Source: a virus. Taken from it: a DNA stretch of 64,000 nucleotides. The DNA is taken from IMG/VR virus record IMGVR_UViG_3300020020_000025. The stretch is one strand, 5' to 3'. How positions within the stretch are numbered: the first letter of the stretch is position 1; each line of letters starts with the position of its first letter. The notes below the pieces were generated by a model, which was not told the origin of the DNA, did not search any database, and saw only the letters and a program-made list of their open reading frames with translations. This document shows positions 1-64,000 of this stretch, one piece after another. Both the position numbers and the translations under genes were made by a program.

Positions 1-108
1 GGTAGAACTGATATAAACTGCTTGGAAATTAGTCCTCAAACTGGAGGAAATGTAAACTATCGAGGGCAGGAACAGCATATGATCCTCTCTACAAAATGGA
101 GAGGATAA
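1..108 (+). CDS. 3' end of tail fibre gene (complete copy at 45051-46502)
   Basis: Identical to 46395-46502; ends ...ILSTKWRG TAA immediately before the GTG at 109. Confidence 0.85.
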   Translation, partial: GRTDINCLEISPQTGGNVNYRGQEQHMILSTKWRG

Positions 109-1569
109 GTGGCTATAATCATTCCGCATACTACTAGAGCTGCAGGAACTGTGCTGACAGCATCGATCTACAATGCTGACCATGTTAATCATGTTACTAA
201 TGCCAACAGTCTTAATACGGCTAAGCTAGAATCTCCCATTGGAACGTCGCAGATCAGCGATGATAGTATTACAAACTCCAAGCTGGCCAATATGGTGGCT
301 CAGGCCATCAAGATGCGGAACAACGCCGCTGCTGGCGATCCGCAAGATCAGATACATAGCGATGTCACCACTGCAACTCCAGTATCAGGTGATCTTGCTC
401 TCGGTTGGACTGCAGCGGGTCTGTTAAGGAAGTTCGATGTCGTTAACTTTGGCGGCGCAACCGTCCCTCGCCGAGTTATCATTGGTGCTGATACTGTAGG
501 TATTGGCGATAAGGGAGGTATCATTGAGATAACCAGTGGAGGTCCCTTTACACTGGCCTTCACTGCTGCAGCTACGCTGGCCAATAACTTCACTGTGATG
601 CTCCTTAATTCGAGTGACACTGATATTACACTTGATCCCAATGGAGCCGAGCTGATAGACGGCTTGACGAGTTGGGTGCTATATCCAGGAGGAGCCGTCT
701 TTGTACATGGCAACGGCACAGCCTTTGAGAGTCTAATGCTCAACGGCATGAGGAAGCAGTTTGATGCCAGTGGTACTTGGACGAAGCCCGGAGTTGGGAA
801 GTACATTATTGTGGAGTGCTGGGGCGGAGGAGGATCGGGCGCCCGTGCTCAGAATGGTGAAGGAGGAGGTGGAGGAGGCGGAGGTGCCTATAACCGCCGG
901 TGGCTTCCGTTCTCAGCCTTAGGGGCTACCGAGACTGTGACTGTCGGGACGGGAGGAGCCTCTCGGACAGTTGACAATACGGATGGAGCGCCTGGCGGCA
1001 ATACAACCTTCGGAGCCCATATAACTGGATTTGAAGGAGGTGGGGGTGGAGATCAGGCAGGTGGAAATGGAGGAGGCGGAGGTGGAGGGGGAGTAAGCGG
1101 AGCAGGAGCCACGGCTACAACTGATGTTGGAGCTAATGGAGGGTTTCCTAGGTATTGGGTGCCCGTTGCTGCTACTAATAGATTTGGAACAGGGGGAACA
1201 GCAGACGCTCCTGGAGAGGACAACCCTACAGGAGGTGGTGGAGGCGGTGGAGGCGAAACTGCTGTACAAGCTAGAAAAGGAGGAGATGCCTTCTGGGGAG
1301 GAGGTGGCGGGGGAGGCGCAGCGGGATCTGTAGCTACTCAAGGAACTGGAGGTTTATCAGTATATGGAGGAGCTGGTGGAGGCGGTGGAGCAGCGACTAC
1401 TGCAGCAGCTGCTGGGGGCACCTCACAGTTCGGTGGCAATGGTGGGGCAGGGGCCACGGGAGGCGCAAACGGCGTGGCTGGATCGGCTCCTGGTGGCGGC
1501 GGGGGCGGGTCTGAGAACTCCAATTCCGGCGCTGGAGGGGCAGGTCGGTGCATAGTTTACATGTGGTAG
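109..1569 (+). CDS. Glycine-rich tail fibre / receptor-binding protein
   Basis: N-terminal HTTRAAGTVLTASIYNADH shared with the upstream fibre; WTKP...IIVECWGGGGSG start of a Gly-rich domain; position in tail module. Confidence 0.75.
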   Translation: MAIIIPHTTRAAGTVLTASIYNADHVNHVTNANSLNTAKLESPIGTSQISDDSITNSKLANMVAQAIKMRNNAAAGDPQDQIHSDVTTATPVSGDLALGWTAAGLLRKFDVVNFGGATVPRRVIIGADTVGIGDKGGIIEITSGGPFTLAFTAAATLANNFTVMLLNSSDTDITLDPNGAELIDGLTSWVLYPGGAVFVHGNGTAFESLMLNGMRKQFDASGTWTKPGVGKYIIVECWGGGGSGARAQNGEGGGGGGGGAYNRRWLPFSALGATETVTVGTGGASRTVDNTDGAPGGNTTFGAHITGFEGGGGGDQAGGNGGGGGGGGVSGAGATATTDVGANGGFPRYWVPVAATNRFGTGGTADAPGEDNPTGGGGGGGGETAVQARKGGDAFWGGGGGGGAAGSVATQGTGGLSVYGGAGGGGGAATTAAAAGGTSQFGGNGGAGATGGANGVAGSAPGGGGGGSENSNSGAGGAGRCIVYMW

Positions 1570-1634
1570 GCCGGGGATGACATCGGCCGCCCGAGGGTGT
1601 ATGGTGGAATTGGGAAGCAGAAGGAGAGAAGGAA

Positions 1635-1871
1635 ATGCTACAGTTCATCAACAAGGACCAGGTGTTGGGGCTAGTTCGCCACGTCGTCACCTTCTTCGGT
1701 GGAGTATTGGTGGCCAGGGGCAAGCTAGAGCCTGGTGCGGTCGAGACGATCGCCGGAGTAGTCGTCACCATCGTCGGTGCTATCTTCTCCTTTATGTCAC
1801 CGGAGAAGAAGATCGAGACCACCACTGTAACGGAGTCTAGAACTATCGAAGCGCCTAGGGACAAAGCATGA
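1635..1871 (+). CDS. Holin-like two-TM membrane protein
   Basis: AAGGA RBS; two hydrophobic segments (LVRHVVTFFGGVLV, IAGVVVTIVGAIFSF) and a charged tail. Confidence 0.6.
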   Translation: MLQFINKDQVLGLVRHVVTFFGGVLVARGKLEPGAVETIAGVVVTIVGAIFSFMSPEKKIETTTVTESRTIEAPRDKA

Positions 1872-2089
1872 CCTGGGCGTCTGTAATCCTCAGCGGCCTA
1901 AAGATACTGTCATCGGTGATGACGTATCTGAATGAGAGGCAACTTATTCAGGCCGCTGAGGACCGCCAGATAGCGAAGGCTGCCGCTGCACTGCTCGAGA
2001 TGACTGAATACGGCCGGCTTCTGAGGGATCGCATTCGTCAGATGTCACCCGAAGAAACGGATGACCTCTGGGATAGGATGACCCAATGA
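1868..2089 (+). CDS. Putative inner-membrane spanin-like lysis protein
   Basis: N-terminal hydrophobic anchor then helical charged region; ATGA-coupled to the holin-like gene. Confidence 0.45.
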   Translation: MTWASVILSGLKILSSVMTYLNERQLIQAAEDRQIAKAAAALLEMTEYGRLLRDRIRQMSPEETDDLWDRMTQ

Positions 2090-2322
2090 AGGAAGGTATC
2101 GTATGCTTCATCTTCTGCTTCGGAACAGTAACGGAGCCCTCTCCCTCGATCATAGCAGACAGTTTCTGCGAAGTCTACGAGAGGCAGATCATAACGAAGA
2201 CGGATGCTCAGTCGGTCAAACTGCTTCCACCCGACGTGCAGAAGCGAGTGCAAGGCAACGAGGTACTATACCTATGTCGGTGCAAGGGCTGGAAAGACAA
2301 GGTATGCCAGAAACTCCCATGA
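2086..2322 (+). CDS. Putative outer spanin-like protein
   Basis: DSFCEVY motif and C-terminal Cys residues; follows the i-spanin candidate; no canonical lipobox. Confidence 0.4.
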   Translation: MKEGIVCFIFCFGTVTEPSPSIIADSFCEVYERQIITKTDAQSVKLLPPDVQKRVQGNEVLYLCRCKGWKDKVCQKLP

Positions 2323-2570
2323 GACCCAAGTTTGATTGGACAGTCAATCTTGGGCATCTTCTGATCTTGTTGGGGCTAGTTATCAGCGGAGTATCAGTGT
2401 ATACCGCTACGATGGTAAGGATGTCTACCTACGAACATCGGTCTTCAGTGGTTGAGCAGGCCCAACGGCATCAAGAGAACCAGAGTAACAGCATCCTAAA
2501 TCACTTATATACCCTGCAGCGAGATGTCGCAGTCATGAAGGATCGTATGGACAGAGCAACGACAAAATGA
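2319..2570 (+). CDS. Small membrane protein (single TM plus coiled coil)
   Basis: Start reassigned to ATG 2319 (ATGA overlap); FDWTVNLGHLLILLGLVISGVSVY TM segment. Confidence 0.6.
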   Translation: MRPKFDWTVNLGHLLILLGLVISGVSVYTATMVRMSTYEHRSSVVEQAQRHQENQSNSILNHLYTLQRDVAVMKDRMDRATTK

Positions 2571-2953
2571 GTGTAGGATATAAGATCGCCAGGAATCCTG
2601 GGGACTATAGTCGGGCTCATGCCTTGATGCGTTCGGAAGGCTTCGCCAAGCAGAGGCTTAGCTTTCCGACCCTATTAGCATTGGATGAGGGGGTTGTTGG
2701 AGTTATTGGGACGAATATTACTAATAATATGATCTTAGCTGGTCCGCTCGTGATTAAGTCGGACCGCCGACGTATCGTGACCGCCATTCGGATGGTAGAA
2801 ATGTACGAAGTGGCGATGAAAGGTCTAGGCATCAAGACCTTTATCTTCGGGGTCGATCAAGGTAGCTTCTTGGAGAAGCTGATCGAGCGGTACGGATATC
2901 TGCCTCCATATGCGGAGGAAGAGGGCAAGAAGTTCTATATTAGGAGACTATGA
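2567..2953 (+). CDS. GNAT-fold acetyltransferase-like virion-module protein
   Basis: alpha/beta pattern ending LEKLIERYGY; position just before ejection genes as in many podoviruses. Confidence 0.45.
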   Translation: MSVGYKIARNPGDYSRAHALMRSEGFAKQRLSFPTLLALDEGVVGVIGTNITNNMILAGPLVIKSDRRRIVTAIRMVEMYEVAMKGLGIKTFIFGVDQGSFLEKLIERYGYLPPYAEEEGKKFYIRRL

Positions 2954-3882
2954 TGGGTAGCAGCACTAATGTACCCCAGCCCTCAGCGGCTGAGCAGGAG
3001 CTGCAGAAGGCTCAAGCCGATCTGCTAGGAATGCAGAAGAAGATCGTTGAGCAGCAGCAGGCCCAAAATAAGATCCTGCTGCCCTTCCTTGCTGAGCAGG
3101 AGGGCTTCGATGTTGAGCTGGATGATGCAGGCAACATCAAGAGTATCAAGCGGAAGTTTGATCCTGATGAGGCCAAACGAAAGGAGTTGGAGAGTGGTTT
3201 TCTTGATCGGTCGCTCAAGGCTCTTAAGGGCGAACTCCCTGTTGATCCGGCCCTCGAGAGAAGCCTGGGGTCGAGCGAAGAAGCCTTACGGGAAAAACTA
3301 CAAGCCCAGTTTGGGGCAGGATATGAAACCTCCTCGCCAGCTATCGAAACACTCCAGCAGTTCCGCGAGAGCAGCGAAATTCTCCGCGAGGGAGCTAGGA
3401 CGGGACAGTTAACCCTATCGGAGCAGTTGGGCCTAACCAGGGAACAGCAGCGGCAATTCACACAGGGGGCACAGGCTGATGCCCTCCGAAATACTGCGAT
3501 AGGCGATCCCATGAGCTTTGCGGGGGCCTTTGGCCAGGTTGCAAGGGGATATGGGCAGGCTCAAGTTCCCTATATGCAGAACCGTCAGCTGCAGGCTCAA
3601 ATCAAGGGAGCTAACTCAGATCGCTTATATAAGCTATTAGGAGCTGGTATCAGTACTGCTGGTCAGATTGGATCAGCAGCTATCATGTTCTCTGACCCTG
3701 AACTGAAGGATGATATGATCCCAGTAGGCCTAACAAGGCAGGGATTTACGATCTATGAATATACTCTCAAGACCTCAGGTGAGCGAATGCTTGGAGTGCT
3801 GTCAACTGAGGTTGAACCCATGTTGCCTGAAGCGGTCTTACGCAGAGGCGATTGGGATGTCGTAGATTATGGAGCGCTCTAA
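2950..3882 (+). CDS. Pilot/DNA-ejection protein with C-terminal peptidase S74-type autocleaving chaperone domain
   Basis: Q/A-rich helical body; C-terminal FSDPELK...IYEY...GVLSTEV...PEAV...VDY. Confidence 0.65.
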   Translation: MMGSSTNVPQPSAAEQELQKAQADLLGMQKKIVEQQQAQNKILLPFLAEQEGFDVELDDAGNIKSIKRKFDPDEAKRKELESGFLDRSLKALKGELPVDPALERSLGSSEEALREKLQAQFGAGYETSSPAIETLQQFRESSEILREGARTGQLTLSEQLGLTREQQRQFTQGAQADALRNTAIGDPMSFAGAFGQVARGYGQAQVPYMQNRQLQAQIKGANSDRLYKLLGAGISTAGQIGSAAIMFSDPELKDDMIPVGLTRQGFTIYEYTLKTSGERMLGVLSTEVEPMLPEAVLRRGDWDVVDYGAL

Positions 3883-5774
3883 TGGGTGGATATCTCCCAG
3901 AGCCCGATGAATGGATGCAGCCTCAGCGCGAGCCTGAGGCCATACTACCGCAGCCACAGCAGCCTATCTCCAGGCAGCAGCAGGTAGCGGCAGCTTATCA
4001 ACAGAGCCAACAGGAAATTCAGCAAGCTCAAAGTGTCGCTGCTACGCGTGAAGAGGACCTAAACGTAGCACAGTACATGACCAAGATGCTTGATCCTACG
4101 GTGCCTAAGGCGGCTCGTCAATTTCTGTTCCGTGAGTTGTCCACGAGGATGGGCGTCGATCCTAAGGGTGAGACCTCACAGAACTTTGGCAAGATGCTTC
4201 TAGGCCTCGAGCCTGAGGCCCTTGAACGGTTGAATAGGGGCTATGCCGACAGGATTAAGAATGCCACTCCGGGCCAGATTAAGCAGATGACCCAGGCCGT
4301 CCTTCAAGGCGATGTATCGGGCATCGAGTTGATGAAGATGGCTAATGTACGAGTTGCCCAAGCTGGAGGTGGTGGTACTCCAGGTGTAATCCCGGCACAA
4401 CCGACGGCTCCTATCTCAGGCCCCCCTGGCGCACTTCCTCCCGCGCCAGGGACTACCCCTCCTGCGGCTGACCCTGCGGCGGCTGCAGGAGGGCCTCCCT
4501 CACCGTCAACGCGGCGGTATAAGGGCCAAGGTGAGACTATTCCGTTTCATCAACCTGTTGAGCCAGGCTTAGTTCGAGCCCTTGGTTATCAATTCGGCGA
4601 CCCTGTAAGGGTAAGTGATCTAGCGAAAGAGGGTATTACTGTTCCTCAAACACCCAAGGAACAGAACGATCTAATGAAGGCTATGGATGCCAATGCGTCA
4701 GCCACAGTCACAGTAGTAAAAGATGCAACTAGGTTACATCAGTTATTTAAGGGAAAGCCTGAAGTTCTTGGTCTTGTTGGAGCAACTGCAAGGACTGTGG
4801 ATCAAGCCATTGATCAAATGAAGGGTGTAATCCGCTCGGCAGGGGGTGATACATCCACCTTTGATCAGAATGATAAGGGATTTAGAGCCCTGATTGCACG
4901 TTCGGCTCAACGTGTATCAGATGTATACAAGAGTTCTGGAATTGAGCAGACTGCTGTTGACAGCGCAAGGCTGCAGGGAGCTGTTCTAGATATGGCCTAT
5001 TCAATGGCCAATGCTAAGGGAATCCCAGATAACCGCCTGACTAATAGAATGATCGCTCAGGAACTCAATACACTGGGGCAATCCCAATCGGTTGCTCAAT
5101 TTGAGGCAACTCTCAAGGAGGCGGTTGGCAGAGCACTTAGCAAATCTAGCAACGAAATAGCTGCTAGGGTTGGACGGCCTATGGACCCTAATCTAGGATT
5201 TGTCAATACACAAGACCTCGTCTTTATGGGCCAGAGTGATATTGCTTCCCCTGAACTGAAGAAGACTATCTTAGAAGAATCTAAGCGGCGTCTGTCGGGA
5301 GCTGCTGGTAAACCTATCAAGCGAGCAGAGCCCACTGTAGAAAGTGAGCAGCTATATACATCAGAGGAGGAGCGCCGGGAATCAGAGCGCAAGAAATCTG
5401 AGGAAAAGCGCCAACAAGAGGAACACGTATTAAAGAAGCGCCGGGATGTAAGAGCTGAAGAAGAGGGCGAGCGAGCTGAGGCTCGTATGGCCCGTACTGA
5501 GTTCGAGCAGAATCGCCGCTTCAACCTCGCCGAGAAGCGTGAGAGGCGCATGGAGGAACAGCACCGGCGCGACAAGATAGGAGCAGCCTTCAAGGAACTA
5601 GGTAAGATGATCGGAGAGGCTGGATCATCTGGTCGATCGATTGGAGCTGGAATTGGAGCTGGTGGAGGTGGAGGCGATCAGGATGCTGGAGCATTTAGGA
5701 TGACCCCAGCTCCTCGTAGGGCGCCGCCTAAACCAGTGGACGCCGAGCGGTATCAACGAAAGCCAGGTAAGTAG
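3882..5774 (+). CDS. Internal virion/ejection protein
   Basis: Likely start ATG 3882 (TAATG overlap); Q/A/P-rich, C-terminal coiled coil; in ejection cluster. Confidence 0.6.
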   Translation: MGGYLPEPDEWMQPQREPEAILPQPQQPISRQQQVAAAYQQSQQEIQQAQSVAATREEDLNVAQYMTKMLDPTVPKAARQFLFRELSTRMGVDPKGETSQNFGKMLLGLEPEALERLNRGYADRIKNATPGQIKQMTQAVLQGDVSGIELMKMANVRVAQAGGGGTPGVIPAQPTAPISGPPGALPPAPGTTPPAADPAAAAGGPPSPSTRRYKGQGETIPFHQPVEPGLVRALGYQFGDPVRVSDLAKEGITVPQTPKEQNDLMKAMDANASATVTVVKDATRLHQLFKGKPEVLGLVGATARTVDQAIDQMKGVIRSAGGDTSTFDQNDKGFRALIARSAQRVSDVYKSSGIEQTAVDSARLQGAVLDMAYSMANAKGIPDNRLTNRMIAQELNTLGQSQSVAQFEATLKEAVGRALSKSSNEIAARVGRPMDPNLGFVNTQDLVFMGQSDIASPELKKTILEESKRRLSGAAGKPIKRAEPTVESEQLYTSEEERRESERKKSEEKRQQEEHVLKKRRDVRAEEEGERAEARMARTEFEQNRRFNLAEKRERRMEEQHRRDKIGAAFKELGKMIGEAGSSGRSIGAGIGAGGGGGDQDAGAFRMTPAPRRAPPKPVDAERYQRKPGK

Positions 5775-8323
5775 TGGCAGATGATTTTGCCCTTGACGAT
5801 ATTGAGCCTCCAGGTACCACTGCGGAGGATGAGCTTAATCGCGTCCGCGAAGAAGCTATTCGCTTGGCAGCCAAAGCCGCTCAAGAATTAGCAGATGATC
5901 CTTCAGGTCCTCGCAGAAAACAGGCTGAGATCAGACCAACTCCTGAGAAGCGGGCAATTGTAGCTCCTTGGGGCATTCCTAAGGGCTCAACAGAACTCGA
6001 GCCGATGGTCCCTGAGATACTGCATGATCCATGGAACTTGTTCAATGAGATGGTTGATCTATTCTCGAAGGGTCATCGCGCTAGCGATCGGGAAGTTGTC
6101 GAGCGTTCGACCAAGCTGGCCGCCAATCTAGTTGGTGGTGGCATGGTCATGGAGACTGCTCAGCAGGCAGCAAAGAAAGGAGTTGTAAAGGCTGTTCAGG
6201 AAGTTGGTCACGGAGATATAAAATCTGCTTACAACCCTTATGACTTATCAAACTGGCCTGAAAGCAGTATTCATACACTAGATCATGGTTTCCTTAAAGA
6301 GATATCTGACATGGGTATGGCAATCAAGCATAATGAGGACCAAACTTGGACCGTAATTGGAAAGGGAGCTAAGACTGGCAATCCTCAAAAGGCTGAAAAG
6401 CTAGATTTTGACAATGAAGATGATTTGCTAGAACATCTAATTAAACTAAGGGAGGAGAAGGGCCAGGAGATGAAATCCTGGCACAAGGTACATAGCGAGC
6501 CCTATTTGCCTCCTAGCGAAGCTGTGAAGAAGGTAATGGACTCAGAATATGGCATTGGCATGTATGGACATGGTAAGGAGTGGCATGTCTGGGGTTGGGA
6601 ACCTCAGCCCAACGAGAAATACGCTAAATACATAGCTAAAGAATTTACTAATAAAGATGAGGCTACCAAGTTCTATGAGGAGATAAAGAAGAGTACTGAG
6701 CTAGCCAATGCTGAGAAAAAATTCTCCCACGAAGCCAAGAGAGAGGTCGAGACCTTTGGCAAGATGCTTAAGACTGAAAAGAAAATCTTAGAGGATGATA
6801 AATTTGGTCAATTAGCTTCAATTGGAATAGATAAAGAAACTTATGACGGTGTAAAGGCACTTGGCCTTGATATAGCCGTTTATGAGAATGGCGAATTTAG
6901 CTTGGTTGGAAAAGGAGCGATAGATGGATCATCTGCTTGGCAGTCGATGGTATTTGATGATACTGCCAAGCTTATAGATCATCTGACCAATGTTCAGCAC
7001 CTCAAAGATGGTCTTATAACTCAAGAAGAGCTTGTGAATAAGACTACAGGCGCTTCAGGAGGTCCCAGCCCTAAGGCCGTCTTTGGTTCTGGAGAGTTTG
7101 GTAAAAATGTCTATGGTAAATCTGCAGACGCTCCAGCTAGCAGCTACCAGCCAAAAGCCCTCTGGAAGGATGATAGCGCTGTTGAAGTTTATGGAACTAT
7201 GGAAGAAGCCATAGCTGCAGCTGGAAAGGGAGGTAAAGCTGATCCGCTAGCCCAGGGAGGTTATGCTGCTTACCAAGCGGATTATAAGGGATATGTCACA
7301 AAGGGCCAAGGTCCTGCCCCTGTAGCTCCAGTCGAGAAAAAGAAGATTTGGACCTATACTGAGATGGACGATAGATGGCCCTCCCTGGATAAGGTAATGC
7401 ACGTTACAGTTGATACAGGGAAGAAAAATCCTCATAGTATGACTCTTAAGGAACTACTTACCAAGATGGGTAAGCAGGGAGAGGAGATTGCTGACGTTAT
7501 AGACATGGCAGTCGGTGCTGGTATATCCAAGATCGAGGTGGGCGACATAAAGATGAATATAAATTTCTTTGAAAGCCACGATAAGCCGCTCCCTCCAGGG
7601 ATCTCATATCCTGGCTATATTAAGTCGGAGAAATTGCCAAGTGAAACGCAGATGCGTCTTTGGCCAAATGCCAAGGATATAGATACATTAGGAAATACGG
7701 ACAAGCATCCTGAAGGAGGACTCCTCGCTTATCATGGAACCAAAGTCGATAAGATATTCGAGAAAGGACAATTCGATCTAGCGCATTCTAATGATATAGG
7801 TCATCACTTTGGAACAAAGGAACAAGCAGGATCAATAATTGTAGGCGACAATCTTTGGAGTGACTCACTACCAAGAAGGATCATTCCTGTTCACATAGCT
7901 GTGAAGAATCCTCTTACATTACCAGATATGGGTGGTTGGCGGCCCTGGGATTTCCCTAGAGAACTTGCTGAAGTATTACCAGGCTATACCGAGAAAATGG
8001 AAAATAATCTATCTGCTAGATTAAATAAGGTCTCAGAGGTCTCAGAGGGAGATATAGGACGAAAGCAGTTTGATATCATTCGAGCGGAGATAGAGAAATT
8101 CGGCTATGACTCTATTCGCTATCTCAACTCAGTAGAGGGAGAGGGATGGTCCTACATCGTATGGCAGAAAAATAGAGTTCGGTCGGCTTCTAATCCTGAG
8201 CATATACTGTATGTCAGGACAGGACCAGGCGTACCGAACAGATATCAAGAGGAAGACGAGGATGGGCGGAATACCAATAGACGAGACCCTGATCTCTCAG
8301 CCGCAGCCCCAAGAAGTCCTTGA
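5774..8323 (+). CDS. Multidomain (polyvalent-type) virion protein with C-terminal ADP-ribosyltransferase-like domain
   Basis: YHGT...GHHFGTKEQA...PVHIAVKNP...GYDSIRYLNSVEG...SYIV; internal repeats; stop-start coupled within the ejection cluster. Confidence 0.6.
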   Translation: MADDFALDDIEPPGTTAEDELNRVREEAIRLAAKAAQELADDPSGPRRKQAEIRPTPEKRAIVAPWGIPKGSTELEPMVPEILHDPWNLFNEMVDLFSKGHRASDREVVERSTKLAANLVGGGMVMETAQQAAKKGVVKAVQEVGHGDIKSAYNPYDLSNWPESSIHTLDHGFLKEISDMGMAIKHNEDQTWTVIGKGAKTGNPQKAEKLDFDNEDDLLEHLIKLREEKGQEMKSWHKVHSEPYLPPSEAVKKVMDSEYGIGMYGHGKEWHVWGWEPQPNEKYAKYIAKEFTNKDEATKFYEEIKKSTELANAEKKFSHEAKREVETFGKMLKTEKKILEDDKFGQLASIGIDKETYDGVKALGLDIAVYENGEFSLVGKGAIDGSSAWQSMVFDDTAKLIDHLTNVQHLKDGLITQEELVNKTTGASGGPSPKAVFGSGEFGKNVYGKSADAPASSYQPKALWKDDSAVEVYGTMEEAIAAAGKGGKADPLAQGGYAAYQADYKGYVTKGQGPAPVAPVEKKKIWTYTEMDDRWPSLDKVMHVTVDTGKKNPHSMTLKELLTKMGKQGEEIADVIDMAVGAGISKIEVGDIKMNINFFESHDKPLPPGISYPGYIKSEKLPSETQMRLWPNAKDIDTLGNTDKHPEGGLLAYHGTKVDKIFEKGQFDLAHSNDIGHHFGTKEQAGSIIVGDNLWSDSLPRRIIPVHIAVKNPLTLPDMGGWRPWDFPRELAEVLPGYTEKMENNLSARLNKVSEVSEGDIGRKQFDIIRAEIEKFGYDSIRYLNSVEGEGWSYIVWQKNRVRSASNPEHILYVRTGPGVPNRYQEEDEDGRNTNRRDPDLSAAAPRSP

Positions 8324-10409
8324 AGGCGGTCTTGAGGAGAGTCAACATACCCTGACGGACGAGGAACGTCGCTCTCTTGAAGCCCTCGTTAAGCAGTTAG
8401 AGACTGATCCTAGCGTGGCAGGTTCTGTTCCCGGAGCCCCTGGCCCAAGTGCAGGACAGGTACCTCTCCAGGCCGGCCGCGAGATGCAACCAGCTACTTC
8501 CTCTGAGCCGCTTGATCCCCTAGGTATTCGAGGGGCAGCTGGCAACATGCCAGTTGAGAACATGAGCCCTGGCCGTGCTGCGCTGGCGCGCGCAGTGCAA
8601 GGATGGGGAGAGAGTGGCTCCGCCACCATTGGAGCGGCTCAGCAAGTAGGCAAGGAGTTCGTAGAGGATTTCCCCAAGACCTGGCAAGAGTTTGTCGAGA
8701 AGACACAGAAACCTGAGAACGTCCGTGCAATCCTCAAAGGCAGCATGGGAGCTGCCGGAGGAATGACTATGACCAGCCTAGGTCCTGGCGGCATCATGCT
8801 AGGAACCTATGCAGGGGCCACAGTCGGAGGATATCTAGCCAACGCTTACGAGGACATCATAGGTCATACACGGACTACAGGCGGAGATGCTAACACTGTC
8901 CAACGCCTTATCCAACCTACACTCGATGCCCAGTGGGATGCTGCTGTATCAGGATCAGTGTCGGCCCTACCCTACGCTACACCCGTTATGAAGGGATGGC
9001 TAGCTAGGATGCTCAGTCTGCCTCCCAACTCTCGGCAATTGGTCGAAGAGGCATCATCTCTAGGAGTAAATATTGGCGTAGCTAATGTCGCTAATGGAGG
9101 CGTTGGCAAGGGTGCAGTCAATGTCTTCGGCAGGATGCCCCTAATCGGTACATCAGCCCGCAAGGCCTCTGAGCGCCAGGGTAAGGCTATTGTTGAGGCC
9201 TACAATGATATGTTTGGCCAGCTCTCGAACCCAAACGCTACTACTGAGGTTGCAGAAACAGCCCTACTAGCTGCCAGGAATCGATTTGGTGAGTGGTCTA
9301 CTAAGGCCATGGGACGCTATAATCACGCCTTAAAAGTTGGGGAAGAGCAAGGAGCAGTGCTCTCGACGGACAAGGTGTTGAAGGCCACTGGTCAGGCGCT
9401 GCATGAGATGAGCACCAAGACTGGAAAGCTGTTAGGCGTTCCTCCTGCAGATATGAAAGTGTTTCTAAATGGAGTTGTTAAGAACCTAGATGACAAGATG
9501 TCCACCATGGACGCTAATAATATATTGATAGATTTGGAACGCCTTATGAGAAAGGCCGACAAATCGCACGGTGTTCATTATAGCAAGCTGGAGCAAGTTC
9601 AGAAGGCCCTTGAAGAAACTCTCAAGGGCTCGGACAATGTAGCAGCCAAGTTGCTAGTGAAAGCCCGATCAAACTTCCAGGAAGGCATTAAAGAGTTTGA
9701 GACTAGTATCTTCAAGAAGATGGTTGGGCAGGTTGATCGGAATATCTACGCCATCGGCAAGATCAAAAGCGGAACTATAACTGCCGATGATCTAATGGAA
9801 ACTGCTGCAAAAACCCACTCCGCTAGCGCTGTCAGGGAGTTACGGAATGCAGCAGGGGACGACGTCGTTAGAAACGTCGCCAGGGCCCGCTTGGATGATG
9901 CCTGGGTCAAAGCTACGGGGATTGAGCCAGGCACTCTTTTTGTTGGCCAGAAACTGTCCTTTGATGCCAAGCGCTTCACCGAAGCTCTAGGCCTCAACAA
10001 TCCTAATTCTCAGAAATACTTCACTATGAAGGAGATGCTTCGGGGCAGTGGTGTTGATATTGGAGATATTGAAAAGCTGGCGCGAGTAGGACAGGCCGTG
10101 ACTGCCGCGCCTATAGCCGACGCTTCGACATTCATGGCCCGCGCTGCCGTGCTGCGGGGGGCAGGCGGCGTTGCGGAGGCTGTACGAGGGGCGTTAACAA
10201 TGGGAGCAGGTGGTAGGACTGCCCAGAACATTGGCATGGTGCCCGCTATTGCAGGCCTCGTGATGATGCGCTGGGGCATCGGTGCCATGATGAAGCCCGG
10301 TCTCGTCAAGTTGGCGACCACGGCTATGGATGAGGCTATAGAACCAGCTGCCAGGGCAGCCGCACTAACGCAGATGACACTCCTACATCCTAGCCTATTC
10401 AACGAGTAA
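8262..10409 (+). CDS. Large internal virion/ejection protein
   Basis: A/G-rich helical protein; GAGG RBS before ATG 8262 (track start 8211 also possible). Confidence 0.6.
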   Translation: MGGIPIDETLISQPQPQEVLEGGLEESQHTLTDEERRSLEALVKQLETDPSVAGSVPGAPGPSAGQVPLQAGREMQPATSSEPLDPLGIRGAAGNMPVENMSPGRAALARAVQGWGESGSATIGAAQQVGKEFVEDFPKTWQEFVEKTQKPENVRAILKGSMGAAGGMTMTSLGPGGIMLGTYAGATVGGYLANAYEDIIGHTRTTGGDANTVQRLIQPTLDAQWDAAVSGSVSALPYATPVMKGWLARMLSLPPNSRQLVEEASSLGVNIGVANVANGGVGKGAVNVFGRMPLIGTSARKASERQGKAIVEAYNDMFGQLSNPNATTEVAETALLAARNRFGEWSTKAMGRYNHALKVGEEQGAVLSTDKVLKATGQALHEMSTKTGKLLGVPPADMKVFLNGVVKNLDDKMSTMDANNILIDLERLMRKADKSHGVHYSKLEQVQKALEETLKGSDNVAAKLLVKARSNFQEGIKEFETSIFKKMVGQVDRNIYAIGKIKSGTITADDLMETAAKTHSASAVRELRNAAGDDVVRNVARARLDDAWVKATGIEPGTLFVGQKLSFDAKRFTEALGLNNPNSQKYFTMKEMLRGSGVDIGDIEKLARVGQAVTAAPIADASTFMARAAVLRGAGGVAEAVRGALTMGAGGRTAQNIGMVPAIAGLVMMRWGIGAMMKPGLVKLATTAMDEAIEPAARAAALTQMTLLHPSLFNE

Positions 10410-10413
10410 TCCA

Positions 10414-11607
10414 ATGGTAATGCGTCGAGTTCAAGCTGGCACTATTCAACAGCGCAAACGAGAGGCGCTGCAGGAGTTCTATAAAAAGCAGGCCGATGAT
10501 ATAGAGGCATATAAGAAAAGTAGGGATTCCAGCACTCAGGCCGAGATATACAGGGAGCACGGTGATCCTGATTTCCGAGTTGGTAAGTGGAGCCAGCCGC
10601 GTCTAAAAGATGTGCTGCCCCAGCGGGAAGAAAAGGAAAACGTAGACAGGTATCCTCGATATGAAGGAGGTGTCCAAGGTATATCTTCCCGCTCCGATGA
10701 TCTTCCTGACTTTAAGGGACCTCGTCCCGAGGGTTACTGGGGCAAAGATAAGTCATGGAGCCAACTAAGCGATCACCAGAAGGCCGCTGCAATGGCCTTG
10801 CTGGAGGCCGGTCTTGACAAGAATGGGAGACCCGATATCGTAGCTGCCAAGAACGCCCTGGGCGCTATGATTAACCGTGCAGACAAAGAGGGCCAGGAGC
10901 TAGGACGCCATGTCAGCGGTAAGATATATCAGCCTACTATTGAGCCTGATCAGTATGCCCGGTTGCAGCATCTTACAAGACTGCCCGCCTTTCGAGACCT
11001 CACCGACATCGCGGAGCAGCGTGCGACCGGCCAAGTAGAGGACTGGGTAGGCGGGGCTACCCATTTTCTAGCTCATCCAAAGGAGATGCTTGCCCTTGAG
11101 GCCAAGGATCCAGCGAAGTATAAGAACTGGGGGCCTCGAGGCAAGAACTGGACGGGCTATGATGAGGCTACAGGGAGATACAAGAATGAGGTCCTGTCGG
11201 ACAGCAGCCACGTCTTCCTGGCTCCTGAGGGTAAGCATAGTGCTTTTGCTGGGCAGCCTTCTGCTTTTGACTATGGTACAACCGCCGAGCTATCCCAGCC
11301 AGATCGCCTCCAGGTTCCATTTCCTGAAGAGCAGCCCTCACCTGCTCCTGCGCCTCAAGTTCCCGAGCTGCCCAAGCTGTCCGAGTTTCTGGCTCAACAA
11401 CAGAGACAAATGCCCCAAGCCCAGCCCAACGATCTGATGGACATTCAATCTAAACCTATCAGTCTGCCAGGGCTTGGAGATGAGCTTCCTGGTCAGGATG
11501 ATAGAGCGTTTGCCATTCTGCCTTCTCAGCAGCGTCGGAGGCCAGGCGGGGGCGCTCCGACGCTACCAGTGCCGCGTAGACCTCCGGGATTTCTTCCGGA
11601 GTTTTAA
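10414..11607 (+). CDS. Virion-associated cell-wall hydrolase (SleB/Hydrolase_2-like)
   Basis: ALLEAG...ALGAMINR...YQP...DWVGGATHF...HVF motif order; last gene of late operon. Confidence 0.55.
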   Translation: MVMRRVQAGTIQQRKREALQEFYKKQADDIEAYKKSRDSSTQAEIYREHGDPDFRVGKWSQPRLKDVLPQREEKENVDRYPRYEGGVQGISSRSDDLPDFKGPRPEGYWGKDKSWSQLSDHQKAAAMALLEAGLDKNGRPDIVAAKNALGAMINRADKEGQELGRHVSGKIYQPTIEPDQYARLQHLTRLPAFRDLTDIAEQRATGQVEDWVGGATHFLAHPKEMLALEAKDPAKYKNWGPRGKNWTGYDEATGRYKNEVLSDSSHVFLAPEGKHSAFAGQPSAFDYGTTAELSQPDRLQVPFPEEQPSPAPAPQVPELPKLSEFLAQQQRQMPQAQPNDLMDIQSKPISLPGLGDELPGQDDRAFAILPSQQRRRPGGGAPTLPVPRRPPGFLPEF

Positions 11608-12427
11608 CGGAGTGCATGTCACCCCATGAGATGCCAACCTTGATATCCACGTTTAGGCGAAAGGTATGTCCACCGTAGTTAAGTTCGGGCCTCATATATT
11701 CTACCATTTGGTGGCAGAAGTGAGTGAGGTCCCCCCAATTGTCAGTGGGATAGAGGGCCATAAGCGAGTCATGGACTTGCGCCCCAAGGTTCATTCGCTG
11801 GAAGGGCTCGGAGGTGTCCTCAAAAGCGGCACACATGGCCTCCAGAACTATGTCCACCACGGTAGATTGCGGTACGAAGGAGTAGGCCTTGTCGAACAAG
11901 TCCGAGCCCCATTCCCCAAGGAGTCTAACCTTGCGGCCGAAGCAGTTGGTAAGCGTGCGGTCGTTTTCCTTCATCGTTTGTCGAGTGGCTTCCCACCACT
12001 TTGGGATGCCAGGATAGGCAACTTCAGTGTAAGCCGCTACAATAGGGGCCGCCTCACTCTCCATGATTTCCCACTCAAGAGCAGCTCGCCTATATTTCAT
12101 GCCATAGTTGAGCCCGTGGTTAGACTTCTTGCCCGACTGACGAATGGACATCGATCGAGGAAGGAAGATTGCATCTTTCTCATGCAATTCAATCAGCTCG
12201 GGCAACTTTTCCCTTCGCAGTTGAGCGATCAGGCCGGGGTCGGTGGCGTTTCCGAGTAGCTTGTGATCGGCTATTACTAGAGGCTCGGGAACGTCTGTGA
12301 TGAGGGCCCCCGTCACTATGTGCGGACTCTTCCCGCTTTCCACCACTTCTATCATGTTCGGGTCGTTCGCTAGATAAGCTACCACTACCCACTCTGCCCC
12401 GGCCAGATCGAACTCTACCAGTATCAT
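11459..12427 (-). CDS. polA: DNA polymerase family A, C-terminal catalytic half (motifs A, B, C)
   Basis: Motif A EFDLAGAEW at the N-terminus; motif B KKSNHGLNYG; motif C QVHDSL; AAGGGG RBS. Confidence 0.9.
   Translation of the reverse strand: MILVEFDLAGAEWVVVAYLANDPNMIEVVESGKSPHIVTGALITDVPEPLVIADHKLLGNATDPGLIAQLRREKLPELIELHEKDAIFLPRSMSIRQSGKKSNHGLNYGMKYRRAALEWEIMESEAAPIVAAYTEVAYPGIPKWWEATRQTMKENDRTLTNCFGRKVRLLGEWGSDLFDKAYSFVPQSTVVDIVLEAMCAAFEDTSEPFQRMNLGAQVHDSLMALYPTDNWGDLTHFCHQMVEYMRPELNYGGHTFRLNVDIKVGISWGDMHSVKTPEEIPEVYAALVASERPRLASDAAEKAEWQTLYHPDQEAHLQALAD
11582..11605 (+). terminator. Intrinsic terminator at end of late operon
   Basis: CTCCGGGA-TTTC-TTCCGGAG then TTTT, overlapping the last codons of 10414-11607. 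Confidence 0.6.
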
Positions 12428-12686
12428 TACAGCCCCTTAGTCTATTGGCCACCAGTTTGGCATATCCCGCTATATCATCCCAGTTGTCAACGTGATCCTG
12501 ACTGCCCGTGGTGATGCGAGATATCTTACTAGCTACCTGGTCCAGGCCCTCCTTCATGTCCTCCGACAGACAATGATATCCGGGAGTACTCCGAATGAGG
12601 AACTTGAGGCCCTGAGCTACAGTGGCATTATCGATAAAGGGGCCGTAGACTTGGCCCCTTTGCTCCAGCAGCTTATCGGTTTCCAT
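12189..12686 (-). CDS. DUF6378-like phage protein with out-of-frame tail overlapping the Pol C-half
   Basis: EQRGQVYG...KISRI...HVDNWDDIAGYA; conserved part ends near 12430. Confidence 0.6.
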   Translation of the reverse strand: METDKLLEQRGQVYGPFIDNATVAQGLKFLIRSTPGYHCLSEDMKEGLDQVASKISRITTGSQDHVDNWDDIAGYAKLVANRLRGCNDTGRVRSGRGRVGSGSLSSERPEHDRSGGKREESAHSDGGPHHRRSRASSNSRSQATRKRHRPRPDRSTAKGKVARAD

Positions 12687-13587
12687 TGGCGTTCTCCACG
12701 TCCAACAGCATTTTTTCTACTGTCTCAGCGTCGAAGGTTCCCGAGGGCTCACCGATGGCTACCCGTTGATAAATCTCAAGAGCTACCAAAGTCTTAGGTC
12801 CAAGGTGACCGTCAACTACCAGGCCAGGCCGATGTCCCAGTAGATTAAGAGTAGCCTGGCCCCAGCGAACCCACTCGTAAGTCCCTGGCTTGACTGCTCC
12901 AATTAGCCCACCTACCCACTGATCTGCCAGTTCCTCATAGGTGCCTCTAAAGGAGTTGACATCGAGATTACTGTCATCCACTCCCTTAATTTTTGGGGCA
13001 TCAGGTCCATGCTGGCCATCAGTGAACTGCCACAGCCAGTAACTGTCCCAGCTAGCCTGAGTATGAGGCTGAGGTCCGTACTGAGCGTGCCACAATCTGC
13101 ATGTGCCAAGATACTGGTCAACTTGGTTGCCCAACTGATCCTTGATAAGATGGCCCGAGTATAGCACGGGCAGCCTACCAGTTTTGGCCTCGAGCAGCTT
13201 AATGAATTGGATAGCATCAGCTGCACTGCATCGCTCGTCCTCATGATCGAGAGCCAGCAATGTACCAGGCTCAGGATCAGCATGTCTCAGGAAATGCTCG
13301 ACTTGGGCCGTAATATCCCCTGGCCTGAAGAAATGATAGGCGCCCCACAACAGGCCTACACTCTTTGCTAGGCTTCGGCGGGATGCATACGTAGGATCGA
13401 CGTAGCTAGAACCTTCAGTGGCCTTGTGGATAATGCCTCTAATACCGCTATAATATATGTCCTGAAAGGACGTTACTGTATTATGGTGGCTCAGATCGAG
13501 CACCATCGGGTTAAGCTTCTCGCCCTTAGGCTGAGCAGGTTCTTTGGTCTTAGATTTGGTCGTGGGCATGTCTACTTTTCCTCTCAT
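12673..13587 (-). CDS. Endolysin: GH25 muramidase plus C-terminal peptidoglycan-binding domain
   Basis: VLDLSHHN, HKATEG, GAYHFF, LDHE (DxE), WQFTD; C-terminal VDGHLGPKT PG-binding motif. Confidence 0.88.
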   Translation of the reverse strand: MRGKVDMPTTKSKTKEPAQPKGEKLNPMVLDLSHHNTVTSFQDIYYSGIRGIIHKATEGSSYVDPTYASRRSLAKSVGLLWGAYHFFRPGDITAQVEHFLRHADPEPGTLLALDHEDERCSAADAIQFIKLLEAKTGRLPVLYSGHLIKDQLGNQVDQYLGTCRLWHAQYGPQPHTQASWDSYWLWQFTDGQHGPDAPKIKGVDDSNLDVNSFRGTYEELADQWVGGLIGAVKPGTYEWVRWGQATLNLLGHRPGLVVDGHLGPKTLVALEIYQRVAIGEPSGTFDAETVEKMLLDVENANGNR

Positions 13588-13717
13588 CCCGTAGATAAGT
13601 CATCAGTTTCCGTCTCTGTCTGTACGTCTTCTCGTAGTTCTTCTCCTGGTTCTTGTACTTTGGCCTCCTTAACTTCGCCAGTAGGCGATCTCGCTCCGTT
13701 CGTATGCGCTTGGGCAT
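13550..13717 (-). CDS. Possible 55-aa basic protein overlapping the acidic tail of the Pol N-half
   Basis: AGAAGGA RBS then ATG CCC AAG; K/R-rich. Confidence 0.35.
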   Translation of the reverse strand: MPKRIRTERDRLLAKLRRPKYKNQEKNYEKTYRQRRKLMTYLRDERKSRHAHDQI

Positions 13718-15362
13718 CTTTCCTTCTCGCCACAATAAAGCCTTTGAACTGAGGATGAAGGTTCTGCAGGTTCATTCCCTTATTGAAGATCGTCTGTGAC
13801 GATGACAGTCGTCCTGTCCATGTTCCTCGAGGATTCCAGCTACATCGAAGCATCATGTCGGGATCAAGCTCGACCTCGAGATATGTCCCTTTGAGCTTTC
13901 GGAGAGATCGAACTTCCTGTGTTAGCTTGGCCTCCTTGGCCCCAGGCCCGCCCTTGCGGACGATCCGAGACATGGCTTTGTCATCAGTGGTGATACCGCC
14001 TCTTGCCTTAGTGTAGGCCTTAAGGCCCAGTGTCTCATAGAAGTACTTGGCGCACTGGGCAGGCGACGAGACGTTGAAATCCCATTCAGCGGCTTCCCGG
14101 AGTTCAGCCTCCTTAGCAGCCAATTCCTGTTCGATTTGGGCCTTCGTAGCCCCGAGGCCTTCCAGATCCACTTCTAGACCACGAGCCGACATATACGTAA
14201 GCGGGCCGGCCAATCTGACGGTTCTGTTGTAAGTGGGCCAATAGCCTCCAGCTGTCATTTCCTCCGATAATACGTCCCACGCTTCTAGCGCTACACATGC
14301 GTCTCGGCCACAGTATCGCTGAAACTGCTCCCACTCGATGTTGGGGTTCTTCCATATCTTGCCATCATCCTTCCAGTAAGGCTCCCGTGTATGCACGCTC
14401 GCGATAAAGTCCAGACCTTTCCTAAAATCAGGATACAGGACGTGCTGGGCAATCATAGGATCGCCAAGTTTGCCCTTCGTGTGGATATGATTCTTGTTAA
14501 ACAGGTATGGTGCATCAAAGCCCACCAGGTTCTGGTTGATCTTCTCGATCTCAGGATCACTCATCAAGGCCGCATAGTTCTGCCATACCCTAATCTCATC
14601 ATCTTCTTCCCAATAGGGCACCGTGCCTGGCCACTGCATATCCCCCACGAGGGGAACAGTCATGGCCTCTTCTTTGTCGCACGAGAGACTAAAGCAGCTA
14701 ATCTGCTCATTAACGACTTCAAGATCAGTCGCTACGCGACCGACCTCTCGGCACTTATGGATATACTGGTAGAAATCGTAGTATGTTGGCCTGACATGCA
14801 GAGTCCGCTTTGGCAACAGCAGTTCGGGACTATCCAGTTCGCCCTGGATCTTCTTCATGTCCCCTATTATCATGTAGCGCCACAAATAGACGCCGTGGAT
14901 TGTTGCTGCTGGATGGATAGTCGGAATGTACTTTTTCTTGACTCGATCGCTCCATAAGGGGCTGCCTCGCCACTTCATGATGGGCTTCTTGTGATCGTCC
15001 ATCAGCAGTTCCATAGCCTGAGTCCCCATGCTCAAGATGGCATTGCACTTCGAGGCCATGATCCGACGTAATGTAGGAACAGCGGCATCCAGGCCATATG
15101 CAGTAAAACCCTTGCTCACTGTCCATACCTGTTCTCCGTCCATAGAGAAATTTCCGGCCTTGTCCTTATCTATGGGCTTAGGCCAGATGTTGAGAATATA
15201 GCAATTGCGCCGTATAAGGCCAGCAGCGTGGAGACAGTCCATAAAAACGTCCCCACTAGGACCAACCAGCGGCCTACCAAGCCGCATCTCGACTCTTGCG
15301 GGAGCCTCCGCCAGGACCAAAAGGGGCGCATTGGGATCGCCTTCTTCAGAAGGAGTTGCCAT
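13584..15362 (-). CDS. polA: DNA polymerase family A, N-terminal half: UDG family 4-like domain, 3'-5' exonuclease, thumb and TGRLSS motif
   Basis: AEAP...GRPLVGPSG...HPAA; ExoI TDLEV, ExoII NLVGFD, ExoIII YCGRDA; TGRLSSS...NLQNL...FIVA. Confidence 0.9.
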   Translation of the reverse strand: MATPSEEGDPNAPLLVLAEAPARVEMRLGRPLVGPSGDVFMDCLHAAGLIRRNCYILNIWPKPIDKDKAGNFSMDGEQVWTVSKGFTAYGLDAAVPTLRRIMASKCNAILSMGTQAMELLMDDHKKPIMKWRGSPLWSDRVKKKYIPTIHPAATIHGVYLWRYMIIGDMKKIQGELDSPELLLPKRTLHVRPTYYDFYQYIHKCREVGRVATDLEVVNEQISCFSLSCDKEEAMTVPLVGDMQWPGTVPYWEEDDEIRVWQNYAALMSDPEIEKINQNLVGFDAPYLFNKNHIHTKGKLGDPMIAQHVLYPDFRKGLDFIASVHTREPYWKDDGKIWKNPNIEWEQFQRYCGRDACVALEAWDVLSEEMTAGGYWPTYNRTVRLAGPLTYMSARGLEVDLEGLGATKAQIEQELAAKEAELREAAEWDFNVSSPAQCAKYFYETLGLKAYTKARGGITTDDKAMSRIVRKGGPGAKEAKLTQEVRSLRKLKGTYLEVELDPDMMLRCSWNPRGTWTGRLSSSQTIFNKGMNLQNLHPQFKGFIVARRKDAQAHTNGARSPTGEVKEAKVQEPGEELREDVQTETETDDLSTG

Positions 15363-15882
15363 CTTCGATTTCCTTTAGAAGGATAGCTATATCTCCAGCT
15401 CCCAACTTGTCCAGAGGAGAGTTAGGTTTTAATATATACTTACCTCGCGAAGATAATGGAATACCATTCGATTGATCTTCTCTAACTTCTTCCATCGATT
15501 CCTCTACAATATTAGCTTTTCCATCATCCCTAAAACCTCGGCTTATCTCGGCTAGATAATATTCATACAAGGGCAAGGTGCCTCGAACGTTGCCATATCT
15601 GTCAGCTAATACTACCATAAAACTATAACCAAAGTCAAGCTCGTCAAGGCGGACATGCAAATTCATATATGCCTCTAATTTCTCGACGCTAAGAGGACTA
15701 GTATCCTCTATCTCAAACACTAGAATATTACCATGCTCATGATCTACATAGTATCCATCTGGAAGATAAGATCCAAACAGATGCTCCATTAAAAGATTTC
15801 CTAGAGTTTTGCGAAAGTTCTTTCTTTCAAGTTTTGGAAACTTGATTTTTAGAGCTTCAAAAGCTCTGGCTTCTAACCTCAC
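15346..15882 (-). CDS. PD-(D/E)XK-like nuclease, AT-rich insertion
   Basis: LPDGYYVD...LVFEIED; four 60-nt lines hand-counted at 32-38% GC versus 62% in an adjacent line. Confidence 0.5.
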   Translation of the reverse strand: MRLEARAFEALKIKFPKLERKNFRKTLGNLLMEHLFGSYLPDGYYVDHEHGNILVFEIEDTSPLSVEKLEAYMNLHVRLDELDFGYSFMVVLADRYGNVRGTLPLYEYYLAEISRGFRDDGKANIVEESMEEVREDQSNGIPLSSRGKYILKPNSPLDKLGAGDIAILLKEIEDGNSF

Positions 15883-16079
15883 TTCTTTTGTCCTCCTTGT
15901 CTGATGCAGCGGATGAGCTCTATGGAGAGCTCGTTTGGAACTTTCTTGGCCATATCCTTCAGCTGGAGCGAAGTCTCCTGACAGGTCCGCATGTCCCTAA
16001 AGTGAATGAGTATGGTCTTCTGCCATATCATCACTGGGACGCCGAACTTCACGACGATATATAGAGTCACAAAGTCCAT
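15879..16079 (-). CDS. Hypothetical protein
   Basis: Start reassigned to ATG 16079 (TAATG overlap); coupled to downstream gene. Confidence 0.55.
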   Translation of the reverse strand: MDFVTLYIVVKFGVPVMIWQKTILIHFRDMRTCQETSLQLKDMAKKVPNELSIELIRCIRQGGQKK

Positions 16080-16342
16080 TACTCTGCGGTCCTTAAGGTG
16101 TGCGACATAGCGCCCATCTTGCATCGGGTGCAGAAGCGCTCGCCGCCGTTCTCTATCTCCCGCCAGCCCTCCCAATTGTGTTCGCAGGGACCCTCTGGAC
16201 AGGCGCAGTAACAGGCATTCCAATCGAAGTTGTGATGGAGAACGCCCTTGATGTTCATTTTCTTGGCAACCTCTTCCAGTTCTTCACGAACCTTGATGTT
16301 GCGTTCCTTGCGAAGGGCTTCAAAGTCAGGTTTTCCGGCCAT
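16079..16342 (-). CDS. Small Cys-rich (Zn-binding) protein
   Basis: CYCAC..GPCEH and CTRC; AAGGAG RBS. Confidence 0.65.
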   Translation of the reverse strand: MAGKPDFEALRKERNIKVREELEEVAKKMNIKGVLHHNFDWNACYCACPEGPCEHNWEGWREIENGGERFCTRCKMGAMSHTLRTAE

Positions 16343-17627
16343 ACTCTTTCTCCTTGTCTTCCGTTATGCGCTTGAGGAAACTCTCCTTATGATCGTCCGA
16401 GAGGTCCCAGCCTATACCTGTGTGTTGGAGGCGATAGGCTGCCCGCAATGTCACCCCTGAGCCCAAGAAGGGGATTAGGATATGACTGCCGGGATCGAGG
16501 CACAGATTGAGTATCTCCTCCATAAGGACCAAGGGCTTCTCAGTGGGATGATCCTTCTTGGCCAGTGCTGGATAGTTGAAGACGTTGCCTCGTCCCTGTC
16601 GAGGTAGTTTGGGCTGGCCCTTGCGGGCCAAGAAGAATGGTTCATAAGCTGAGCCCAAGGTCGTCTCAGGAGCCGCTGTCTGACCTCCCATTTCGCCCTT
16701 GACCCAGACAGCCGGTATATCAGGCACGCCGAAGCCTACGTCACGCAAGGTTGTAAGAACCATGTGGTGCCAAGACATGCCGTACCAGAACACCGCAAAG
16801 GCGTTAGGTCGAAGACGATCGTAGACAAGAGTGCATAACTGCCTAAAAGCGACTGGGAAACCCTTGTTATCCCACTCGAAATACTGGTCCATTGGACTTC
16901 CATCGGTGTTCCTCGATTTGCGCTTATCTAGATCAACGCCATAAGGAGGATCAACCTCAGCGAAGTGAAAGAGATCACCTTTCATCTGGGTCATCTCTTG
17001 CATGGCATCACCTATTAGATAATGATCGCTGGCATAGTCGACAGCCCGCTTGATATGGTCAGGCACTAGATCTCGTGCCCGCTTTAGAGCAACCTTTTCC
17101 TCCAGCTTCTTTACGTCCTTCCATGCAGCATCTTCCGTTTCCATTTCCTCAAGGGCAAGTTCAGGAGCCTCCTCCATTGTCTTAGCAATTTCAAGGGCCC
17201 TATGAGTATTGCTCTTATCTCTCCCTACAAGAAGAGCATGTTTCTCCTTTGTCCATCCCTTGGGATTGGTCGTAGGTTCCCATTCCCCATATTGAGCTAT
17301 CTTCAGGTTCCATATCTTCAATTCTAGTTTAGCTCTTTCGTGCCATTCAAGATCTTTCCGAGCTACATTTTCAATCAACTCAATTTCAAGGCTATTCGCT
17401 TCGCCATTTATTGGACGTACTATAGCCTTAATAGTGTCTAGCCCAAGCAGTCGATGAGCGAGATACCGACGTTCACCGGCCACCAACTTAAGATCAGTAT
17501 CTAGCGTAATAGGTTGAATAAGGCCATGCTGCTTGATGGCTATTGCTAGACCTTCGATATCTCCCTTATCCTCGCGTGCTCGGTCTTTGACCTTTATTTG
17601 GTCAAGCCTGATCTCCTGTACCTGCAT
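16326..17627 (-). CDS. ParB-N domain / DNA methyltransferase (N6-A or N4-C, beta class) fusion
   Basis: GLIQPI...LVAGERR, ENVARKDL; DPPY motif IV; HPTEKP; PFLGSG motif I. Confidence 0.85.
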   Translation of the reverse strand: MQVQEIRLDQIKVKDRAREDKGDIEGLAIAIKQHGLIQPITLDTDLKLVAGERRYLAHRLLGLDTIKAIVRPINGEANSLEIELIENVARKDLEWHERAKLELKIWNLKIAQYGEWEPTTNPKGWTKEKHALLVGRDKSNTHRALEIAKTMEEAPELALEEMETEDAAWKDVKKLEEKVALKRARDLVPDHIKRAVDYASDHYLIGDAMQEMTQMKGDLFHFAEVDPPYGVDLDKRKSRNTDGSPMDQYFEWDNKGFPVAFRQLCTLVYDRLRPNAFAVFWYGMSWHHMVLTTLRDVGFGVPDIPAVWVKGEMGGQTAAPETTLGSAYEPFFLARKGQPKLPRQGRGNVFNYPALAKKDHPTEKPLVLMEEILNLCLDPGSHILIPFLGSGVTLRAAYRLQHTGIGWDLSDDHKESFLKRITEDKEKEYGRKT

Positions 17628-17874
17628 CGTCTCCCTCCAGCTCCCGTAGTAACGCTTCCATCTGTTCAGGCGTCATTTTGTCCAAGGCCTTCTTGGCTTT
17701 AGTCTTAGATGTATCTCCTCGTTTTATCCTTATCTTGGCCTCCTTTCTAGGACCCACCTTAGATATCCTGCGGTCAGCGCGTATCTGCCTTACGTGCTCC
17801 CGGAGCTCATCCAGGGTCATATCCTCGATGCTTTTACGAAGCCTATCCAGATGGCTCATTTTGCCTACTTTCAT
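17602..17874 (-). CDS. Small basic helical protein
   Basis: Overlaps ParB-MTase start; alternative start at 17859. Confidence 0.6.
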   Translation of the reverse strand: MKVGKMSHLDRLRKSIEDMTLDELREHVRQIRADRRISKVGPRKEAKIRIKRGDTSKTKAKKALDKMTPEQMEALLRELEGDDAGTGDQA

Positions 17875-17919
17875 GGGATTAAGAGGCCCCGTGTAATTTA
17901 CACGTAACCTCTTAATCCC
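17875..17919. promoter_or_regulatory. 45-bp imperfect palindrome (putative operator) overlapping a leftward sigma70-like promoter
   Basis: GGGATTAAGAGG-CCC-CGTGTAA-T-TTACACG-TAA-CCTCTTAATCCC; minus strand TTGACG(17924-17919)-18-TAAATT(17900-17895). Confidence 0.6.
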
Positions 17920-17924
17920 GTCAA

Positions 17925-18323
17925 TTAGCTCTTCAACCTTGGCAACTTCAGACGATTGTAGACGTTACCATCATCGCCCTCTTCCTGTCCCACAAAGCAT
18001 CGACCTGTCGCGCCCAGTAGATCGTCGGTGTTGAAGCCGCTGCCCTCGTGAGGGATGCCGAAGCATATCAGGAAACGCTTGATCTCCAGCAAGCGCATCT
18101 GGACCTGATCTTGAGGCGTGTTCTTGTCAGGATAGGTGATCCAGTGCCGAACGAGGGCTGCATTGGGCACCGCCGAGTCCTCGATCTTGATGTAGATCGT
18201 AGTCATTGGATTGCCCTTTTTGGACTCTCCATCCTCAGACTTAACGATCCTAAGATCATACTCGCCTTCAGGTGCGGCTTCTGGTTCCTTGGCATCGCCC
18301 AAGGCTGCTTGTACGAAAGGCAT
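17925..18323 (-). CDS. Single-stranded DNA-binding protein (DUF669-like OB fold)
   Basis: PEGEYDLRIV...SKKGNPM...F...DL.G...V..E...YN; adjacent to the Sak4-like ATPase. Confidence 0.65.
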   Translation of the reverse strand: MPFVQAALGDAKEPEAAPEGEYDLRIVKSEDGESKKGNPMTTIYIKIEDSAVPNAALVRHWITYPDKNTPQDQVQMRLLEIKRFLICFGIPHEGSGFNTDDLLGATGRCFVGQEEGDDGNVYNRLKLPRLKS

Positions 18324-18335
18324 TCTTGTTACTCC

Positions 18336-19199
18336 TTATTGTGCTTGCATTCTGTCGAATGCAGAAACCTTGGAGACCGAGCTTGGTCGTGTTCGAGGGT
18401 CTAGGAGTGCTCCTATTCCACCTTTTGCTAGGTCTCCAAAGCCAGTGATAGTTACATCCTCGATGGTTCGAAGCCCCTGGATGCTCGAACGAACATCCTG
18501 AAGCCCTCGAGGATCAGGTCTGGTTCTTACTTCATACTTTACCTGTCCTTTTTCGCCTTCACCTGTCTGAGCCAGCCAGACGTTGGTGAATAGAAGAGGG
18601 AGATATGACCTGGCTTTCCCCGGTAACATGATCTGCGTCTCCACCTTCTTCGTATGCTCGTCTTGGAAAGTGGATAAGTGGCAGGTTGCATAGAGGTTGA
18701 TCTGGAGCCCCGACAAGGAATTGAAAAGGTCTGTGAGCTTAGAACCGACCACCCTGTAGTCCCCAAGCTCTTCGATGTCCCCATAGCGGTTATTGATGTA
18801 GAGTTGGCGATCCATAGTGGCCTTGGTAAGAAAGGTAAGGCTATCCAGACATAGCCACTGATAATCCTTGAAGAATCCCTTTTCGACCTTCGCATTAAGA
18901 TCTTCAATCCAGTTCATATAGACATGAGGCTCTAACTTCTTCGTGCGGCCAGGCATAACATCAGACTTCGAGCCTTTGTTGAAGCCCTTAAGTGTGGCAT
19001 CCATCTCAAGGAAATCAGGGTAGAATTCCTCGTAGTCAACATCACATCCTTTCAGGGTCGATAGGGAGTTGGGATCGAAGATGTAGGCAAAGCGCTTGCC
19101 CGGCAGGGTCCATATCTGAGCACTCTTTCCAGTGCCAGTCCGCCCCGCAACAAGAATACGATGAAAGGGCTTAAGGTCCGCATCTTTGGCATTAGGCAT
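18336..19199 (-). CDS. Sak4-like / AAA_24 ATPase (recombination)
   Basis: Walker A GRTGTGKS, Walker B LCLDSLT, ATCH, LPGKA. Confidence 0.75.
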   Translation of the reverse strand: MPNAKDADLKPFHRILVAGRTGTGKSAQIWTLPGKRFAYIFDPNSLSTLKGCDVDYEEFYPDFLEMDATLKGFNKGSKSDVMPGRTKKLEPHVYMNWIEDLNAKVEKGFFKDYQWLCLDSLTFLTKATMDRQLYINNRYGDIEELGDYRVVGSKLTDLFNSLSGLQINLYATCHLSTFQDEHTKKVETQIMLPGKARSYLPLLFTNVWLAQTGEGEKGQVKYEVRTRPDPRGLQDVRSSIQGLRTIEDVTITGFGDLAKGGIGALLDPRTRPSSVSKVSAFDRMQAQ

Positions 19200-19441
19200 T
19201 ATTCCTGACCTCCTGTCTTAGTTATTGCCCTGACAGCCCACATAGCACTGTCCTGTAGTTGAGTTTTGGCCAGTGCCAGATCACGGCTCTTGCCGTACTT
19301 CTCCTCACAGCGCAACAGGGCATTCCAAACATTCTCATATAACATCTTGTAAGATGTCATATCTATCTTCTGCTGTCCATCTAACTCTCCATAGTCCCTG
19401 CGGAAGGGATCACCCTTCGGAATTGTCGATTTCTCTACCAT
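19199..19441 (-). CDS. acb2: Acb2-like cyclic-oligonucleotide sponge (anti-defence)
   Basis: YGELDGQQKIDMTSYK ... RDLALAKTQLQDSAMWAVRAI aligns by eye to the Acb2 YRDLSQEEIDMMNRVK ... [21 protein letters not shown] pattern (recalled from memory). Confidence 0.7.
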   Translation of the reverse strand: MVEKSTIPKGDPFRRDYGELDGQQKIDMTSYKMLYENVWNALLRCEEKYGKSRDLALAKTQLQDSAMWAVRAITKTGGQE

Positions 19442-20420
19442 CTGATATTCCTTCGATAGGTCCGATATGCTCGAGAGGGTCCCAGCGCTTGGCTGTGAAC
19501 CCAGCGGGAATAGGCTTGTCCTTGGGATTGGACCAAGCCTTGCAAAGGCCGAGATAGGCGCAGGCCGAGTTGAAATCCCAGCACGAATTAGTGTTCTTTG
19601 GAAAGGCCCGCAGATATGGATCGTTTGGGCTACATAGACTGGCCTGGGCCTTATTGAACTCGATCTGGTCTATCCAATCCCTGACCTCCCACAGCCAGCT
19701 ATCCAAGTGCTGCAACTGACGCTCAACAGGGATAAACATAAAGCCCTCGTCGTTCTTATGAACGAGGGCTGCGTCTACCCACACTCCTCCTACTTGGTCA
19801 GGGAACATCATATGTAAGGCATACAGATAGCCATCTACCTGCGCGTTGGGACTGAAGCTATCAAGGAAGGTTCCTCGGAATTTGCCTTCCTTGCGATAGG
19901 CTGTCGTAGTTTTATGCTCGATGCCGATGATCTTGCCCCGGCGCTTCACGATCTTGTCAATCTTGCCTACGTAAAATTTAGTAGGATCGTTGGCATCAAG
20001 CGGGACTGCGAAGGGGCGTTCAATAGCCAGCAACTCAAAGTCATCGCGGTTCTTCTTGCGATACTCGATATAAGCCACTATCATCTCGAGGCCCTGCGCC
20101 GGCGTCCGAGGGGAATACTCCTTCTCCGTTTCATAGTCAATTTCCTCAGGGGCAGGACCTCCCATCTTCATCCACTCGGCAACGAAGGCCCTATAAGCAG
20201 CCTTCGCCAGTGTTTCTACTGAAGGCATGATGGCAGGTGGCGTCATCGCTGCCCAGATGACCTCCATCGCAGAATGCCACGCTCCTCCGAATATGAGAGG
20301 CATCCGCTTACCATCAGGAGTCCAGTCCCTTACGTGTCGATAGTAGAAAAGCCTGGGACAGCGCTTGTAGTCAGAGAGGCGAGTGTTGTCGTAGAGCTTC
20401 AGTTTGTTTGCCATTGTCAT
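19410..20420 (-). CDS. Cas4/RecB-like PD-(D/E)XK exonuclease with Fe-S cysteines
   Basis: Start reassigned to 20420 (ATGA overlap); RCPR, GGAWH, GKID...EHKTT, QVDGY, C-x6-C-x5-C. Confidence 0.82.
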   Translation of the reverse strand: MTMANKLKLYDNTRLSDYKRCPRLFYYRHVRDWTPDGKRMPLIFGGAWHSAMEVIWAAMTPPAIMPSVETLAKAAYRAFVAEWMKMGGPAPEEIDYETEKEYSPRTPAQGLEMIVAYIEYRKKNRDDFELLAIERPFAVPLDANDPTKFYVGKIDKIVKRRGKIIGIEHKTTTAYRKEGKFRGTFLDSFSPNAQVDGYLYALHMMFPDQVGGVWVDAALVHKNDEGFMFIPVERQLQHLDSWLWEVRDWIDQIEFNKAQASLCSPNDPYLRAFPKNTNSCWDFNSACAYLGLCKAWSNPKDKPIPAGFTAKRWDPLEHIGPIEGISDGREIDNSEG

Positions 20421-20614
20421 CTCAATCCACGAAGGCGGCCTCCAAAGGTCTGCCATAGGATCAGCAGGGCAATCAGCAGAATAATCACCCAGATGATGTT
20501 CATGAGAGGTGGAGGGATAGCGATGCCCAACTGCCCTAGCACGTAGATTACCAGATATACCACACCTACTAGAAGGCATAGGTATATCAGCATCATGATT
20601 ACCTGCTCGACCAT
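20417..20614 (-). CDS. Small two-TM membrane protein
   Basis: Two hydrophobic helices separated by GIAIPPP; AAGGGA RBS. Confidence 0.7.
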   Translation of the reverse strand: MVEQVIMMLIYLCLLVGVVYLVIYVLGQLGIAIPPPLMNIIWVIILLIALLILWQTFGGRLRGLR

Positions 20615-20648
20615 TAGATATCCCTTCCCCTTAAGATCTGGTAATCAG

Positions 20649-20981
20649 TCAAGGACGCCCCCTACGACTAGCTAGTTCGAGGGCTTCCTTGCCAGTTACG
20701 TTGTGGGCTTCCAACAAGTAGCCACAGCCCTGCTTCTTGATGTCAGTTATTGTTGAACAGCGGTCGCAGGAACCCTGCATGTGGAAGTGGTTGGGAGTCT
20801 CGATCGTTAGTCGTTGGCCGCACCCTGAGCAGGTGAATTTCTGGTAGCACAACCTTCCCGCTTCCACGTGCTTCGTCACCTGCTCGATAACTACTTCCCA
20901 GGGAAGGTCCTTGGGAGGCCCCGGCGGGGCTGATATAATTAGGACGTTCTTCTTGTCTTCCTGCTGTGGCTTGTTTGTCAT
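20649..20981 (-). CDS. Zn-ribbon protein
   Basis: CSGC and CDRC pairs; GGAGG RBS. Confidence 0.65.
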   Translation of the reverse strand: MTNKPQQEDKKNVLIISAPPGPPKDLPWEVVIEQVTKHVEAGRLCYQKFTCSGCGQRLTIETPNHFHMQGSCDRCSTITDIKKQGCGYLLEAHNVTGKEALELASRRGRP

Positions 20982-21393
20982 TGTTACTTCCTCCGAAGAT
21001 TGTCAAGTAGCCTATCAGCATACCGATAGCCACCGTCGCTACTATTACGGCGTCTACTCGCTTTGCGGCTTTGGTGAACCCTTCTGTAATAGACCCTCCA
21101 GCTCCGGCAAGGATACGAGGGAACTCCCTAAAAACGCTCTTTCCTCCATTGGTACTTTTGAAATGGCTGTCAGCTTGTATAGCGATAAAGTTGACAGCCT
21201 CCTCCATGCTAGAGGCAGCATAAACGCCTATGCCAGGGATCACTGTGATAAAGCCTCCCTGATTGCACTGCATAATCGTAGGTTGGATCATGCGAGCGAC
21301 GCCCTTCATGGTAGCGCCACCAGGATTGTAATCGTGGAACTCCGCTTCAGGGACCGTCCCTTGAGGCTGCTCCGGCTGGTTCTGGTCTGTCAT
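20743..21393 (-). CDS. Hypothetical protein with a TM segment; 3' end overlaps next gene by 239 nt
   Basis: GAGGG RBS before ATG 21393; AVIVATVAIGMLIGYLTIF. Confidence 0.55.
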   Translation of the reverse strand: MTDQNQPEQPQGTVPEAEFHDYNPGGATMKGVARMIQPTIMQCNQGGFITVIPGIGVYAASSMEEAVNFIAIQADSHFKSTNGGKSVFREFPRILAGAGGSITEGFTKAAKRVDAVIVATVAIGMLIGYLTIFGGSNNDKQATAGRQEERPNYISPAGASQGPSLGSSYRAGDEARGSGKVVLPEIHLLRVRPTTNDRDSQPLPHAGFLRPLFNNN

Positions 21394-21727
21394 CCCTCGT
21401 CTCCACTTGGCTAAGGAGGATTGGCTTAGAGACATAGCGTCCCGAAGCTCCGTCGAAGATTAAATAGTTTACCCGTCCAAATCTATAGGCCAGGATACTA
21501 GCGGCCATTGCATTGACAGTAATAGGACCACTAATCAATAGATAATCGCCGGCTATAGCGTCCCTGAGCAGCTCGCCCACGCGCCGATAGACCGTATTTA
21601 GTTTCAGGATGTCCTGGGGTCCCTGAGTCAGGAAGACCAGCTCGCCGAACCGAGTGGCGTCGCTGAAGTCGTGATATGACTGGTTGGGGACGTAAACTTT
21701 AGGATGGCGTAGTTCTTGGAAGGGCAT
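21347..21727 (-). CDS. Small Rossmann-like alpha/beta protein
   Basis: AAGGAG RBS; KVYV-HDFSDA-GELVFL...DYLLISGP...VNYLIFD. Confidence 0.65.
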   Translation of the reverse strand: MPFQELRHPKVYVPNQSYHDFSDATRFGELVFLTQGPQDILKLNTVYRRVGELLRDAIAGDYLLISGPITVNAMAASILAYRFGRVNYLIFDGASGRYVSKPILLSQVETRDDRPEPAGAASRDGP

Positions 21728-21829
21728 CAGCGCCTTCTCCTTGTTATTGTATTGTAGAGGGAGACCAACCAAGAGAGCTGATCTGATCGGTCCCCCCTAA
21801 CCTGCAGGGGTGCGGGGGCGTCCCGCAGG

Positions 21830-22171
21830 CTAGTTGGCGCGTTCCCTGATCTCCTTGGCCAGCGCCTTGCGGTCAGCTGGAGACATTCGCGAGATTTCAT
21901 CGCGCGCACGCTCCAGTGGAGTCTTGCCTACCTTGCGGAGGCCCGGCTTCCACTCATTAACCGCAGTCTGAATTTCCTCCTGCGACTTACCATCATCGAG
22001 CATTCCTCGGATGTAGGACTGCAGGGCGATGATAATAGACCGACGGGCATGACTATAGACAATCTCAGACCCGTAGGTTTCAACCAGGCCATTAACGTCG
22101 TCGGGAGTATTCCAAGTGACTGATCCTGAGGGACCATTCACCCGTTCTGCTTTCACCTGCAACTCAGCCAT
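21830..22171 (-). CDS. Hypothetical helical protein
   Basis: GGAAGGAAG RBS before ATG 22171. Confidence 0.65.
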   Translation of the reverse strand: MAELQVKAERVNGPSGSVTWNTPDDVNGLVETYGSEIVYSHARRSIIIALQSYIRGMLDDGKSQEEIQTAVNEWKPGLRKVGKTPLERARDEISRMSPADRKALAKEIRERAN

Positions 22172-22252
22172 TTTCGTACTTCCTTCCTTTTCTGCAAGGC
22201 GTGCCCGCATGGCACAACCGCGCGGGCATATTGGACACATCAAGCGCCGTTG

Positions 22253-22558
22253 TCAACCAGAATTTTTCCTACCCATTATTAGATGGGGGTGACTTTCGTC
22301 ACCATTCAGGGTCTCAAGACGGAGCATGATGTTAGGGATAGACTCCTCTACTATTATTGCATAGTCGGGGATGTTCATCCTCAGTTCGGTAGCCCTAACC
22401 TCAATGCCTTCCATATCCTGGAATTGGTAGGGACGCATCTCCTGGACCCTAGTCATGTTGATGGCAACCTTCTCTCGGTCGTATCTCTTACGACCAAGAT
22501 AGGTAGTAGAAGTAAACGTGATGCTGTACTCAGTTAGTTCGAGGAACACTCGCTTCAT
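22253..22558 (-). CDS. Hypothetical beta-rich protein
   Basis: AAGGAG RBS before ATG 22558. Confidence 0.55.
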   Translation of the reverse strand: MKRVFLELTEYSITFTSTTYLGRKRYDREKVAINMTRVQEMRPYQFQDMEGIEVRATELRMNIPDYAIIVEESIPNIMLRLETLNGDESHPHLIMGRKNSG

Positions 22559-22778
22559 TGTTAGTCTCCTTGTAAGGCTTGTGAGGTGGAGGATTGAGAA
22601 GGGCCACACAGAGCGTACAGTATAGAAGCGAGGCCCAGAACACTCCTATATATAGACCTAATCCTAAGTCCATACCCATATTAGGTTTATCATTAGACCA
22701 GCCACCGCTACGACTGCTGGATCGACCTCCTTTATATGTAGAAAGGCCAACGCGACTAGCGCGATAGTTACGAGCCAT
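22530..22778 (-). CDS. Small membrane protein
   Basis: GGAGG RBS; one hydrophobic helix. Confidence 0.55.
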   Translation of the reverse strand: MARNYRASRVGLSTYKGGRSSSRSGGWSNDKPNMGMDLGLGLYIGVFWASLLYCTLCVALLNPPPHKPYKETNNEASVPRTN

Positions 22779-22794
22779 TGGAACCTCCTATGCA

Positions 22795-23028
22795 TCATTC
22801 ACCTTCTCCTGCCAGAGCTGCTACGATGATTACAACTGCAAGGAGGAAAGCCGAGGCTACGTAGAGCTCCTTGAAGCCTATCACAATGGCTGAGAAGTAT
22901 AGAAAGTGTAGCCATGCTCCTGCTCGAGTAATTGGCCGAACTAACCGAGGATGGTGATCTAGCCAATTACGGAACAGCTCTAATTCATAGCCAATCCACC
23001 TTGCCAATCTGCACACAGGACATGTCAT
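22795..23028 (-). CDS. Small two-TM membrane protein
   Basis: Two hydrophobic C-terminal segments; in series with neighbours. Confidence 0.5.
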   Translation of the reverse strand: MTCPVCRLARWIGYELELFRNWLDHHPRLVRPITRAGAWLHFLYFSAIVIGFKELYVASAFLLAVVIIVAALAGEGE

Positions 23029-23287
23029 CTTTGTTTCCTTGTTTTGGCTTAGATTCTAGATCCTTGAGTTTCATGTACTCCTGCTCATAGTAAACTATGA
23101 GGGCCATTGTGTCGGTCTCTTGGTTGATCTTGCTCTCGAAGGACCGTCTACTATCATTGATCTTTGCCAGTCCTGAGTCCTCGAAGTTCTTCACCCCTAC
23201 AACGCGAAGGACCTCCTCTAGCATGGCCTTGTAATGTTTGGAGACTATGGCTCTCAGATTAGCGTACTCGACTTGTTTCATTGTCAT
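22985..23287 (-). CDS. Hypothetical protein
   Basis: AAGGGAG RBS; ATGA-coupled to upstream gene. Confidence 0.6.
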   Translation of the reverse strand: MTMKQVEYANLRAIVSKHYKAMLEEVLRVVGVKNFEDSGLAKINDSRRSFESKINQETDTMALIVYYEQEYMKLKDLESKPKQGNKDDMSCVQIGKVDWL

Positions 23288-23487
23288 TCTCCCTTGGATC
23301 GAGCCCAGTCAGTTTTCTGGGCAGGCTGCTTACCGCTAGGTCTTATAGCTCGAACGACTTTGACCCATCTCACCAGGTCAAAGTCAACGCGATTGGACTT
23401 CTGTTTGAAGTTGTATGCCGAATAGGCCTTGAAAGCCTGGCCTATCTCGAGGTCTGTAGGAGGATCATTGTCTTTTGCCATGGTCAT
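23284..23487 (-). CDS. Hypothetical protein
   Basis: Start reassigned to 23487, downstream of the structured spacer. Confidence 0.5.
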   Translation of the reverse strand: MTMAKDNDPPTDLEIGQAFKAYSAYNFKQKSNRVDFDLVRWVKVVRAIRPSGKQPAQKTDWARSKGE

Positions 23488-23514
23488 TGTTCCGTTGTCG
23501 GAGGATCGATTACA

Positions 23515-23586
23515 GGGCCGTGGGATCGCACGGGGCGACTGCCGATGGGTGGGCAACGCGGCCCCATTAGCCGCGCCCCACGGCCC
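23515..23586 (-). ncRNA. Candidate structured RNA: four-way junction with complementary loops
   Basis: P1 GGGCCGUGGG/CCCACGGCCC, P2 GCGGC/GCCGC loop UAAUGGG, P3 UGCC/GGCA loop CACCCAUC, P4 UCGC/GCGA; intergenic. Confidence 0.5.
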
Positions 23587-23597
23587 ATTCCAGGGCG

Positions 23598-23837
23598 CTA
23601 CGGTGAGGGTGGCGGGGACGATCCCCCGCCCTCCGTTCCGTTGTTCGTGACAGCCTCAATTAGGGCATCCTTGTTGGTATTAAGAGCGCCAATGGTCTCA
23701 TCTACAGCGCCAAAGAGTGGGTTATCCTCTTGATCTTCTCCTTCCATCTCGTCATAGATTTCCTGCAGCTCACTAGCCAGTGTGCTCATAGATTCAGCGA
23801 TACGCTTGATCTGAGTAGTACGCGCTTCAGTAGCCAT
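23598..23837 (-). CDS. Small acidic protein
   Basis: AGGAG RBS before ATG 23837. Confidence 0.6.
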   Translation of the reverse strand: MATEARTTQIKRIAESMSTLASELQEIYDEMEGEDQEDNPLFGAVDETIGALNTNKDALIEAVTNNGTEGGGSSPPPSP

Positions 23838-23978
23838 TCCCGTTCTCCTATGATTTGAAAGTGACCGGGGTTCCACCGGCCTCAAGGTGTGGCTACCTCT
23901 TTGTGCCATCTTGGAATGGAGACACCAGCATCCCGATCACGTCAGTAGAACCCACAGACCGGCTCGGGGTCTCGATGG

Positions 23979-24224
23979 TTAGGCGCTAATGGCCTTAACC
24001 ATATCCTCGGCCTGCGTCTCGGCGGTGTCCTCGAGGTACTCAGGGACGTACCCCTCCTCGACGGCCCACCTAGTGACAATGGTGCAGGCCTCATGCACAT
24101 CCTTGGCCAGTCCCGCGCGCCGCAGAGACTCAACGGAGTCCACAACGGCAGGGAACGAACCCTCCTCGTCCATCTCGAGGAGGAACTTGGCGCGGATGTC
24201 AAGCAGCTTGTTTTGGTTAGACAT
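23979..24224 (-). CDS. Hypothetical early protein downstream of the hammerhead
   Basis: AAGGAG RBS. Confidence 0.65.
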   Translation of the reverse strand: MSNQNKLLDIRAKFLLEMDEEGSFPAVVDSVESLRRAGLAKDVHEACTIVTRWAVEEGYVPEYLEDTAETQAEDMVKAISA

Positions 24225-24252
24225 TGTTAGTCTCCTTGTATAGATAGCTACT

Positions 24253-24305
24253 GGCCATCGTCAGTCACCGCATGACGGTGAGAGCCCCTAGCGGGGCTTT
24301 CGGCC
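24253..24305 (-). ncRNA. Hammerhead ribozyme, type II permutation
   Basis: GGCC-GAAA-GCCCC(GCUA)GGGGC-UC^UCACCG(UCAUG)CGGUGA-CUGACGA-U-GGCC; complete core, stems I/II/III of 6/4/6 bp. Confidence 0.8.
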
Positions 24306-24652
24306 TACCCTCGTAATGCCACAGCTCGGTCTACCCTCGTTACTTCAAGCGACCCATCAGGCTGCACGACAGCCAAGATCGCACGCTCGTAGAACAGAAG
24401 CTTCTCATCCCTCAGTTCCGCCTTAGCCAACGGAAACAAGGGAAAATCGCCAGGATATAGCAATACATCATCCCTTATCGTGAAGTTGCGCATGGGGAAG
24501 GATCCCCTACGATGATTATAGTTATCGTTCAGTTGCTCCTTCAGTTGCTCCTTTGCGGGACGAGGATCATCCAGATGGAAGAACCCAGGCAACAAGCCTA
24601 GATGTTCCATAGTCATACCGGGATGCAGCAGTTTCCATTGAGGGCTCATCAT
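24305..24652 (-). CDS. Conserved phage hypothetical protein
   Basis: AAGGGAG RBS before ATG 24652; WKLLHP...DDPRPAKEQ...YPGD...LRDE...QPDGS pattern familiar from alphaproteobacterial phages. Confidence 0.65.
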   Translation of the reverse strand: MMSPQWKLLHPGMTMEHLGLLPGFFHLDDPRPAKEQLKEQLNDNYNHRRGSFPMRNFTIRDDVLLYPGDFPLFPLAKAELRDEKLLFYERAILAVVQPDGSLEVTRVDRAVALRG

Positions 24653-24678
24653 TATCTCCCTTGTTTCCAAACGCAGAA

Positions 24679-24702
24679 TGGGACCGCCCGAAGACGATCC
24701 CA
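24679..24702 (-). other. 10-bp hairpin with C(UUCG)G tetraloop in intergenic spacer
   Basis: TGGGATCGTC-TTCG-GGCGGTCCCA (with G-U pairs). Confidence 0.55.
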
Positions 24703-24707
24703 CCCTG

Positions 24708-24974
24708 CTATTGCAGTCGAGCCTTCTGTGACAGACGGTAACGCTTGGATGCCGCAGCTCGACATTGACGGCACTCCAGACGCCCGTTACTGCGCCGATA
24801 GGCATTGACGCCCTCAACCCTGTGTCCACGGTGACACAGGCGGCCCCGGCGTAGAGATGCCCCGGAGCTGGCTACGAACTCCATGTCCTCCTTGGAGGCC
24901 CCGACATGGAACTCGGGATGGGGTGATGGCTCTGGGGATGGAGAGAACCATGATGTCAGTAGCATGTTAAGCAT
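24708..24974 (-). CDS. Small Zn-finger protein
   Basis: CHRGH...ECRQC; AAGGAGG RBS. Confidence 0.6.
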   Translation of the reverse strand: MLNMLLTSWFSPSPEPSPHPEFHVGASKEDMEFVASSGASLRRGRLCHRGHRVEGVNAYRRSNGRLECRQCRAAASKRYRLSQKARLQ

Positions 24975-25179
24975 GTTCGCCGCCCTCCTTTATGCGGCCT
25001 TCCGAAGGCATCAAAGAGGGCCAACAAGTCGCTGCAAACTTCATGAACTCAGTAAGCACCTTGGGCTCCAGACCAACCCAGTGGTCGCCTTCCATTCGTG
25101 GAGCTCTAAGCCTAATCATATAGCCATCGAAGCTGGCATATAGGCCATCGCCTAGATATGTCTCGTCTGTTCTCATCAT
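24967..25179 (-). CDS. Conserved small phage protein
   Basis: TYLGDGLYASFDG...LRAPR...DHWV.LEP pattern; GGAG RBS. Confidence 0.65.
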   Translation of the reverse strand: MMRTDETYLGDGLYASFDGYMIRLRAPRMEGDHWVGLEPKVLTEFMKFAATCWPSLMPSEGRIKEGGEHA

Positions 25180-25181
25180 TC

Positions 25182-25415
25182 CTACTCCGTCAGAGGTGGG
25201 CTATGATAGAAACCCCCTCGTTCGAGCATCAACTGAAAGGATACTCGCTCTTCCCGTCTCACAACGAGGTCTCCACACTTAGCACCGTTGAACCAGACGC
25301 CATAAGTCACGTGACCAGGCGTCGCATGTAAGATGCGAAATGAGGCAGTACGAACATCGATCTGCTTTTCCATAGCGTCCTCCAACATGTGATAGTGGCC
25401 CCTGAGGCGCCTCAA
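25182..25415 (-). CDS. Hypothetical early protein
   Basis: In series with neighbours; alternative start 25373 with GGAGG RBS. Confidence 0.55.
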   Translation of the reverse strand: MRRLRGHYHMLEDAMEKQIDVRTASFRILHATPGHVTYGVWFNGAKCGDLVVRREERVSFQLMLERGGFYHSPPLTE

Positions 25416-25657
25416 TCGACACTACGAAGCCGAGGCGGCATCGCCATGAGCGCCTTGGTCAGCAACGCATGTGTCTCTCGGCTGGCGTCGCGATGCACGG
25501 CTTGGATGACCATCACAAGGTCGGCGTGGAACTCCGCCGCCTCCCGCTTGTCAACTGGCGCGTAGCGTTTGAAGAACCACTCCATGCGCCGATGGAGAGC
25601 GCGCTCATCCATATCGCGCTCGCGTTCCTTGGATGCCTCTGTGGCGGTCATGCTCAT
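25412..25657 (-). CDS. Hypothetical early protein
   Basis: GGAG RBS before ATG 25657. Confidence 0.55.
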   Translation of the reverse strand: MSMTATEASKERERDMDERALHRRMEWFFKRYAPVDKREAAEFHADLVMVIQAVHRDASRETHALLTKALMAMPPRLRSVD

Positions 25658-25716
25658 ATCCGCTCCATTGTTAGTGGCCCCTGGCTCTCTGGGGGAGTGA
25701 AGCCAGGGGCCGGCCA

Positions 25717-25968
25717 CTAATCCGTCGAGGGAAGAGACGGATCAGCAGCCTTGACCTCCTCAGCAACAAGGGGAGCGGGAGGCCATTCCTTAAGCAACTT
25801 GACGATCGCTGCTAGTTTCTGATGGGCGATCTCATCGTGGTCAGACGGGACATACAAGCAGATATCCACAGTGGTCTCCATATGTATGGATATCTCTGCA
25901 AAACTCGCATGTCCTATTCCAGCGGCTGCCTTCACAGATAAGTCTCTGATGTTGTGAAACGAGATCAT
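25717..25968 (-). CDS. Hypothetical early protein
   Basis: ATGA-coupled to 25965-26159. Confidence 0.55.
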   Translation of the reverse strand: MISFHNIRDLSVKAAAGIGHASFAEISIHMETTVDICLYVPSDHDEIAHQKLAAIVKLLKEWPPAPLVAEEVKAADPSLPSTD

Positions 25969-26159
25969 GACTTGTTGCTCCTTATGATCCTGAAGGTTGT
26001 TTCAGCAGGGAAGTATCCCGAGTTTATCCAGTGATCTCTCTGCTGCAACAGTTCAGCCCTTGCTACAATCTCGCTTAGTTCACCGAGTGCGAGTTGGTCC
26101 TTTGATCCGACAGTGTTCCAGGCGTCATACCGATCTTTAACCTGAAGGAGAAGTTTCAT
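25965..26159 (-). CDS. First gene of the early operon, hypothetical
   Basis: AAGGGA RBS downstream of a consensus promoter. Confidence 0.6.
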   Translation of the reverse strand: MKLLLQVKDRYDAWNTVGSKDQLALGELSEIVARAELLQQRDHWINSGYFPAETTFRIIRSNKS

Positions 26160-26185
26160 GTCCCTTGTTTCCCCTTGTTAGAGCT

Positions 26186-26219
26186 CCATTTCAGTGGACG
26201 ATCTCATCCCCTGAAATGG
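26186..26219 (-). other. 5'-terminal hairpin of the early transcript
   Basis: CCATTTCAG-G-GGAT-GAGATC-GTCC-A-CTGAAATGG beginning about 6 nt after the -10. Confidence 0.5.
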
Positions 26220-26224
26220 TCCCC

Positions 26225-26253
26225 ATTATAACACGGGGTGATGGTAGATACAA
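26225..26253 (-). promoter_or_regulatory. Strong sigma70-type early promoter
   Basis: TTGTAT-17-TATAAT with extended TGn. Confidence 0.8.
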
Positions 26254-26291
26254 GCGAAAAATCCCACCTGCGATACGCCGCCCAAAAAGAG

Positions 26292-27806
26292 TCATGAAGT
26301 TCCCTCACTCTTACTGACCAACGCTATCCCAGCGAATCCCGGCCCTTTGGCTTTGCGCTTACGAATTAGTTTGTAGCGCTCAGTTCGACTCTCAAGGTAC
26401 TCTGAGAAGGCTCCTTTGGTTCCTGGGATTATGTCATTAGCTGCTGCCCACCGCCTCCAATCGTGATATAGTTCGCCCACTTGAGCCCATCCAATAGGCG
26501 AGAGAATGCAGCGATCCTCTACCCACTGCGATATAGAGTCCTCCTCATATAGATAGCGCTCCGTGTATTCTTCGACGATGGGAGGACGTTGAAGGCCGAT
26601 TTCCTGCCACTGAAGACAACCTTTAAGCATCCAGGCCATGATACCAGAGGCCTCTTGCTCAAGTTCCCATCCCAGTTGTTTGTTGATGTGCTTAGGTTGA
26701 GTACGTAGGGGGATGATATTGAAGCGGCGTTTGACAGCATCATCCATCGAGGATAACTGAGGTTTATGATTGCCCACTATGAATATCTTCATCTGTGGAG
26801 TATACTCGAAGTCGTTCTGACGCATGAGACGTGCAGTAATCTTATCCTGACCTGTAAGACGCTTGATTCGGGCTTCATTCCATTTGCTATTAGCCTCTGT
26901 CTCCTGAGCCGTAACGAAGCGCGCATTGACAAGTCTAGCAATGTCTTGTGTGTGCCTATCCATGGACTTCTCACTAAAAGTTCCTTCTGATGTGTCATAG
27001 CGATAATCTCCGAGCACATAAGAGATTGCGTTTGTGAGGACGGATTTGCCAGTTCCCGTGGGGCCATGACAAAAGAACAAGGTCTGCTCACTGGTGTCTC
27101 CTGTCATGCAATAGCCGAATACGCGTTGGAGATATGATATCATGGCTAGATTGCCATCGGTGGCCTCAAGGAGAAAGCGATCCCATGTAGGTGTAGGCAT
27201 GTTGCCGGGACCAACACGAGCTAGCTTGGTAATACGGTCGCCCTGCCGGGCGGGCCTTAGAGTACCCGTTTTTAGCTCGAGTGTGCCAAGCGGGGTGTTG
27301 AGGAGATACTTACTTTCCTCACCATCCCACTTATCGGGCGCAGTGGTTATACGTGGATCAGTGCATGACATCTGAAGAACGGCATCCATAGTTCGTTTGG
27401 ACTTGAGGGGCTTGACCTGCTTAAAGGCGGCGGCCTTCACTGCATCACGGCGTCGAGCGCGGGCACGCCCAGTCTCATCAGGAACCTCCATATCTATGTA
27501 TCCTTTCTTGTAGGCGGCTTTGAAGCATCGAGTGGCGATCGCTCGAAGCATTCGTCGACAGTGATCGTGGGCAGCATTGGTCTCATCACGCTTCCATCGT
27601 GTAGAGTCCCATACATACCAAGTTCGTGATGTAGGTGTGTATTGTGCGTTGGAATGGAACTCAGCCGCGAATTGCAGAGCCAGAGTGTCATCAGAGAGAT
27701 CTCTGGGCGATTCATCCGGCTGTTGTAAAGATGCAACATTAGAGAGATCGTCTTTTGAGCCATTTTCGGTCGTTTCCCTATCATTCTGCCCCGTCATCTG
27801 CCCCAT
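26292..27806 (-). CDS. P4-family/D5-like SF3 helicase (D5_N, ATPase, winged helix); no primase domain
   Basis: WYVWDSTRW, LLNTPLGTLEL, Walker A GPTGTGKS, IKRLTGQD, GNHKP, RRFNIIP. Confidence 0.88.
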   Translation of the reverse strand: MGQMTGQNDRETTENGSKDDLSNVASLQQPDESPRDLSDDTLALQFAAEFHSNAQYTPTSRTWYVWDSTRWKRDETNAAHDHCRRMLRAIATRCFKAAYKKGYIDMEVPDETGRARARRRDAVKAAAFKQVKPLKSKRTMDAVLQMSCTDPRITTAPDKWDGEESKYLLNTPLGTLELKTGTLRPARQGDRITKLARVGPGNMPTPTWDRFLLEATDGNLAMISYLQRVFGYCMTGDTSEQTLFFCHGPTGTGKSVLTNAISYVLGDYRYDTSEGTFSEKSMDRHTQDIARLVNARFVTAQETEANSKWNEARIKRLTGQDKITARLMRQNDFEYTPQMKIFIVGNHKPQLSSMDDAVKRRFNIIPLRTQPKHINKQLGWELEQEASGIMAWMLKGCLQWQEIGLQRPPIVEEYTERYLYEEDSISQWVEDRCILSPIGWAQVGELYHDWRRWAAANDIIPGTKGAFSEYLESRTERYKLIRKRKAKGPGFAGIALVSKSEGTS

Positions 27807-27862
27807 TTTCCCTTCGATTGAGCCAATAACTGGCCTGTTTTAGGATGAAAATGATGTAGAAC

Positions 27863-27998
27863 TGTGCTGTTTATGAGAGTGATGCTGTTTTGTGTGTGCT
27901 GTGCTGATTATTTCGTATGACGGTCCGAAGCGCAATGGCCAAAAAATTTATGAAAAGGGTTACCCGAAAAATTCAGCACAGCACAGGGGAACAGCACA
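27863..27998. repeat. Convergent TGTGCTG repeats around an A/T-rich core (candidate replication origin)
   Basis: TGTGCTG at 27863, 27895, 27900; inverse octamers ending CAGCACA at 27973, 27978, 27991; core AAAAAATTTATGAAAA. Confidence 0.5.
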
Positions 27999-28063
27999 AA
28001 AGGCCATTCTGCAACACCCCATGTAGCCCAAAGGCTACACATATAGAGGATCTTATTGGAGCT

Positions 28064-28102
28064 ATTAAGATGTTGCGTGTAAATTACACGCAATATCTTG
28101 TT
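28064..28102. promoter_or_regulatory. Second copy of the palindromic element
   Basis: ATTAAGATGTTGCGTGTAAATTACACG matches the reverse complement of 17890-17916 at 25/27. Confidence 0.6.
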
Positions 28103-28129
28103 GACACCAAAACGCGTCTGTGGCATATC
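28101..28129 (+). promoter_or_regulatory. Rightward sigma70-like promoter
   Basis: TTGACA-17-CATATC with TGn. Confidence 0.5.
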
Positions 28130-28135
28130 GCAGGC

Positions 28136-28330
28136 ATGGACACTCATCCTCGCCTAGTATACATTAGAGCCAATCTTAGTCCCGAAGTTCTGCGGGTATG
28201 GAGGGCTCTGACTGAGGCGATAGCAGCGAGCGTAACGAGCAATGCCCAAGAGCAGTACACCGGAACGGTGGGCCGAGATAAGACGGATGCTGGGAACGGA
28301 CCAGTTCAGACTGTTGTGGATAAAACCTGA
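28136..28330 (+). CDS. Possible leaderless small protein
   Basis: ATG at the expected TSS of the 28101 promoter; in frame with track ORF 27917-28330. Confidence 0.35.
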   Translation: MDTHPRLVYIRANLSPEVLRVWRALTEAIAASVTSNAQEQYTGTVGRDKTDAGNGPVQTVVDKT

Positions 28331-28337
28331 AGAGAAT

Positions 28338-28715
28338 GTGCTGAATGGATGGTGGCAGATATGCCAATATCTGGGTATTAAAGACCGAAAAACTATGATT
28401 GTGTGGATCGATGAGTGGGCCCTACCAGCCATTAAGAGGCCTGATGGTATTTGGATGAGTACCATGACAGCGATTGATCAGTGGGTGATGTTAGCAGCAC
28501 AGGTGACACATGCCAACAAATCTAAAGGACGGGGACAAAGTGCCCAACGCAATAGCAGTGAAGAGCATCAGGCACAATCCAGATCGAAAGCCGAAATGGT
28601 CGGGCGACGAGCTGAGATCACAGCTAGCGTTGTACGACAGACGACCCTTCTTGGATCTGTTGGCGGAATGGCTGGAGTGCAGCCCGGACCCGGAGGCGAT
28701 CAAGAAGTTCGCTGA
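28338..28715 (+). CDS. HTH DNA-binding protein (excisionase/MerR-like)
   Basis: GTG start; LNGWWQICQYLG...TMIVW...P; tail overlaps next gene by 206 nt. Confidence 0.5.
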   Translation: MLNGWWQICQYLGIKDRKTMIVWIDEWALPAIKRPDGIWMSTMTAIDQWVMLAAQVTHANKSKGRGQSAQRNSSEEHQAQSRSKAEMVGRRAEITASVVRQTTLLGSVGGMAGVQPGPGGDQEVR

Positions 28716-28923
28716 GAAATATCCTGATAGATATGCAGGAGCTATCAGGCAGTTAGCGCAGATTGGAGGATTCACTGAGAAGAGGGAGGTGAGTGTGGAT
28801 GTACATATGAATATTAGACATATGAGTGATAGTCAGATTGAGGATAGGCTTCAAGACCTAAATAAAGCGCTTGGTTTGTCTATGCCCATGATTGAGGGCC
28901 AAAAGGTAGTTGATGAATCTTGA
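28510..28923 (+). CDS. Terminase small subunit-like protein
   Basis: Helical core then VSVDVHMNIRHMSDSQIEDRL, resembling TerS oligomerisation ends; not adjacent to TerL. Confidence 0.45.
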   Translation: MPTNLKDGDKVPNAIAVKSIRHNPDRKPKWSGDELRSQLALYDRRPFLDLLAEWLECSPDPEAIKKFAEKYPDRYAGAIRQLAQIGGFTEKREVSVDVHMNIRHMSDSQIEDRLQDLNKALGLSMPMIEGQKVVDES

Positions 28924-28934
28924 AATCTGAAAGA

Positions 28935-28962
28935 TTTACACGAAACGCCTATATTATATAAC
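28935..28962 (+). promoter_or_regulatory. sigma70-like promoter for 29134-29622
   Basis: TTTACA-16-TATAAC; the -35 lies in a TTACACG half-site of the palindrome. Confidence 0.45.
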
Positions 28963-29133
28963 TTTCGAGATAGATGCGCGGAGCGCACTAAATGAGCGGT
29001 GATTAATTAGATCACGATTTGTTGATCTAAGCTGCCATAATTCCGCCACATTGTTGTGTTACGTTGGATAATCAGACGGGCATGGTGCTCGCCTGGTTAA
29101 CAAGGGACATCACAGAAATGTGATGACTAAACA

Positions 29134-29622
29134 ATGTCTACAATCGATCAAACTGCTGTTGTTGCCGAGATGCCGCTTGTAGCCGATGAGACACAGGTTG
29201 TGAGCACTTCACAACTTCGTGAACTTAAGGCGGGCGAGAACTTCTCCGCGAGGACAACCTACGAGGGTAACGGAATTGTGAGCACCGTCTTCTCATTCCG
29301 CCCCTACGAGAACGGACCTCGCTATGAGAAGTGTTGCATCTTCGATTACAACAGTGTGACCGAAGAGCAACTGTATCTGCTCGCCACTAGTTCGGTCCGG
29401 ATCAGGGTGCAACATCTGCTTCGGCAACTTCCGCGGGAGGAGATGTTGAATTCCGAGACGTTGTCCAAAGTGGACGTCTTGAAAGACGTTGTGGCTACCG
29501 GGCCACGTGGCCAACCTGACACAGTCGAGTCGCTCACGCGTAGACTGGCACGAAAGTTGGGCATTTCCGAGGACTTGGTTAAGGAGGCCGTGGCCCATAG
29601 TGTGGCGACAGAACAACAGTAG
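29134..29622 (+). CDS. Monocistronic hypothetical protein
   Basis: Own promoter candidate and terminator; 162 aa. Confidence 0.7.
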   Translation: MSTIDQTAVVAEMPLVADETQVVSTSQLRELKAGENFSARTTYEGNGIVSTVFSFRPYENGPRYEKCCIFDYNSVTEEQLYLLATSSVRIRVQHLLRQLPREEMLNSETLSKVDVLKDVVATGPRGQPDTVESLTRRLARKLGISEDLVKEAVAHSVATEQQ

Positions 29623-29635
29623 CAGATAAGTCACT

Positions 29636-29661
29636 GAACCCCCGCAAGGGGGTTCTTTTTT
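29636..29661 (+). terminator. Rho-independent terminator
   Basis: GAACCCCC-GCAA-GGGGGTTC-TTTTTT. Confidence 0.9.
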
Positions 29662-30002
29662 GTCACACTATGAACATGGTTCAATGACGCTCTATCACGT
29701 TAGTTCACGATTGCGAGGTTGCATATATGTTCCAGTGAGTCCTGCCTACCACAGATGTGAACGGCGTCTACGTAGCTGATGAGGCACATTGAGCCCTGTT
29801 CACAAGCGAACAAAGCACTAACCTAGGCCATTTGTGTAGTAAAAAGGCAACTAGTAGGGGTGCCGTAGGGTGGGATGTTGTTAGACGAAAAGTCTAGCTC
29901 ATAGGGTGTGTCGCGCGTGCTTAAATCCTGGAACGCTCATAGTAAATCAACCTAACATCTCTCGTGCATCCATAATCCCGTAGATCATGATTCTCACAGA
30001 CC

Positions 30003-30031
30003 TTGACACCATTCCCTCCCTATGATCTAAT
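30003..30031 (+). promoter_or_regulatory. sigma70 promoter
   Basis: TTGACA-17-TCTAAT with TGn; ATG at 30039 falls at the expected TSS. Confidence 0.65.
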
Positions 30032-30038
30032 CCTCCGC

Positions 30039-30386
30039 ATGCTATGGTTTTGCTCATCGGGCGGCCGAACCTCGACTCAGCTTCATCACCAGCTCGATCG
30101 TATTGAGCGAAAGCTCGACCTGCTGCTAAGAATGGAGAGATCCTTGGGACAAGAATTGGAAGATCTTAAGGCTGCAGTCGCCGCCGAGACCACTGTGGGC
30201 GAAAGTGTCGTTGCCCTTCTGAATGACATCAGCGTTCGCCTAACCAACGCCCTGAAATCAGGAGACACTGCTGCAATAACCGCTCTTACCAATGAACTCA
30301 AAGCCAATCAGGTCAAGTTGGCCACCGCGGTCCTAGCTAACACTCCCGCTTCGACGACCGAGCCACCTCCCACTCCCAATCCCTAA
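30039..30386 (+). CDS. Coiled-coil A/L/T-rich protein
   Basis: ELEDLKAAVAAETTV...LATAVLANTP pattern; start 30039 (leaderless) or TTG 30143 (GGAGA RBS). Confidence 0.6.
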   Translation: MLWFCSSGGRTSTQLHHQLDRIERKLDLLLRMERSLGQELEDLKAAVAAETTVGESVVALLNDISVRLTNALKSGDTAAITALTNELKANQVKLATAVLANTPASTTEPPPTPNP

Positions 30387-30405
30387 CGATTGCCGCGATT
30401 ACCAG

Positions 30406-30678
30406 TCACTGGGGGCCATATGGCCCCCGCTTGCCTCCTAGTCCTGGCTTTCGTCGGTAAAAGACCTGCAATAGCCTGAGCTGGATCCGCCCAAGGACCA
30501 TCCCTAGGCGGCGTAGCGCCAATCCCAGCCACTGCATAGTTGCGACGCTTATTGCCACTGGCCCCAGGACTGCTATGGCGAGCCACAACCTCCCACGGGT
30601 TGGCCCCTGCCGCGCCGATCTCCTCCAGGGGCTTTGGCCTAGCGATTCCCTCATGGCTTTTGTCCCTCGTTGGTCCAA
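30406..30678 (-). CDS. Possible small membrane protein
   Basis: Hydrophobic segment LWLAIAVLGPVAISVATM; start uncertain. Confidence 0.35.
   Translation of the reverse strand: MDQRGTKAMRESLGQSPWRRSARQGPTRGRLWLAIAVLGPVAISVATMQWLGLALRRLGMVLGRIQLRLLQVFYRRKPGLGGKRGPYGPQ
30411..30428. terminator. Perfect GC-rich palindrome at a convergent junction
   Basis: GGGGGCCATATGGCCCCC; no U-tract. Confidence 0.4.
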
Positions 30679-30790
30679 ACCTCATGGCCTATTCTCCCAC
30701 CGATCTACTATCCAGACGATCAGCAGCCCTATGCCCCCTATAAAGGCAAGGGCCACTAGGACCTCCAGCGTTTCCATGGATATACCCAGC

Positions 30791-31045
30791 TTAGGATAGC
30801 CCGTGCAGTGCCGCCTGCGTATAGCCCTTCTTTACATAGGGCCCGCTAACCACGAAGGTATGCACCAACAGATGGTCCAGCTCTTTCCTAACCTGGTCCC
30901 ACGTATGAGCTGCCACCGTCGCATTAGCGAGCATCATAGCCCCTATAATGGCATCCTGGGGACAGGGACTAGGGATGAGGGCCGCCGTCTGTAGAGTGTT
31001 GATGCTCGTCAGCATCGCTGCATTCAGTGCTGGGATGATAGCCAT
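30791..31045 (-). CDS. Hypothetical protein
   Basis: GGAGG RBS. Confidence 0.6.
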   Translation of the reverse strand: MAIIPALNAAMLTSINTLQTAALIPSPCPQDAIIGAMMLANATVAAHTWDQVRKELDHLLVHTFVVSGPYVKKGYTQAALHGLS

Positions 31046-31291
31046 CTGGACCCTCCAGGTCTATGTTGCTTGACTTTTATACCACAGGGCGCGACGAAAG
31101 TCGCGCAGGGTGCCCTCGCCATGCGTCGCGGATCACCACGGAGCCTCAGGTTGATAACCTAGGGGACATCTACAAGGATGTTGGGCCAAGCTGCCGAAGA
31201 AGGTGAAAACTGAGAAACACCAAAATCACCAACAACGATAGTCGGGGCACTGCTTCAGCAACAAAGCTGGCCAAAGCAGTGCCCCACCTAT

Positions 31292-31936
31292 TTACGGCGT
31301 CAGAGCAAAACTTAGGCCCGCCCTGACCAACGTGCTATCCTGATCGAAGCCATCAAAGTTCAGTCTAATAGCCTCGACCCTGGCGGCTACTCGGCGGTTG
31401 ACTTCCCACTCGATGCCTGCCCCATAAGATGCCCCTAGTCCCTTACCGTTGTCGGCCCACGCTGCTCCACCCGTTACATAGGGCATAAGCGGTACGTCCT
31501 TCAACGGGTACATGCCCACTCTCAGCCGGGCAGTAGTACTCCACAGACTCTTCAGATGCTCTTCCTCCTCATCATTGAACACCTTAAAACCATTCCTCGT
31601 ATAGTCGGCCTCAACACCAAAGGCCCACGTTGGACTAGGTCGGACCATATAGCCTGCAAAGCCGCCCCAGCTGAATGTCCGATCTTCAGCACTAAATCCG
31701 TTGTCGCTCAACTCTCCAAATCCCGCGCCTGCGGTAATGCCTGCGTAGACGTAGCTATATGGAGCCCAGGTCTTTGGGTCCACTATGTCGAAGGTCTCCA
31801 TGTCCTTCGTTGACCTCTGAGGTGGAGGAGGCAGGCGTTTGGACTTCTTGGAAGGGAATAGCCCCTCCGCCATAACCTCTGGCGACGGGACCAACAGCAT
31901 AGCGGCCATAATAGCCGTTGAGAGAATGATCTTCAC
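31292..31936 (-). CDS. Outer-membrane beta-barrel protein (Omp25/RopB-like)
   Basis: Signal peptide; YAGITAGAGFG, GGFAGY, FGVEADY, TARLRVG, PYVTGGAAW, YGAGIEW, ARVEA, VRAGLSF strands. Confidence 0.85.
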   Translation of the reverse strand: MKIILSTAIMAAMLLVPSPEVMAEGLFPSKKSKRLPPPPQRSTKDMETFDIVDPKTWAPYSYVYAGITAGAGFGELSDNGFSAEDRTFSWGGFAGYMVRPSPTWAFGVEADYTRNGFKVFNDEEEEHLKSLWSTTARLRVGMYPLKDVPLMPYVTGGAAWADNGKGLGASYGAGIEWEVNRRVAARVEAIRLNFDGFDQDSTLVRAGLSFALTP

Positions 31937-32108
31937 CTGATTTCTCCAGCCTTGGGGGCATCACAGGGTCCCCCGTTCCCCTCCATTCCATCAGAGTTGC
32001 GTACATCCTATGAGGATGTCCTAAGCAACTACCGATATCGTACCATCCTGCGGCCTTGTAGTCCCCGACCTGGCCATGGGGCACATATTTTAACCATTGC
32101 TGTGTCAT
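31755..32108 (-). CDS. Small conserved phage protein with tail overlapping the OMP gene
   Basis: WLKYVPH...AAGW...LMEW; ATGA-coupled to RNR. Confidence 0.5.
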   Translation of the reverse strand: MTQQWLKYVPHGQVGDYKAAGWYDIGSCLGHPHRMYATLMEWRGTGDPVMPPRLEKSGEDHSLNGYYGRYAVGPVARGYGGGAIPFQEVQTPASSTSEVNEGHGDLRHSGPKDLGSI

Positions 32109-33805
32109 AAAGAGCACACTCCCGTAGGACATTCCTGCGTCTCAGCGGTCAACAGACCGGCTCGCTTACCTCCATCTCGGAAAGTGGCACATCCCTTGGC
32201 TCCAGATCGCCAGGCCTGGAAATAAAGCTCTTTGAAATCGGCCCAGAGCATGTTTGAAGGGACATTACAGGTCTTAGATACGGCACTATCGACGTGCTTT
32301 TGACATGCGGCCAGGACTGCGATGTGCTCCTGAGCACTGACTTCAAGGGCCGTCTTGGGATTAATGCCCAGGTTAGCATATCCATAGTCCTTGATCTCGG
32401 TTTCCTTAAAGCCGTTCTGATCTTCTATGGGTCGTTTGTAGGCCACGGAGAAAGTAGGCTCAATTCCAGAAGATATGGCATCCATACAGAGGGAGATCGT
32501 TCCAGTGGGAGCAATTGAGGTGAGATGACTGTTCCGGATGCCGTTCTGTTTAATACAGGCTCGAACCTTATCACTGAGACCGAGTATGAAAGGGGCCTCG
32601 AGATAGTGGTCGGGATTGTAGGCAGGAAAAGCTCCTTTCTCTGCGGCCAGGAATGAGGACTGCATATAGCACTCCTCCTTGATGGTCTCCAGAATCTTGT
32701 CAGTCAGGCCTATAAATTCCGTCGTCCCGTAGGGATAGCCGCACGCCTCTATCGCATTTGCGAGGCCCATTACTCCGAGGCCCATTCGCCTCGTTCGGAT
32801 CGCTGATTGACGCTGCTCGGGAATTGGATAGTAGGCAACATCCGCAACATTGTCCATCGCTCTCACAACAGGGCCAATATCCTCTACAAGCGCGGGAAGG
32901 TCGAAATTGTATCGTCTCTTCGATGCCATTGAAATCCCTTCGCATGGCTTCAAGTACCTCGTTAGATTGAAGGAGCCTAGCAGGCAGGCTCCGAAGGGCG
33001 GCAAGGGCTGCTCTGAGCATGGGTTCGTCGCACATATGGCCTCACAGTATCTAAGATTGTTGTAGTGGTTGATGGAGTCAATGAAGATAACTCCTGGCTC
33101 GGCCCAGTCCCAAGTCGAACGCATGATAGTCTCCCATAGGGAGCGGGCATCTACCTTGCGATAAATCTTGCCCTCGAATTGAAGAGGAAATTCGTCCCCA
33201 AACTCCACTGCATGCATAAAATCATCAGTGATTGCTATACTAAGATTGAATCTATTGAGTTGGTTATCATTCTGCTTGGCGTGAATGAACTCAATGATAT
33301 CAGGGTGATCGACTCTGAGCACGCCCATCTGCGCTCCTCTTCGCTCGCCGGTTGAGGCGATGGCGCTTCCAAGCGTGTTATACAGGGCCATAAAGCCCAC
33401 AGGACCAGTACTGTGACTATCCAGGCTACGGATAAGGCTACCCCGAGGGCGAAGTGTCGAAAAATCATAGCCTATACCCCCACCCCTTCGCATGGTCTCT
33501 GCTGCTTGATCGAGTCGATCCATAATACCGTCGGGGCCTCTAAGTTTGTCGGAAATCGTCCCTGAAACAAAACAGTTGTAAGGAGTGACCCTTTTAGTAG
33601 TCCCGATGCTTGACAGAATTCGTCCCCCTGGGGAGAAACGACAATCCAGTAGGATATTCCGAAATCCTTTGTAATGAGTATCGTTGTCAGCAAGCCCGGA
33701 GGCAACGCGGTTGCAGACATCTCTAAAATCCTCCCCCATCTGAGTATACTTCTGCTTGAACAACTCGATCGATGCGACTGTCTGCGGACCGGAAGGCCTT
33801 GACAT
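32105..33805 (-). CDS. nrdJ: Class II (adenosylcobalamin-dependent) ribonucleotide reductase
   Basis: SPGGR, NCFV, GGGIGYDFS, NPCSEQ, CLLGSFNL, IAPTG, C-terminal CPTGVC; no beta-subunit gene seen. Confidence 0.9.
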   Translation of the reverse strand: MSRPSGPQTVASIELFKQKYTQMGEDFRDVCNRVASGLADNDTHYKGFRNILLDCRFSPGGRILSSIGTTKRVTPYNCFVSGTISDKLRGPDGIMDRLDQAAETMRRGGGIGYDFSTLRPRGSLIRSLDSHSTGPVGFMALYNTLGSAIASTGERRGAQMGVLRVDHPDIIEFIHAKQNDNQLNRFNLSIAITDDFMHAVEFGDEFPLQFEGKIYRKVDARSLWETIMRSTWDWAEPGVIFIDSINHYNNLRYCEAICATNPCSEQPLPPFGACLLGSFNLTRYLKPCEGISMASKRRYNFDLPALVEDIGPVVRAMDNVADVAYYPIPEQRQSAIRTRRMGLGVMGLANAIEACGYPYGTTEFIGLTDKILETIKEECYMQSSFLAAEKGAFPAYNPDHYLEAPFILGLSDKVRACIKQNGIRNSHLTSIAPTGTISLCMDAISSGIEPTFSVAYKRPIEDQNGFKETEIKDYGYANLGINPKTALEVSAQEHIAVLAACQKHVDSAVSKTCNVPSNMLWADFKELYFQAWRSGAKGCATFRDGGKRAGLLTAETQECPTGVCSL

Positions 33806-33853
33806 TCTGGCAGTCCCCCGTTATTGGTGTTTAGAGCATGGCGCTATGTGGCA

Positions 33854-33881
33854 ATTATATGACATACGGCGCTCGCGTCAA
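33854..33881 (-). promoter_or_regulatory. sigma70 promoter for the RNR/OMP operon
   Basis: TTGACG-16-TATAAT. Confidence 0.7.
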
Positions 33882-33906
33882 CACAAAAACGCCATAACCT
33901 ATTGAT

Positions 33907-35451
33907 ATGGCAAGGGAATCCGGAAAGACTGTGACAGAAACCACACACGTTCCGCCCACTCGATCCGAAAAAGAGATGCTCCTCGCACTCGCTGAGGAGC
34001 TTAAAACTAGAAGGGAAAAGGACCCCCTCCTCCTTTATCCTCTTCATGACAAACAAAGAGCTTTCGTATCGTCGGTTCTGCAAAGAAAGTTTAAGGAGAA
34101 TTGGTTTATCGCGGCCAATCGAAGTGGGAAAAGCGATGCAGGAGCCTATATTGGAGCAAGTCTTGCGAGGTTCGGTTCTACCCCTGGAGGAATGGTCCCA
34201 GGAAGCCCGCCGGATGGAGCACGAGCTACATCTGGATGGGTGTCAGCGCTCGATTTCCCAACTTCTCGAGACGTCATCCAGCCCAAGTACTTCGATAATG
34301 GGTTCGTACCCCCAGGTCAAAGATATAGACCGTTTATTCCAGATCACGAAATCGAGCAGTGGCGAGTAGATGATCAGATTCTGAAGCTCAAGAATGGCTC
34401 AATTATAGGGTTCAAGAGCGCTGACTCTGGCCGCCGCAAGTATCAGGGCTCCGAGAAAGACTGGTTCCACATGGATGAAGAGCATCCCTGGGACATCTAT
34501 GAGGAGGCAGTAATCCGTGTTGGGGCCAGGCCTTTACTTTTCTTCTGCACAGCCACGATCTTACCTCCCGAGGGCATCAATACGACGGTTAGTTGGGTCT
34601 TTCCGAAGATCATTCAACCGTTTAAGGTGGGTCTTCTTTCCCACGTGGGCGTCTATGGCGCATCGATCTATGACAATCCAGGCATTGCACGCGATGAGAT
34701 TGCAAGACTTGAAAGCATTTACCCCTTGGGCTCCCTATCTAGACGTATTAGACTCGAGGGAGAATGGCTACCTGGTATCGGGGGAGCAAGAGCGTATGGG
34801 TCTTTTGAGCGCCAACTTCACGTCCGTAAGCAGCCGGAAGTCAGTATTCGACGACCTCTCATCTGGACCTGGGACTTCAATGTAGAACCAATGGTATCCC
34901 TCGTTGGACAGATGGATGGAGAGGTTTATAGGGTCCACAAAGAGCTGGTTTTAGACGAGGGCAGCATTCCTGAGATGTGCGATATGTTCAAACAACACTT
35001 CCCAACACACGAGGCCGAGATTTGGCTCTATGGAGATGCGTCGGGCGAGAAGAGAACGGGCCAAACAGGTAAGTCAGATTACTTTATCGTGATGCAGGAG
35101 ATGCGATCCTTCAACGTGCCAATCAAGATGAAGGTCCCTCCTGACAATCCTAAGGTGGCAGACCGCGTTAACGCAGTTAACCGCATATGCAAGGATGAGA
35201 GAGGCCGAGTTGGCCTAGCAATTGACCCCTCCTGTGTCGAGTTGATCGCTGATCTTGAGGGCGTTCTGAGGGATCAGAAGGGCGGTATCTTCAAAGTACG
35301 CAACAAAAAGGATCCATACTTCCGCCGGACGCATACTTCTGACGCGCTGGGCTACTGGATCAGCTTTGAGGAGCCTGTGAGGCCTCCATCGGACTTCTAT
35401 CGCTCGGGAATGGCTATACCGCAGCCAGGGTATGCCTTTGGAAGACGGTGA
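33907..35451 (+). CDS. terL: Terminase large subunit
   Basis: Walker A AANRSGKS, Walker B MDEE, nuclease WDFNVEPM, GDASG, HTSDALGY. Confidence 0.92.
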   Translation: MARESGKTVTETTHVPPTRSEKEMLLALAEELKTRREKDPLLLYPLHDKQRAFVSSVLQRKFKENWFIAANRSGKSDAGAYIGASLARFGSTPGGMVPGSPPDGARATSGWVSALDFPTSRDVIQPKYFDNGFVPPGQRYRPFIPDHEIEQWRVDDQILKLKNGSIIGFKSADSGRRKYQGSEKDWFHMDEEHPWDIYEEAVIRVGARPLLFFCTATILPPEGINTTVSWVFPKIIQPFKVGLLSHVGVYGASIYDNPGIARDEIARLESIYPLGSLSRRIRLEGEWLPGIGGARAYGSFERQLHVRKQPEVSIRRPLIWTWDFNVEPMVSLVGQMDGEVYRVHKELVLDEGSIPEMCDMFKQHFPTHEAEIWLYGDASGEKRTGQTGKSDYFIVMQEMRSFNVPIKMKVPPDNPKVADRVNAVNRICKDERGRVGLAIDPSCVELIADLEGVLRDQKGGIFKVRNKKDPYFRRTHTSDALGYWISFEEPVRPPSDFYRSGMAIPQPGYAFGRR

Positions 35452-35629
35452 AAACGTCCAGAAACTGGTTGGAAAGGTCCTTACGCCGAGAAATCGCTGT
35501 AAGGTCTGCAAAATTCCCATGAACTCTGACGCAGAAAACCGACTTGGCGTCCATGTCCGCTGTGTGTATGATGTGAGCCTGCGCAAGAAGTACGCCATTC
35601 CGGGACCTCGCTATGGCCGCAAAGAGTAG
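35432..35629 (+). CDS. Small Cys-containing protein
   Basis: CKVC...HVRC; overlaps TerL stop and portal start. Confidence 0.5.
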   Translation: MPLEDGENVQKLVGKVLTPRNRCKVCKIPMNSDAENRLGVHVRCVYDVSLRKKYAIPGPRYGRKE

Positions 35630-37586
35630 ACCTGCTGGGTCTGACGAGCCAGTAGGCGATAATGATAGTCTGACAATTCTGCAGGCCGTTCGGTCCTGTT
35701 TTAATGAGGCTGAAGAGGCTAAAAGGTCGCGTCTGGAGAAGAATAGGATCAATCGAGACGTCTATTTTGGTCGCCAGGACTGGTCTGACAAGCAAGAAGG
35801 TCAATCAACCGAATTTTTACCCAAAGTCTCAACTTCAGTCGAGCAAATGTGCGCCTTTATCAAGCGGGGACTCATTAAGTTTGGTGATTGGTACTCAGTA
35901 GACCTCGATCGGCAGCTGGCGAACGTCATAGATGGTGCCCAAGTACGGGTAATCCTCAATTGCTTCTTAGATGACCTATGGACAGGCAATAATACGGCAA
36001 CGAAGTTGCCCTTGGTCATTGCTGATGCCGTGAAGATGGGCCTTCTCGAGAGTTTGATGATTGTGAAGGTGCATGGGGGAATGACCTATACTCGAAGCTA
36101 CGGATATGAGCGGGGGGAGCCACTGGTGCCCCCCGAAGGGGGTGAGCCTGAGCGAGAAGATGTCCTCCAGATGGAGGAAACGCAGGAGTGGAAGCTGCGG
36201 ATTGACTTAATTCGCCCCGAAGACTATTATCCCGATCCCACAGGAAATGGTCTCTATGAGATACACCGAGTGGAGCGTGATCTACACGAAGTTCTTGAGG
36301 CCGCTGAAAGCGGCATGTACGATATGGCGGCAGTTAAGCAACTTATAGACACTGATTACAAGCGTCCTGAGGATGAAGAGCGAAGTGATGCTGACAGAAA
36401 CCAAAATGAAGCTACGACACCAGCCTTCAGAAAGAGGGTGGTCCTCGATGAGTTTTGGGGCACGCTACTTAATAACGATGGTACTGTCGCTCACCGCAAT
36501 ATCGTTTGTACTATCGCTAATGACAAGATTATTGTGAGGAAGCCAGAGGCTAATCCGTTCTGGCACCAGGAAAGTCCCTTTGTTGCACAGCCCCTCATTA
36601 GAGTGCCATTCTCAGTATGGCATAAGGCCTTGTATGACGATGCATCATCATTGAATCTCGCTATTAATGAGCTCTTCAACCTTATACTGGATGGCGGGGT
36701 AGCCGCAGTTTGGGGCATCAAGCAAATAAGGGTTGAGGATCTTGAAGATCCTGGCCAGGTCGCGGGCGGGGTAAAGCAGGGTATGACCCTAGCGGTCAAG
36801 CAGACACTGCCTCACAATGCCAAGGTGATGGAAGAGTGCTCGACGGGAGATGTGCCTACGGATGCTATGGCAGTGTTCGAGGCCCTGGATCGAGAGTTCA
36901 CTCAGGCAGCACTGACTAACGAGCTGAAGCTAGGATCGCTACCTCCAAAGCAGGTTCGGGCAACAGAGGTTGTCGAGGCCTCACAGAGCCAGGCTATCAC
37001 CTTGGATGGAGTGACGGCAGATCTTGAGAGCAACTTCATTACGGTTCTGTTACGCAAGGCGTGGCTCACAGTGCTACAGAATGCTGATGATGTGCCGTCA
37101 TATGTAATGACCTCGGGGGTTGACAGGACGGTGGCTCTATTATTGATGCGCGCGAGCCCGGAGGAACGATTTGCAATGTTCGCCGGAAAATGCCAATTTA
37201 AGGTCTTCGGACTGTCGGCCACAATGGCTAAGGCCCTGGACTTCCAGAAGATCATGTCTATGCTCCAAGCAGTGATGATGAACCCGATGCTCTTCCAGGC
37301 CTTCATGATGAAATTCTCGCCAGACAAGGCCTTGAGGACTATGATGAATCGCCTCAACATCAACCCTGATGACCTGCAAAAGGATCAGGCCGAGTTGAGG
37401 CAGGCTGAGGCCGAGATGCAACGGACTCAGCAGGCAGCACAGATGCTGGGTCAAGCAAGTGGCCAGTCCGGAGCCAGTGCTCCAACTTCTGATGCTGGGG
37501 GTGCTCCTCCGGGAGGAGGATCAAGCGTCCCAGCCGAGGTTAATCAGCTGACTAATCCAACATCAGGAATGACAGCAAATGCCTAG
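35613..37586 (+). CDS. Portal protein (podovirus type)
   Basis: 657 aa after TerL; YFGRQDW, FLPK, helical core, Q/G-rich tail. Confidence 0.85.
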   Translation: MAAKSRPAGSDEPVGDNDSLTILQAVRSCFNEAEEAKRSRLEKNRINRDVYFGRQDWSDKQEGQSTEFLPKVSTSVEQMCAFIKRGLIKFGDWYSVDLDRQLANVIDGAQVRVILNCFLDDLWTGNNTATKLPLVIADAVKMGLLESLMIVKVHGGMTYTRSYGYERGEPLVPPEGGEPEREDVLQMEETQEWKLRIDLIRPEDYYPDPTGNGLYEIHRVERDLHEVLEAAESGMYDMAAVKQLIDTDYKRPEDEERSDADRNQNEATTPAFRKRVVLDEFWGTLLNNDGTVAHRNIVCTIANDKIIVRKPEANPFWHQESPFVAQPLIRVPFSVWHKALYDDASSLNLAINELFNLILDGGVAAVWGIKQIRVEDLEDPGQVAGGVKQGMTLAVKQTLPHNAKVMEECSTGDVPTDAMAVFEALDREFTQAALTNELKLGSLPPKQVRATEVVEASQSQAITLDGVTADLESNFITVLLRKAWLTVLQNADDVPSYVMTSGVDRTVALLLMRASPEERFAMFAGKCQFKVFGLSATMAKALDFQKIMSMLQAVMMNPMLFQAFMMKFSPDKALRTMMNRLNINPDDLQKDQAELRQAEAEMQRTQQAAQMLGQASGQSGASAPTSDAGGAPPGGGSSVPAEVNQLTNPTSGMTANA

Positions 37587-37791
37587 AGTTGAGCTAACCG
37601 ACTTCGGGCGCAGGTGTGCCTTAATCGACGAGAATGATGAGGTGCTAGCAGACTGGCCTATCAATCCCAGGTGGAAGGAGAAAGCAGATATGCCAACGAC
37701 CAAAAAGAAGCCTAACAAGAGCAAGAAACCGAAGAAGAAAGAGGAGGAAAACAACTCTCCTAAAAAGCCAAGAAAGCGAGGGTATTACTGA
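37579..37791 (+). CDS. Small basic protein
   Basis: K-rich C-terminus; alternative start 37690. Confidence 0.45.
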   Translation: MPRVELTDFGRRCALIDENDEVLADWPINPRWKEKADMPTTKKKPNKSKKPKKKEEENNSPKKPRKRGYY

Positions 37792-38039
37792 TGAAGGGTG
37801 AGGCCTTTCACGACTATATGTGTCCTCCCGTCAAGGGGATGGACGTAGGAGGTGGTATGTCTGCATCTGAAAATCGCCTGGTCAATCACAAAGGCAAGAT
37901 CATCTACGCCGGGGGTGGTCCCAAGTCTACCACTGGCGGCAAGGATACGAGCAAGAACGCCAAGAATAAGATCGACACTCTTGGCCTTCTGAAGAAGTCT
38001 GTTAGTCCCTCAGCCCAGGCTCAATCACGGAACAAGTAA
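37791..38039 (+). CDS. Small basic protein
   Basis: TGATG-coupled. Confidence 0.55.
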   Translation: MKGEAFHDYMCPPVKGMDVGGGMSASENRLVNHKGKIIYAGGGPKSTTGGKDTSKNAKNKIDTLGLLKKSVSPSAQAQSRNK

Positions 38040-38350
38040 TGCGTCAGATTAGGGCTGCCGAGAAACTCATTGACGAACTCCAGCACAATGCGGTAGCCAG
38101 TGGCAACCGAGTGCTGGAGCGTCGTTTGTCAGATTTGACGGTTTGGTTCTATAAGAACCGCCAGCGCATTCCTCAAGGCAACCTTGCTACGAGGATGGAT
38201 CATTTGGAAAAGGGGTTGTGGATCTCCTTCGAGGTTATGGCCCTTCTCCTCGAGCGCAACCATGAGCTGGAGGCTATGCGTCGCGGCACTTCTATGCTGT
38301 GGTTGCCTCGAGGTATGACGATAGAGAATCAGGAGAGGGAGTTTGGTTAA
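38039..38350 (+). CDS. Hypothetical head-module protein
   Basis: TAATG-coupled. Confidence 0.6.
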   Translation: MRQIRAAEKLIDELQHNAVASGNRVLERRLSDLTVWFYKNRQRIPQGNLATRMDHLEKGLWISFEVMALLLERNHELEAMRRGTSMLWLPRGMTIENQEREFG

Positions 38351-38624
38351 TAGGGACCATAACCATGAGTTGATGGAGCGGGCCAAGGAGGCGTCGCTCA
38401 CTCATTCGGTGGTCATTCCCTTCGTCAACGACAAGATTACCCAGCACGTACAGATGATGGTAGCACTGTATAGGGGTGGGAAGTACACACACGATCAGCT
38501 ATTGGGGTTAGTTGCCGAGATTGCGGCCCTTATGGCACTAGTTAGCGATCTCGAAGCGCAGGTGAGACAGGGCGATATAGCCGCAGAAAGGGAGTTCAGA
38601 GATGCCCCGCAAACCCAAAGATAA
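38343..38624 (+). CDS. Hypothetical head-module protein
   Basis: GGAG RBS; helical; precedes scaffold. Confidence 0.6.
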   Translation: MVNRDHNHELMERAKEASLTHSVVIPFVNDKITQHVQMMVALYRGGKYTHDQLLGLVAEIAALMALVSDLEAQVRQGDIAAEREFRDAPQTQR

Positions 38625-39312
38625 GGCCGATGCCGATCTAATCGGTGGTTTTCCTCAGGATGGCCAAGTCGTTGATACTGATCCCCCAGAGCCGAAACCT
38701 AATGAGGATGAGCCTGACGAGGATGAAGATGATGAGCCTGTAGATCAGGTCGCTGAGCTTCAGCGTCAGATGGACGAGATGAAGCGAACGCATGACAAGG
38801 AGATCGCTGAGCTGCGGAGAGCGACACCTCCTGTCGAACCCAAGACCAAAAAGGATGAGCCTGAGCCCACAGACTGGGATAATCTACTTTTTACGAAGCC
38901 CAAAGACGCTGTAGCGCAGATCAAGAAAGAAGCTAAGGAAGAAGTTCAACGCGAGATGCGGGCGGAGTACCAACGGGACCAGGGCACTCGGAAGTTCTGG
39001 GCCGACTTTTATACGTCCAACCCTGATCTGAAAGATGATGATGATTTGGTGCAGCTTGTTTTGTCAGGGAGCATGAGTGAACTGGCAAATGTTCCCGTTA
39101 AACAAGCAATCAAACGCCTTGGGGACTTGACGAGGGATCGCATTCTCCGATATGCCGGTGGGAAGCCCCGAGGGGGTAAGCGCGCGATGGTTGAGGGCAG
39201 CAATCCTCCTCGCCAACGGACGCGGGAACCCGAGGTGGCTGAGGTTACTAGTCTGAGTGAGATTATTCGGGCTAGGAAGGAACGACGGCACAAGAAGGCT
39301 AGTGCTGCCTAA
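38602..39312 (+). CDS. Capsid scaffolding protein
   Basis: Acidic disordered N-terminus, coiled coil, basic C-terminus; directly upstream of capsid gene. Confidence 0.75.
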   Translation: MPRKPKDKADADLIGGFPQDGQVVDTDPPEPKPNEDEPDEDEDDEPVDQVAELQRQMDEMKRTHDKEIAELRRATPPVEPKTKKDEPEPTDWDNLLFTKPKDAVAQIKKEAKEEVQREMRAEYQRDQGTRKFWADFYTSNPDLKDDDDLVQLVLSGSMSELANVPVKQAIKRLGDLTRDRILRYAGGKPRGGKRAMVEGSNPPRQRTREPEVAEVTSLSEIIRARKERRHKKASAA

Positions 39313-39325
39313 CGGGGAGACTTAG

Positions 39326-40270
39326 ATGCCTCAATTTACCTGGACCTTCGATGCGCCGACGGGCACCTACAAGAACCACACGCTTGCATCGAAGTTGTAT
39401 GAAGCCGCAGTCGAGAATAGCGTCTTCGTAGATCACGTTCGTACTGTCGATGGGTATGGACGAGGGAAGGGCGAGAGTGTAACGCTCACGAGGGTCCAGA
39501 ACATCACTGAACCTCTTACTGCTGACCTCGAGGAGACTGTACGTATTCCCGAGGATGAGTTTAATCTGACGACCAAGACAATCACCGTTAGGGAGATCGG
39601 TCGGGCAGTTCCCTTTACTAGCCTCTCCCAGGATCTCAGCCGCTACGACACTGAGAATCCGATCCAGCGGAAGCTGCGCGACCAGATGAGGCTTGTCCTG
39701 GATACGAAGGCCGCCACGGCCTACAAGCTGGCCAAGGTCAAATACGTACCGACTGGCGCAGCTTCGAACAACATCACCACTAATGGAACCCCCGGAGCTG
39801 CAGCGACTGCCAACATGAATTTCTTCCATGTTGAGGAGATTCGTGATTACATGTTCGACACCCTTCAGGTTCCTCCCCTGGAGGGTGACGACTATCTTGG
39901 CATCTTCCGAACGCTGGGGCTCCGGGGTATCAAGCGTGATAGCGCTTGGGAGGAATGGCACAAGTATCAAGACCCGCAGGCCAAGTACAATGGCGAGGTT
40001 GGTCGAATCGAGGGCATCCGCTTCATCGAGACCAATCATGCTAGGGCACTGGGTAAGATTGGGTCCGGCTCGGTCCTGGGCGAGGGCGTTGTCTTCGGTG
40101 AGGATAATGTGGCAATTGCTGAGGCAATGACCCCAGAGCTGCGCGCGGCAATTCCTGGCGACTTTGGTCGGTCTAAGGCGGTTGCCTGGTATGGTATCCT
40201 GGAGTTCGATATCGTCTGGGATACTGGTAATGCTGGCGAAGCCAGGATCGTTCACGTATCCAGCACCTAA
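39326..40270 (+). CDS. Major capsid protein (HK97 fold, N4-gp56-like)
   Basis: 314 aa; GKGESVTL, GEVGRIEGIRFIET, DFGRSKAVAWYG; position after scaffold. Confidence 0.88.
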   Translation: MPQFTWTFDAPTGTYKNHTLASKLYEAAVENSVFVDHVRTVDGYGRGKGESVTLTRVQNITEPLTADLEETVRIPEDEFNLTTKTITVREIGRAVPFTSLSQDLSRYDTENPIQRKLRDQMRLVLDTKAATAYKLAKVKYVPTGAASNNITTNGTPGAAATANMNFFHVEEIRDYMFDTLQVPPLEGDDYLGIFRTLGLRGIKRDSAWEEWHKYQDPQAKYNGEVGRIEGIRFIETNHARALGKIGSGSVLGEGVVFGEDNVAIAEAMTPELRAAIPGDFGRSKAVAWYGILEFDIVWDTGNAGEARIVHVSST

Positions 40271-40280
40271 GGGGAGCCAG

Positions 40281-40706
40281 ATGTACGACCAACAGAAAAT
40301 TGACATTACTATTCTGCCTCCTACCTCCCTGGCGGATGCAGCGAACATCGCGGCCAGTCGCTTCTACTGCGGCTATCAGCCGATCATTGTTCGCCACTTG
40401 TGGGCTACGATAACTGCGGCAGTTGCAACAGCCAATGCTACCGCTACCTTCAAGTATCGACCGACACCTGGCTCTGATACCGGCGCAGTTACCTTGGGTA
40501 CACTGGTTCTGCCATTAGCCACTGGTGCAGCTGGAAAGCAGTTCTTCAAGAAACTGACTTCCGAGCTAAAGATGGTGCCAGGTTCCGAGCTAATCCTGTC
40601 GTTCACTGGAGGTTCGGGCGCTGGTGGAATTGCGGCCTTTGGTATCTCTGCTGAGCCCAGTTGGGATGCCCCTGGCAACAACGCTAACATGATCGCGAGT
40701 GCCTAA
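40281..40706 (+). CDS. Capsid decoration/cement-like beta protein
   Basis: GGGGAG RBS before ATG 40281; A/T/G-rich beta pattern. Confidence 0.55.
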   Translation: MYDQQKIDITILPPTSLADAANIAASRFYCGYQPIIVRHLWATITAAVATANATATFKYRPTPGSDTGAVTLGTLVLPLATGAAGKQFFKKLTSELKMVPGSELILSFTGGSGAGGIAAFGISAEPSWDAPGNNANMIASA

Positions 40707-40951
40707 TGGCCTTCTCACTGAAGCCTCATGTCGTGAAGAAGAAAGAAGGCGGCGAAGGAGCTATCCTTGCAAGGGTTAGCCCCTATGTCCGCTTGATGGC
40801 CGAGGGTGGCCCTCCAATCTTCATCCAGCATGGAGCCTTCTATACGGAGGGTGGCCAGTCAATGAAGCGGGCTGATCTGCCAGACTGGTTCGAGGAGGAG
40901 CTGAAAAAGATGACTCCCCTCGCTCGTCGAGAGTGTGGGCTGGATAAGTGA
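40706..40951 (+). CDS. Hypothetical virion-module protein
   Basis: TAATG-coupled. Confidence 0.55.
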   Translation: MAFSLKPHVVKKKEGGEGAILARVSPYVRLMAEGGPPIFIQHGAFYTEGGQSMKRADLPDWFEEELKKMTPLARRECGLDK

Positions 40952-41313
40952 GCGTCGTTGTCACAACGGAGCAGCCTACCAGAGATACCTGGCAGGCCAC
41001 GTGGGCATCTCTTCTCACTACCGAGAACGGCAACTCCGTATCCATTCCAGTAGAATGCACAACTCGCTCTGTGCATGTTAGTGGTGCTGTAGGCACCGGA
41101 GGATCTATAGCACTGCAAGGCTCTAATGACAATGCCAACTGGGCTGTTCTCAGCAGTGGACTGGGAGCGCAAGGAGACTTGACGGGTCTAGCTCCAGCAG
41201 CCCCACCTGGAGCTATCGTAAGAGCTATATACGAGAACGTCAGGTTCATACGGCCAGTAGTGCTGAGTGGGGATGGTGCTACTAATCTGAAGGTGATTGT
41301 GGTAGCAGCGTAA
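40948..41313 (+). CDS. Small beta-sandwich structural protein
   Basis: VHVSG...IALQGSND...W...ENVRFIRP. Confidence 0.55.
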   Translation: MSVVVTTEQPTRDTWQATWASLLTTENGNSVSIPVECTTRSVHVSGAVGTGGSIALQGSNDNANWAVLSSGLGAQGDLTGLAPAAPPGAIVRAIYENVRFIRPVVLSGDGATNLKVIVVAA

Positions 41314-42270
41314 ATGCCCCTATCTAATGCAAGAGAGCTTAAGGAAGATGTTCTATTTCGAGCCTCAGAACCGATAAATGGTTCCTCGGGCTGGGAAACA
41401 AAGGTCCTTGACTATCTAAATAGAGTTTATCGCACCCTTTCGACGGGCGCCTCTGAATTCCTTCCCGAGTATCCTGTAGATTGGTGGTGGATGAGGGGTG
41501 AGAATAACCTCATTCTAGAGCCCATCTATGCGACGGGGACCTTGGCAGTCACCAATGGTCTATCGTCTGTTACGTTCAATCCGGCTCCGGCGGCGTCCCA
41601 GGCCGGCAAACGCCTGAGGATTAAGTCGGGGGTAGCTCCTCCAGACCTGTTTGTGATTGCCAGTCACACTGGAGGAGCCGCTCCGGCAACCCTCGATAGC
41701 ATCTACACGGGCGAAACGAATGCTGCAGTGGCATTCGAGCTGATGAAGACCGAATATACACTGGCTGCAGCCGTGCAAGTCTTAATGAGCCCAATAGTGG
41801 CCTTCCAGAGGCCTGAGCGCATCTATGGTGTGGCTCCTGAACGGATGGATGAACTATTCCCCCTTATCCGACTAGCGCCGGGCATTCCAGAGGTGTTTGC
41901 CCTCGAGGATGAGAGGATCGTTAGGTTCTCGCACGGTGGACACCTGGATGGCAAGTCGATGCGAGTGGAGTATCGATATAGGCCGTTTGTATCCGATCTG
42001 ACTGACAGTGTTGGCTCAGTTCCGCTGGTTCCAACACAGTGGATGCATGTTCTAGCGGATATGGCCCTCGTATATGTTCTGCTGGACAAGAATGATGATA
42101 GGGCTAATGCAGCGGCCCTGGGAGCCCGTACAGGGCTGTCGGCGATGCTCAAGGAGAATAAGCGCCGGAACGTGAAGATCGACCATCTAGTAGGCCATAT
42201 CGCCCCTAGGGGCAAGAAGGGATCAACGAAGGGACCGCTCCGTACTGAGTCGGGGCTAATCATAGGATGA
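41314..42270 (+). CDS. Head-tail adaptor (connector) protein
   Basis: Helical N- and C-termini (DYLNRVY; HVLADMALVY) flanking beta domains; position. Confidence 0.65.
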   Translation: MPLSNARELKEDVLFRASEPINGSSGWETKVLDYLNRVYRTLSTGASEFLPEYPVDWWWMRGENNLILEPIYATGTLAVTNGLSSVTFNPAPAASQAGKRLRIKSGVAPPDLFVIASHTGGAAPATLDSIYTGETNAAVAFELMKTEYTLAAAVQVLMSPIVAFQRPERIYGVAPERMDELFPLIRLAPGIPEVFALEDERIVRFSHGGHLDGKSMRVEYRYRPFVSDLTDSVGSVPLVPTQWMHVLADMALVYVLLDKNDDRANAAALGARTGLSAMLKENKRRNVKIDHLVGHIAPRGKKGSTKGPLRTESGLIIG

Positions 42271-42271
42271 C

Positions 42272-44569
42272 ATGGCCTACAAAGGTGTCACGGTTAAGCT
42301 GCCTATCGGGGCTCAGGGCTTTTCGGGGACAAGAAACCCAAGCCAAGCTGGTCCTGGACACCTTCTTTTTGTCGATGGTGCTGAGCTAGATGGTGGCATC
42401 ATCCGCAAGGAAGGCGGCGCTGTAAGACTCAATACTGAGACCCTTGGTGGCGTTCCAGATCCTCAGACCGAATTTCTCCTCCACTGTAATGGTGCAGATG
42501 CATCAACCAACTTTCCTGATGCAGGCGATCAGGCTAGGACGTTTACAGCCCGTCTTAATGCCCAAGTTGATACTGCTCAGAGCAAGTTCGGAGGGGCATC
42601 AATGCTCCTCGCTGGTGGAGATGATCGGGTAGATACACCCGATCATGCTGATTTTACGATAGGTTCCGGAGATTTTACCTTTGATTGCTGGATCAGAATA
42701 GCTGATACTGGCATTCGGAGACAGCTTGCGGGACAGTCGAATGCAGCGGGAGATGCTACATCAATATCTCTGTATGTTGAGAAGCAGGCTAACGATAGAA
42801 TGAGAGCTTTTATCTGTGTTGGAGCTGCCACAATTCAAGTAATTGGAACAACAGCACTGGTTACAGGGCAATTCTATCATCTAGCGATCGTTATAGCATC
42901 TGGCGTATTGAAGTTGTTTTTGAATGGAGTGCAGGAAGGGGGTAACGTAAGTGTTGGGGGATCAGTCAACGATGCTACATCCGTTTGGACTATAGGACGG
43001 GCTGGTGATCTAGATAATGCCGCTGTTAATACGTGGAACGGCTGGGTTGACGAGGTTCGTCTTTCAATAGGTGTTGCTCGATGGACCTCAAACTTTACGC
43101 CACCAACAGCTGCCTATACCAATCTAATACCTCCAGGATCAGTGGTAGTCAGTGGAATTAACTGGGACCCTGTATCCGGTGCTAGGCATGATGTTGTCTT
43201 TCTGAGCAATGGCAATGTACAGCAAGACCCTTCAGGGGCTGGGACGTTCGCTACGATTATGACTACAGGCCTGACGAATGTCAGGGAACCTCCTCCGTGC
43301 TTTGTGCCTGCTGGAGGGGAGGCTGTAGGAGGAAACCGTAAGCTCTTTATGTTTAGTTCGCCTAACCAGGTCCAGGTTGCAATTGGGGCTGCCAGTACTA
43401 TGGCTGCGATAGGTGCCCCAGCAGCAGATTGGGCAGCAGGCGCCTTTCCGACATTCGGCGTTCTGCATGGAGCGAGGATGTTCGCGGGGGGCAACGGCAG
43501 CGACCCGCATCGTATCTACTATAGCACTCTGACCAATCATGGGGACTTCACAGGGGCCGGATCAGGCACCCTGGCGATCTATCCTGGTGAGAGCGAGCGC
43601 TTGGTAGGTGGGATATCATTTAGGGGTGCATTGATTCTCTTTAAGTATCCCTTTGGCATCTATATTATCAATACTAGCAGCTTGACACCGGGAGAATGGT
43701 CGGTTGCAAGGATGACGAGGGCTGTAGGTACTCTTAGTCAGCACTCGATTGTTCAGATTGAGAATGATATATTCTACATGGATCATGTAGGAAATATTCA
43801 TTCGCTGCGAGCGACGCAGGAGTTTGGAGACTTCAACACTAGCGATATCAGCAAGGTCGCGACCCTCGAGCCCTTCATTAGGAATGACATCAATCGGAGT
43901 GCCATTCGGAGAGTACAGGGAGCATGGTACGCTGCCAAGAAGCAGGCATGGTTCTGCCTTCCTCGAATAGGATCGCTGGACAATGACCTGAGGTTGATTA
44001 TCGGCCTGGAGCAAGTGGATGAGCAAGGACAACCTGGCCTTCCTCGTTTCTTCATGTCTCGAAGAGATGTATGTGTATCTCTGTGGATGCGGGCAGATGC
44101 CAATCTCATTCCTAGACCTACCATCGGGGATAATAACGGTTTTATCTGGCGTCTCGATGATCTATCAAGAAACAAGAATGGAGAGGCCTATCCTATCCGG
44201 TTTGAGACAGCCAACACCGATCTTTCATTCCTCGAAGGAGCTCTAGCAACCCGGATGAAGGCAGGACAGTTCCTCGAAGTGGCATCGGAGCCCCGAGGTG
44301 ACTGGGACCTGACAGTAGAGGTGTATTGGGATGATAATCTAACAGATACGCTGCAGTTCAATATGGGAGGCACAGGGGCCGTTCTAGGATCGTTTATTCT
44401 GGATACGGACGCGCTGGGATCAGACGTTATCTCGTCAGATCGTAAGAGAATGGTGGGATCGGGTAGGCGATTAAAGCTGGCAGCTGAGAATGTAGGGTTG
44501 GATCAGGATGTTAGCATCTCGGAATTTCACCTGAGCTTCAACGTGATGGACGAGAGGATCAGGTCATGA
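42272..44569 (+). CDS. Tail nozzle/stabilisation protein with inserted LamG-like domain
   Basis: Beta-propeller-type body (HGARMF, RIYYS); insert LLHCNG...DFTFDCW...FYHLA...GWVDEVR...RWTSNFTPP. Confidence 0.7.
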   Translation: MAYKGVTVKLPIGAQGFSGTRNPSQAGPGHLLFVDGAELDGGIIRKEGGAVRLNTETLGGVPDPQTEFLLHCNGADASTNFPDAGDQARTFTARLNAQVDTAQSKFGGASMLLAGGDDRVDTPDHADFTIGSGDFTFDCWIRIADTGIRRQLAGQSNAAGDATSISLYVEKQANDRMRAFICVGAATIQVIGTTALVTGQFYHLAIVIASGVLKLFLNGVQEGGNVSVGGSVNDATSVWTIGRAGDLDNAAVNTWNGWVDEVRLSIGVARWTSNFTPPTAAYTNLIPPGSVVVSGINWDPVSGARHDVVFLSNGNVQQDPSGAGTFATIMTTGLTNVREPPPCFVPAGGEAVGGNRKLFMFSSPNQVQVAIGAASTMAAIGAPAADWAAGAFPTFGVLHGARMFAGGNGSDPHRIYYSTLTNHGDFTGAGSGTLAIYPGESERLVGGISFRGALILFKYPFGIYIINTSSLTPGEWSVARMTRAVGTLSQHSIVQIENDIFYMDHVGNIHSLRATQEFGDFNTSDISKVATLEPFIRNDINRSAIRRVQGAWYAAKKQAWFCLPRIGSLDNDLRLIIGLEQVDEQGQPGLPRFFMSRRDVCVSLWMRADANLIPRPTIGDNNGFIWRLDDLSRNKNGEAYPIRFETANTDLSFLEGALATRMKAGQFLEVASEPRGDWDLTVEVYWDDNLTDTLQFNMGGTGAVLGSFILDTDALGSDVISSDRKRMVGSGRRLKLAAENVGLDQDVSISEFHLSFNVMDERIRS

Positions 44570-44973
44570 CGACAGATACTTACTATCATTTACAGCGGCC
44601 CAACTACGTGATTTATGGGCCTAATGGAGACATCGAGGAACTGTGCTGCAAGATGTGTGGCTCAGTGATCGGAAGCATGGCTGAGCAAGTGAAGGGGCGT
44701 AGGCTGACACCACAGGGCTGGGTAGAGGAGCGCATTCTCAGGTTCCGTCGGCATAACACTTATGCAGAGTTGAAGATGGAATTTAGGGATGGCTCATTCC
44801 ACGTAACCAATGGATGTAGAACATGCCTTCACGAGAATCTTACGATGGAGCAGCTAGACGAGCTACACTGCGCAGACATGCACCAAGACATGGGAGCCCA
44901 CTCGGTTCCTTGTATGGAAAGGTATCCAATAGGGATAGCAGCTATCAGAACAGACGGAGGGGGTATCTCATGA
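44566..44973 (+). CDS. Cys-containing hypothetical protein
   Basis: CKMC and CRTC pairs; ATGA-coupled. Confidence 0.6.
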   Translation: MTTDTYYHLQRPNYVIYGPNGDIEELCCKMCGSVIGSMAEQVKGRRLTPQGWVEERILRFRRHNTYAELKMEFRDGSFHVTNGCRTCLHENLTMEQLDELHCADMHQDMGAHSVPCMERYPIGIAAIRTDGGGIS

Positions 44974-45050
44974 TCCCTATTATCTTAGGGATTGTGTATT
45001 TCGCCTTCATTCTGTGGATGATAGTGTATGCGGTGACGGATGGGCCTTAA
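44970..45050 (+). CDS. 26-aa membrane peptide
   Basis: GGAGG RBS, ATGA overlap; MIPIILGIVYFAFILWMIVYAV. Confidence 0.5.
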   Translation: MIPIILGIVYFAFILWMIVYAVTDGP

Positions 45051-46502
45051 ATGTCAGTAGGTCTGTATAGCCATACGACTAGGGGGACCGGCACCGTTCT
45101 TACGGCGTCGATCTATAACGGCGACCATATCAATCACATCACTAATCAAAATCCAGTGATGTCGGGAGCCTACTCGGATAGTGTGGGCCAGTTTCAGTCT
45201 ATAGTCGATCCAGGAGGTGTTGGCAGTGAAATCTTAGCTCCCAATCTCGCAGGTGAGATTGAACGCCTTCGTTTCTCTATTAAGCGAATCACTGGCCAGA
45301 GCCAGTGGTATGCAGTACATACAGCCAACCTGGCAAACACCCTAAATGGCGTTAATCCTGGCCTTATTGCGATAGCGGCCGCCTTAGGTATTCCTCTTAC
45401 CCTTCGCATTACTGATAATGATGTGACTGAGCGAACGATTCAAGCCTTCGAGTCAGGATCAGGAGCAGGCACTGATTTCCTGCTGAAGATCAAGGGAGAT
45501 GCTGCCAATGGCATCGACTCGATGGCTCTATTTAAGGGAGCCACTGAGCTTCTTCGACTGCCGGAGACTCGCTTTCGGTGGGAACCAATGGGCTATCTGA
45601 CGCCCACTGCTGGAATTCCTATAATCGTGGCAGATGCCTCGGGAGCCACGTCGGTCCTGTATGAGCCTTTCAAGGGCAACGTGACTGCGGTTGTCAAGGG
45701 TGGCATTGTTCATATGAGGGAATTTAGTGCCCTCACTTTGGACCTCAATAACCCTAACCATGCAGCAAATACGCTCTATGATGTGTTTCTGGATGATGAC
45801 GCAGGTACACTAAAGCTCAGCACTGGAACAGCATGGAGCAACTCAGGGGCAGGCACGAGCGCGCGGGGAGCTGGAGGCTCCACAACCGAGCTAACAAGGT
45901 TGCAGGGTTGGTGGGTCAATGCTAACTCGATGACCGTGAGGAATGGAGCTGCCACGAGGACATTGGCAGCCCAAGCGGGTATCTATCTAGGCACTATTCT
46001 AATCGATGCAGTTGGCACGGTCACATGCCATAGATCGATAGGCCAGACTCGCAAATGGGGCGTCTGGAATGCTTATCAGAGGCAGAATCTGTACCTCAAG
46101 GTAACTGATCCAGATGATACCTGGAACTACACCACGAATGCGATAAGGCAATCTGGAGGGGACTCCGCTAATACCATGATAATCTTCTCAGGCCTGGCTG
46201 AGGAGATACACGACATTGAATTTAGACAGCGTATTGACTCTAGCGCCAATGCTGCCTCCATTGCTGAGGGAAATGTTGGAATAGGCATAAACTCTGTTGC
46301 CGCTATATCTGGAACTAGGGGTGTTCTAAGATGTCGAAATGATGACATCGATCATGTAACTGTAGCTGCTAGACATATACTAGTTCCCACGCTAGGTAGA
46401 ACTGATATAAACTGCTTGGAAATTAGTCCTCAAACTGGAGGAAATGTAAACTATCGAGGGCAGGAACAGCATATGATCCTCTCTACAAAATGGAGAGGAT
46501 AA
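45051..46502 (+). CDS. Tail fibre / tail protein
   Basis: N-terminal HTTRGTGTVLTASIYNGDH anchor motif; beta-rich body. Confidence 0.7.
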   Translation: MSVGLYSHTTRGTGTVLTASIYNGDHINHITNQNPVMSGAYSDSVGQFQSIVDPGGVGSEILAPNLAGEIERLRFSIKRITGQSQWYAVHTANLANTLNGVNPGLIAIAAALGIPLTLRITDNDVTERTIQAFESGSGAGTDFLLKIKGDAANGIDSMALFKGATELLRLPETRFRWEPMGYLTPTAGIPIIVADASGATSVLYEPFKGNVTAVVKGGIVHMREFSALTLDLNNPNHAANTLYDVFLDDDAGTLKLSTGTAWSNSGAGTSARGAGGSTTELTRLQGWWVNANSMTVRNGAATRTLAAQAGIYLGTILIDAVGTVTCHRSIGQTRKWGVWNAYQRQNLYLKVTDPDDTWNYTTNAIRQSGGDSANTMIIFSGLAEEIHDIEFRQRIDSSANAASIAEGNVGIGINSVAAISGTRGVLRCRNDDIDHVTVAARHILVPTLGRTDINCLEISPQTGGNVNYRGQEQHMILSTKWRG

Positions 46503-47963
46503 GTGGCTATAATCATTCCGCATACTACTAGAGCTGCAGGAACTGTGCTGACAGCATCGATCTACAATGCTGACCATGTTAATCATGTTACTAATGCCAA
46601 CAGTCTTAATACGGCTAAGCTAGAATCTCCCATTGGAACGTCGCAGATCAGCGATGATAGTATTACAAACTCCAAGCTGGCCAATATGGTGGCTCAGGCC
46701 ATCAAGATGCGGAACAACGCCGCTGCTGGCGATCCGCAAGATCAGATACATAGCGATGTCACCACTGCAACTCCAGTATCAGGTGATCTTGCTCTCGGTT
46801 GGACTGCAGCGGGTCTGTTAAGGAAGTTCGATGTCGTTAACTTTGGCGGCGCAACCGTCCCTCGCCGAGTTATCATTGGTGCTGATACTGTAGGTATTGG
46901 CGATAAGGGAGGTATCATTGAGATAACCAGTGGAGGTCCCTTTACACTGGCCTTCACTGCTGCAGCTACGCTGGCCAATAACTTCACTGTGATGCTCCTT
47001 AATTCGAGTGACACTGATATTACACTTGATCCCAATGGAGCCGAGCTGATAGACGGCTTGACGAGTTGGGTGCTATATCCAGGAGGAGCCGTCTTTGTAC
47101 ATGGCAACGGCACAGCCTTTGAGAGTCTAATGCTCAACGGCATGAGGAAGCAGTTTGATGCCAGTGGTACTTGGACGAAGCCCGGAGTTGGGAAGTACAT
47201 TATTGTGGAGTGCTGGGGCGGAGGAGGATCGGGCGCCCGTGCTCAGAATGGTGAAGGAGGAGGTGGAGGAGGCGGAGGTGCCTATAACCGCCGGTGGCTT
47301 CCGTTCTCAGCCTTAGGGGCTACCGAGACTGTGACTGTCGGGACGGGAGGAGCCTCTCGGACAGTTGACAATACGGATGGAGCGCCTGGCGGCAATACAA
47401 CCTTCGGAGCCCATATAACTGGATTTGAAGGAGGTGGGGGTGGAGATCAGGCAGGTGGAAATGGAGGAGGCGGAGGTGGAGGGGGAGTAAGCGGAGCAGG
47501 AGCCACGGCTACAACTGATGTTGGAGCTAATGGAGGGTTTCCTAGGTATTGGGTGCCCGTTGCTGCTACTAATAGATTTGGAACAGGGGGAACAGCAGAC
47601 GCTCCTGGAGAGGACAACCCTACAGGAGGTGGTGGAGGCGGTGGAGGCGAAACTGCTGTACAAGCTAGAAAAGGAGGAGATGCCTTCTGGGGAGGAGGTG
47701 GCGGGGGAGGCGCAGCGGGATCTGTAGCTACTCAAGGAACTGGAGGTTTATCAGTATATGGAGGAGCTGGTGGAGGCGGTGGAGCAGCGACTACTGCAGC
47801 AGCTGCTGGGGGCACCTCACAGTTCGGTGGCAATGGTGGGGCAGGGGCCACGGGAGGCGCAAACGGCGTGGCTGGATCGGCTCCTGGTGGCGGCGGGGGC
47901 GGGTCTGAGAACTCCAATTCCGGCGCTGGAGGGGCAGGTCGGTGCATAGTTTACATGTGGTAG
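46503..47963 (+). CDS. Repeat copy: glycine-rich tail fibre
   Basis: Identical to 109-1569. Confidence 0.75.
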   Translation: MAIIIPHTTRAAGTVLTASIYNADHVNHVTNANSLNTAKLESPIGTSQISDDSITNSKLANMVAQAIKMRNNAAAGDPQDQIHSDVTTATPVSGDLALGWTAAGLLRKFDVVNFGGATVPRRVIIGADTVGIGDKGGIIEITSGGPFTLAFTAAATLANNFTVMLLNSSDTDITLDPNGAELIDGLTSWVLYPGGAVFVHGNGTAFESLMLNGMRKQFDASGTWTKPGVGKYIIVECWGGGGSGARAQNGEGGGGGGGGAYNRRWLPFSALGATETVTVGTGGASRTVDNTDGAPGGNTTFGAHITGFEGGGGGDQAGGNGGGGGGGGVSGAGATATTDVGANGGFPRYWVPVAATNRFGTGGTADAPGEDNPTGGGGGGGGETAVQARKGGDAFWGGGGGGGAAGSVATQGTGGLSVYGGAGGGGGAATTAAAAGGTSQFGGNGGAGATGGANGVAGSAPGGGGGGSENSNSGAGGAGRCIVYMW

Positions 47964-48028
47964 GCCGGGGATGACATCGGCCGCCCGAGGGTGTATGGTG
48001 GAATTGGGAAGCAGAAGGAGAGAAGGAA

Positions 48029-48265
48029 ATGCTACAGTTCATCAACAAGGACCAGGTGTTGGGGCTAGTTCGCCACGTCGTCACCTTCTTCGGTGGAGTA
48101 TTGGTGGCCAGGGGCAAGCTAGAGCCTGGTGCGGTCGAGACGATCGCCGGAGTAGTCGTCACCATCGTCGGTGCTATCTTCTCCTTTATGTCACCGGAGA
48201 AGAAGATCGAGACCACCACTGTAACGGAGTCTAGAACTATCGAAGCGCCTAGGGACAAAGCATGA
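48029..48265 (+). CDS. Repeat copy: holin-like protein
   Basis: Identical to 1635-1871. Confidence 0.6.
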   Translation: MLQFINKDQVLGLVRHVVTFFGGVLVARGKLEPGAVETIAGVVVTIVGAIFSFMSPEKKIETTTVTESRTIEAPRDKA

Positions 48266-48483
48266 CCTGGGCGTCTGTAATCCTCAGCGGCCTAAAGATA
48301 CTGTCATCGGTGATGACGTATCTGAATGAGAGGCAACTTATTCAGGCCGCTGAGGACCGCCAGATAGCGAAGGCTGCCGCTGCACTGCTCGAGATGACTG
48401 AATACGGCCGGCTTCTGAGGGATCGCATTCGTCAGATGTCACCCGAAGAAACGGATGACCTCTGGGATAGGATGACCCAATGA
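48262..48483 (+). CDS. Repeat copy: i-spanin-like protein
   Basis: Identical to 1868-2089. Confidence 0.45.
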   Translation: MTWASVILSGLKILSSVMTYLNERQLIQAAEDRQIAKAAAALLEMTEYGRLLRDRIRQMSPEETDDLWDRMTQ

Positions 48484-48716
48484 AGGAAGGTATCGTATGC
48501 TTCATCTTCTGCTTCGGAACAGTAACGGAGCCCTCTCCCTCGATCATAGCAGACAGTTTCTGCGAAGTCTACGAGAGGCAGATCATAACGAAGACGGATG
48601 CTCAGTCGGTCAAACTGCTTCCACCCGACGTGCAGAAGCGAGTGCAAGGCAACGAGGTACTATACCTATGTCGGTGCAAGGGCTGGAAAGACAAGGTATG
48701 CCAGAAACTCCCATGA
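48480..48716 (+). CDS. Repeat copy: o-spanin-like protein
   Basis: Identical to 2086-2322. Confidence 0.4.
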   Translation: MKEGIVCFIFCFGTVTEPSPSIIADSFCEVYERQIITKTDAQSVKLLPPDVQKRVQGNEVLYLCRCKGWKDKVCQKLP

Positions 48717-48964
48717 GACCCAAGTTTGATTGGACAGTCAATCTTGGGCATCTTCTGATCTTGTTGGGGCTAGTTATCAGCGGAGTATCAGTGTATACCG
48801 CTACGATGGTAAGGATGTCTACCTACGAACATCGGTCTTCAGTGGTTGAGCAGGCCCAACGGCATCAAGAGAACCAGAGTAACAGCATCCTAAATCACTT
48901 ATATACCCTGCAGCGAGATGTCGCAGTCATGAAGGATCGTATGGACAGAGCAACGACAAAATGA
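48713..48964 (+). CDS. Repeat copy: small membrane protein
   Basis: Identical to 2319-2570. Confidence 0.6.
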   Translation: MRPKFDWTVNLGHLLILLGLVISGVSVYTATMVRMSTYEHRSSVVEQAQRHQENQSNSILNHLYTLQRDVAVMKDRMDRATTK

Positions 48965-49347
48965 GTGTAGGATATAAGATCGCCAGGAATCCTGGGGACT
49001 ATAGTCGGGCTCATGCCTTGATGCGTTCGGAAGGCTTCGCCAAGCAGAGGCTTAGCTTTCCGACCCTATTAGCATTGGATGAGGGGGTTGTTGGAGTTAT
49101 TGGGACGAATATTACTAATAATATGATCTTAGCTGGTCCGCTCGTGATTAAGTCGGACCGCCGACGTATCGTGACCGCCATTCGGATGGTAGAAATGTAC
49201 GAAGTGGCGATGAAAGGTCTAGGCATCAAGACCTTTATCTTCGGGGTCGATCAAGGTAGCTTCTTGGAGAAGCTGATCGAGCGGTACGGATATCTGCCTC
49301 CATATGCGGAGGAAGAGGGCAAGAAGTTCTATATTAGGAGACTATGA
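48961..49347 (+). CDS. Repeat copy: GNAT-like protein
   Basis: Identical to 2567-2953. Confidence 0.45.
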   Translation: MSVGYKIARNPGDYSRAHALMRSEGFAKQRLSFPTLLALDEGVVGVIGTNITNNMILAGPLVIKSDRRRIVTAIRMVEMYEVAMKGLGIKTFIFGVDQGSFLEKLIERYGYLPPYAEEEGKKFYIRRL

Positions 49348-50276
49348 TGGGTAGCAGCACTAATGTACCCCAGCCCTCAGCGGCTGAGCAGGAGCTGCAG
49401 AAGGCTCAAGCCGATCTGCTAGGAATGCAGAAGAAGATCGTTGAGCAGCAGCAGGCCCAAAATAAGATCCTGCTGCCCTTCCTTGCTGAGCAGGAGGGCT
49501 TCGATGTTGAGCTGGATGATGCAGGCAACATCAAGAGTATCAAGCGGAAGTTTGATCCTGATGAGGCCAAACGAAAGGAGTTGGAGAGTGGTTTTCTTGA
49601 TCGGTCGCTCAAGGCTCTTAAGGGCGAACTCCCTGTTGATCCGGCCCTCGAGAGAAGCCTGGGGTCGAGCGAAGAAGCCTTACGGGAAAAACTACAAGCC
49701 CAGTTTGGGGCAGGATATGAAACCTCCTCGCCAGCTATCGAAACACTCCAGCAGTTCCGCGAGAGCAGCGAAATTCTCCGCGAGGGAGCTAGGACGGGAC
49801 AGTTAACCCTATCGGAGCAGTTGGGCCTAACCAGGGAACAGCAGCGGCAATTCACACAGGGGGCACAGGCTGATGCCCTCCGAAATACTGCGATAGGCGA
49901 TCCCATGAGCTTTGCGGGGGCCTTTGGCCAGGTTGCAAGGGGATATGGGCAGGCTCAAGTTCCCTATATGCAGAACCGTCAGCTGCAGGCTCAAATCAAG
50001 GGAGCTAACTCAGATCGCTTATATAAGCTATTAGGAGCTGGTATCAGTACTGCTGGTCAGATTGGATCAGCAGCTATCATGTTCTCTGACCCTGAACTGA
50101 AGGATGATATGATCCCAGTAGGCCTAACAAGGCAGGGATTTACGATCTATGAATATACTCTCAAGACCTCAGGTGAGCGAATGCTTGGAGTGCTGTCAAC
50201 TGAGGTTGAACCCATGTTGCCTGAAGCGGTCTTACGCAGAGGCGATTGGGATGTCGTAGATTATGGAGCGCTCTAA
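49344..50276 (+). CDS. Repeat copy: pilot protein with S74-type domain
   Basis: Identical to 2950-3882. Confidence 0.65.
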   Translation: MMGSSTNVPQPSAAEQELQKAQADLLGMQKKIVEQQQAQNKILLPFLAEQEGFDVELDDAGNIKSIKRKFDPDEAKRKELESGFLDRSLKALKGELPVDPALERSLGSSEEALREKLQAQFGAGYETSSPAIETLQQFRESSEILREGARTGQLTLSEQLGLTREQQRQFTQGAQADALRNTAIGDPMSFAGAFGQVARGYGQAQVPYMQNRQLQAQIKGANSDRLYKLLGAGISTAGQIGSAAIMFSDPELKDDMIPVGLTRQGFTIYEYTLKTSGERMLGVLSTEVEPMLPEAVLRRGDWDVVDYGAL

Positions 50277-52168
50277 TGGGTGGATATCTCCCAGAGCCCG
50301 ATGAATGGATGCAGCCTCAGCGCGAGCCTGAGGCCATACTACCGCAGCCACAGCAGCCTATCTCCAGGCAGCAGCAGGTAGCGGCAGCTTATCAACAGAG
50401 CCAACAGGAAATTCAGCAAGCTCAAAGTGTCGCTGCTACGCGTGAAGAGGACCTAAACGTAGCACAGTACATGACCAAGATGCTTGATCCTACGGTGCCT
50501 AAGGCGGCTCGTCAATTTCTGTTCCGTGAGTTGTCCACGAGGATGGGCGTCGATCCTAAGGGTGAGACCTCACAGAACTTTGGCAAGATGCTTCTAGGCC
50601 TCGAGCCTGAGGCCCTTGAACGGTTGAATAGGGGCTATGCCGACAGGATTAAGAATGCCACTCCGGGCCAGATTAAGCAGATGACCCAGGCCGTCCTTCA
50701 AGGCGATGTATCGGGCATCGAGTTGATGAAGATGGCTAATGTACGAGTTGCCCAAGCTGGAGGTGGTGGTACTCCAGGTGTAATCCCGGCACAACCGACG
50801 GCTCCTATCTCAGGCCCCCCTGGCGCACTTCCTCCCGCGCCAGGGACTACCCCTCCTGCGGCTGACCCTGCGGCGGCTGCAGGAGGGCCTCCCTCACCGT
50901 CAACGCGGCGGTATAAGGGCCAAGGTGAGACTATTCCGTTTCATCAACCTGTTGAGCCAGGCTTAGTTCGAGCCCTTGGTTATCAATTCGGCGACCCTGT
51001 AAGGGTAAGTGATCTAGCGAAAGAGGGTATTACTGTTCCTCAAACACCCAAGGAACAGAACGATCTAATGAAGGCTATGGATGCCAATGCGTCAGCCACA
51101 GTCACAGTAGTAAAAGATGCAACTAGGTTACATCAGTTATTTAAGGGAAAGCCTGAAGTTCTTGGTCTTGTTGGAGCAACTGCAAGGACTGTGGATCAAG
51201 CCATTGATCAAATGAAGGGTGTAATCCGCTCGGCAGGGGGTGATACATCCACCTTTGATCAGAATGATAAGGGATTTAGAGCCCTGATTGCACGTTCGGC
51301 TCAACGTGTATCAGATGTATACAAGAGTTCTGGAATTGAGCAGACTGCTGTTGACAGCGCAAGGCTGCAGGGAGCTGTTCTAGATATGGCCTATTCAATG
51401 GCCAATGCTAAGGGAATCCCAGATAACCGCCTGACTAATAGAATGATCGCTCAGGAACTCAATACACTGGGGCAATCCCAATCGGTTGCTCAATTTGAGG
51501 CAACTCTCAAGGAGGCGGTTGGCAGAGCACTTAGCAAATCTAGCAACGAAATAGCTGCTAGGGTTGGACGGCCTATGGACCCTAATCTAGGATTTGTCAA
51601 TACACAAGACCTCGTCTTTATGGGCCAGAGTGATATTGCTTCCCCTGAACTGAAGAAGACTATCTTAGAAGAATCTAAGCGGCGTCTGTCGGGAGCTGCT
51701 GGTAAACCTATCAAGCGAGCAGAGCCCACTGTAGAAAGTGAGCAGCTATATACATCAGAGGAGGAGCGCCGGGAATCAGAGCGCAAGAAATCTGAGGAAA
51801 AGCGCCAACAAGAGGAACACGTATTAAAGAAGCGCCGGGATGTAAGAGCTGAAGAAGAGGGCGAGCGAGCTGAGGCTCGTATGGCCCGTACTGAGTTCGA
51901 GCAGAATCGCCGCTTCAACCTCGCCGAGAAGCGTGAGAGGCGCATGGAGGAACAGCACCGGCGCGACAAGATAGGAGCAGCCTTCAAGGAACTAGGTAAG
52001 ATGATCGGAGAGGCTGGATCATCTGGTCGATCGATTGGAGCTGGAATTGGAGCTGGTGGAGGTGGAGGCGATCAGGATGCTGGAGCATTTAGGATGACCC
52101 CAGCTCCTCGTAGGGCGCCGCCTAAACCAGTGGACGCCGAGCGGTATCAACGAAAGCCAGGTAAGTAG
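50276..52168 (+). CDS. Repeat copy: ejection protein
   Basis: Identical to 3882-5774. Confidence 0.6.
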   Translation: MGGYLPEPDEWMQPQREPEAILPQPQQPISRQQQVAAAYQQSQQEIQQAQSVAATREEDLNVAQYMTKMLDPTVPKAARQFLFRELSTRMGVDPKGETSQNFGKMLLGLEPEALERLNRGYADRIKNATPGQIKQMTQAVLQGDVSGIELMKMANVRVAQAGGGGTPGVIPAQPTAPISGPPGALPPAPGTTPPAADPAAAAGGPPSPSTRRYKGQGETIPFHQPVEPGLVRALGYQFGDPVRVSDLAKEGITVPQTPKEQNDLMKAMDANASATVTVVKDATRLHQLFKGKPEVLGLVGATARTVDQAIDQMKGVIRSAGGDTSTFDQNDKGFRALIARSAQRVSDVYKSSGIEQTAVDSARLQGAVLDMAYSMANAKGIPDNRLTNRMIAQELNTLGQSQSVAQFEATLKEAVGRALSKSSNEIAARVGRPMDPNLGFVNTQDLVFMGQSDIASPELKKTILEESKRRLSGAAGKPIKRAEPTVESEQLYTSEEERRESERKKSEEKRQQEEHVLKKRRDVRAEEEGERAEARMARTEFEQNRRFNLAEKRERRMEEQHRRDKIGAAFKELGKMIGEAGSSGRSIGAGIGAGGGGGDQDAGAFRMTPAPRRAPPKPVDAERYQRKPGK

Positions 52169-54717
52169 TGGCAGATGATTTTGCCCTTGACGATATTGAG
52201 CCTCCAGGTACCACTGCGGAGGATGAGCTTAATCGCGTCCGCGAAGAAGCTATTCGCTTGGCAGCCAAAGCCGCTCAAGAATTAGCAGATGATCCTTCAG
52301 GTCCTCGCAGAAAACAGGCTGAGATCAGACCAACTCCTGAGAAGCGGGCAATTGTAGCTCCTTGGGGCATTCCTAAGGGCTCAACAGAACTCGAGCCGAT
52401 GGTCCCTGAGATACTGCATGATCCATGGAACTTGTTCAATGAGATGGTTGATCTATTCTCGAAGGGTCATCGCGCTAGCGATCGGGAAGTTGTCGAGCGT
52501 TCGACCAAGCTGGCCGCCAATCTAGTTGGTGGTGGCATGGTCATGGAGACTGCTCAGCAGGCAGCAAAGAAAGGAGTTGTAAAGGCTGTTCAGGAAGTTG
52601 GTCACGGAGATATAAAATCTGCTTACAACCCTTATGACTTATCAAACTGGCCTGAAAGCAGTATTCATACACTAGATCATGGTTTCCTTAAAGAGATATC
52701 TGACATGGGTATGGCAATCAAGCATAATGAGGACCAAACTTGGACCGTAATTGGAAAGGGAGCTAAGACTGGCAATCCTCAAAAGGCTGAAAAGCTAGAT
52801 TTTGACAATGAAGATGATTTGCTAGAACATCTAATTAAACTAAGGGAGGAGAAGGGCCAGGAGATGAAATCCTGGCACAAGGTACATAGCGAGCCCTATT
52901 TGCCTCCTAGCGAAGCTGTGAAGAAGGTAATGGACTCAGAATATGGCATTGGCATGTATGGACATGGTAAGGAGTGGCATGTCTGGGGTTGGGAACCTCA
53001 GCCCAACGAGAAATACGCTAAATACATAGCTAAAGAATTTACTAATAAAGATGAGGCTACCAAGTTCTATGAGGAGATAAAGAAGAGTACTGAGCTAGCC
53101 AATGCTGAGAAAAAATTCTCCCACGAAGCCAAGAGAGAGGTCGAGACCTTTGGCAAGATGCTTAAGACTGAAAAGAAAATCTTAGAGGATGATAAATTTG
53201 GTCAATTAGCTTCAATTGGAATAGATAAAGAAACTTATGACGGTGTAAAGGCACTTGGCCTTGATATAGCCGTTTATGAGAATGGCGAATTTAGCTTGGT
53301 TGGAAAAGGAGCGATAGATGGATCATCTGCTTGGCAGTCGATGGTATTTGATGATACTGCCAAGCTTATAGATCATCTGACCAATGTTCAGCACCTCAAA
53401 GATGGTCTTATAACTCAAGAAGAGCTTGTGAATAAGACTACAGGCGCTTCAGGAGGTCCCAGCCCTAAGGCCGTCTTTGGTTCTGGAGAGTTTGGTAAAA
53501 ATGTCTATGGTAAATCTGCAGACGCTCCAGCTAGCAGCTACCAGCCAAAAGCCCTCTGGAAGGATGATAGCGCTGTTGAAGTTTATGGAACTATGGAAGA
53601 AGCCATAGCTGCAGCTGGAAAGGGAGGTAAAGCTGATCCGCTAGCCCAGGGAGGTTATGCTGCTTACCAAGCGGATTATAAGGGATATGTCACAAAGGGC
53701 CAAGGTCCTGCCCCTGTAGCTCCAGTCGAGAAAAAGAAGATTTGGACCTATACTGAGATGGACGATAGATGGCCCTCCCTGGATAAGGTAATGCACGTTA
53801 CAGTTGATACAGGGAAGAAAAATCCTCATAGTATGACTCTTAAGGAACTACTTACCAAGATGGGTAAGCAGGGAGAGGAGATTGCTGACGTTATAGACAT
53901 GGCAGTCGGTGCTGGTATATCCAAGATCGAGGTGGGCGACATAAAGATGAATATAAATTTCTTTGAAAGCCACGATAAGCCGCTCCCTCCAGGGATCTCA
54001 TATCCTGGCTATATTAAGTCGGAGAAATTGCCAAGTGAAACGCAGATGCGTCTTTGGCCAAATGCCAAGGATATAGATACATTAGGAAATACGGACAAGC
54101 ATCCTGAAGGAGGACTCCTCGCTTATCATGGAACCAAAGTCGATAAGATATTCGAGAAAGGACAATTCGATCTAGCGCATTCTAATGATATAGGTCATCA
54201 CTTTGGAACAAAGGAACAAGCAGGATCAATAATTGTAGGCGACAATCTTTGGAGTGACTCACTACCAAGAAGGATCATTCCTGTTCACATAGCTGTGAAG
54301 AATCCTCTTACATTACCAGATATGGGTGGTTGGCGGCCCTGGGATTTCCCTAGAGAACTTGCTGAAGTATTACCAGGCTATACCGAGAAAATGGAAAATA
54401 ATCTATCTGCTAGATTAAATAAGGTCTCAGAGGTCTCAGAGGGAGATATAGGACGAAAGCAGTTTGATATCATTCGAGCGGAGATAGAGAAATTCGGCTA
54501 TGACTCTATTCGCTATCTCAACTCAGTAGAGGGAGAGGGATGGTCCTACATCGTATGGCAGAAAAATAGAGTTCGGTCGGCTTCTAATCCTGAGCATATA
54601 CTGTATGTCAGGACAGGACCAGGCGTACCGAACAGATATCAAGAGGAAGACGAGGATGGGCGGAATACCAATAGACGAGACCCTGATCTCTCAGCCGCAG
54701 CCCCAAGAAGTCCTTGA
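52168..54717 (+). CDS. Repeat copy: multidomain virion protein with ART-like domain
   Basis: Identical to 5774-8323. Confidence 0.6.
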   Translation: MADDFALDDIEPPGTTAEDELNRVREEAIRLAAKAAQELADDPSGPRRKQAEIRPTPEKRAIVAPWGIPKGSTELEPMVPEILHDPWNLFNEMVDLFSKGHRASDREVVERSTKLAANLVGGGMVMETAQQAAKKGVVKAVQEVGHGDIKSAYNPYDLSNWPESSIHTLDHGFLKEISDMGMAIKHNEDQTWTVIGKGAKTGNPQKAEKLDFDNEDDLLEHLIKLREEKGQEMKSWHKVHSEPYLPPSEAVKKVMDSEYGIGMYGHGKEWHVWGWEPQPNEKYAKYIAKEFTNKDEATKFYEEIKKSTELANAEKKFSHEAKREVETFGKMLKTEKKILEDDKFGQLASIGIDKETYDGVKALGLDIAVYENGEFSLVGKGAIDGSSAWQSMVFDDTAKLIDHLTNVQHLKDGLITQEELVNKTTGASGGPSPKAVFGSGEFGKNVYGKSADAPASSYQPKALWKDDSAVEVYGTMEEAIAAAGKGGKADPLAQGGYAAYQADYKGYVTKGQGPAPVAPVEKKKIWTYTEMDDRWPSLDKVMHVTVDTGKKNPHSMTLKELLTKMGKQGEEIADVIDMAVGAGISKIEVGDIKMNINFFESHDKPLPPGISYPGYIKSEKLPSETQMRLWPNAKDIDTLGNTDKHPEGGLLAYHGTKVDKIFEKGQFDLAHSNDIGHHFGTKEQAGSIIVGDNLWSDSLPRRIIPVHIAVKNPLTLPDMGGWRPWDFPRELAEVLPGYTEKMENNLSARLNKVSEVSEGDIGRKQFDIIRAEIEKFGYDSIRYLNSVEGEGWSYIVWQKNRVRSASNPEHILYVRTGPGVPNRYQEEDEDGRNTNRRDPDLSAAAPRSP

Positions 54718-56803
54718 AGGCGGTCTTGAGGAGAGTCAACATACCCTGACGGACGAGGAACGTCGCTCTCTTGAAGCCCTCGTTAAGCAGTTAGAGACTG
54801 ATCCTAGCGTGGCAGGTTCTGTTCCCGGAGCCCCTGGCCCAAGTGCAGGACAGGTACCTCTCCAGGCCGGCCGCGAGATGCAACCAGCTACTTCCTCTGA
54901 GCCGCTTGATCCCCTAGGTATTCGAGGGGCAGCTGGCAACATGCCAGTTGAGAACATGAGCCCTGGCCGTGCTGCGCTGGCGCGCGCAGTGCAAGGATGG
55001 GGAGAGAGTGGCTCCGCCACCATTGGAGCGGCTCAGCAAGTAGGCAAGGAGTTCGTAGAGGATTTCCCCAAGACCTGGCAAGAGTTTGTCGAGAAGACAC
55101 AGAAACCTGAGAACGTCCGTGCAATCCTCAAAGGCAGCATGGGAGCTGCCGGAGGAATGACTATGACCAGCCTAGGTCCTGGCGGCATCATGCTAGGAAC
55201 CTATGCAGGGGCCACAGTCGGAGGATATCTAGCCAACGCTTACGAGGACATCATAGGTCATACACGGACTACAGGCGGAGATGCTAACACTGTCCAACGC
55301 CTTATCCAACCTACACTCGATGCCCAGTGGGATGCTGCTGTATCAGGATCAGTGTCGGCCCTACCCTACGCTACACCCGTTATGAAGGGATGGCTAGCTA
55401 GGATGCTCAGTCTGCCTCCCAACTCTCGGCAATTGGTCGAAGAGGCATCATCTCTAGGAGTAAATATTGGCGTAGCTAATGTCGCTAATGGAGGCGTTGG
55501 CAAGGGTGCAGTCAATGTCTTCGGCAGGATGCCCCTAATCGGTACATCAGCCCGCAAGGCCTCTGAGCGCCAGGGTAAGGCTATTGTTGAGGCCTACAAT
55601 GATATGTTTGGCCAGCTCTCGAACCCAAACGCTACTACTGAGGTTGCAGAAACAGCCCTACTAGCTGCCAGGAATCGATTTGGTGAGTGGTCTACTAAGG
55701 CCATGGGACGCTATAATCACGCCTTAAAAGTTGGGGAAGAGCAAGGAGCAGTGCTCTCGACGGACAAGGTGTTGAAGGCCACTGGTCAGGCGCTGCATGA
55801 GATGAGCACCAAGACTGGAAAGCTGTTAGGCGTTCCTCCTGCAGATATGAAAGTGTTTCTAAATGGAGTTGTTAAGAACCTAGATGACAAGATGTCCACC
55901 ATGGACGCTAATAATATATTGATAGATTTGGAACGCCTTATGAGAAAGGCCGACAAATCGCACGGTGTTCATTATAGCAAGCTGGAGCAAGTTCAGAAGG
56001 CCCTTGAAGAAACTCTCAAGGGCTCGGACAATGTAGCAGCCAAGTTGCTAGTGAAAGCCCGATCAAACTTCCAGGAAGGCATTAAAGAGTTTGAGACTAG
56101 TATCTTCAAGAAGATGGTTGGGCAGGTTGATCGGAATATCTACGCCATCGGCAAGATCAAAAGCGGAACTATAACTGCCGATGATCTAATGGAAACTGCT
56201 GCAAAAACCCACTCCGCTAGCGCTGTCAGGGAGTTACGGAATGCAGCAGGGGACGACGTCGTTAGAAACGTCGCCAGGGCCCGCTTGGATGATGCCTGGG
56301 TCAAAGCTACGGGGATTGAGCCAGGCACTCTTTTTGTTGGCCAGAAACTGTCCTTTGATGCCAAGCGCTTCACCGAAGCTCTAGGCCTCAACAATCCTAA
56401 TTCTCAGAAATACTTCACTATGAAGGAGATGCTTCGGGGCAGTGGTGTTGATATTGGAGATATTGAAAAGCTGGCGCGAGTAGGACAGGCCGTGACTGCC
56501 GCGCCTATAGCCGACGCTTCGACATTCATGGCCCGCGCTGCCGTGCTGCGGGGGGCAGGCGGCGTTGCGGAGGCTGTACGAGGGGCGTTAACAATGGGAG
56601 CAGGTGGTAGGACTGCCCAGAACATTGGCATGGTGCCCGCTATTGCAGGCCTCGTGATGATGCGCTGGGGCATCGGTGCCATGATGAAGCCCGGTCTCGT
56701 CAAGTTGGCGACCACGGCTATGGATGAGGCTATAGAACCAGCTGCCAGGGCAGCCGCACTAACGCAGATGACACTCCTACATCCTAGCCTATTCAACGAG
56801 TAA
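54656..56803 (+). CDS. Repeat copy: large ejection protein
   Basis: Identical to 8262-10409. Confidence 0.6.
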   Translation: MGGIPIDETLISQPQPQEVLEGGLEESQHTLTDEERRSLEALVKQLETDPSVAGSVPGAPGPSAGQVPLQAGREMQPATSSEPLDPLGIRGAAGNMPVENMSPGRAALARAVQGWGESGSATIGAAQQVGKEFVEDFPKTWQEFVEKTQKPENVRAILKGSMGAAGGMTMTSLGPGGIMLGTYAGATVGGYLANAYEDIIGHTRTTGGDANTVQRLIQPTLDAQWDAAVSGSVSALPYATPVMKGWLARMLSLPPNSRQLVEEASSLGVNIGVANVANGGVGKGAVNVFGRMPLIGTSARKASERQGKAIVEAYNDMFGQLSNPNATTEVAETALLAARNRFGEWSTKAMGRYNHALKVGEEQGAVLSTDKVLKATGQALHEMSTKTGKLLGVPPADMKVFLNGVVKNLDDKMSTMDANNILIDLERLMRKADKSHGVHYSKLEQVQKALEETLKGSDNVAAKLLVKARSNFQEGIKEFETSIFKKMVGQVDRNIYAIGKIKSGTITADDLMETAAKTHSASAVRELRNAAGDDVVRNVARARLDDAWVKATGIEPGTLFVGQKLSFDAKRFTEALGLNNPNSQKYFTMKEMLRGSGVDIGDIEKLARVGQAVTAAPIADASTFMARAAVLRGAGGVAEAVRGALTMGAGGRTAQNIGMVPAIAGLVMMRWGIGAMMKPGLVKLATTAMDEAIEPAARAAALTQMTLLHPSLFNE

Positions 56804-56807
56804 TCCA

Positions 56808-58001
56808 ATGGTAATGCGTCGAGTTCAAGCTGGCACTATTCAACAGCGCAAACGAGAGGCGCTGCAGGAGTTCTATAAAAAGCAGGCCGATGATATAGAG
56901 GCATATAAGAAAAGTAGGGATTCCAGCACTCAGGCCGAGATATACAGGGAGCACGGTGATCCTGATTTCCGAGTTGGTAAGTGGAGCCAGCCGCGTCTAA
57001 AAGATGTGCTGCCCCAGCGGGAAGAAAAGGAAAACGTAGACAGGTATCCTCGATATGAAGGAGGTGTCCAAGGTATATCTTCCCGCTCCGATGATCTTCC
57101 TGACTTTAAGGGACCTCGTCCCGAGGGTTACTGGGGCAAAGATAAGTCATGGAGCCAACTAAGCGATCACCAGAAGGCCGCTGCAATGGCCTTGCTGGAG
57201 GCCGGTCTTGACAAGAATGGGAGACCCGATATCGTAGCTGCCAAGAACGCCCTGGGCGCTATGATTAACCGTGCAGACAAAGAGGGCCAGGAGCTAGGAC
57301 GCCATGTCAGCGGTAAGATATATCAGCCTACTATTGAGCCTGATCAGTATGCCCGGTTGCAGCATCTTACAAGACTGCCCGCCTTTCGAGACCTCACCGA
57401 CATCGCGGAGCAGCGTGCGACCGGCCAAGTAGAGGACTGGGTAGGCGGGGCTACCCATTTTCTAGCTCATCCAAAGGAGATGCTTGCCCTTGAGGCCAAG
57501 GATCCAGCGAAGTATAAGAACTGGGGGCCTCGAGGCAAGAACTGGACGGGCTATGATGAGGCTACAGGGAGATACAAGAATGAGGTCCTGTCGGACAGCA
57601 GCCACGTCTTCCTGGCTCCTGAGGGTAAGCATAGTGCTTTTGCTGGGCAGCCTTCTGCTTTTGACTATGGTACAACCGCCGAGCTATCCCAGCCAGATCG
57701 CCTCCAGGTTCCATTTCCTGAAGAGCAGCCCTCACCTGCTCCTGCGCCTCAAGTTCCCGAGCTGCCCAAGCTGTCCGAGTTTCTGGCTCAACAACAGAGA
57801 CAAATGCCCCAAGCCCAGCCCAACGATCTGATGGACATTCAATCTAAACCTATCAGTCTGCCAGGGCTTGGAGATGAGCTTCCTGGTCAGGATGATAGAG
57901 CGTTTGCCATTCTGCCTTCTCAGCAGCGTCGGAGGCCAGGCGGGGGCGCTCCGACGCTACCAGTGCCGCGTAGACCTCCGGGATTTCTTCCGGAGTTTTA
58001 A
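56808..58001 (+). CDS. Repeat copy: SleB-like virion hydrolase
   Basis: Identical to 10414-11607. Confidence 0.55.
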   Translation: MVMRRVQAGTIQQRKREALQEFYKKQADDIEAYKKSRDSSTQAEIYREHGDPDFRVGKWSQPRLKDVLPQREEKENVDRYPRYEGGVQGISSRSDDLPDFKGPRPEGYWGKDKSWSQLSDHQKAAAMALLEAGLDKNGRPDIVAAKNALGAMINRADKEGQELGRHVSGKIYQPTIEPDQYARLQHLTRLPAFRDLTDIAEQRATGQVEDWVGGATHFLAHPKEMLALEAKDPAKYKNWGPRGKNWTGYDEATGRYKNEVLSDSSHVFLAPEGKHSAFAGQPSAFDYGTTAELSQPDRLQVPFPEEQPSPAPAPQVPELPKLSEFLAQQQRQMPQAQPNDLMDIQSKPISLPGLGDELPGQDDRAFAILPSQQRRRPGGGAPTLPVPRRPPGFLPEF

Positions 58002-58821
58002 CGGAGTGCATGTCACCCCATGAGATGCCAACCTTGATATCCACGTTTAGGCGAAAGGTATGTCCACCGTAGTTAAGTTCGGGCCTCATATATTCTACCA
58101 TTTGGTGGCAGAAGTGAGTGAGGTCCCCCCAATTGTCAGTGGGATAGAGGGCCATAAGCGAGTCATGGACTTGCGCCCCAAGGTTCATTCGCTGGAAGGG
58201 CTCGGAGGTGTCCTCAAAAGCGGCACACATGGCCTCCAGAACTATGTCCACCACGGTAGATTGCGGTACGAAGGAGTAGGCCTTGTCGAACAAGTCCGAG
58301 CCCCATTCCCCAAGGAGTCTAACCTTGCGGCCGAAGCAGTTGGTAAGCGTGCGGTCGTTTTCCTTCATCGTTTGTCGAGTGGCTTCCCACCACTTTGGGA
58401 TGCCAGGATAGGCAACTTCAGTGTAAGCCGCTACAATAGGGGCCGCCTCACTCTCCATGATTTCCCACTCAAGAGCAGCTCGCCTATATTTCATGCCATA
58501 GTTGAGCCCGTGGTTAGACTTCTTGCCCGACTGACGAATGGACATCGATCGAGGAAGGAAGATTGCATCTTTCTCATGCAATTCAATCAGCTCGGGCAAC
58601 TTTTCCCTTCGCAGTTGAGCGATCAGGCCGGGGTCGGTGGCGTTTCCGAGTAGCTTGTGATCGGCTATTACTAGAGGCTCGGGAACGTCTGTGATGAGGG
58701 CCCCCGTCACTATGTGCGGACTCTTCCCGCTTTCCACCACTTCTATCATGTTCGGGTCGTTCGCTAGATAAGCTACCACTACCCACTCTGCCCCGGCCAG
58801 ATCGAACTCTACCAGTATCAT
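57853..58821 (-). CDS. polA: Repeat copy: PolA C-terminal half
   Basis: Identical to 11459-12427. Confidence 0.9.
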   Translation of the reverse strand: MILVEFDLAGAEWVVVAYLANDPNMIEVVESGKSPHIVTGALITDVPEPLVIADHKLLGNATDPGLIAQLRREKLPELIELHEKDAIFLPRSMSIRQSGKKSNHGLNYGMKYRRAALEWEIMESEAAPIVAAYTEVAYPGIPKWWEATRQTMKENDRTLTNCFGRKVRLLGEWGSDLFDKAYSFVPQSTVVDIVLEAMCAAFEDTSEPFQRMNLGAQVHDSLMALYPTDNWGDLTHFCHQMVEYMRPELNYGGHTFRLNVDIKVGISWGDMHSVKTPEEIPEVYAALVASERPRLASDAAEKAEWQTLYHPDQEAHLQALAD

Positions 58822-59080
58822 TACAGCCCCTTAGTCTATTGGCCACCAGTTTGGCATATCCCGCTATATCATCCCAGTTGTCAACGTGATCCTGACTGCC
58901 CGTGGTGATGCGAGATATCTTACTAGCTACCTGGTCCAGGCCCTCCTTCATGTCCTCCGACAGACAATGATATCCGGGAGTACTCCGAATGAGGAACTTG
59001 AGGCCCTGAGCTACAGTGGCATTATCGATAAAGGGGCCGTAGACTTGGCCCCTTTGCTCCAGCAGCTTATCGGTTTCCAT
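58583..59080 (-). CDS. Repeat copy: DUF6378-like protein
   Basis: Identical to 12189-12686. Confidence 0.6.
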   Translation of the reverse strand: METDKLLEQRGQVYGPFIDNATVAQGLKFLIRSTPGYHCLSEDMKEGLDQVASKISRITTGSQDHVDNWDDIAGYAKLVANRLRGCNDTGRVRSGRGRVGSGSLSSERPEHDRSGGKREESAHSDGGPHHRRSRASSNSRSQATRKRHRPRPDRSTAKGKVARAD

Positions 59081-59981
59081 TGGCGTTCTCCACGTCCAAC
59101 AGCATTTTTTCTACTGTCTCAGCGTCGAAGGTTCCCGAGGGCTCACCGATGGCTACCCGTTGATAAATCTCAAGAGCTACCAAAGTCTTAGGTCCAAGGT
59201 GACCGTCAACTACCAGGCCAGGCCGATGTCCCAGTAGATTAAGAGTAGCCTGGCCCCAGCGAACCCACTCGTAAGTCCCTGGCTTGACTGCTCCAATTAG
59301 CCCACCTACCCACTGATCTGCCAGTTCCTCATAGGTGCCTCTAAAGGAGTTGACATCGAGATTACTGTCATCCACTCCCTTAATTTTTGGGGCATCAGGT
59401 CCATGCTGGCCATCAGTGAACTGCCACAGCCAGTAACTGTCCCAGCTAGCCTGAGTATGAGGCTGAGGTCCGTACTGAGCGTGCCACAATCTGCATGTGC
59501 CAAGATACTGGTCAACTTGGTTGCCCAACTGATCCTTGATAAGATGGCCCGAGTATAGCACGGGCAGCCTACCAGTTTTGGCCTCGAGCAGCTTAATGAA
59601 TTGGATAGCATCAGCTGCACTGCATCGCTCGTCCTCATGATCGAGAGCCAGCAATGTACCAGGCTCAGGATCAGCATGTCTCAGGAAATGCTCGACTTGG
59701 GCCGTAATATCCCCTGGCCTGAAGAAATGATAGGCGCCCCACAACAGGCCTACACTCTTTGCTAGGCTTCGGCGGGATGCATACGTAGGATCGACGTAGC
59801 TAGAACCTTCAGTGGCCTTGTGGATAATGCCTCTAATACCGCTATAATATATGTCCTGAAAGGACGTTACTGTATTATGGTGGCTCAGATCGAGCACCAT
59901 CGGGTTAAGCTTCTCGCCCTTAGGCTGAGCAGGTTCTTTGGTCTTAGATTTGGTCGTGGGCATGTCTACTTTTCCTCTCAT
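59067..59981 (-). CDS. Repeat copy: GH25 endolysin
   Basis: Identical to 12673-13587. Confidence 0.88.
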   Translation of the reverse strand: MRGKVDMPTTKSKTKEPAQPKGEKLNPMVLDLSHHNTVTSFQDIYYSGIRGIIHKATEGSSYVDPTYASRRSLAKSVGLLWGAYHFFRPGDITAQVEHFLRHADPEPGTLLALDHEDERCSAADAIQFIKLLEAKTGRLPVLYSGHLIKDQLGNQVDQYLGTCRLWHAQYGPQPHTQASWDSYWLWQFTDGQHGPDAPKIKGVDDSNLDVNSFRGTYEELADQWVGGLIGAVKPGTYEWVRWGQATLNLLGHRPGLVVDGHLGPKTLVALEIYQRVAIGEPSGTFDAETVEKMLLDVENANGNR

Positions 59982-61756
59982 CCCGTAGATAAGTCATCAG
60001 TTTCCGTCTCTGTCTGTACGTCTTCTCGTAGTTCTTCTCCTGGTTCTTGTACTTTGGCCTCCTTAACTTCGCCAGTAGGCGATCTCGCTCCGTTCGTATG
60101 CGCTTGGGCATCTTTCCTTCTCGCCACAATAAAGCCTTTGAACTGAGGATGAAGGTTCTGCAGGTTCATTCCCTTATTGAAGATCGTCTGTGACGATGAC
60201 AGTCGTCCTGTCCATGTTCCTCGAGGATTCCAGCTACATCGAAGCATCATGTCGGGATCAAGCTCGACCTCGAGATATGTCCCTTTGAGCTTTCGGAGAG
60301 ATCGAACTTCCTGTGTTAGCTTGGCCTCCTTGGCCCCAGGCCCGCCCTTGCGGACGATCCGAGACATGGCTTTGTCATCAGTGGTGATACCGCCTCTTGC
60401 CTTAGTGTAGGCCTTAAGGCCCAGTGTCTCATAGAAGTACTTGGCGCACTGGGCAGGCGACGAGACGTTGAAATCCCATTCAGCGGCTTCCCGGAGTTCA
60501 GCCTCCTTAGCAGCCAATTCCTGTTCGATTTGGGCCTTCGTAGCCCCGAGGCCTTCCAGATCCACTTCTAGACCACGAGCCGACATATACGTAAGCGGGC
60601 CGGCCAATCTGACGGTTCTGTTGTAAGTGGGCCAATAGCCTCCAGCTGTCATTTCCTCCGATAATACGTCCCACGCTTCTAGCGCTACACATGCGTCTCG
60701 GCCACAGTATCGCTGAAACTGCTCCCACTCGATGTTGGGGTTCTTCCATATCTTGCCATCATCCTTCCAGTAAGGCTCCCGTGTATGCACGCTCGCGATA
60801 AAGTCCAGACCTTTCCTAAAATCAGGATACAGGACGTGCTGGGCAATCATAGGATCGCCAAGTTTGCCCTTCGTGTGGATATGATTCTTGTTAAACAGGT
60901 ATGGTGCATCAAAGCCCACCAGGTTCTGGTTGATCTTCTCGATCTCAGGATCACTCATCAAGGCCGCATAGTTCTGCCATACCCTAATCTCATCATCTTC
61001 TTCCCAATAGGGCACCGTGCCTGGCCACTGCATATCCCCCACGAGGGGAACAGTCATGGCCTCTTCTTTGTCGCACGAGAGACTAAAGCAGCTAATCTGC
61101 TCATTAACGACTTCAAGATCAGTCGCTACGCGACCGACCTCTCGGCACTTATGGATATACTGGTAGAAATCGTAGTATGTTGGCCTGACATGCAGAGTCC
61201 GCTTTGGCAACAGCAGTTCGGGACTATCCAGTTCGCCCTGGATCTTCTTCATGTCCCCTATTATCATGTAGCGCCACAAATAGACGCCGTGGATTGTTGC
61301 TGCTGGATGGATAGTCGGAATGTACTTTTTCTTGACTCGATCGCTCCATAAGGGGCTGCCTCGCCACTTCATGATGGGCTTCTTGTGATCGTCCATCAGC
61401 AGTTCCATAGCCTGAGTCCCCATGCTCAAGATGGCATTGCACTTCGAGGCCATGATCCGACGTAATGTAGGAACAGCGGCATCCAGGCCATATGCAGTAA
61501 AACCCTTGCTCACTGTCCATACCTGTTCTCCGTCCATAGAGAAATTTCCGGCCTTGTCCTTATCTATGGGCTTAGGCCAGATGTTGAGAATATAGCAATT
61601 GCGCCGTATAAGGCCAGCAGCGTGGAGACAGTCCATAAAAACGTCCCCACTAGGACCAACCAGCGGCCTACCAAGCCGCATCTCGACTCTTGCGGGAGCC
61701 TCCGCCAGGACCAAAAGGGGCGCATTGGGATCGCCTTCTTCAGAAGGAGTTGCCAT
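59978..61756 (-). CDS. polA: Repeat copy: UDG-exonuclease-PolA N-terminal half
   Basis: Identical to 13584-15362. Confidence 0.9.
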   Translation of the reverse strand: MATPSEEGDPNAPLLVLAEAPARVEMRLGRPLVGPSGDVFMDCLHAAGLIRRNCYILNIWPKPIDKDKAGNFSMDGEQVWTVSKGFTAYGLDAAVPTLRRIMASKCNAILSMGTQAMELLMDDHKKPIMKWRGSPLWSDRVKKKYIPTIHPAATIHGVYLWRYMIIGDMKKIQGELDSPELLLPKRTLHVRPTYYDFYQYIHKCREVGRVATDLEVVNEQISCFSLSCDKEEAMTVPLVGDMQWPGTVPYWEEDDEIRVWQNYAALMSDPEIEKINQNLVGFDAPYLFNKNHIHTKGKLGDPMIAQHVLYPDFRKGLDFIASVHTREPYWKDDGKIWKNPNIEWEQFQRYCGRDACVALEAWDVLSEEMTAGGYWPTYNRTVRLAGPLTYMSARGLEVDLEGLGATKAQIEQELAAKEAELREAAEWDFNVSSPAQCAKYFYETLGLKAYTKARGGITTDDKAMSRIVRKGGPGAKEAKLTQEVRSLRKLKGTYLEVELDPDMMLRCSWNPRGTWTGRLSSSQTIFNKGMNLQNLHPQFKGFIVARRKDAQAHTNGARSPTGEVKEAKVQEPGEELREDVQTETETDDLSTG

Positions 61757-62276
61757 CTTCGATTTCCTTTAGAAGGATAGCTATATCTCCAGCTCCCAAC
61801 TTGTCCAGAGGAGAGTTAGGTTTTAATATATACTTACCTCGCGAAGATAATGGAATACCATTCGATTGATCTTCTCTAACTTCTTCCATCGATTCCTCTA
61901 CAATATTAGCTTTTCCATCATCCCTAAAACCTCGGCTTATCTCGGCTAGATAATATTCATACAAGGGCAAGGTGCCTCGAACGTTGCCATATCTGTCAGC
62001 TAATACTACCATAAAACTATAACCAAAGTCAAGCTCGTCAAGGCGGACATGCAAATTCATATATGCCTCTAATTTCTCGACGCTAAGAGGACTAGTATCC
62101 TCTATCTCAAACACTAGAATATTACCATGCTCATGATCTACATAGTATCCATCTGGAAGATAAGATCCAAACAGATGCTCCATTAAAAGATTTCCTAGAG
62201 TTTTGCGAAAGTTCTTTCTTTCAAGTTTTGGAAACTTGATTTTTAGAGCTTCAAAAGCTCTGGCTTCTAACCTCAC
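61740..62276 (-). CDS. Repeat copy: AT-rich PD-(D/E)XK-like nuclease
   Basis: Identical to 15346-15882. Confidence 0.5.
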   Translation of the reverse strand: MRLEARAFEALKIKFPKLERKNFRKTLGNLLMEHLFGSYLPDGYYVDHEHGNILVFEIEDTSPLSVEKLEAYMNLHVRLDELDFGYSFMVVLADRYGNVRGTLPLYEYYLAEISRGFRDDGKANIVEESMEEVREDQSNGIPLSSRGKYILKPNSPLDKLGAGDIAILLKEIEDGNSF

Positions 62277-62473
62277 TTCTTTTGTCCTCCTTGTCTGATG
62301 CAGCGGATGAGCTCTATGGAGAGCTCGTTTGGAACTTTCTTGGCCATATCCTTCAGCTGGAGCGAAGTCTCCTGACAGGTCCGCATGTCCCTAAAGTGAA
62401 TGAGTATGGTCTTCTGCCATATCATCACTGGGACGCCGAACTTCACGACGATATATAGAGTCACAAAGTCCAT
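62273..62473 (-). CDS. Repeat copy: hypothetical protein
   Basis: Identical to 15879-16079. Confidence 0.55.
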   Translation of the reverse strand: MDFVTLYIVVKFGVPVMIWQKTILIHFRDMRTCQETSLQLKDMAKKVPNELSIELIRCIRQGGQKK

Positions 62474-62736
62474 TACTCTGCGGTCCTTAAGGTGTGCGAC
62501 ATAGCGCCCATCTTGCATCGGGTGCAGAAGCGCTCGCCGCCGTTCTCTATCTCCCGCCAGCCCTCCCAATTGTGTTCGCAGGGACCCTCTGGACAGGCGC
62601 AGTAACAGGCATTCCAATCGAAGTTGTGATGGAGAACGCCCTTGATGTTCATTTTCTTGGCAACCTCTTCCAGTTCTTCACGAACCTTGATGTTGCGTTC
62701 CTTGCGAAGGGCTTCAAAGTCAGGTTTTCCGGCCAT
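62473..62736 (-). CDS. Repeat copy: Cys-rich protein
   Basis: Identical to 16079-16342. Confidence 0.65.
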   Translation of the reverse strand: MAGKPDFEALRKERNIKVREELEEVAKKMNIKGVLHHNFDWNACYCACPEGPCEHNWEGWREIENGGERFCTRCKMGAMSHTLRTAE

Positions 62737-64000
62737 ACTCTTTCTCCTTGTCTTCCGTTATGCGCTTGAGGAAACTCTCCTTATGATCGTCCGAGAGGTC
62801 CCAGCCTATACCTGTGTGTTGGAGGCGATAGGCTGCCCGCAATGTCACCCCTGAGCCCAAGAAGGGGATTAGGATATGACTGCCGGGATCGAGGCACAGA
62901 TTGAGTATCTCCTCCATAAGGACCAAGGGCTTCTCAGTGGGATGATCCTTCTTGGCCAGTGCTGGATAGTTGAAGACGTTGCCTCGTCCCTGTCGAGGTA
63001 GTTTGGGCTGGCCCTTGCGGGCCAAGAAGAATGGTTCATAAGCTGAGCCCAAGGTCGTCTCAGGAGCCGCTGTCTGACCTCCCATTTCGCCCTTGACCCA
63101 GACAGCCGGTATATCAGGCACGCCGAAGCCTACGTCACGCAAGGTTGTAAGAACCATGTGGTGCCAAGACATGCCGTACCAGAACACCGCAAAGGCGTTA
63201 GGTCGAAGACGATCGTAGACAAGAGTGCATAACTGCCTAAAAGCGACTGGGAAACCCTTGTTATCCCACTCGAAATACTGGTCCATTGGACTTCCATCGG
63301 TGTTCCTCGATTTGCGCTTATCTAGATCAACGCCATAAGGAGGATCAACCTCAGCGAAGTGAAAGAGATCACCTTTCATCTGGGTCATCTCTTGCATGGC
63401 ATCACCTATTAGATAATGATCGCTGGCATAGTCGACAGCCCGCTTGATATGGTCAGGCACTAGATCTCGTGCCCGCTTTAGAGCAACCTTTTCCTCCAGC
63501 TTCTTTACGTCCTTCCATGCAGCATCTTCCGTTTCCATTTCCTCAAGGGCAAGTTCAGGAGCCTCCTCCATTGTCTTAGCAATTTCAAGGGCCCTATGAG
63601 TATTGCTCTTATCTCTCCCTACAAGAAGAGCATGTTTCTCCTTTGTCCATCCCTTGGGATTGGTCGTAGGTTCCCATTCCCCATATTGAGCTATCTTCAG
63701 GTTCCATATCTTCAATTCTAGTTTAGCTCTTTCGTGCCATTCAAGATCTTTCCGAGCTACATTTTCAATCAACTCAATTTCAAGGCTATTCGCTTCGCCA
63801 TTTATTGGACGTACTATAGCCTTAATAGTGTCTAGCCCAAGCAGTCGATGAGCGAGATACCGACGTTCACCGGCCACCAACTTAAGATCAGTATCTAGCG
63901 TAATAGGTTGAATAAGGCCATGCTGCTTGATGGCTATTGCTAGACCTTCGATATCTCCCTTATCCTCGCGTGCTCGGTCTTTGACCTTTATTTGGTCAAG
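62720..64000 (-). CDS. Repeat copy: ParB-methyltransferase fusion (5' end cut by window)
   Basis: Matches 16326-17606; the start would fall at 64021. Confidence 0.85.
   Translation of the reverse strand, partial: LDQIKVKDRAREDKGDIEGLAIAIKQHGLIQPITLDTDLKLVAGERRYLAHRLLGLDTIKAIVRPINGEANSLEIELIENVARKDLEWHERAKLELKIWNLKIAQYGEWEPTTNPKGWTKEKHALLVGRDKSNTHRALEIAKTMEEAPELALEEMETEDAAWKDVKKLEEKVALKRARDLVPDHIKRAVDYASDHYLIGDAMQEMTQMKGDLFHFAEVDPPYGVDLDKRKSRNTDGSPMDQYFEWDNKGFPVAFRQLCTLVYDRLRPNAFAVFWYGMSWHHMVLTTLRDVGFGVPDIPAVWVKGEMGGQTAAPETTLGSAYEPFFLARKGQPKLPRQGRGNVFNYPALAKKDHPTEKPLVLMEEILNLCLDPGSHILIPFLGSGVTLRAAYRLQHTGIGWDLSDDHKESFLKRITEDKEKEYGRKT

Follow-up and report, generated by a model that had tools for sequence, protein, structure and literature searches.

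The C-terminal part of an 849-aa protein encoded in the virus record IMGVR_UViG_3300020020_000025, about 190 residues long, genuinely belongs, though divergent, to the ART-PolyVal family (PF18760) of ADP-ribosyltransferase (ART) domains, a family related to 'N4-ART'/HYD2. We read the protein as a late-operon product that is packaged in the virion, ejected with the DNA and active on the host as an ADP-ribosyltransferase, and we give this reading as a whole a probability of about 0.5. It builds on established features, namely the fold, the family relationship, the conservation of a polar constellation of residues and the conserved order of the genes. The features of the window (the whole stretch of DNA that was analysed, 64,000 nucleotides long) that bear on this reading are collected in Table 1. 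Virion-packaged, injected ARTs of the ART-PolyVal family were predicted earlier (Iyer et al., 2017; PMC5512222). What is new here is a divergent member of an already described family, and a specialist would not be surprised by it since publications of 2017 and 2022 had already put the idea forward.

Table 1. Features of the ART gene and its neighbours, in window coordinates.
Feature	Position	Strand	Basis or remark
Upstream 640-aa gene	3852..5774	+	No family; stop overlaps ART gene start
ART gene (849-aa protein P0001)	5774..8323	+	Starts at GTG; homologs share the N-terminus MADD...
Conserved N-terminal module, aa 1-132	5774..6169	+	Motif ..VPEILH.PY..F.EM...G..PSD.EVV.R.T..A
Middle region with internal duplication	6302..7156	+	aa 177-279 versus 360-461 (BLASTP E 4e-5)
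ART-PolyVal-type ADP-ribosyltransferase-fold domain	7649..8224	+	aa 626-817 (envelope); seven-strand core and helical insert
His654 codon (CAT) in YHGT, strand 1	7733..7735	+	Predicted NAD-binding His
His678-Phe679 codons in GHHFGT, strand 2	7805..7810	+	Position of the family's 'Tyr'
Three-helix insert, aa 724-775, between strands 4 and 5	7943..8098	+	Model helices 100-110, 116-132, 137-151
Asp779 codon (GAC) in GYDS, start of fifth strand	8108..8110	+	Likeliest residue to be the 'D in strand 5' of the family
Asn785...Glu788-Gly...Trp792-Ser793, loop and start of sixth strand	8126..8152	+	Conservation, superposition ranges
Downstream 715-aa gene, P22-gp16-like (DNA transfer/ejection protein)	8262..10409	+	Atlas features, structure
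Last late-operon gene, 397 aa	10414..11607	+	Syntenic in relatives

A protein identical to P0001 is recorded on 6 contigs, the longest of 46,535 bp. The phage that carries the gene is uncultured, short-tailed and 46 kb in size. The initial annotation had picked out by eye a series of ART-like motifs, and translation of 5774-8323 bears the series out in the order given: YHGT (aa 653-656, nt 7730-7741), GHHFGTKEQA (aa 676-685), PVHIAVKNP (aa 705-713), GYDSIRYLNSVEG (aa 777-789) and SYIV (aa 793-796). All five motifs fall within 7721-8190 (aa 650-806) and are kept in six metagenomic homologs, and the opposite strand of this region has no ORF as long as 60 aa. A chance match of the motifs was considered and is ruled out by their conservation together with the fold.

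Several sequence profiles place the domain in ART-PolyVal. PF18760 matches aa 651-807 over profile positions 8-135 of 140 (E 3.6e-5 to 6.1e-5), with a score of 24.2-25 bits that falls below the curated gathering cut-off of 31.2 bits. The same family is matched independently by 30 of 49 sampled relatives (best E 1.7e-22), and a precomputed PF18760 match is found on 4 of the 6 closest homologs. The prototype of ART-PolyVal is the vRNAP of Roseovarius Plymouth podovirus 1 (RPP1; CBX87992.1; PMC5512222), to which hhalign aligns the domain family over its N-terminal half (E 3.4e-6). The domain profile retrieves 3,681 cluster representatives at E<=1e-3, many of them 2,000-7,000 aa long and many of them giant polyvalent proteins. 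Domain copies also occur in tandem in giant polyvalent proteins. The whole 849-aa protein had no Pfam match at E<=0.01, and whole-protein Pfam and PHROG scans returned nothing for it or its three large neighbours. Searches of PDB sequences, run both with the domain and with its 49-sequence profile, yielded noise only; blastn of the ART gene matched no cultured phage, and the sole tblastn matches of the domain were Tenacibaculum phage pT24 and virus Rctr197k. With ART-PolyVal the domain shares the fold, the motif series YHGT, G-x-[HYF]-F-[GT], GYD and [DW]-S-Y-I-V-[FW], and an occurrence in large late or virion phage proteins that are predicted to be injected. It differs not only in its score under the Pfam cut-off but also in a helical insert of ~50 residues that is absent from the RPP1 copy, in a His where the family description gives Tyr, and in its setting on a mid-sized protein in a P22-like ejection cassette and not on a giant multi-enzyme protein or an N4-type vRNAP.

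An AlphaFold model built from a 49-sequence alignment (pLDDT 87.8, pTM 0.83) replaced a mediocre first model from 7 sequences (pLDDT 68.6), and as modelled the C-terminal domain has an ART fold. In an exhaustive VIA comparison of the model with 48,161 PDB chains, all rows with Z of at least 5 belonged to the ART superfamily except the ejection protein of cyanophage A4. After this protein, gp27, the best solved folds are those of diphtheria toxin and the PARPs/tankyrases (Z 5.5-6.5, 111-146 aligned, 10-17% identity): diphtheria-toxin homologs reach Z 6.0-6.5 with 131-146 residues aligned, tankyrases Z 5.7-5.9 and PARP1/2 Z 5.5-5.6. They are followed by AcrIF11 (Z 5.5), ParT and MbcT (both Z 5.4), NatT (Z 4.6), RES toxins (Z 4.4) and a Tpt1-type entry (Z 3.4), and R-S-E toxins reach only Z 2.5-3.1. 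All PDB matches are middling, with Z <7 and TM 0.3-0.4. In BFVD there are 58 viral matches at E<=1e-3, many of them, the top clusters included, named ART-PolyVal, and the top ESM Atlas cluster is ART-PolyVal as well (TM 0.65/0.70, rmsd 2.9 Å over 156 residues). Other ESM Atlas neighbours of the domain are fused to head-packaged MuF, and RES has TM 0.43 to the domain. Since sequence profiles and structure agree, the assignment to the ART fold and to ART-PolyVal is supported, and the early suggestion of an ART fold like that of phage polyvalent proteins has held up.

The top fold match in the PDB, A4 gp27 (9K3A chain B), is a proven capsid-internal ejection protein that belongs to the outer layer of the pre-ejectosome and contacts DNA (PMC12002296). 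Foldseek gives it E 8e-4 with probability 1.0, and VIA gives Z 6.7 over 142 aligned residues, up to residue 1600 of gp27. Inspection of gp27 1414-1600 by eye shows LYHGT and GTYFS, then a helical insert, then GVDAL and TTLVIN. For gp27, taken whole and as the sub-region, hhalign with the domain gave probabilities of 0.3-1.2% and a Pfam scan gave no match; local HMMs gave E 0.06-0.27. Because the sequence statistics give no support, we keep the link as a fold match with by-eye motifs only. The two proteins also differ in that gp27 is 1,717 aa long, has no significant sequence similarity to the domain and carries no ART annotation in its paper (PMC12002296).

Residue conservation was counted over 368 domain copies from 152 proteins, including stand-alone proteins of 150-250 aa. 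His654, on model strand 26-32, is His in 311 of 314 copies (99%), and in the VIA ranges His21 of diphtheria toxin and His1031 of tankyrase-2 align to model residue 30, which is His654. According to the family description of Iyer et al. (2017; PMC5512222), strand 1 carries His, strand 2 Tyr and strand 5 Asp. Position 678 is H in 62% of the copies, Y in 14%, F in 11% and W in 4%, while Phe679 is 82% conserved, and His678/Phe679 aligns with GLFFT of the RPP1 prototype, which has Phe and not Tyr. Because the residue is mostly His across the copies and Phe in the prototype, the strand-2 Tyr is not strict in ART-PolyVal. Asp779 is Asp in 257 of 269 copies (96%) and heads model strand 156-160, and GYD is also present in the RPP1 prototype; in our own reading it is the strand-5 Asp of Iyer et al. 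Conservation is also seen at Asn785 (83%), Glu788 (75%, with Asp in another 8%), Ser793 (73%) and Ser804 (88%), and position 792 is D in 31% and W in 21% of the copies.

The catalytic Glu was placed by end-anchoring, from the VIA ranges of diphtheria toxin (9-164), TNKS2 (1023-1152) and PARP1 (810-1002) against the model (..183), and not by residue-level alignment. Placed in this manner, the Glu of diphtheria toxin (E148), tankyrase-2 (E1138) and PARP1 (E988) falls at model 167-169, which is Gly791-Trp792-Ser793, and the canonical position (791-793) is thus without an acid, by end-anchoring only. The initial annotation had called the domain H-Y-E-type, and this part of it probably does not hold, as the strand-2 residue is His/Phe and end-anchoring finds no acid at the canonical Glu position. 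The R-S-E signature (Arg in strand 1, Ser-Thr-Ser in strand 2, Glu-x-Glu) is absent, with His654 and HHFG found instead. The domain has the strand-1 His-Gly in common with diphtheria toxin and the PARPs, but their strand-2 Tyr is His/Phe here, their canonical Glu position appears as Gly-Trp-Ser, and there is neither a translocation nor a receptor domain. The site made up of His654, His678/Phe679 and Asp779 with Asn785, Glu788 and Ser793 resembles the 'H-H-D' site of AcrIF11, whose Asp115 falls near Glu788 by end-anchoring, and Asp779 and/or Glu788 are candidate catalytic acids.

AcrIF11 (PDB 6KYF), the second-best Foldseek match in the PDB (E 9e-3), is an anti-CRISPR mono-ADP-ribosyltransferase of phages and plasmids and an active H-H-D ART with a helical insert (PMC8120803; 10.1101/2024.08.26.609590). 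The two have a diphtheria-toxin-like core in which His, Phe/His and Asp replace H-Y-E (PMC8120803), and in both a variable helical insert lies between the sheet halves. AcrIF11 itself has 137 aa, stands alone, is expressed early and is not associated with the virion, and it has no detectable sequence similarity to the domain. Its target, Asn250 of Cas8f, is not to be assumed for the domain here. The three-helix insert of the present domain is variable across relatives, as seen from gap-rich alignment columns, and by analogy with AcrIF11 it may be a target-recognition part (bioRxiv 10.1101/2024.08.26.609590).

We propose that the domain would bind NAD+ via His654-Gly655 and the His678/Phe679 strand and would transfer ADP-ribose to a host macromolecule, with Asp779 and/or Glu788 as the acid and the variable insert possibly choosing the target. 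By analogy with T4 Alt and AcrIF11, the target could be a component of host transcription, translation or defence. Catalytic activity of the domain is, on balance, the somewhat favoured expectation. The literature searched held no assayed member of ART-PolyVal. A domain that is active on NAD+ without being a protein ART is an unlikely alternative; it could work as a glycohydrolase or phosphorylase of NAD+ (RES/MbcT-like) or as a nucleic-acid modifier (DarT/Tpt1-like) that marks, for example, the phage's own or host DNA/RNA at entry. MbcT, NatT, RES and the Tpt1-type entry are indeed among the fold neighbours, in the PDB and, for RES, in the Atlas; the protein would lie against packaged DNA, and its unusual H-H-D and Ser/Asn constellation is compatible with other chemistry. 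However, the closest matches (the diphtheria-toxin family, tankyrases and AcrIF11) modify proteins, and Iyer et al. group ART-PolyVal with protein-modifying toxin ARTs (PMC5512222).

The domain could also be an ART-fold module without catalytic activity, a structural element of the capsid-internal pre-ejectosome that packs, for instance, on neighbours or DNA or binds a nucleotide. The position of the canonical Glu, without an acid by end-anchoring, the change of Tyr to His and the Pfam score under the cut-off would fit such a module, as would the best PDB match, A4 gp27, a DNA-contacting structural protein of the outer layer (PMC12002296). Yet a scaffold would not hold His654, Asp779, Asn785, Glu788, Ser793 and Ser804 near-invariant over 368 copies, and among the conserved copies are small stand-alone proteins as well as tandem domains of giant polyvalent proteins. 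Moreover, AcrIF11, Arr and the H-Y-[ILT] PARPs work without the classical Glu (PMC8120803). We therefore regard a dead module, too, as improbable and prefer an active ADP-ribosyltransferase.

The ART gene sits at the end of the structural operon, co-oriented with the structural genes. The upstream stop TAG (5772-5774) overlaps its GTG start (5774-5776) as TAGTG. The start ATG of the downstream gene lies in GAGGATGG, and this gene overlaps the ART gene by 62 nt (ATG 8262) or 113 nt (ATG 8211). The stop-start coupling claimed for the gene is thus present at its 5' end but not at its 3' end. A +1 frameshift at the CCT-TGA-A stop, which would join the ART and gp16-like frames, was considered and set aside, as there is no recognisable slippery site.

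The placement of the gene in an ejection cluster had been drawn from position, and the flanking genes have no ejection-gene identity by Pfam, PHROG or tblastn; tblastn of two neighbours matched no cultured phage. The setting is nevertheless indirectly supported by the gp16-like neighbour, by a fused relative and by a lytic transglycosylase gene in another. The downstream protein shares 183-185 of 256 ESM Atlas features (0.96) with clusters of PF26808 and has TM 0.47/0.50 to them over 452 aa, while a Pfam scan of this protein gave no match and hhalign of P22 gp16 with its family was not significant (E 0.13). The upstream gene has a faint ESM Atlas lead to the P22 gp20-type 'Inj_translocase' (0.89, a lead only). 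One relative, P0004, fuses the ART protein and the gp16-like protein in frame, and the downstream 715-aa protein has 40% identity to P0004 residues 723-1277; the fusion is seen on one 6-kb contig and could be produced by a single-base indel. In another relative, L004, the gene immediately after the ART gene encodes an SLT lytic transglycosylase (348 aa), and gene calling gave no separate gp16-like gene between the two. The L004 SLT protein was compared with the 397-aa protein of the window and is not homologous. The gene order is the same in the relatives L005 and L006. As in the gp7/gp20/gp16 system of P22, a run of large genes ends the late operon, and the gene downstream is gp16-like in its Atlas features and its structure; P22 differs in having no ART gene between genes 20 and 16 and in the non-significant profile comparison.

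Because it adjoins a P22-gp16-like ejection gene, the ART protein is probably shot into the host with the DNA. It would be synthesised at the same time as the virion proteins, packaged in the core of the capsid next to the gp16-like ejection protein and expelled together with the DNA into the host; we infer that packaging and ejection are likely. T4 Alt is a late product that goes into the phage head, is injected and modifies host proteins on entry (PMC5512222, PMC9503650). The likeness to Alt concerns the proposed delivery mode only, as Alt is a myovirus protein of the R-S-E (Alt/VIP2) clade whereas the domain here is His-type and lies in a podovirus-like ejection cassette. An effector or toxin that is expressed late, stays unpackaged and acts late in the infected cell or is released at lysis would suit flanking genes without Pfam or PHROG identity and the occurrence of HYD2-type ARTs in polymorphic toxins (PMC9503650), but it is quite improbable given the overlap and co-orientation with structural-operon genes, the P0004 fusion, the position kept in relatives and the structural kin fused to head-packaged MuF.

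Injected enzymes act before any phage gene is expressed, which makes them leading candidates for roles in counter-defence and in taking over the host. To our knowledge, T4 Alt is the only one of them that is well studied. ART-PolyVal is very large, with thousands of clusters, and the 849-aa protein gives a compact example, with a single enzyme in a simple ejection cassette and clear residues for mutation (His654, His678, Asp779, Glu788 and Ser793). The structural link to gp27 offers a way into the packaging and activity of such domains through A4, which is amenable to genetics, including CRISPR-based editing (PMC12002296), and whose pre-ejectosome structure is solved. A broader proposal, which we consider doubtful, is that ART-fold domains are a recurrent, unrecognised enzymatic cargo of podovirus pre-ejectosomes, found in the gp16-linked cassette and in A4 gp27, and that the H-H-D subfamily is an injected mono-ADP-ribosyltransferase directed against a host defence or takeover target. 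If true, this subfamily would be an AcrIF11-like enzyme delivered as protein at DNA entry and not expressed early.

The conserved N-terminal module is common to proteins of 600-1300 aa with a C-terminal ART (local HMM matches P0003-P0008, P0029, P0012, P0014, P0053 and P0056) and is a candidate virion-incorporation part. A search with the N-terminal 140 residues returned only the 849-aa protein itself. The middle region matched no known family, and both of its repeats carry a ..GKGA..G....FD....L..HL.. core.

The C-terminal domain of the ART protein (residues ~626-817) is assigned to the ADP-ribosyltransferase fold and to the ART-PolyVal family. We consider this assignment sound, with a probability of roughly 0.9, because of profile matches, a structural model and structure comparisons. 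The whole protein had no match in Pfam or PHROG, and the C-terminal 250 residues alone matched ART-PolyVal (PF18760) in Pfam over residues 651-807 (E 6.1e-5) with 24.2 bits, which falls under the family cut-off of 31.2 bits. The five motif blocks named in the initial annotation were all found in the same order (residues 653-796), and every motif is kept in six metagenomic homologs (34-48% identity across the domain), four of which have a precomputed PF18760. A domain profile searched against 1.84 billion representatives recovered 3,681 proteins at a threshold of E<=1e-3, of which 62 reached E<=1e-30. Many of these run to 2,000-7,000 aa and contain as many as ten domain copies, which is the signature of polyvalent proteins. 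PF18760 was matched individually by 30 of the 49 sampled domain sequences (best 1.7e-22).

The first model, for which 7 sequences were used, was mediocre (pLDDT 68.6); the model built from 49 sequences is confident (pLDDT 87.8, pTM 0.83). The predicted fold contains seven strands, and three helices are inserted between the fourth and fifth. In a Foldseek search of the PDB, chain B of the cyanophage A4 pre-ejectosome came first (E 8e-4) and AcrIF11 second (E 9e-3), ahead of diphtheria toxin and tankyrases (0.04-0.2). When the model was compared exhaustively with 48,161 chains by VIA, the scores were modest (best Z 6.7) but the list was uniform: except for the A4 chain, all rows at Z>=5 are of the ART superfamily, and likewise the rows to about rank 27. 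Viral matches in BFVD at E<=1e-3 numbered 58, and many bear the name ART-PolyVal. The top ESM Atlas cluster is also ART-PolyVal (TM 0.65/0.70, rmsd 2.9 A, 156 residues), and other neighbours there are fusions to head-packaged MuF domains. The likeness to the ART domain of polyvalent proteins that had been noticed by eye is therefore backed by PF18760, the domain profile and the fold comparisons.

Features of the ART gene and its surroundings (window coordinates), and residue counts over 368 domain copies out of 152 proteins
Feature	Position	Strand	Detail
ART gene	5774-8323	+	849 aa, GTG start
Internal duplication	6302-7156	+	aa 177-279 vs 360-461
Overlap with gp16-like gene	8211-8323		62-113 nt
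Split family A DNA polymerase	11459-15362	-	322 aa and 592 aa
GH25-type endolysin gene	12673-13587		
ParB-N/methyltransferase fusion	16326-17627	-	433 aa
Residue	His654		His 99%
Residue	678		His 62%, Tyr 14%, Phe 11%, Trp 4%
Residue	Phe679		Phe 82%
Residue	Asp779		Asp 96%
Residue	Asn785		Asn 83%
Residue	Glu788		Glu 75% + Asp 8%
Residue	792		Asp 31%, Trp 21%
Residue	Ser793		Ser 73%
Residue	Ser804		Ser 88%

ART-PolyVal was defined by a strand-1 His, a strand-2 Tyr and a strand-5 Asp, and was related to Tox-ART-HYD2 (Iyer et al., 2017; PMC5512222). The ART protein has the majority residue at all nine counted positions but 792, where it has Trp. The motif series of the prototype, the vRNAP of Roseovarius Plymouth podovirus 1 (RPP1; CBX87992.1), is LYHGT / GLFFT / GYDG / GEIMVV, so the strand-2 Tyr is not strict and the common Asp is the GYD one (Asp779). 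In RPP1 vRNAP (residues ~1020-1140) the strand-2 position is Phe, not Tyr, and the helical insert of the window's subfamily is missing. The H-Y-E type proposed in the initial annotation is probably not correct. The strand-2 residue of the ART protein is His678, and diphtheria-toxin Glu148, tankyrase-2 Glu1138 and PARP1 Glu988 would fall on model positions 167-169 (Gly791-Trp792-Ser793) when VIA superposition ranges are anchored at their C-terminal ends. The same end-anchoring would put AcrIF11 Asp115 near Glu788. We infer that, in style, the predicted site comes nearest to the 'H-H-D' of AcrIF11, an enzyme shown by experiment to be active and to depend on Asp115 (PMC8120803). Like the window's domain, AcrIF11 has a variable helical insert (PMC8120803; bioRxiv 10.1101/2024.08.26.609590).

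The ART protein is probably packaged and ejected. This role is supported by independent leads: a gp16-like neighbour, a natural fusion, gene order with an SLT gene, and the A4 fold match. According to PHROG scans, terminase, portal, major capsid, tail and fibre genes lead into the ART gene block on the + strand, and replication genes lie on the - strand. The late operon ends in four large genes (640, 849, 715 and 397 aa). The downstream 715-aa protein matched P22 gp16 (PF26808) clusters of the ESM Atlas in features (0.96, 183-185/256 shared) and in structure (TM 0.47/0.50 across 452 residues); hhalign of its family against P22 gp16 was not significant. In P0004, a 1,309-aa relative, the ART and gp16-like proteins are fused in frame (40% identity across 564 residues). 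Two relatives' sequences (L005 and L006) keep the order 635 aa / ART / 707 aa / 388 aa / convergent PolA, and a third (L004) has an SLT lytic-transglycosylase gene directly 3' of the ART gene. The best PDB fold match, A4 gp27, is a pre-ejectosome protein proven by cryo-EM (PMC12002296). The ejection cluster of the initial annotation is thus plausible from the gp16-like neighbour, the fusion and synteny. The four large genes gave no Pfam or PHROG identity, nor were cultured-phage relatives of them found.

The GTG start of the ART gene overlaps the upstream stop (TAGTG), and the N-terminus (M)ADD agrees with the MA-D start in homologs. No ORF of at least 60 aa lies on the opposite strand across the domain region. 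The stop-start coupling claimed earlier holds at this 5' end; the 3' end instead overlaps the gp16-like gene. The conserved C-terminal 'EDGR' falls on GAGGATGG; this stretch provides the downstream gene, in the +1 frame, with its ribosome-binding site and its ATG (8262). P0004 has both genes in a single reading frame, and a single-base indel would interconvert the two states. A ~130-aa N-terminal module is common to proteins of 600-1,300 aa with a C-terminal ART, and the middle of the protein is duplicated (E 4e-5). A family search found none for either part. The core of the duplicated small module is GKGA..G....FD....L..HL.

Iyer et al. (2017; PMC5512222) predicted that ARTs of the ART-PolyVal family are packaged in virions, and a 2022 survey covered them again (PMC9503650), so the ART protein joins a known, computationally defined kind. 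A literature search found no assay of any ART-PolyVal domain. T4 Alt is the experimental paradigm of a virion-packaged ART, yet it belongs to the R-S-E clade, unlike the window's domain. Our modest additions are an H-H-D-like constellation in which Asn, Glu and Ser are also conserved, the placement of an ART within a P22-gp16-linked cassette, in a phage for which no cultured relatives were found (its portal protein is 31% identical, over 21%, to Alteromonas podophages), and an unannotated ART-like region in A4 gp27. This protein (6117-11270, - strand, of the Anabaena phage A-4L genome; PDB 9K3A chain B) has the ART-like stretch at residues ~1414-1600. By eye, it reads LYHGT (H1426), GSGTYFS (Y1448), a helical insert, GVDAL (D1580) and TTLVIN, an H-Y-D ART-PolyVal-like series; sequence statistics gave this no support (best E 0.06). 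The A4 paper does not mention the region (PMC12002296).

A genome of ~46.4 kb is wrapped in the window, with an ORF repeat period of 46,394 bp (e.g. 109 recurs at 46503). The wrapping indicates a circular or circularly permuted genome, and the ART gene recurs at 52168-54717. The endolysin gene lies between the two DNA polymerase genes, a layout also seen in L004 and L006. The same two relatives keep the fusion of a ParB-N domain to an N6/N4 DNA methyltransferase.

What the first reader, a model, noticed from the sequence alone, without database searches (positions are those of the whole stretch)
11459..15362. Family A DNA polymerase split into two separate genes with the endolysin between them
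Seen: 15362-13584 encodes UDG-like domain, 3'-5' exonuclease, thumb and TGRLSSS...NLQNLHPQFKGFIVA, then an acidic tail. 12427-11459 starts MILVEFDLAGAEW (motif A) with its own RBS and holds motifs B and C. Established: in PolA only a few residues separate F.VA from the motif A strand, so essentially nothing is missing. The ~1.15 kb between the ORFs carries a GH25 endolysin and a DUF6378-like gene, all overlap-coupled (ATGA at 13584-13587), which argues for an evolved operon. No intein or group I intron hallmarks were seen. Inference: a two-subunit PolA whose palm sheet assembles in trans. I do not know a characterised example with this architecture.
Basis: partly seen in the sequence, partly recalled or inferred. 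Interest (0 to 1): 0.85.

Follow-up and report, generated by a model that had tools for sequence, protein, structure and literature searches.

The report
Two-gene phage DNA polymerase carrying endolysin
An uncultured soil phage, like more than a thousand metagenomic relatives, encodes its family A DNA polymerase as two separately translated proteins cut in a surface loop just before the catalytic motif A, and keeps its cell-lysis enzyme in the gap; the split is real and conserved, but the same cut is already visible in published phage genomes.

Summary
On the minus strand lie PolA-N (15362-13584: UDG-like, 3'-5' exonuclease, thumb, ending FKGFIVA), a GH25 endolysin, a weak DUF6378-like ORF, and PolA-C (12427-11459, starting at motif A). 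Anchored on KlenTaq, the cut falls in the turn before the motif A strand. Nothing is missing.

It is not damage, an intron or an intein:
- Three soil assemblies carry it unchanged.
- Rfam finds nothing.
- Catalytic residues are invariant in 115 N-halves and 120 C-halves.
- dN/dS is 0.05-0.17.
- A complex model scores 0.79 against 0.00 for the best control. It may only recall the single-chain fold.

In 50 IMG/VR loci this loop is either continuous or split, with gaps of 200-3433 nt. The cargo varies: GH25 or M15 endolysins in the closest relatives, ThyX, a subtilase or small ORFs elsewhere. No homing endonuclease was found.

Best reading: an old gene fission giving a two-subunit polymerase, whose gap became a cargo slot.

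Cultured OM43 phages MEP401/402 have the same cut, published but not analysed, and this scan reported the same cut on other DNA (e1-3424969, e1-3425720, e1-3412690). No such enzyme has been characterised biochemically.

The "acidic tail" looks like a by-product of an overlapping small gene.

The parts
13584..15362 (-). PolA-N subunit, 592 aa. It holds a UDG-like domain (about residues 1-171), the 3'-5' exonuclease (Exo I D213/E215, Exo II D283, Exo III Y350/D354), the thumb and the first palm strand. The conserved part ends at FKGFIVA (residue 545, nt 13728).
   Evidence: Pfam; PDB anchors; invariant columns; dN/dS 0.05-0.09.
13584..13727 (-). 47-residue C-terminal extension of PolA-N, plus its stop codon. 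It is probably an unselected read-through, not an assembly tail.
   Evidence: Only 2 of 115 N-halves have a tail this long. Against L005 the tail frame gives dN/dS 2.2.
13550..13717 (-). Small basic ORF of 55 aa (MPKRIRTERDRLL...) with a GAAGGAAAG ribosome-binding site. It overlaps the PolA-N tail in another frame and is the frame under selection there.
   Evidence: 68% aa identity and dN/dS 0.09 against L005. No Pfam hit.
12673..13569 (-). Endolysin with a GH25 muramidase domain and a PG_binding_1 domain. ATG 13569 is the conserved start. An upstream in-frame ATG at 13587 overlaps the PolA-N stop.
   Evidence: Pfam; alignment with L005; dN/dS about 0.16.
12189..12686 (-). DUF6378-like ORF of 165 aa. 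The domain-like part ends near nt 12437. The last ~79 codons overlap PolA-C out of frame.
   Evidence: Pfam (below cut-off); sequence. It is absent from the closest relative L005.
12433..12438 (-). AAGGGG Shine-Dalgarno-like site, 5 nt upstream of the PolA-C start codon.
   Evidence: Sequence. L005 has TAAGGGA at the same place.
11459..12427 (-). PolA-C subunit, 322 aa. It holds motif A (D7, E12), the fingers with motif B (R96, K100, H104, Y108) and motif C (H219, D220, S221). The last ~50 residues are poorly conserved and overlap the convergent gene.
   Evidence: Pfam; PDB anchors; invariant columns; dN/dS 0.12-0.17.

Best explanation
**What it is.** The phage's only family A DNA polymerase underwent a gene fission in the surface turn that links the FIVA palm strand to the motif A strand.

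**The two subunits.**
- PolA-N carries the UDG-like domain, the proofreading exonuclease, the thumb and the first palm strand.
- PolA-C carries motif A, the fingers with motif B, and motif C.
- Each is translated from its own start codon on one leftward replication-operon transcript.

**How they work together.** The two proteins are inferred to associate non-covalently, completing the palm beta-sheet in trans, and to act as a heterodimeric replicase. Assembly and activity are inferred, not shown.

**The gap.** The intergenic gap created by the fission has become a slot for exchangeable cargo that is co-expressed with the polymerase. In this phage and its closest relatives the cargo is the endolysin plus small genes. 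The origin of the cut and any benefit of the slot are also inferences.
For: **The split is real.**
- The ORFs and domains are as described.
- The cut maps to a loop, with no residues lost.
- Two independent soil-metagenome contigs hold the whole stretch with 0 differences and no joints, and a third holds all but its last 450 bases.

**It is widespread and precise.**
- 1266 stand-alone C-halves were found, and 284 N-half homologues at E<=1e-20; the 119 relatives listed are 511-594 aa. Many lie on 43-48 kb contigs.
- In the 120-row C-half alignment, which includes the window, 117 have 3-13 residues before the motif A Asp. In the 115-row N-half alignment, 104 end within 6 residues of FIVA.

**Both halves look functional.**
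- The exonuclease and polymerase catalytic residues are invariant.
- dN/dS is 0.05-0.09 for N and 0.12-0.17 for C.

**The halves are predicted to bind.** The complex model scores 0.79 against 0.00 for the best of 3 controls. In the tool's calibration that mark was reached by 58 of 80 solved complexes and 2 of 110 mismatched pairs. The interface includes N 540-546 and C 1-3 and 213-219.

**The gap is a cargo slot.**
- Relatives L002-L006 keep the order N, [small ORFs], GH25 or M15 endolysin, [small ORF], C.
- In 50 IMG/VR loci the gap is 200-3433 nt with varied cargo.
- The ORF just upstream of PolA-C often ends in an ATGA overlap with its start.
Against: - There are no protein, RNA or activity data.
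- The complex model may only recall single-chain PolA structures. The tool itself warns of this.
- In this genome the DUF6378-like ORF reads through the PolA-C start region, which is not a neat coupling design.
- Motif C is HDS rather than HDE, and motif B has His where Klenow has F762. The enzyme is therefore atypical, and its activity is assumed from conservation only.
Confidence: 0.85

Rival explanations
1. The intervening 1.3 kb is removed at the RNA or protein level, by a group I or II intron or by a split intein, so the cell makes a single-chain polymerase.
For: Group I introns and inteins do interrupt phage polymerase genes at conserved motifs. The MEP401 authors raised this possibility for their split.
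Against: - Rfam at E<=1 finds nothing in 11300-15500.
- The gap holds conserved genes under purifying selection. Their number and type vary between relatives, and the gap ranges from 200 to 3433 nt.
- N-halves end 1-6 residues after FIVA and C-halves start with Met plus 2-12 residues. That leaves no room for the N- and C-terminal pieces of a split intein, and no Cys/Ser/Thr nucleophile follows the break.
- PolA-C has its own ribosome-binding site and ATG, with a TAA stop four codons upstream in frame.
Confidence: 0.03
2. The polymerase gene is broken and decaying. The phage replicates with host enzymes, or the pieces have other, separate roles (for example PolA-N acting alone as a UDG/exonuclease).
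For: Some phage lineages lack a DNA polymerase (T7-like cyanophage clades C, S and T). Motif C here lacks the usual Glu.
Against: - All catalytic residues are invariant across 115 N-half and 120 C-half sequences that have diverged to about 50% identity.
- dN/dS is well below 1 in both halves.
- The two halves are always found together and in the same order.
- HDS is also present in unsplit relatives, including the Desulfofustis phage.
Confidence: 0.04
3. The cut was made by a homing-endonuclease-type mobile cassette that targeted the conserved motif A DNA. The present cargo is what remains after the endonuclease was lost. This is a statement about origin and is compatible with a two-subunit enzyme.
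For: - The tree needs at least 8 changes between split and unsplit states on well-supported branches, so the site is hit repeatedly.
- Insertions carrying predicted endonuclease ORFs are reported inside the polymerase gene of an N4-like phage.
- The same cut occurs in the very distant MEP401 polymerase.
Against: - No HNH, GIY-YIG or LAGLIDADG family scored E<=1e-3 among 104 gap ORFs.
- No direct repeats flank the gap.
- One locus (L050) shows a cut made by a frame change alone, with overlapping ORFs and no insert. This resembles the S-SBP1-type fission by frameshift.
Confidence: 0.25
4. Assembly artefact or chimeric contig.
For: The sequence is metagenomic, and the window is a concatemer-like repeat of a 46.4-kb unit.
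Against: The arrangement is the same in contigs from three samples and in dozens of independent contigs from other studies.
Confidence: 0.01

Closest known systems
MEP401/MEP402-type OM43 phages (Zobellviridae); PolA encoded by gp13 and gp15 with a small gp14 between (Microbiol Spectr 2023, PMC10580990)
   Same: The structural cut site is the same. MEP401 gp13 ends ...TGRLSSSSPNLQNF...LFLSRYGE, and gp15 starts MILNADAKALEW, which is motif A. Motif A has EW and motif C has HDS, as here. One or more ORFs sit in the gap. The authors report the split in most related metagenomic genomes.
   Different: - The polymerases are not detectably similar by BLAST (E 0.007 over 17 residues).
- MEP401 has no UDG-like domain, has Phe rather than His in motif B, and has a single 77-aa ORF in the gap, not an endolysin.
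- The paper did not map the site and suggested an intron. No biochemistry was done.
Exonuclease|polymerase gene fission in T7-like cyanophages (S-SBP1 / S-TIP37 group; Czernecki et al. 2023, PMC10201439) and 'DNA polymerase part I / part II' of LUZ24-like Pseudomonas phages (PMC3890496)
   Same: A family A phage polymerase is encoded by two genes and presumed to work as two interacting proteins. In LUZ24-like phages several small genes, including a putative holin, lie between the parts.
   Different: Those cuts fall at the boundary between the exonuclease and polymerase domains. Here the cut is inside the polymerase domain, between two adjacent palm strands, so the catalytic sheet itself is shared between two chains.
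Split family B phage polymerases (PhiKZ DNAP-N + DNAP-C, 1:1 complex solved by cryo-EM; bioRxiv 2026, PMC13648687)
   Same: This is experimental proof that a phage replicative polymerase can be a stable complex of two gene products.
   Different: It is a different polymerase family, with a different cut and different accessory proteins.
Unsplit UDG-PolA of Desulfofustis phage LS06-2018-MD01 (OP947158)
   Same: It is the only GenBank phage hit (33% identity to PolA-C). It has the same UDG-exonuclease-polymerase architecture, the same ParB-methylase gene upstream, and the same NH(S/G)LNY and HDS motifs.
   Different: It is a single 826-aa protein, and a DUF3987 primase-like gene follows it instead of the convergent structural genes.

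Membership tests
Family A DNA polymerase (PolA) | Motif A Asp and Glu (Klenow D705/E710) | tested here: met
   D7 and E12 of PolA-C align to KlenTaq LVALDYSQIELR. D7 is present in 120/120 and E12 in 119/120 relatives.
Family A DNA polymerase (PolA) | Motif B Arg/Lys/Tyr of the O-helix, with an aromatic or Leu residue at Klenow 762 | tested here: inconclusive
   R96, K100 and Y108 are invariant. The Klenow F762 position is His104 in all 120 sequences. This residue is not among the Phe/Tyr/Leu variants discussed in PMC10201439.
Family A DNA polymerase (PolA) | Motif C HD(E) | tested here: met
   H219 and D220 are conserved. The following Glu is Ser in all 120 sequences and also in the one unsplit relative read here, the Desulfofustis phage.
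Family A DNA polymerase (PolA) | 3'-5' exonuclease motifs Exo I, II and III | tested here: met
   D213, E215, D283, Y350 and D354 are invariant in 115 N-halves.
Family A DNA polymerase (PolA) | Polymerase domain on one polypeptide | tested here: not met
   There are two ORFs with separate starts and stops, 1297 nt apart.
UDG-fused PolA (N4-like / SPO1-like / SP15-like groups) | N-terminal family 4 UDG-like domain | tested here: met
   Pfam UDG scores 3.4e-12. PDB family 4 UDGs 1l9g and 1vk2 score about 1e-7. The HP of the HPAA motif is invariant. The Glu of (G)EAP is Glu in 83 of 115 and Gln in 26. Membership of a named subgroup was not established: N4 and SPO1 were not hit by tblastn at 1e-5.
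Group I/II intron-interrupted phage polymerase gene | Recognisable intron RNA fold between the exons | tested here: not met
   No Rfam match at E<=1 in 11300-15500.
Split-intein 'fractured gene' | An N-terminal intein piece after the break and a C-terminal intein piece before the second part, with nucleophiles at the junctions | tested here: not met
   The termini are too short in nearly all relatives. The window's own tail is not conserved. PolA-C starts directly at the motif A strand.
Homing-endonuclease 'genes in pieces' (Aeh1 nrdA/mobE type) | A free-standing endonuclease gene in the gap | tested here: not met
   No endonuclease family scored E<=1e-3 in 104 gap ORFs from 48 loci, nor in the window's gap genes.
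MEP401-type pre-motif-A split PolA | N part ends after the strand that follows NLQN, C part starts at the motif A strand, and ORF(s) lie between | tested here: met
   MEP401 gp13 and gp15 were translated directly and compared with the window. Common descent of the cut is not shown.

The most novel reading that the evidence does not exclude
The pre-motif-A loop of phage PolA is a general, repeatedly used fission point, and the split is exploited rather than merely tolerated. Placing the endolysin and other cargo between the two halves of an essential enzyme would tie their dose and timing to replication, and would protect them from deletion. Separating the catalytic C-subunit from the UDG/exonuclease/thumb N-subunit would allow subunit-level regulation or exchange. 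It would also remove a conserved DNA target for homing elements.
Probability: 0.12. Interest if true: 0.75.

Novelty: new variant of a known kind. Interest (0 to 1): 0.5.

Why it matters
If the two halves do form an active enzyme, the PolA palm, the best-studied polymerase active site, can be built from two polypeptides by strand completion. That is of interest for polymerase engineering (split or conditionally assembled polymerases) and for understanding how essential genes break apart.

The finding also marks a large clade of uncultured soil and water phages in which standard annotation calls the N-half "uracil-DNA glycosylase" and the C-half a partial polymerase.

Finally, it shows that the gap inside an essential gene can become a stable home for swappable accessory genes, here the endolysin.

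Tried and rejected
- **Near-identical DNA in GenBank phages:** none found.
- **tblastn of PolA-C against 50,697 phage genomes:** one hit only, so no cultured close relative exists.
- **Rfam at a permissive threshold:** nothing.
- **Direct repeats flanking the gap** (as an excision or att-site idea): only short chance-level matches, none at the two borders.
- **Promoter and terminator scan of 11000-18500:** counts are close to those of shuffled sequence (9 against 6.4, and 8 against 5.8). No internal promoter or terminator can be claimed.
- **A frameshift in the DUF6378-like ORF** that would end it at the TAATG overlap: rejected by reading all three frames. The other frames are closed just upstream.
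- **Literature searches** for an N4-like or "genes in pieces" precedent at this site gave only one loosely relevant preprint.
- **The genome search on the window's own genome:** no genome is held.
- **One failed call:** the alignment that included the frame-shifted L050 junction.
- **RNA evidence:** no RNA run holds the stretch.
Full report
**Anatomy**

The window is a 46,394-bp unit that starts again at 46,395. It is therefore a complete circular or concatemeric phage genome of about 52% G+C. It carries:
- an SU10-like portal and adaptor, a terminase, a D5-like primase-helicase and a ribonucleotide reductase;
- a Sak4-like annealing protein and an exonuclease.

The replication operon runs on the minus strand, upstream to downstream:
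- a ParB-methylase gene (16326-17627);
- small ORFs;
- PolA-N (15362-13584, 592 aa);
- a GH25 plus PG_binding_1 endolysin (13587 or 13569 to 12673);
- a 165-aa ORF with a weak DUF6378 match (12686-12189);
- PolA-C (12427-11459, 322 aa).

The structural genes converge on PolA-C from the other strand.

**Where the cut lies**

PolA-N residues 384-524 align to KlenTaq chain residues 143-287 and end at TGRLSSS. PolA-C residues 2-49 align to chain residues 313-360, starting at LLVALDYSQIELR.

The 21 residues that follow in PolA-N (IFNKGMNLQNLHPQFKGFIVA) correspond to Taq NLQNIP...RRAFIAE. The break therefore sits in the short turn between that strand and the motif A strand.

Unsplit relatives read FLIADPGFVMIEVD or FIVPDPDHFFIELD across the site. 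The single GenBank phage relative, Desulfofustis phage LS06-2018-MD01, reads YLTPDPGHIFYSFD. Nothing but a few loop residues differs. PolA-C has AAGGGG 5 nt before its ATG, and an in-frame TAA four codons upstream.

**The split is real and conserved**

- Contigs from two soil-metagenome samples hold the whole stretch with no differences, and a third holds all but its last 450 bases. No joined form was seen. These samples may include the source of the window.
- Independent support is much broader. 1266 stand-alone C-halves of about 280-380 aa were found, and 284 N-half homologues at E<=1e-20; the 119 relatives listed are 511-594 aa. Many lie on 43-48 kb contigs.
- Among representatives clustered at 50% identity, 58 of 150 start within a few residues of the motif A strand.
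- In the 120-row C-half alignment, which includes the window, 117 have 3-13 residues before the catalytic Asp. In the 115-row N-half alignment, 104 end within 6 residues of FIVA.
- Five relatives read in full (L002-L006, 62-85% identity on PolA-C; L004 50%) have the same order: N, small ORFs, endolysin, small ORF, C.

**Both halves look functional**

- Exo I, II and III residues, motif A Asp/Glu, motif B Arg/Lys/Tyr and motif C His/Asp are invariant or nearly so.
- Nei-Gojobori dN/dS against L005, L006 and L002 is 0.05-0.09 for N, 0.12-0.17 for C and about 0.16 for the endolysin. dS is near saturation for the more distant pairs.

**Not an intron, intein or excisable element**

- Rfam finds nothing at E<=1.
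- The termini are too short for the pieces of a split intein.
- No repeats flank the gap.
- No promoter or terminator signal exceeds chance.

**Predicted assembly**

PolA-N 180-546 and PolA-C 1-290 were folded together, each with its own alignment. The score was 0.79, against 0.00 for the best of 3 controls. In the tool's calibration that mark was reached by 58 of 80 solved complexes and 2 of 110 mismatched pairs.

The interface includes N 540-546 (FKGFIVA), C 1-3 and C 213-219 (the motif C strand). That is what completion of the palm sheet in trans predicts. The model may be recalling single-chain PolA structures, so this shows that the halves fit the fold, not that they bind.

**The gap is a cargo slot**

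In 50 IMG/VR loci the same loop shows three states:
- continuous in 11 loci, all at 45% identity or less to the query (10 with a 6-nt spacing, one, L058, with 48 nt);
- broken by a frame change with overlapping ORFs in one locus (L050, unverified);
- split, with a gap of 200-3433 nt.

Pfam on 104 gap ORFs gave these families:

| Pfam family | ORFs |
|---|---|
| Glyco_hydro_25 | 7 |
| Peptidase_M15_4 | 8 |
| PG_binding_1 | 12 |
| Thy1 (ThyX) | 3 |
| Subtilase | 1 |
| HTH_3 | 1 |
| DUF551 | 1 |
| Homing endonucleases | 0 |

Clustering of the gap ORFs shows:
- a family of small proteins of about 70-125 aa just downstream of the N-half in the query's clade;
- a family of acidic proteins of about 72 aa that exactly fill the minimal 200-240-nt gaps of a sister clade.

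The ORF upstream of PolA-C often ends in an ATGA overlap with its start. The endolysin is thus the common cargo of the closest relatives, and it changes type in place. It is not universal.

**History**

A quick maximum-likelihood tree of 123 representatives puts the query in a clade of 25 that are all split (SH-aLRT 91). A second all-split clade has 9 members. Elsewhere split and unsplit forms interleave, and the well-supported branches force at least 8 changes.

The tree is poorly resolved, and some stand-alone C-halves may be mis-called genes. Even so, one single origin for all split forms is unlikely. The site seems to break, or heal, repeatedly.

A second fission class of about 500 aa starts just before Exo III, with a DUF6378 gene directly upstream.

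**Comparison with what is known**

- Czernecki et al. 2023 describe the exonuclease|polymerase fission of S-SBP1-like phages as the first split seen in PolAs.
- LUZ24-like phages have the same kind of domain-boundary split, with a putative holin and other small genes between the parts.
- The OM43 phages MEP401 and MEP402 were reported to encode their polymerase in two ORFs with a small ORF between. An intron was suggested. I translated MEP401 gp13 and gp15. The cut is at the same structural site as here, although the proteins are too distant for BLAST to relate them.
- PhiKZ shows experimentally that a split family B phage polymerase forms a stable 1:1 complex.
- Earlier reports of this scan describe the same pre-motif-A cut on other DNA, with dUTPase, MazG-like or multi-ORF cargo. 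Those reports are leads, not evidence. Two of their pointers, MEP401 and Czernecki et al., were checked here.

- The 47-residue tail is shared only with the closest relative. In that comparison the tail frame has dN/dS 2.2, while an overlapping 55-aa basic ORF (13717-13550, with its own ribosome-binding site) has 0.09. The tail is best read as a by-product. This rests on one sequence pair and about 50 codons.
- The conserved endolysin start is ATG 13569, so the ATGA coupling to PolA-N is doubtful.
- The DUF6378-like ORF is absent from the closest relative and overruns the PolA-C start by 239 nt.

**Verdict**

This is a real, conserved, probably functional two-subunit family A polymerase with an endolysin-bearing cargo slot. 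It is a new variant (UDG-fused, with His at the Klenow F762 position, and carrying an endolysin) of a split architecture that is already visible in published genomes but has never been characterised biochemically.

Noticed in passing
window 13550-13717 (-): A 55-aa basic ORF (MPKRIRTERDRLL...) overlaps the PolA-N tail in another frame. Against L005 it has dN/dS 0.09, against 2.2 for the tail frame. It has no family match and gene callers did not call it.
   Followed up: partly
window 12189-12427 (-): The DUF6378-like ORF has no stop near the PolA-C start and runs 239 nt (~79 codons, rich in Arg/Ser/Gly) through PolA-C in another frame. The gene is absent from the 85%-identical relative L005.
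   Followed up: partly
window 11459-11607, both strands: PolA-C and the convergent 397-aa gene (10414-11607, +; its relatives carry an SLT domain) overlap by 149 nt at their 3' ends. A similar overlap of 98-158 nt is present in L002-L006.
   Followed up: partly
window 12116-12118 (His104 of PolA-C) and 11765-11767 (Ser221): The motif B position equivalent to Klenow F762 is His in all 120 C-halves, and the Glu of motif C HDE is Ser in all 120. The Desulfofustis phage polymerase shares both. His at this selectivity position is not among the Phe/Tyr/Leu variants discussed in PMC10201439.
   Followed up: partly
L008:1-1924 and representatives P0128, P0135 and others: There is a second fission class in the same polymerase family. 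Proteins of about 500 aa begin just before the Exo III motif and run unbroken through motif A, with a DUF6378 gene directly upstream (22 of 150 representatives).
   Followed up: partly
L050:5960-6010: One IMG/VR relative has the two polymerase parts in different frames, overlapping by a few codons at the same loop and with no insert. This could be a minimal fission, a sequencing error or a recoding site.
   Followed up: no
L028, L031, L032, L034, L038, L040-L042, L045 (about 5770-6011): A family of acidic helical ORFs of about 72 aa exactly fills the minimal 200-240-nt gaps between the polymerase halves in a sister clade. It has no family match.
   Followed up: partly
L047:4400-5992; L033, L051, L056 gaps: Other gaps carry a 530-aa subtilase (Peptidase_S8) or ThyX (Thy1) genes between the polymerase halves.
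   Followed up: no
window 1-300 and 46395-46694: The window repeats after 46,394 bp. The contig is a concatemer or a wrapped circular genome, so every feature beyond 46,394 is a second copy.
   Followed up: yes

What the first reader, a model, noticed from the sequence alone, without database searches (positions are those of the whole stretch)
21759..26253. Early transcript divided by RNA structures: a possible self-processing mRNA system
Seen: from the consensus promoter at 26253-26225, most larger spacers hold a strong structure: 5' hairpin (26219-26186), UUCG hairpin (24702-24679), hammerhead (24305-24253), anti-RBS leader (23978-23835), four-way junction (23586-23515) and double helix (21829-21759). 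None has a classic U-tract. Established: T7 early mRNA is cut by host RNase III. Inference: this phage segments and stabilises its early message partly with its own catalytic and structured RNAs, tuning small host-takeover genes.
Basis: inference. Interest (0 to 1): 0.65.

Follow-up and report, generated by a model that had tools for sequence, protein, structure and literature searches.

The report
Phage hammerhead among ordinary mRNA hairpins
The small early genes of an uncultured phage are separated by one genuine self-cutting RNA (a type II hammerhead ribozyme), a T7-like terminator and paired hairpins with C-rich loops; this kind of message punctuation is known, but in related phages the ribozyme and the paired hairpins swap places in front of the same gene.

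Summary
Partly confirmed. The window is a 46.4-kb phage without its own RNA polymerase. The structures do not form one self-processing system; only one is catalytic.

The type II hammerhead (24305-24253, cut after 24282) is real: intact core, 0/1000 shuffles, and an independent hammerhead with different stems sits before the same gene in a relative. The UUCG hairpin is a T7-TE-like terminator (tail 10/11 identical), and a second conserved promoter lies at 22256, so there is no single uninterrupted transcript. The 'anti-RBS leader' is unsupported (z about 0). The four-way junction and the 5' hairpin fold but are not conserved.

The best-conserved element is a tandem double hairpin with C-rich loops (21831-21759, and 25750-25676, which was missed): 20 hits in 210 kb of relatives, none in 629 kb of shuffles. 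It resembles 6C/cuckoo RNAs but scores below Rfam thresholds. In six relatives such a double hairpin, with a pseudoknot, occupies the hammerhead's spacer.

Ribozyme segmentation of phage transcripts was proposed in 2011 (PMC3088659), and this scan has noted phage hammerheads in dozens of other genomes. No RNA data were obtained, and 'host takeover' is untested.

The parts
26225..26253 (-). P1, host sigma-70-type promoter with perfect extended -10 and weak -35; probable start near 26219-26217
   Evidence: Top site in the genome for a matrix trained on relatives; conserved position in 6 relatives. Activity and timing not tested.
26186..26219 (-). 14-bp hairpin at the predicted 5' end; lineage-specific
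   Evidence: z -4.6; absent in 5 relatives
25676..25750 (-).
   Evidence: conserved after the same gene in 6 relatives; Rfam 6C 29.6 bits versus cut-off 47, ar14 20.2 versus 58.8
24708..24974 (-). 88-aa ORF with a short match to HNH-endonuclease PHROG families; the terminator follows this gene even where it has moved
24667..24708 (-). UUCG hairpin plus interrupted U-tail: intrinsic terminator of the T7 TE type, probably leaky
   Evidence: z -7.1; T7 TE comparison; tetraloop-type hairpin plus U-rich tail in 7 or more relatives
24305..24649 (-). 114-aa ORF of unknown function; its stop codon overlaps the first base of hammerhead stem II; homologues elsewhere are not followed by a hammerhead
24253..24305 (-). 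Type II hammerhead ribozyme: stem II 4 bp, stem III 6 bp, CUC triplet (cut between 24282 and 24281), stem I 6 bp with a 5-nt loop starting with U, intact core plus one extra U after A9; 28 nt before the next start codon
   Evidence: Rfam RF02276 23.2 bits, cut-off 37, E 0.005; 64 bits
23979..24224 (-). 81-aa acidic ORF of unknown function; its upstream spacer holds a hammerhead in 2 phages and a double hairpin in 7
23835..23978 (-). 144-nt spacer called 'anti-RBS leader'; no support for a defined structure
   Evidence: z -0.13; terminator-like hairpin in relatives; no homologue
23515..23586 (-). Predicted four-way junction with a possible 5-bp loop-loop contact; seen only in this phage
   Evidence: no homologue
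22228..22256 (-). P2, internal promoter candidate (perfect -35, weak -10 with upstream TG) before the 113-aa gene
   Evidence: TTG-type -35 and TG at matching spacing in 11 relatives; score 10.7 is second in the region but within the shuffle range on its own
22198..22219 (-). Small conserved hairpin in the P2 leader
   Evidence: 8 phages, 2 pairs changed on both sides
21830..22171 (-). Conserved 113-aa ORF of unknown function, first gene behind P2
21759..21831 (-). Double hairpin 2: two abutting helices with C-rich loops, 0-3 nt linker (5 nt in one relative; often UA), no U-tract
   Evidence: Conserved shape with free stem sequence in 14 relatives; no Rfam family

Best explanation
This is the small-gene early region of a short-tailed phage transcribed by host RNA polymerase. 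Its message is shaped by a mixed set of known devices, not by one self-processing system. (1, shown by conservation) P1 starts the unit and P2 restarts it before the 113-aa gene. (2, shown by likeness to T7 TE; efficiency inferred) A leaky intrinsic terminator at 24708-24667 steps expression down. (3, structure shown; cutting inferred from an intact core) In read-through RNA the hammerhead cuts after 24282. The upstream piece ends in the stem III hairpin with a cyclic phosphate. The downstream piece begins with a 5'-OH and the stem I hairpin, 57 nt before the start of the 81-aa gene. Both ends should resist host exonucleases and 5'-monophosphate-dependent RNase E (established knowledge). (4, conservation shown; role inferred) The C-loop double hairpins act as passive boundaries: the first helix blocks 3'-to-5' decay of the upstream gene and the second caps the downstream gene after a host nuclease cut. 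This gives the same two end structures that a type II hammerhead makes by itself, which would explain why the two devices replace each other in front of the 81-aa gene. The 5' hairpin and four-way junction are lineage-specific stabilisers at most, and the 'anti-RBS leader' has no demonstrated role.
For: No large ORF matched an RNA polymerase. Promoters. Terminator. Hammerhead: the only descriptor hit of its strength in the genome and 0/1000 shuffles; 64 bits with a model built without the window; 9 of 14 pairs change on both sides in 20 sequences; a second hammerhead with wholly different stems I and III starts on the upstream stop codon before the same gene in phage G004, behind an unrelated upstream gene. 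Swap: double hairpin with loop-to-tail pseudoknot in L003, L006, L007, L290, L291, L294. Double hairpins: 20 hits in 210 kb of sense strand, all with C>G loops, versus 0 in 629 kb shuffled; 54 of 56 hairpins have C>G unpaired bases, about 10 unpaired nt versus 5 in terminators. Precedent: PMC3088659; protective 3' and 5' structures in operons, PMC5927463, PMC4423207; a U inserted after A9 raises cleavage 3-4-fold, PMC3705267.
Against: The hammerhead lacks the loop I/3'-tail pseudoknot usual in type II, and two competing hairpins beat the active fold by 4-5 kcal/mol once the 3' tail is made, so it may be slow or gated. It is absent from at least 9 relatives, so it is dispensable for the clade. 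Passive protection does not explain why the loops are long and always C-rich. The hammerhead set was gathered with a pattern taken from this sequence and filtered for stems, so its conservation and covariation figures are inflated. P2 alone does not exceed shuffles. The host is unknown.
Confidence: 0.62

Rival explanations
1. The C-loop double hairpins are released as small RNAs of the 6C/cuckoo type and pair through their loops with G-rich ribosome-binding sites of host or phage mRNAs. The region would then deliver regulatory RNAs as well as proteins.
For: Two abutting hairpins with free stems and C-rich loops is the 6C/cuckoo architecture (PMC4615179; PMC6486639). The best Rfam match of 25751-25672 is full-length 6C (29.6 bits, E 0.011), then ar14. 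Loop bias is strong and strand-specific. Double hairpin 2 follows the first gene of its own promoter, as the Rhodobacter cuckoo cluster follows a small gene.
Against: Scores are well below the cut-offs (47 and 58.8), and double hairpin 2 has no such match. No fixed loop motif. No terminator or promoter bounds them. C-rich loops could simply avoid RNase E sites and false ribosome-binding sites (inference).
Confidence: 0.15
2. The long helices are host RNase III sites, as in the T7 early region, and the hammerhead replaced one of them.
For: Helices are 11-16 bp, at or above the roughly 11-bp minimum (PMC3867540); intergenic position; abutting helices could stack.
Against: It does not explain the C-rich loops, the strict pairing of helices, or the pseudoknot.
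Confidence: 0.1
3. One reading: several spacers are self-cleaving. The four-way junction, the 144-nt spacer or the pseudoknotted double hairpin of relatives are ribozymes of undescribed classes.
For: New self-cleaving classes have been found beside hammerheads and small phage ORFs (PMC6155905). The relatives' element sits exactly where the hammerhead sits and has two compensatory pseudoknot pairs. The junction's loop match has about 1.6% chance.
Against: No conserved unpaired core that would suggest catalysis. The junction and 144-nt spacer have no homologue. No Rfam ribozyme match. The pseudoknot covariation rests on two sequence types only.
Confidence: 0.05
4. The double hairpins are U-less terminators or pause sites with C-rich Rho-loading loops. 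The region is stepped down only by termination and restarted by promoters, and the hammerhead is a nearly neutral passenger.
For: Classical terminators occur in neighbouring spacers of relatives. C-rich, G-poor RNA is what Rho loads on (established knowledge). The hammerhead is patchy.
Against: Terminator-type hairpins in the same phages look different: single helix, short loop, U-tail. The hammerhead's core and position are kept in two phages whose flanking protein is 31% identical.
Confidence: 0.08

Closest known systems
Type II hammerhead ribozymes of phages and prophages (Rfam RF02276; Perreault et al. 2011, PMC3088659)
   Same: Open stem II, full catalytic core, intergenic position among small non-conserved phage genes, short distance to the next start codon, and the same proposed role of cutting polycistronic RNA.
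   Different: Single copy rather than a cluster. No loop I/3'-tail pseudoknot; instead a 6-bp stem I with a U-first pentaloop and an invariant A before a 4-bp stem II, a pattern shared by about 20 other phage hammerheads found here. Extra U after A9; CUC triplet. Below the Rfam cut-off.
T7 early terminator TE (V01146 position 7588)
   Same: C-UUCG-G-capped GC-rich stem and a tail identical at 10 of 11 bases.
   Different: Lies inside the small-gene cluster rather than at its end; the tail can pair back to extend the stem to 16 bp.
T7 early mRNA processing by host RNase III
   Same: A host-polymerase transcript of small early genes with structured spacers.
   Different: No phage RNA polymerase found; helices are 16 bp or shorter; the one predicted cut is made by a ribozyme.
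6C RNA (RF01066) and cuckoo/ar14 RNAs (RF02344)
   Same: Two adjacent hairpins with variable stems and C-rich loops; 25751-25672 aligns over the full 6C model.
   Different: Below both cut-offs; no six-C run in both loops and no fixed cuckoo motif; embedded between phage genes, with no evidence of a separate transcript.
Protective intercistronic stem-loops (malEF type; selective RNA processing and stabilisation; PMC5927463, PMC4423207)
   Same: Strong U-less helices directly after a stop codon inside an operon, conserved in shape.
   Different: Always paired, with C-rich loops, and exchangeable with a ribozyme.

Membership tests
Hammerhead ribozyme, type II | Core CUGANGA, GAAA and NUH in type II order | tested here: met
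   one extra U after A9, a tolerated insertion
Hammerhead ribozyme, type II | Stems I and III closed by loops, stem II open, all paired | tested here: met
   6, 6 and 4 bp; 0/1000 shuffles; covariation in the subfamily and in G004
Hammerhead ribozyme, type II | Rfam RF02276 gathering score of 37 bits | tested here: not met
   23.2 bits, E 0.005 on a 111-nt stretch. The model expects a 2-bp stem II and no insertion; a custom model gives 64 bits
Hammerhead ribozyme, type II | Loop I/3'-tail pseudoknot (majority of type II, not obligatory) | tested here: not met
   No complementary tail; tails vary freely in the subfamily
Hammerhead ribozyme, type II | Alternative stem I-stem II tertiary contact (loop-I U with an A beside stem II) | tested here: inconclusive
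   U and A invariant in 20 of 20 sequences and present in G004; geometry recalls the reverse Hoogsteen pair of type I/III but the contact is not shown
Hammerhead ribozyme, type II | Self-cleavage | not testable with these tools
   Needs an in vitro assay; RNA runs not available
Intrinsic terminator, T7 TE type | GC-rich short-loop hairpin followed at once by a U-rich, interrupted tail | tested here: met
   (it fails the stricter 5-U-in-8 rule)
Intrinsic terminator, T7 TE type | RNA release at the tail | not testable with these tools
   No transcript data
6C RNA (RF01066) | Two adjacent stem-loops with C-rich loops | tested here: met
6C RNA (RF01066) | Six conserved C in the loops; gathering score of 47 bits | tested here: not met
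   29.6 bits; runs of 3 and 5 C in the window
Cuckoo/ar14 RNAs | The same 9-nt cuckoo motif in every loop | tested here: not met
   Loops are C-rich but variable; ar14 20.2 versus 58.8 bits
6C or cuckoo RNAs | Stable small transcript acting in trans | not testable with these tools
   No RNA data
RNase III site | Duplex of at least about 11 bp from the cut | tested here: inconclusive
   Helices of 11-16 bp; cleavage not testable
Other Rfam ribozymes or riboswitches (for 23978-23835 and 23586-23515) | Match to a family model | tested here: not met
   Best 21.8 versus 55 and 13.5 versus 60 bits, unrelated families

The most novel reading that the evidence does not exclude
The C-loop double hairpin is an undescribed phage RNA class that does the hammerhead's job in another way or more: either the pseudoknotted version in relatives is itself self-cleaving, or the hairpin pairs are cut out as phage-encoded anti-ribosome-binding-site small RNAs that silence host mRNAs.
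Probability: 0.15. Interest if true: 0.75.

Novelty: new variant of a known kind. Interest (0 to 1): 0.37.

Why it matters
Why bacteria and phages carry hammerheads is still open (PMC6155905). This clade offers a natural swap: the same gene is preceded by a hammerhead in two phages and by a non-catalytic double hairpin in seven. If both give the same protected RNA ends, the ribozyme's role is simply to make a stable 5'-OH, hairpin-capped message without host enzymes, and that can be tested with reporter fusions in a laboratory strain. The C-loop double hairpin is strongly conserved and is in no Rfam family at threshold. The broader claim, that phages cut early transcripts with hammerheads, is not new.

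Tried and rejected
Whole-window Rfam at gathering threshold: nothing; E-value mode on 6.5 kb also missed the hammerhead. No tRNA. No whole genome held. No cultured relative: best exonuclease hit 27%, no DNA match. Strain copies in 5 contigs are identical over the region and give no covariation. Linking the hammerhead to the upstream 114-aa gene: rejected, since four homologues lack it. More hammerheads in this phage: none by descriptor or model. Homologues of the junction and the 144-nt spacer: exact-pattern scans gave chance or coding hits; blastn and nhmmer on 2.5 Mb of loci gave none. HDV-like, pistol, twister, twister-sister, TPP, SAM and c-di-GMP readings of those two spacers were checked by eye against recalled consensus and by Rfam and dropped. 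G004's spacer shares only the first 9 bases with the 144-nt spacer. The relatives' version of the junction spacer has no covarying consensus. Host assignment through the outer-membrane protein failed. Function searches for the small proteins gave nothing. Two paper searches returned no result.
Full report
Setting. The window is one 46,394-bp phage genome repeated exactly (0 mismatches over the 17.6-kb overlap). It encodes a primase/helicase, family A polymerase, ribonucleotide reductase, Sak4, an exonuclease, a ParB-methyltransferase and a portal. No large ORF matched an RNA polymerase. No cultured relative exists in the phage collection. The same phage is on record in 12 contigs; the five examined are identical over this region. 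The finding covers about 15 small minus-strand ORFs between the primase and the recombination genes. I compared it spacer by spacer with about 20 uncultured relatives, whose 113-aa marker protein is 38-64% identical.

Transcription signals. P1 (26253-26225) has a weak -35 and a perfect extended -10. It is conserved in six relatives and is the best site in the genome for a matrix trained on relatives alone (19.7; best shuffle 15.1). A second promoter candidate, P2 (22256-22228), precedes the 113-aa gene. Its score (10.7) is within the shuffle range, but a TTG-type -35 and the TG motif recur at matching spacing in 11 relatives, and a small leader hairpin with two compensated pairs follows it. 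The UUCG hairpin (z -7.1) carries the same loop as the T7 TE terminator and a tail identical at 10 of 11 bases. A short-loop hairpin with a U-rich tail follows the homologous gene in at least seven relatives, including those where the gene has moved. So the region is not one uninterrupted message: it is stepped down once and probably restarted once.

Hammerhead. 24305-24253 has the full core in type II order, stems of 6, 4 and 6 bp, a CUC triplet and one extra U after A9. Rfam's type II model gives 23.2 bits (cut-off 37, E 0.005). A descriptor finds it once in the genome and never at this strength in 1000 shuffles (6/1000 at loose settings). Pattern scans of IMG/VR yielded about 20 phage hammerheads of the same build. 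In these, 98.9% of cells pair and 9 of 14 pairs change on both sides, and most lie 11-53 nt before a start codon, commonly 27-31 (28 here). Because the pattern came from this sequence and hits were filtered for stems, those figures are inflated; the A before stem II and the first U of loop I were not selected for and are invariant. A model built without the window scores it at 64 bits and finds no second copy. The same model found a hammerhead in relative G004. It starts on the upstream stop codon, precedes the homologue of the 81-aa gene (31% identity), has different stems I and III, a GUC triplet and no extra U, and follows an unrelated upstream gene. This is the best independent evidence of selection. 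A U at the insertion site speeds cleavage 3-4-fold in a viroid hammerhead (PMC3705267). Against fast constitutive cutting: there is no pseudoknot, and competing hairpins win by 4-5 kcal/mol once the tail is made, though the active fold ties or is within 1 kcal/mol at the moment stem II is completed.

Double hairpins. The element at 21831-21759 keeps its shape in 14 relatives while the stem sequence turns over almost completely. A strict tandem-helix descriptor gives 20 hits in 210 kb of relatives, all with more C than G in the loops, and none in 629 kb of shuffles. Over 56 hairpins, unpaired bases are about 50% C and 7% G and average 10 nt, whereas terminator hairpins of the same phages have about 5 unpaired nt and no such bias. 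Several of these phages are close kin, so the counts are not independent. The best Rfam match is the 6C RNA over its full length, below cut-off (29.6 versus 47 bits), then ar14; the second element matches nothing. Of 11 phages in which the spacer before the 81-aa gene could be read, two carry a hammerhead, six a double hairpin with a UA linker, one a looser double hairpin and two other hairpins. In those six, the second loop pairs with the 3' tail (6-7 bp, two compensated pairs between two sequence types). That is the outline of a pseudoknotted type II hammerhead without its catalytic core; Rfam has no family for it.

Elements that did not hold up. The 144-nt 'anti-RBS leader' folds no better than shuffles (z -0.13) and has no homologue. 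Nine relatives have a plain hairpin there, most with a U-rich tail. The four-way junction can be drawn (z -1.7 to -3.7 depending on the ends chosen) and its 5-bp loop match has about 1.6% chance, but it is confined to this phage. The 5' hairpin is strong and placed at the predicted start but absent from relatives. No small protein has a functional assignment.

Mechanism. Shown: the positions, folds and conservation above. Inferred: host polymerase starts at P1, part of the RNA stops at the TE-like terminator, and read-through RNA is cut by the hammerhead. That leaves a hairpin-ended upstream piece and a 5'-OH, hairpin-capped downstream piece that should resist host decay (established knowledge of RNase E and exonucleases). 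The double hairpins most likely give the same pair of protected ends after a host cut, as protective structures do in bacterial operons (PMC5927463; PMC4423207). That would explain the swap. It leaves the C-rich loops only partly explained, which keeps a 6C/cuckoo-like small-RNA role open (PMC6486639; PMC4615179).

Comparison and verdict. Perreault et al. 2011 described type II hammerheads flanking single genes in prophages, proposed that they cut long phage transcripts, showed cleavage of such clusters, and noted a halovirus hammerhead at the mapped 5' end of an early transcript (PMC3088659). This scan has noted intergenic phage hammerheads in at least 66 genomes (unchecked notes). What is added here is a pseudoknot-free type II subfamily that Rfam under-scores, a clade-wide C-loop double hairpin, and a natural exchange of the two before one gene. 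No RNA-level evidence was obtained. Novelty: new variant of a known kind; interest 0.37.

Noticed in passing
L003:4765-4860 +, L007:4767-4860 +, also L006, L290, L291, L294: Double hairpin whose second loop pairs with the 3' tail just before the ribosome-binding site (two compensated pairs); sits where the hammerhead sits; no Rfam family.
   Followed up: partly
window 22219-22198 -: Conserved small hairpin in the P2 leader, kept in 8 phages with covariation; could be an RNA operator or a DNA site.
   Followed up: partly
L072, L174, L177, L181, L183, L189, L192, L201, L219, L225, L229, L233, L235, L236, L248, L265, L266: Subfamily of phage type II hammerheads with an extra U after A9, a 6-bp stem I with a U-first pentaloop, an invariant A before a 4-bp stem II, and no pseudoknot.
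   Followed up: partly
L058 (7 copies), L025 (4), L093 (3): Clusters of pseudoknotted type II hammerheads a few hundred bases apart in unrelated viral contigs.
   Followed up: no
window 24345-24305 -: A 10-bp direct repeat ends at the hammerhead's start; the 114-aa ORF runs 7 codons past the point where homologues stop, suggesting a duplication when the ribozyme arrived.
   Followed up: partly
window 23508-23499 -: A 10-nt motif with an anti-Shine-Dalgarno-like core is invariant in this spacer in the window and 8 relatives although the rest of the spacer differs.
   Followed up: partly
window 26214-26210 -: A short TTCAG motif about 10 bases after the P1 -10 box is kept in most relatives even though the 5' hairpin is not.
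   Followed up: no
L162:7373-7590 +: Five hairpins in a row, most with C-rich loops, after the 113-aa gene homologue: an expanded form of the double hairpin.
   Followed up: no
window 4424-4493 +: A tandem helix with C-rich loops in the late region, inside a proline/glycine-rich reading frame; probably a by-product of coding composition.
   Followed up: partly
window 17930-17871 -: Strongest hairpin of the leftward arm in the sliding scan (z -8.6), with a related palindrome at 28046-28099.
   Followed up: no
window 46395-64000: Exact repeat of 1-17606: the contig is a concatemer of a 46,394-bp circularly assembled genome.
   Followed up: yes

Follow-up and report, generated by a model that had tools for sequence, protein, structure and literature searches.

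An intergenic type II hammerhead ribozyme motif flanked by small genes in an uncultured soil phage, and its membership in a large phage-borne family

The window analysed here, a stretch of 64,000 nucleotides, repeats itself exactly: positions 46395–64000 are identical to positions 1–17606. The window is therefore a wrapped circular or terminally redundant genome or contig of 46,394 bp that fills 64 kb, and features in the first 17.6 kb occur twice. The genome is phage-like and belongs to an uncultured soil phage. In a sequencing-run search, matches to the window sequence came from soil DNA metagenomes only, with none among RNA runs, and a blastn comparison of the locus with 50,697 phage records returned no match, no GenBank phage resembling it. 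The locus lies in a minus-strand block that is also rich in small genes and comprises the following features:

27806–26292, minus strand: D5-type primase/helicase, in the block around the ribozyme (PHROGs/Pfam)
26253–26225, minus strand: promoter-like site (TTGTAT, 17 nt, TGt-TATAAT), read by eye, about 1.9 kb upstream of the ribozyme
24652–24305, minus strand: upstream gene, 115 codons, starting at 24652 with the first of its two tandem ATGs (ORF list)
24305–24253, minus strand: complete type II hammerhead motif, 53 nt (descriptor scan, covariance model, fold)
24224–23979, minus strand: downstream gene, 81 aa, an orphan (ORF list)
20579–19410, minus strand: PD-(D/E)XK exonuclease, in the block around the ribozyme (PHROGs/Pfam)

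The database copy of the upstream protein (P0001) is 114 aa long, counted from the second ATG. The start codon of the downstream gene (ATG 24224) is preceded by AAGGAG at 24237–24232 and lies 28 nt past the end of the ribozyme. Its 81-aa product retrieved itself as the sole match among 5.8 billion proteins and no homologue from viral contigs, and PHROGs and Pfam searches of the flanking small proteins gave no match. The promoter-like site has a perfect extended −10, but its −35 falls below the threshold of the scan tool, and hence it was left uncalled. Two genes upstream of the ribozyme, an 88-aa ORF (24708–24974, minus strand) showed weak matches to HNH endonucleases (phrog_1492, E 5e-6; phrog_826); judged from these matches, it could encode a small or truncated protein of the homing-endonuclease kind, next to the rearranged junction described below.

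The hammerhead motif and its immediate flanks read, in the direction of transcription:

24306, minus strand: unpaired A directly 5' of stem II, equivalent to the 3' A of loop 2; candidate tertiary-contact residue (family conservation)
24305–24302, minus strand: 5' strand of stem II, GGCC, 11.4–11.1 (sequence)
24301–24299, minus strand: core G12 A13 A14 (sequence)
24298–24283, minus strand: stem III hairpin, 6 bp, A15.1 GCCCC / loop GCUA / GGGGC U16.1 (sequence; family covariation)
24282, minus strand: C17; predicted cut 3' of C17, between 24282 and 24281 (hammerhead rule)
24281–24265, minus strand: stem I hairpin, 6 bp, UCACCG / loop UCAUG / CGGUGA (sequence; family covariation)
24264–24258, minus strand: core C3 U4 G5 A6 C7 G8 A9, CUGACGA (sequence)
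24257, minus strand: extra U between A9 and G10.1 (sequence)
24256–24253, minus strand: 3' strand of stem II, GGCC, 10.1–10.4 (sequence)
24252, minus strand: purine (A) directly 3' of stem II, equivalent to the 5' R of loop 2 (family conservation)

The topology is that of type II, with stems I and III capped by loops and the 5' and 3' ends exiting via stem II. The arms of stem III pair 24298–24293 with 24288–24283, A15.1–U16.1 being A24298–U24283, and those of stem I pair 24281–24276 with 24270–24265. G10.1 does not directly follow A9, U24257 intervening, and the G10.1–C11.1 pair itself is intact. The cleavage-site nucleotide N17 is not G (C24282), and the cleavage triplet is CUC in the window versus mostly GUC in the family. 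An earlier reading of the locus made from the letters alone (hereafter the sequence-only reading) had assigned this core, 6-bp stems I and III, a 4-bp stem II with G10.1–C11.1, one extra U after A9, and a cut about 57 nt before the next ATG. Sequence and descriptor scan bear out the core and all three stems, the extra U is seen at 24257, and the coordinates of the cut (24282/24281) and of the ATG, 57 nt further on, are as proposed. According to the descriptor scan this is the sole type II site in the 46,394-bp genome, and none of 300 dinucleotide-preserving shuffles yielded a match, even with the stems relaxed to 4/3/4. The isolated 53-mer folds as a three-way junction (−26.4 kcal/mol, z −3.2).

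The motif has many relatives among viral contigs. A first IMG/VR pattern, GAAAGCCCC...GGGGCUH...CUGANGA, retrieved several evident type II hammerheads, three of which (L049, L055, L024) carry the same extra U. The pattern GGCCGAAA-N25-55-CTGANGATGGCC occurred at no fewer than 119 viral loci, compared with an estimated expectation of about 13, and among the matches listed 102/125, representing 96 distinct sequences, place stems I and III exactly in register. The same pattern applied to 596 Gb of bacterial genomes gave 121 matches against 134 expected by chance, proper stems being present in five; this internal control of specificity shows that the pattern does not by itself produce the stems and that the association of the group with phages is strong.

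Using 17 independent, gap-free phage members, with the window left out, we built the covariance model R1, which matched window positions 24310–24248 with 74.7 bits (E ~6e-20) over model positions 1–63 of 63 and without gaps; this score lies within the range of the 17 seeds (~70–80 bits). The next best R1 site in the genome (38620–38670, plus strand; 14.8 bits, E 0.03) combines a GGCC...UGGCC closure and a stem III-like hairpin with a broken core, CUCAGGA, has no stem I, and lies inside ORF 38602–39312. We rejected it as a second ribozyme, the core and stem I being absent and the site falling within an ORF; it is probably a chance match and possibly a decayed relic.

The resulting alignment, A3, holds 120 R1 hits from 100 sources, including 22 further elements that lie in the same contigs and were not pattern-selected, with up to four elements per contig (L068). 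Because A3 is fitted to R1, its pairing statistics carry that fit, of which the exact-register stem count given above is independent. In A3, 99.1% of cells form standard pairs, versus 68% in shuffles and 30–45% with the partners slid, and double-change cells number 484 versus 156 in shuffles. Compensatory changes occur at all six pairs of stem I and at five of the six pairs of stem III. Conservation of the core and of the extra U in pattern-selected members is by construction: the near-invariance of the G12-A13-A14 columns (118–120/120; G12 in 120/120) concerns letters that the search pattern required. N17, which the pattern left free, is C in 115/120 members, as in the window (C24282). The other contigs of the same phage (L003–L005) are identical over the aligned 161-nt region, which leaves the window's own copy without covariation. 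The hammerhead motif is real, and the window is a member of a large phage-borne type II hammerhead family with strongly covarying stems. The full-length R1 match and the compensatory variation of stems I and III across the family thus sustain the type II assignment of the sequence-only reading.

The gene setting of the element is typical of the family. By mechanical ORF calls, an upstream stop codon lies 0–5 nt from the ribozyme or overlaps it in 81/116 members, the window standing at −1, and a start codon with a Shine-Dalgarno-like motif follows at a median of 27 nt downstream, the window standing at 28. A start codon 16–30 nt downstream with a ribosome-binding site was called in 65/102 members, a range into which the window fits. 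Several contigs hold three or four hammerheads within 1–2 kb, each after a small gene (L068:9668-11453, L101, L102, L095 and L165), and elements with and without the extra U coexist in one contig.

Three further positions that formed no part of the search pattern are conserved in A3 and point to a tertiary contact. An A precedes the 5' GGCC in 118/120 members (A24306 in the window), loop I opens with U in 112/120 (U24275), and a purine follows the 3' GGCC in 106/120 (A24252). Published motifs are UNmYN for loop 1 and RNnA for loop 2, and in most natural hammerheads the 5' U of loop 1 is described as pairing with the 3' A of loop 2 (PMC2632901). The conserved A, U and purine fit UNmYN, RNnA and this U–A pair, and we infer that the group represents the classical loop-loop hammerhead in type II permutation, its 'loop 2' left open, rather than the pseudoknot form emphasised for type II (PMC3088659).

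The extra U after A9 is found in more than 100 natural members of the family, which were pattern-selected. Of the 22 siblings that were not, 15 have no insertion, five have U, one has A and one is without the core; with an insertion in 6/22 elements found without requiring it, this is a common natural variant. De la Pena and Flores, in 2001, reportedly saw a U at the extra core position raise the rate. The sequence-only reading had stated that an extra residue after A9 is tolerated in the hammerhead of CChMVd, and the summary in PMC1636495 agrees: an extra A between A9 and G10.1 is described there as tolerated, with a moderately lowered cleavage rate. The family data and this precedent suggest that the extra U in the window is a tolerated bulge.

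The junction with the upstream gene looks rearranged, and two copies of a 15-nt repeat mark it:

24340–24326, minus strand: repeat copy 1; native end of the upstream reading frame (codons T R V D R)
24314–24300, minus strand: repeat copy 2; supplies the stop codon, A24306, the 5' strand of stem II and G12–A13

The upstream ORF (24652–24305) reads through both copies and stops at TAG 24307–24305, the final G of which (G24305) is the first G of stem II, an overlap of 1 nt. Its frame is fixed by five homologues, all of which end in ...R(V/L/M)D. In these relatives the stop codon comes right after D; the window has CGA there and adds seven residues, RAVALRG, a lineage-specific C-terminal extension. 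With the stop at this TAG, positions 24306–24345 are coding sequence of the upstream gene and not ribozyme. The sequence-only reading was thus right to let the ribozyme begin at the upstream stop codon, but took for that codon an out-of-frame TAA at 24342–24340, and its 5' boundary at 24345 has to be given up. The duplication it had noticed at 24340 and 24314 is real, the two copies being 14/15 identical. Its extension of stem II by GGGUA/UAUCU can be drawn, with five pairs of which two are G–U, but would pair A24306, which is unpaired and near-invariant in the family, and finds no comparative support.

The 14/15 repeat is absent from the other family elements (118 tested), the next best case being 12/15 in two identical loci. 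In the synteny comparison, the loci encoding homologues of the upstream protein (L001, L006–L010) and the nearest primase relative (L002) were all without a hammerhead. At two of these loci (L007:2315-2380 and L010:998-1060), near-identical GC-rich hairpins with a CUCUCGUUAACGAGAG core follow the upstream-gene homologue in place of the ribozyme; this hairpin may be a shared intergenic element. The simplest reading of the repeat, the lost ancestral stop and the 7-residue extension would be a recombination scar that joined a cassette of ribozyme plus orphan gene to the upstream gene.

Taking these observations together, we consider the element to be a functional type II hammerhead self-cleaving ribozyme in a polycistronic replication/early transcript of the minus strand, with a probability of roughly 80%. 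Judged by its sequence, the ribozyme is very probably active, and its role is most likely to cut the polycistronic early transcript. Once the whole motif has been transcribed, stems I and II would dock side by side, the 5' U of pentaloop I (U24275) pairing with the unpaired A24306 and an R:A opposition forming at the open end of stem II; this U–A loop-loop contact would take the place that, in type II hammerheads of the Rfam kind, belongs to a pseudoknot of loop I with the 3' tail. Self-cleavage would follow, 3' of C24282. The upstream message would then have the stem III hairpin at its 3' end and carry a terminal 2',3'-cyclic phosphate. On the downstream message, stem I would start right at the 5'-OH end, leaving 57 nt ahead of the orphan 81-aa gene's ATG. 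By general rules of RNA decay in E. coli, both new ends should resist exonucleases and the 5'-end-dependent entry of RNase E, and the two cistrons would thereby be uncoupled, with independent expression and decay.

The predicted folding of the native context is a point against this reading, though not an unusual one in the family. Nearest-neighbour folding of 131 nt of native sequence keeps stems I and III and replaces stem II by two competitor hairpins:

24321–24301, minus strand: predicted competitor hairpin in the upstream coding sequence, sequestering the 5' strand of stem II and G12 (ViennaRNA)
24259–24243, minus strand: predicted competitor hairpin GAUGGC/GCUAUC (MFE structures)

The first hairpin has a predicted energy of −7.4 kcal/mol and a pair probability of ~0.82 in the 131-nt context (ViennaRNA); the second would sequester G8, A9, the extra U and three bases of the 3' strand of stem II. 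In the same context, the hammerhead-constrained fold lies 4.2 kcal/mol above the MFE and the pair probability of stem II is 0.001. The family median is +2.6 kcal/mol above the MFE, and 32% of the members are as bad as the window or worse.

A different competing helix is suggested elsewhere in the family. The five bases 3' of stem II are RUCAG in 47/113 distinct A3 elements (loci L058–L176), a tail that the window does not have. The first base of RUCAG covaries perfectly with core position N7 (G with C in 37/37, A with U in 10/10), which implies a helix between tail and C3–N7 that would exclude the active core. About half of the RUCAG elements have a 5' flank without a matching CUGAY. The tail helix could, from its sequence, be an off-state or a post-cleavage lock, and such competition may have a biological use.

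These folds allow a reading in which cleavage is conditional, which we judge unlikely. The duplication-made hairpin 24321–24301 would hide the 5' strand of stem II and hairpin 24259–24243 the 3' strand, ribosomes on the upstream gene would melt the first, and translation of that gene would govern whether the downstream orphan message is processed. Both hairpins are indeed predicted, the 5' one would form before the 3' half of the motif is transcribed, the upstream stop codon overlaps stem II, and competing helices are a theme of the family, as the covariation of the RUCAG tail with N7 illustrates. However, ribosomes located at the stop codon would mask stem II themselves, and the family median also disfavours stem II, which suggests that the energy model under-rates the hammerhead fold. 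The duplication is moreover unique to this phage, hence there is no covariation on which the idea could be tested.

That the element is an inactive or very slow relic seems to us very unlikely. On this reading a cassette acquired by recombination would have lost its activity, which the extra U or the competitor pairings could explain, and would now serve at most as a stable pair of hairpins, blocking RNases or exonucleases for instance. The junction does look rearranged, with its 15-nt duplication, lost ancestral stop and 7-residue extension; no relative keeps the element at this position, and the extra A of CChMVd moderately lowers the cleavage rate according to the summary in PMC1636495. Decay would nevertheless be expected to strike first the catalytic and tertiary-contact positions, every one of which is intact, and the score of 74.7 bits sits among those of the seeds. 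The extra U, for its part, is widespread in the family and turns up also in elements whose detection did not depend on it.

Rfam is silent on the locus: with cmscan, the whole window gave no family at the gathering threshold, and the 301 nt around the site gave no hammerhead at E <= 10. The check with Rfam hammerhead models that the sequence-only reading had put forward therefore fails to recover the element. The same models gave no hammerhead call at gathering in 16 family loci that we scanned. RF02276 gives sibling elements 20–34 bits versus a cut-off of 37, whether or not they have the extra U; low scores of this phage subgroup were recorded at loci L065, L081, L102, L068, L101, L091 and L095. 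RF02276 models the pseudoknot subtype, in which an AGCC-type tail, lying behind a 2-bp stem II, forms the pseudoknot with loop I, and it is for this reason that it under-scores the whole group and misses the window. No loop I/3'-tail pseudoknot of at least 4 bp can be drawn by eye in the window, and no 4-mer of the tail complements loop I and its closing pairs. Since the siblings are under-scored too, the silence of Rfam is no argument against the motif.

A chance resemblance, in which core words happen to flank two GC-rich, perhaps terminator-like, intergenic hairpins, could appeal to this silence and to the plain GC-rich hairpin that follows the same gene at the homologous loci L007 and L010, but is close to refuted by the absence of any match in the 300 shuffles, by an estimated frequency of ~4e-13 per position for an all-Watson-Crick match this good, and by the full-length R1 match, which covers positions unused in finding the family. 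The terminator reading was itself discarded, there being no U-tract and no terminator-like site called on the minus strand.

A bolder synthesis, in our view rather unlikely as a whole, would make the element part of a distinct and abundant phage type II class outside current databases, characterised by a 4-bp stem II, a pentaloop I and an optional U after A9, with viroid-type U–A docking across an open 'loop 2' instead of a pseudoknot; on top of these features, a lineage-specific duplication of gene end and ribozyme arm would set an anti-ribozyme hairpin into the upstream coding sequence and make cleavage translation-dependent.

The element is one more clear and well-placed instance of the association between hammerheads and small phage genes. 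The Rfam type II model misses the window and more than 100 IMG/VR relatives, and annotation pipelines probably under-count phage ribozymes. With its conserved contact letters and natural U insertion, the compact 53-nt form is a handy substrate for studying pseudoknot-free type II docking, and it would also suit tests of how cleavage affects expression of the following gene.

The element shares its permuted topology and catalytic core with the type II hammerheads of bacteria, archaea and (pro)phages (Perreault et al. 2011, PMC3088659; RF02276), together with a GUC-type cleavage site, here the triplet CUC, and a location in phage transcripts flanked by small genes of low conservation, frequently with several ribozymes in one genome. 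In prophages with this gene-ribozyme-gene layout, tandem hammerheads cleave polycistronic RNAs both in vitro and in E. coli (PMC3088659), and three type II hammerheads cleave in Desulfovibrio (PMC8782182). Whereas the consensus of Perreault et al. and Rfam has a 2-bp stem II and a loop I/3'-tail pseudoknot of at least 4 bp, the window has a 4-bp stem II, a 5-nt loop I and no pseudoknot. The word CUGAYGAUGGCC has no match in the text files of the Perreault 2011 supplement.

In having one extra nucleotide at the same core position, the element resembles the CChMVd (+) hammerhead (De la Pena and Flores 2001, as summarised in PMC1636495). The extra residue of CChMVd is, in that summary, an A kept for its role in viroid folding, whereas that of the window is a U that recurs in the phage elements. 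The closest parallels in the putative tertiary contact are the classical viroid and satellite loop-loop hammerheads of type III (Dufour et al. 2009, PMC2632901): loop I of the window, UCAUG, fits UNmYN and resembles the UGGUG pentaloop of CarSV(−), and the open end of stem II presents a purine on its 5' side and an A on its 3' side, like RNnA. Unlike the classical type III forms, the window element is type II, with an unclosed 'loop 2' whose two ends run on into mRNA, and its contact is deduced from conservation. A 6-bp stem I and a 4-bp stem II would nonetheless bring the contact groups side by side, as in the classical loop-loop hammerheads.
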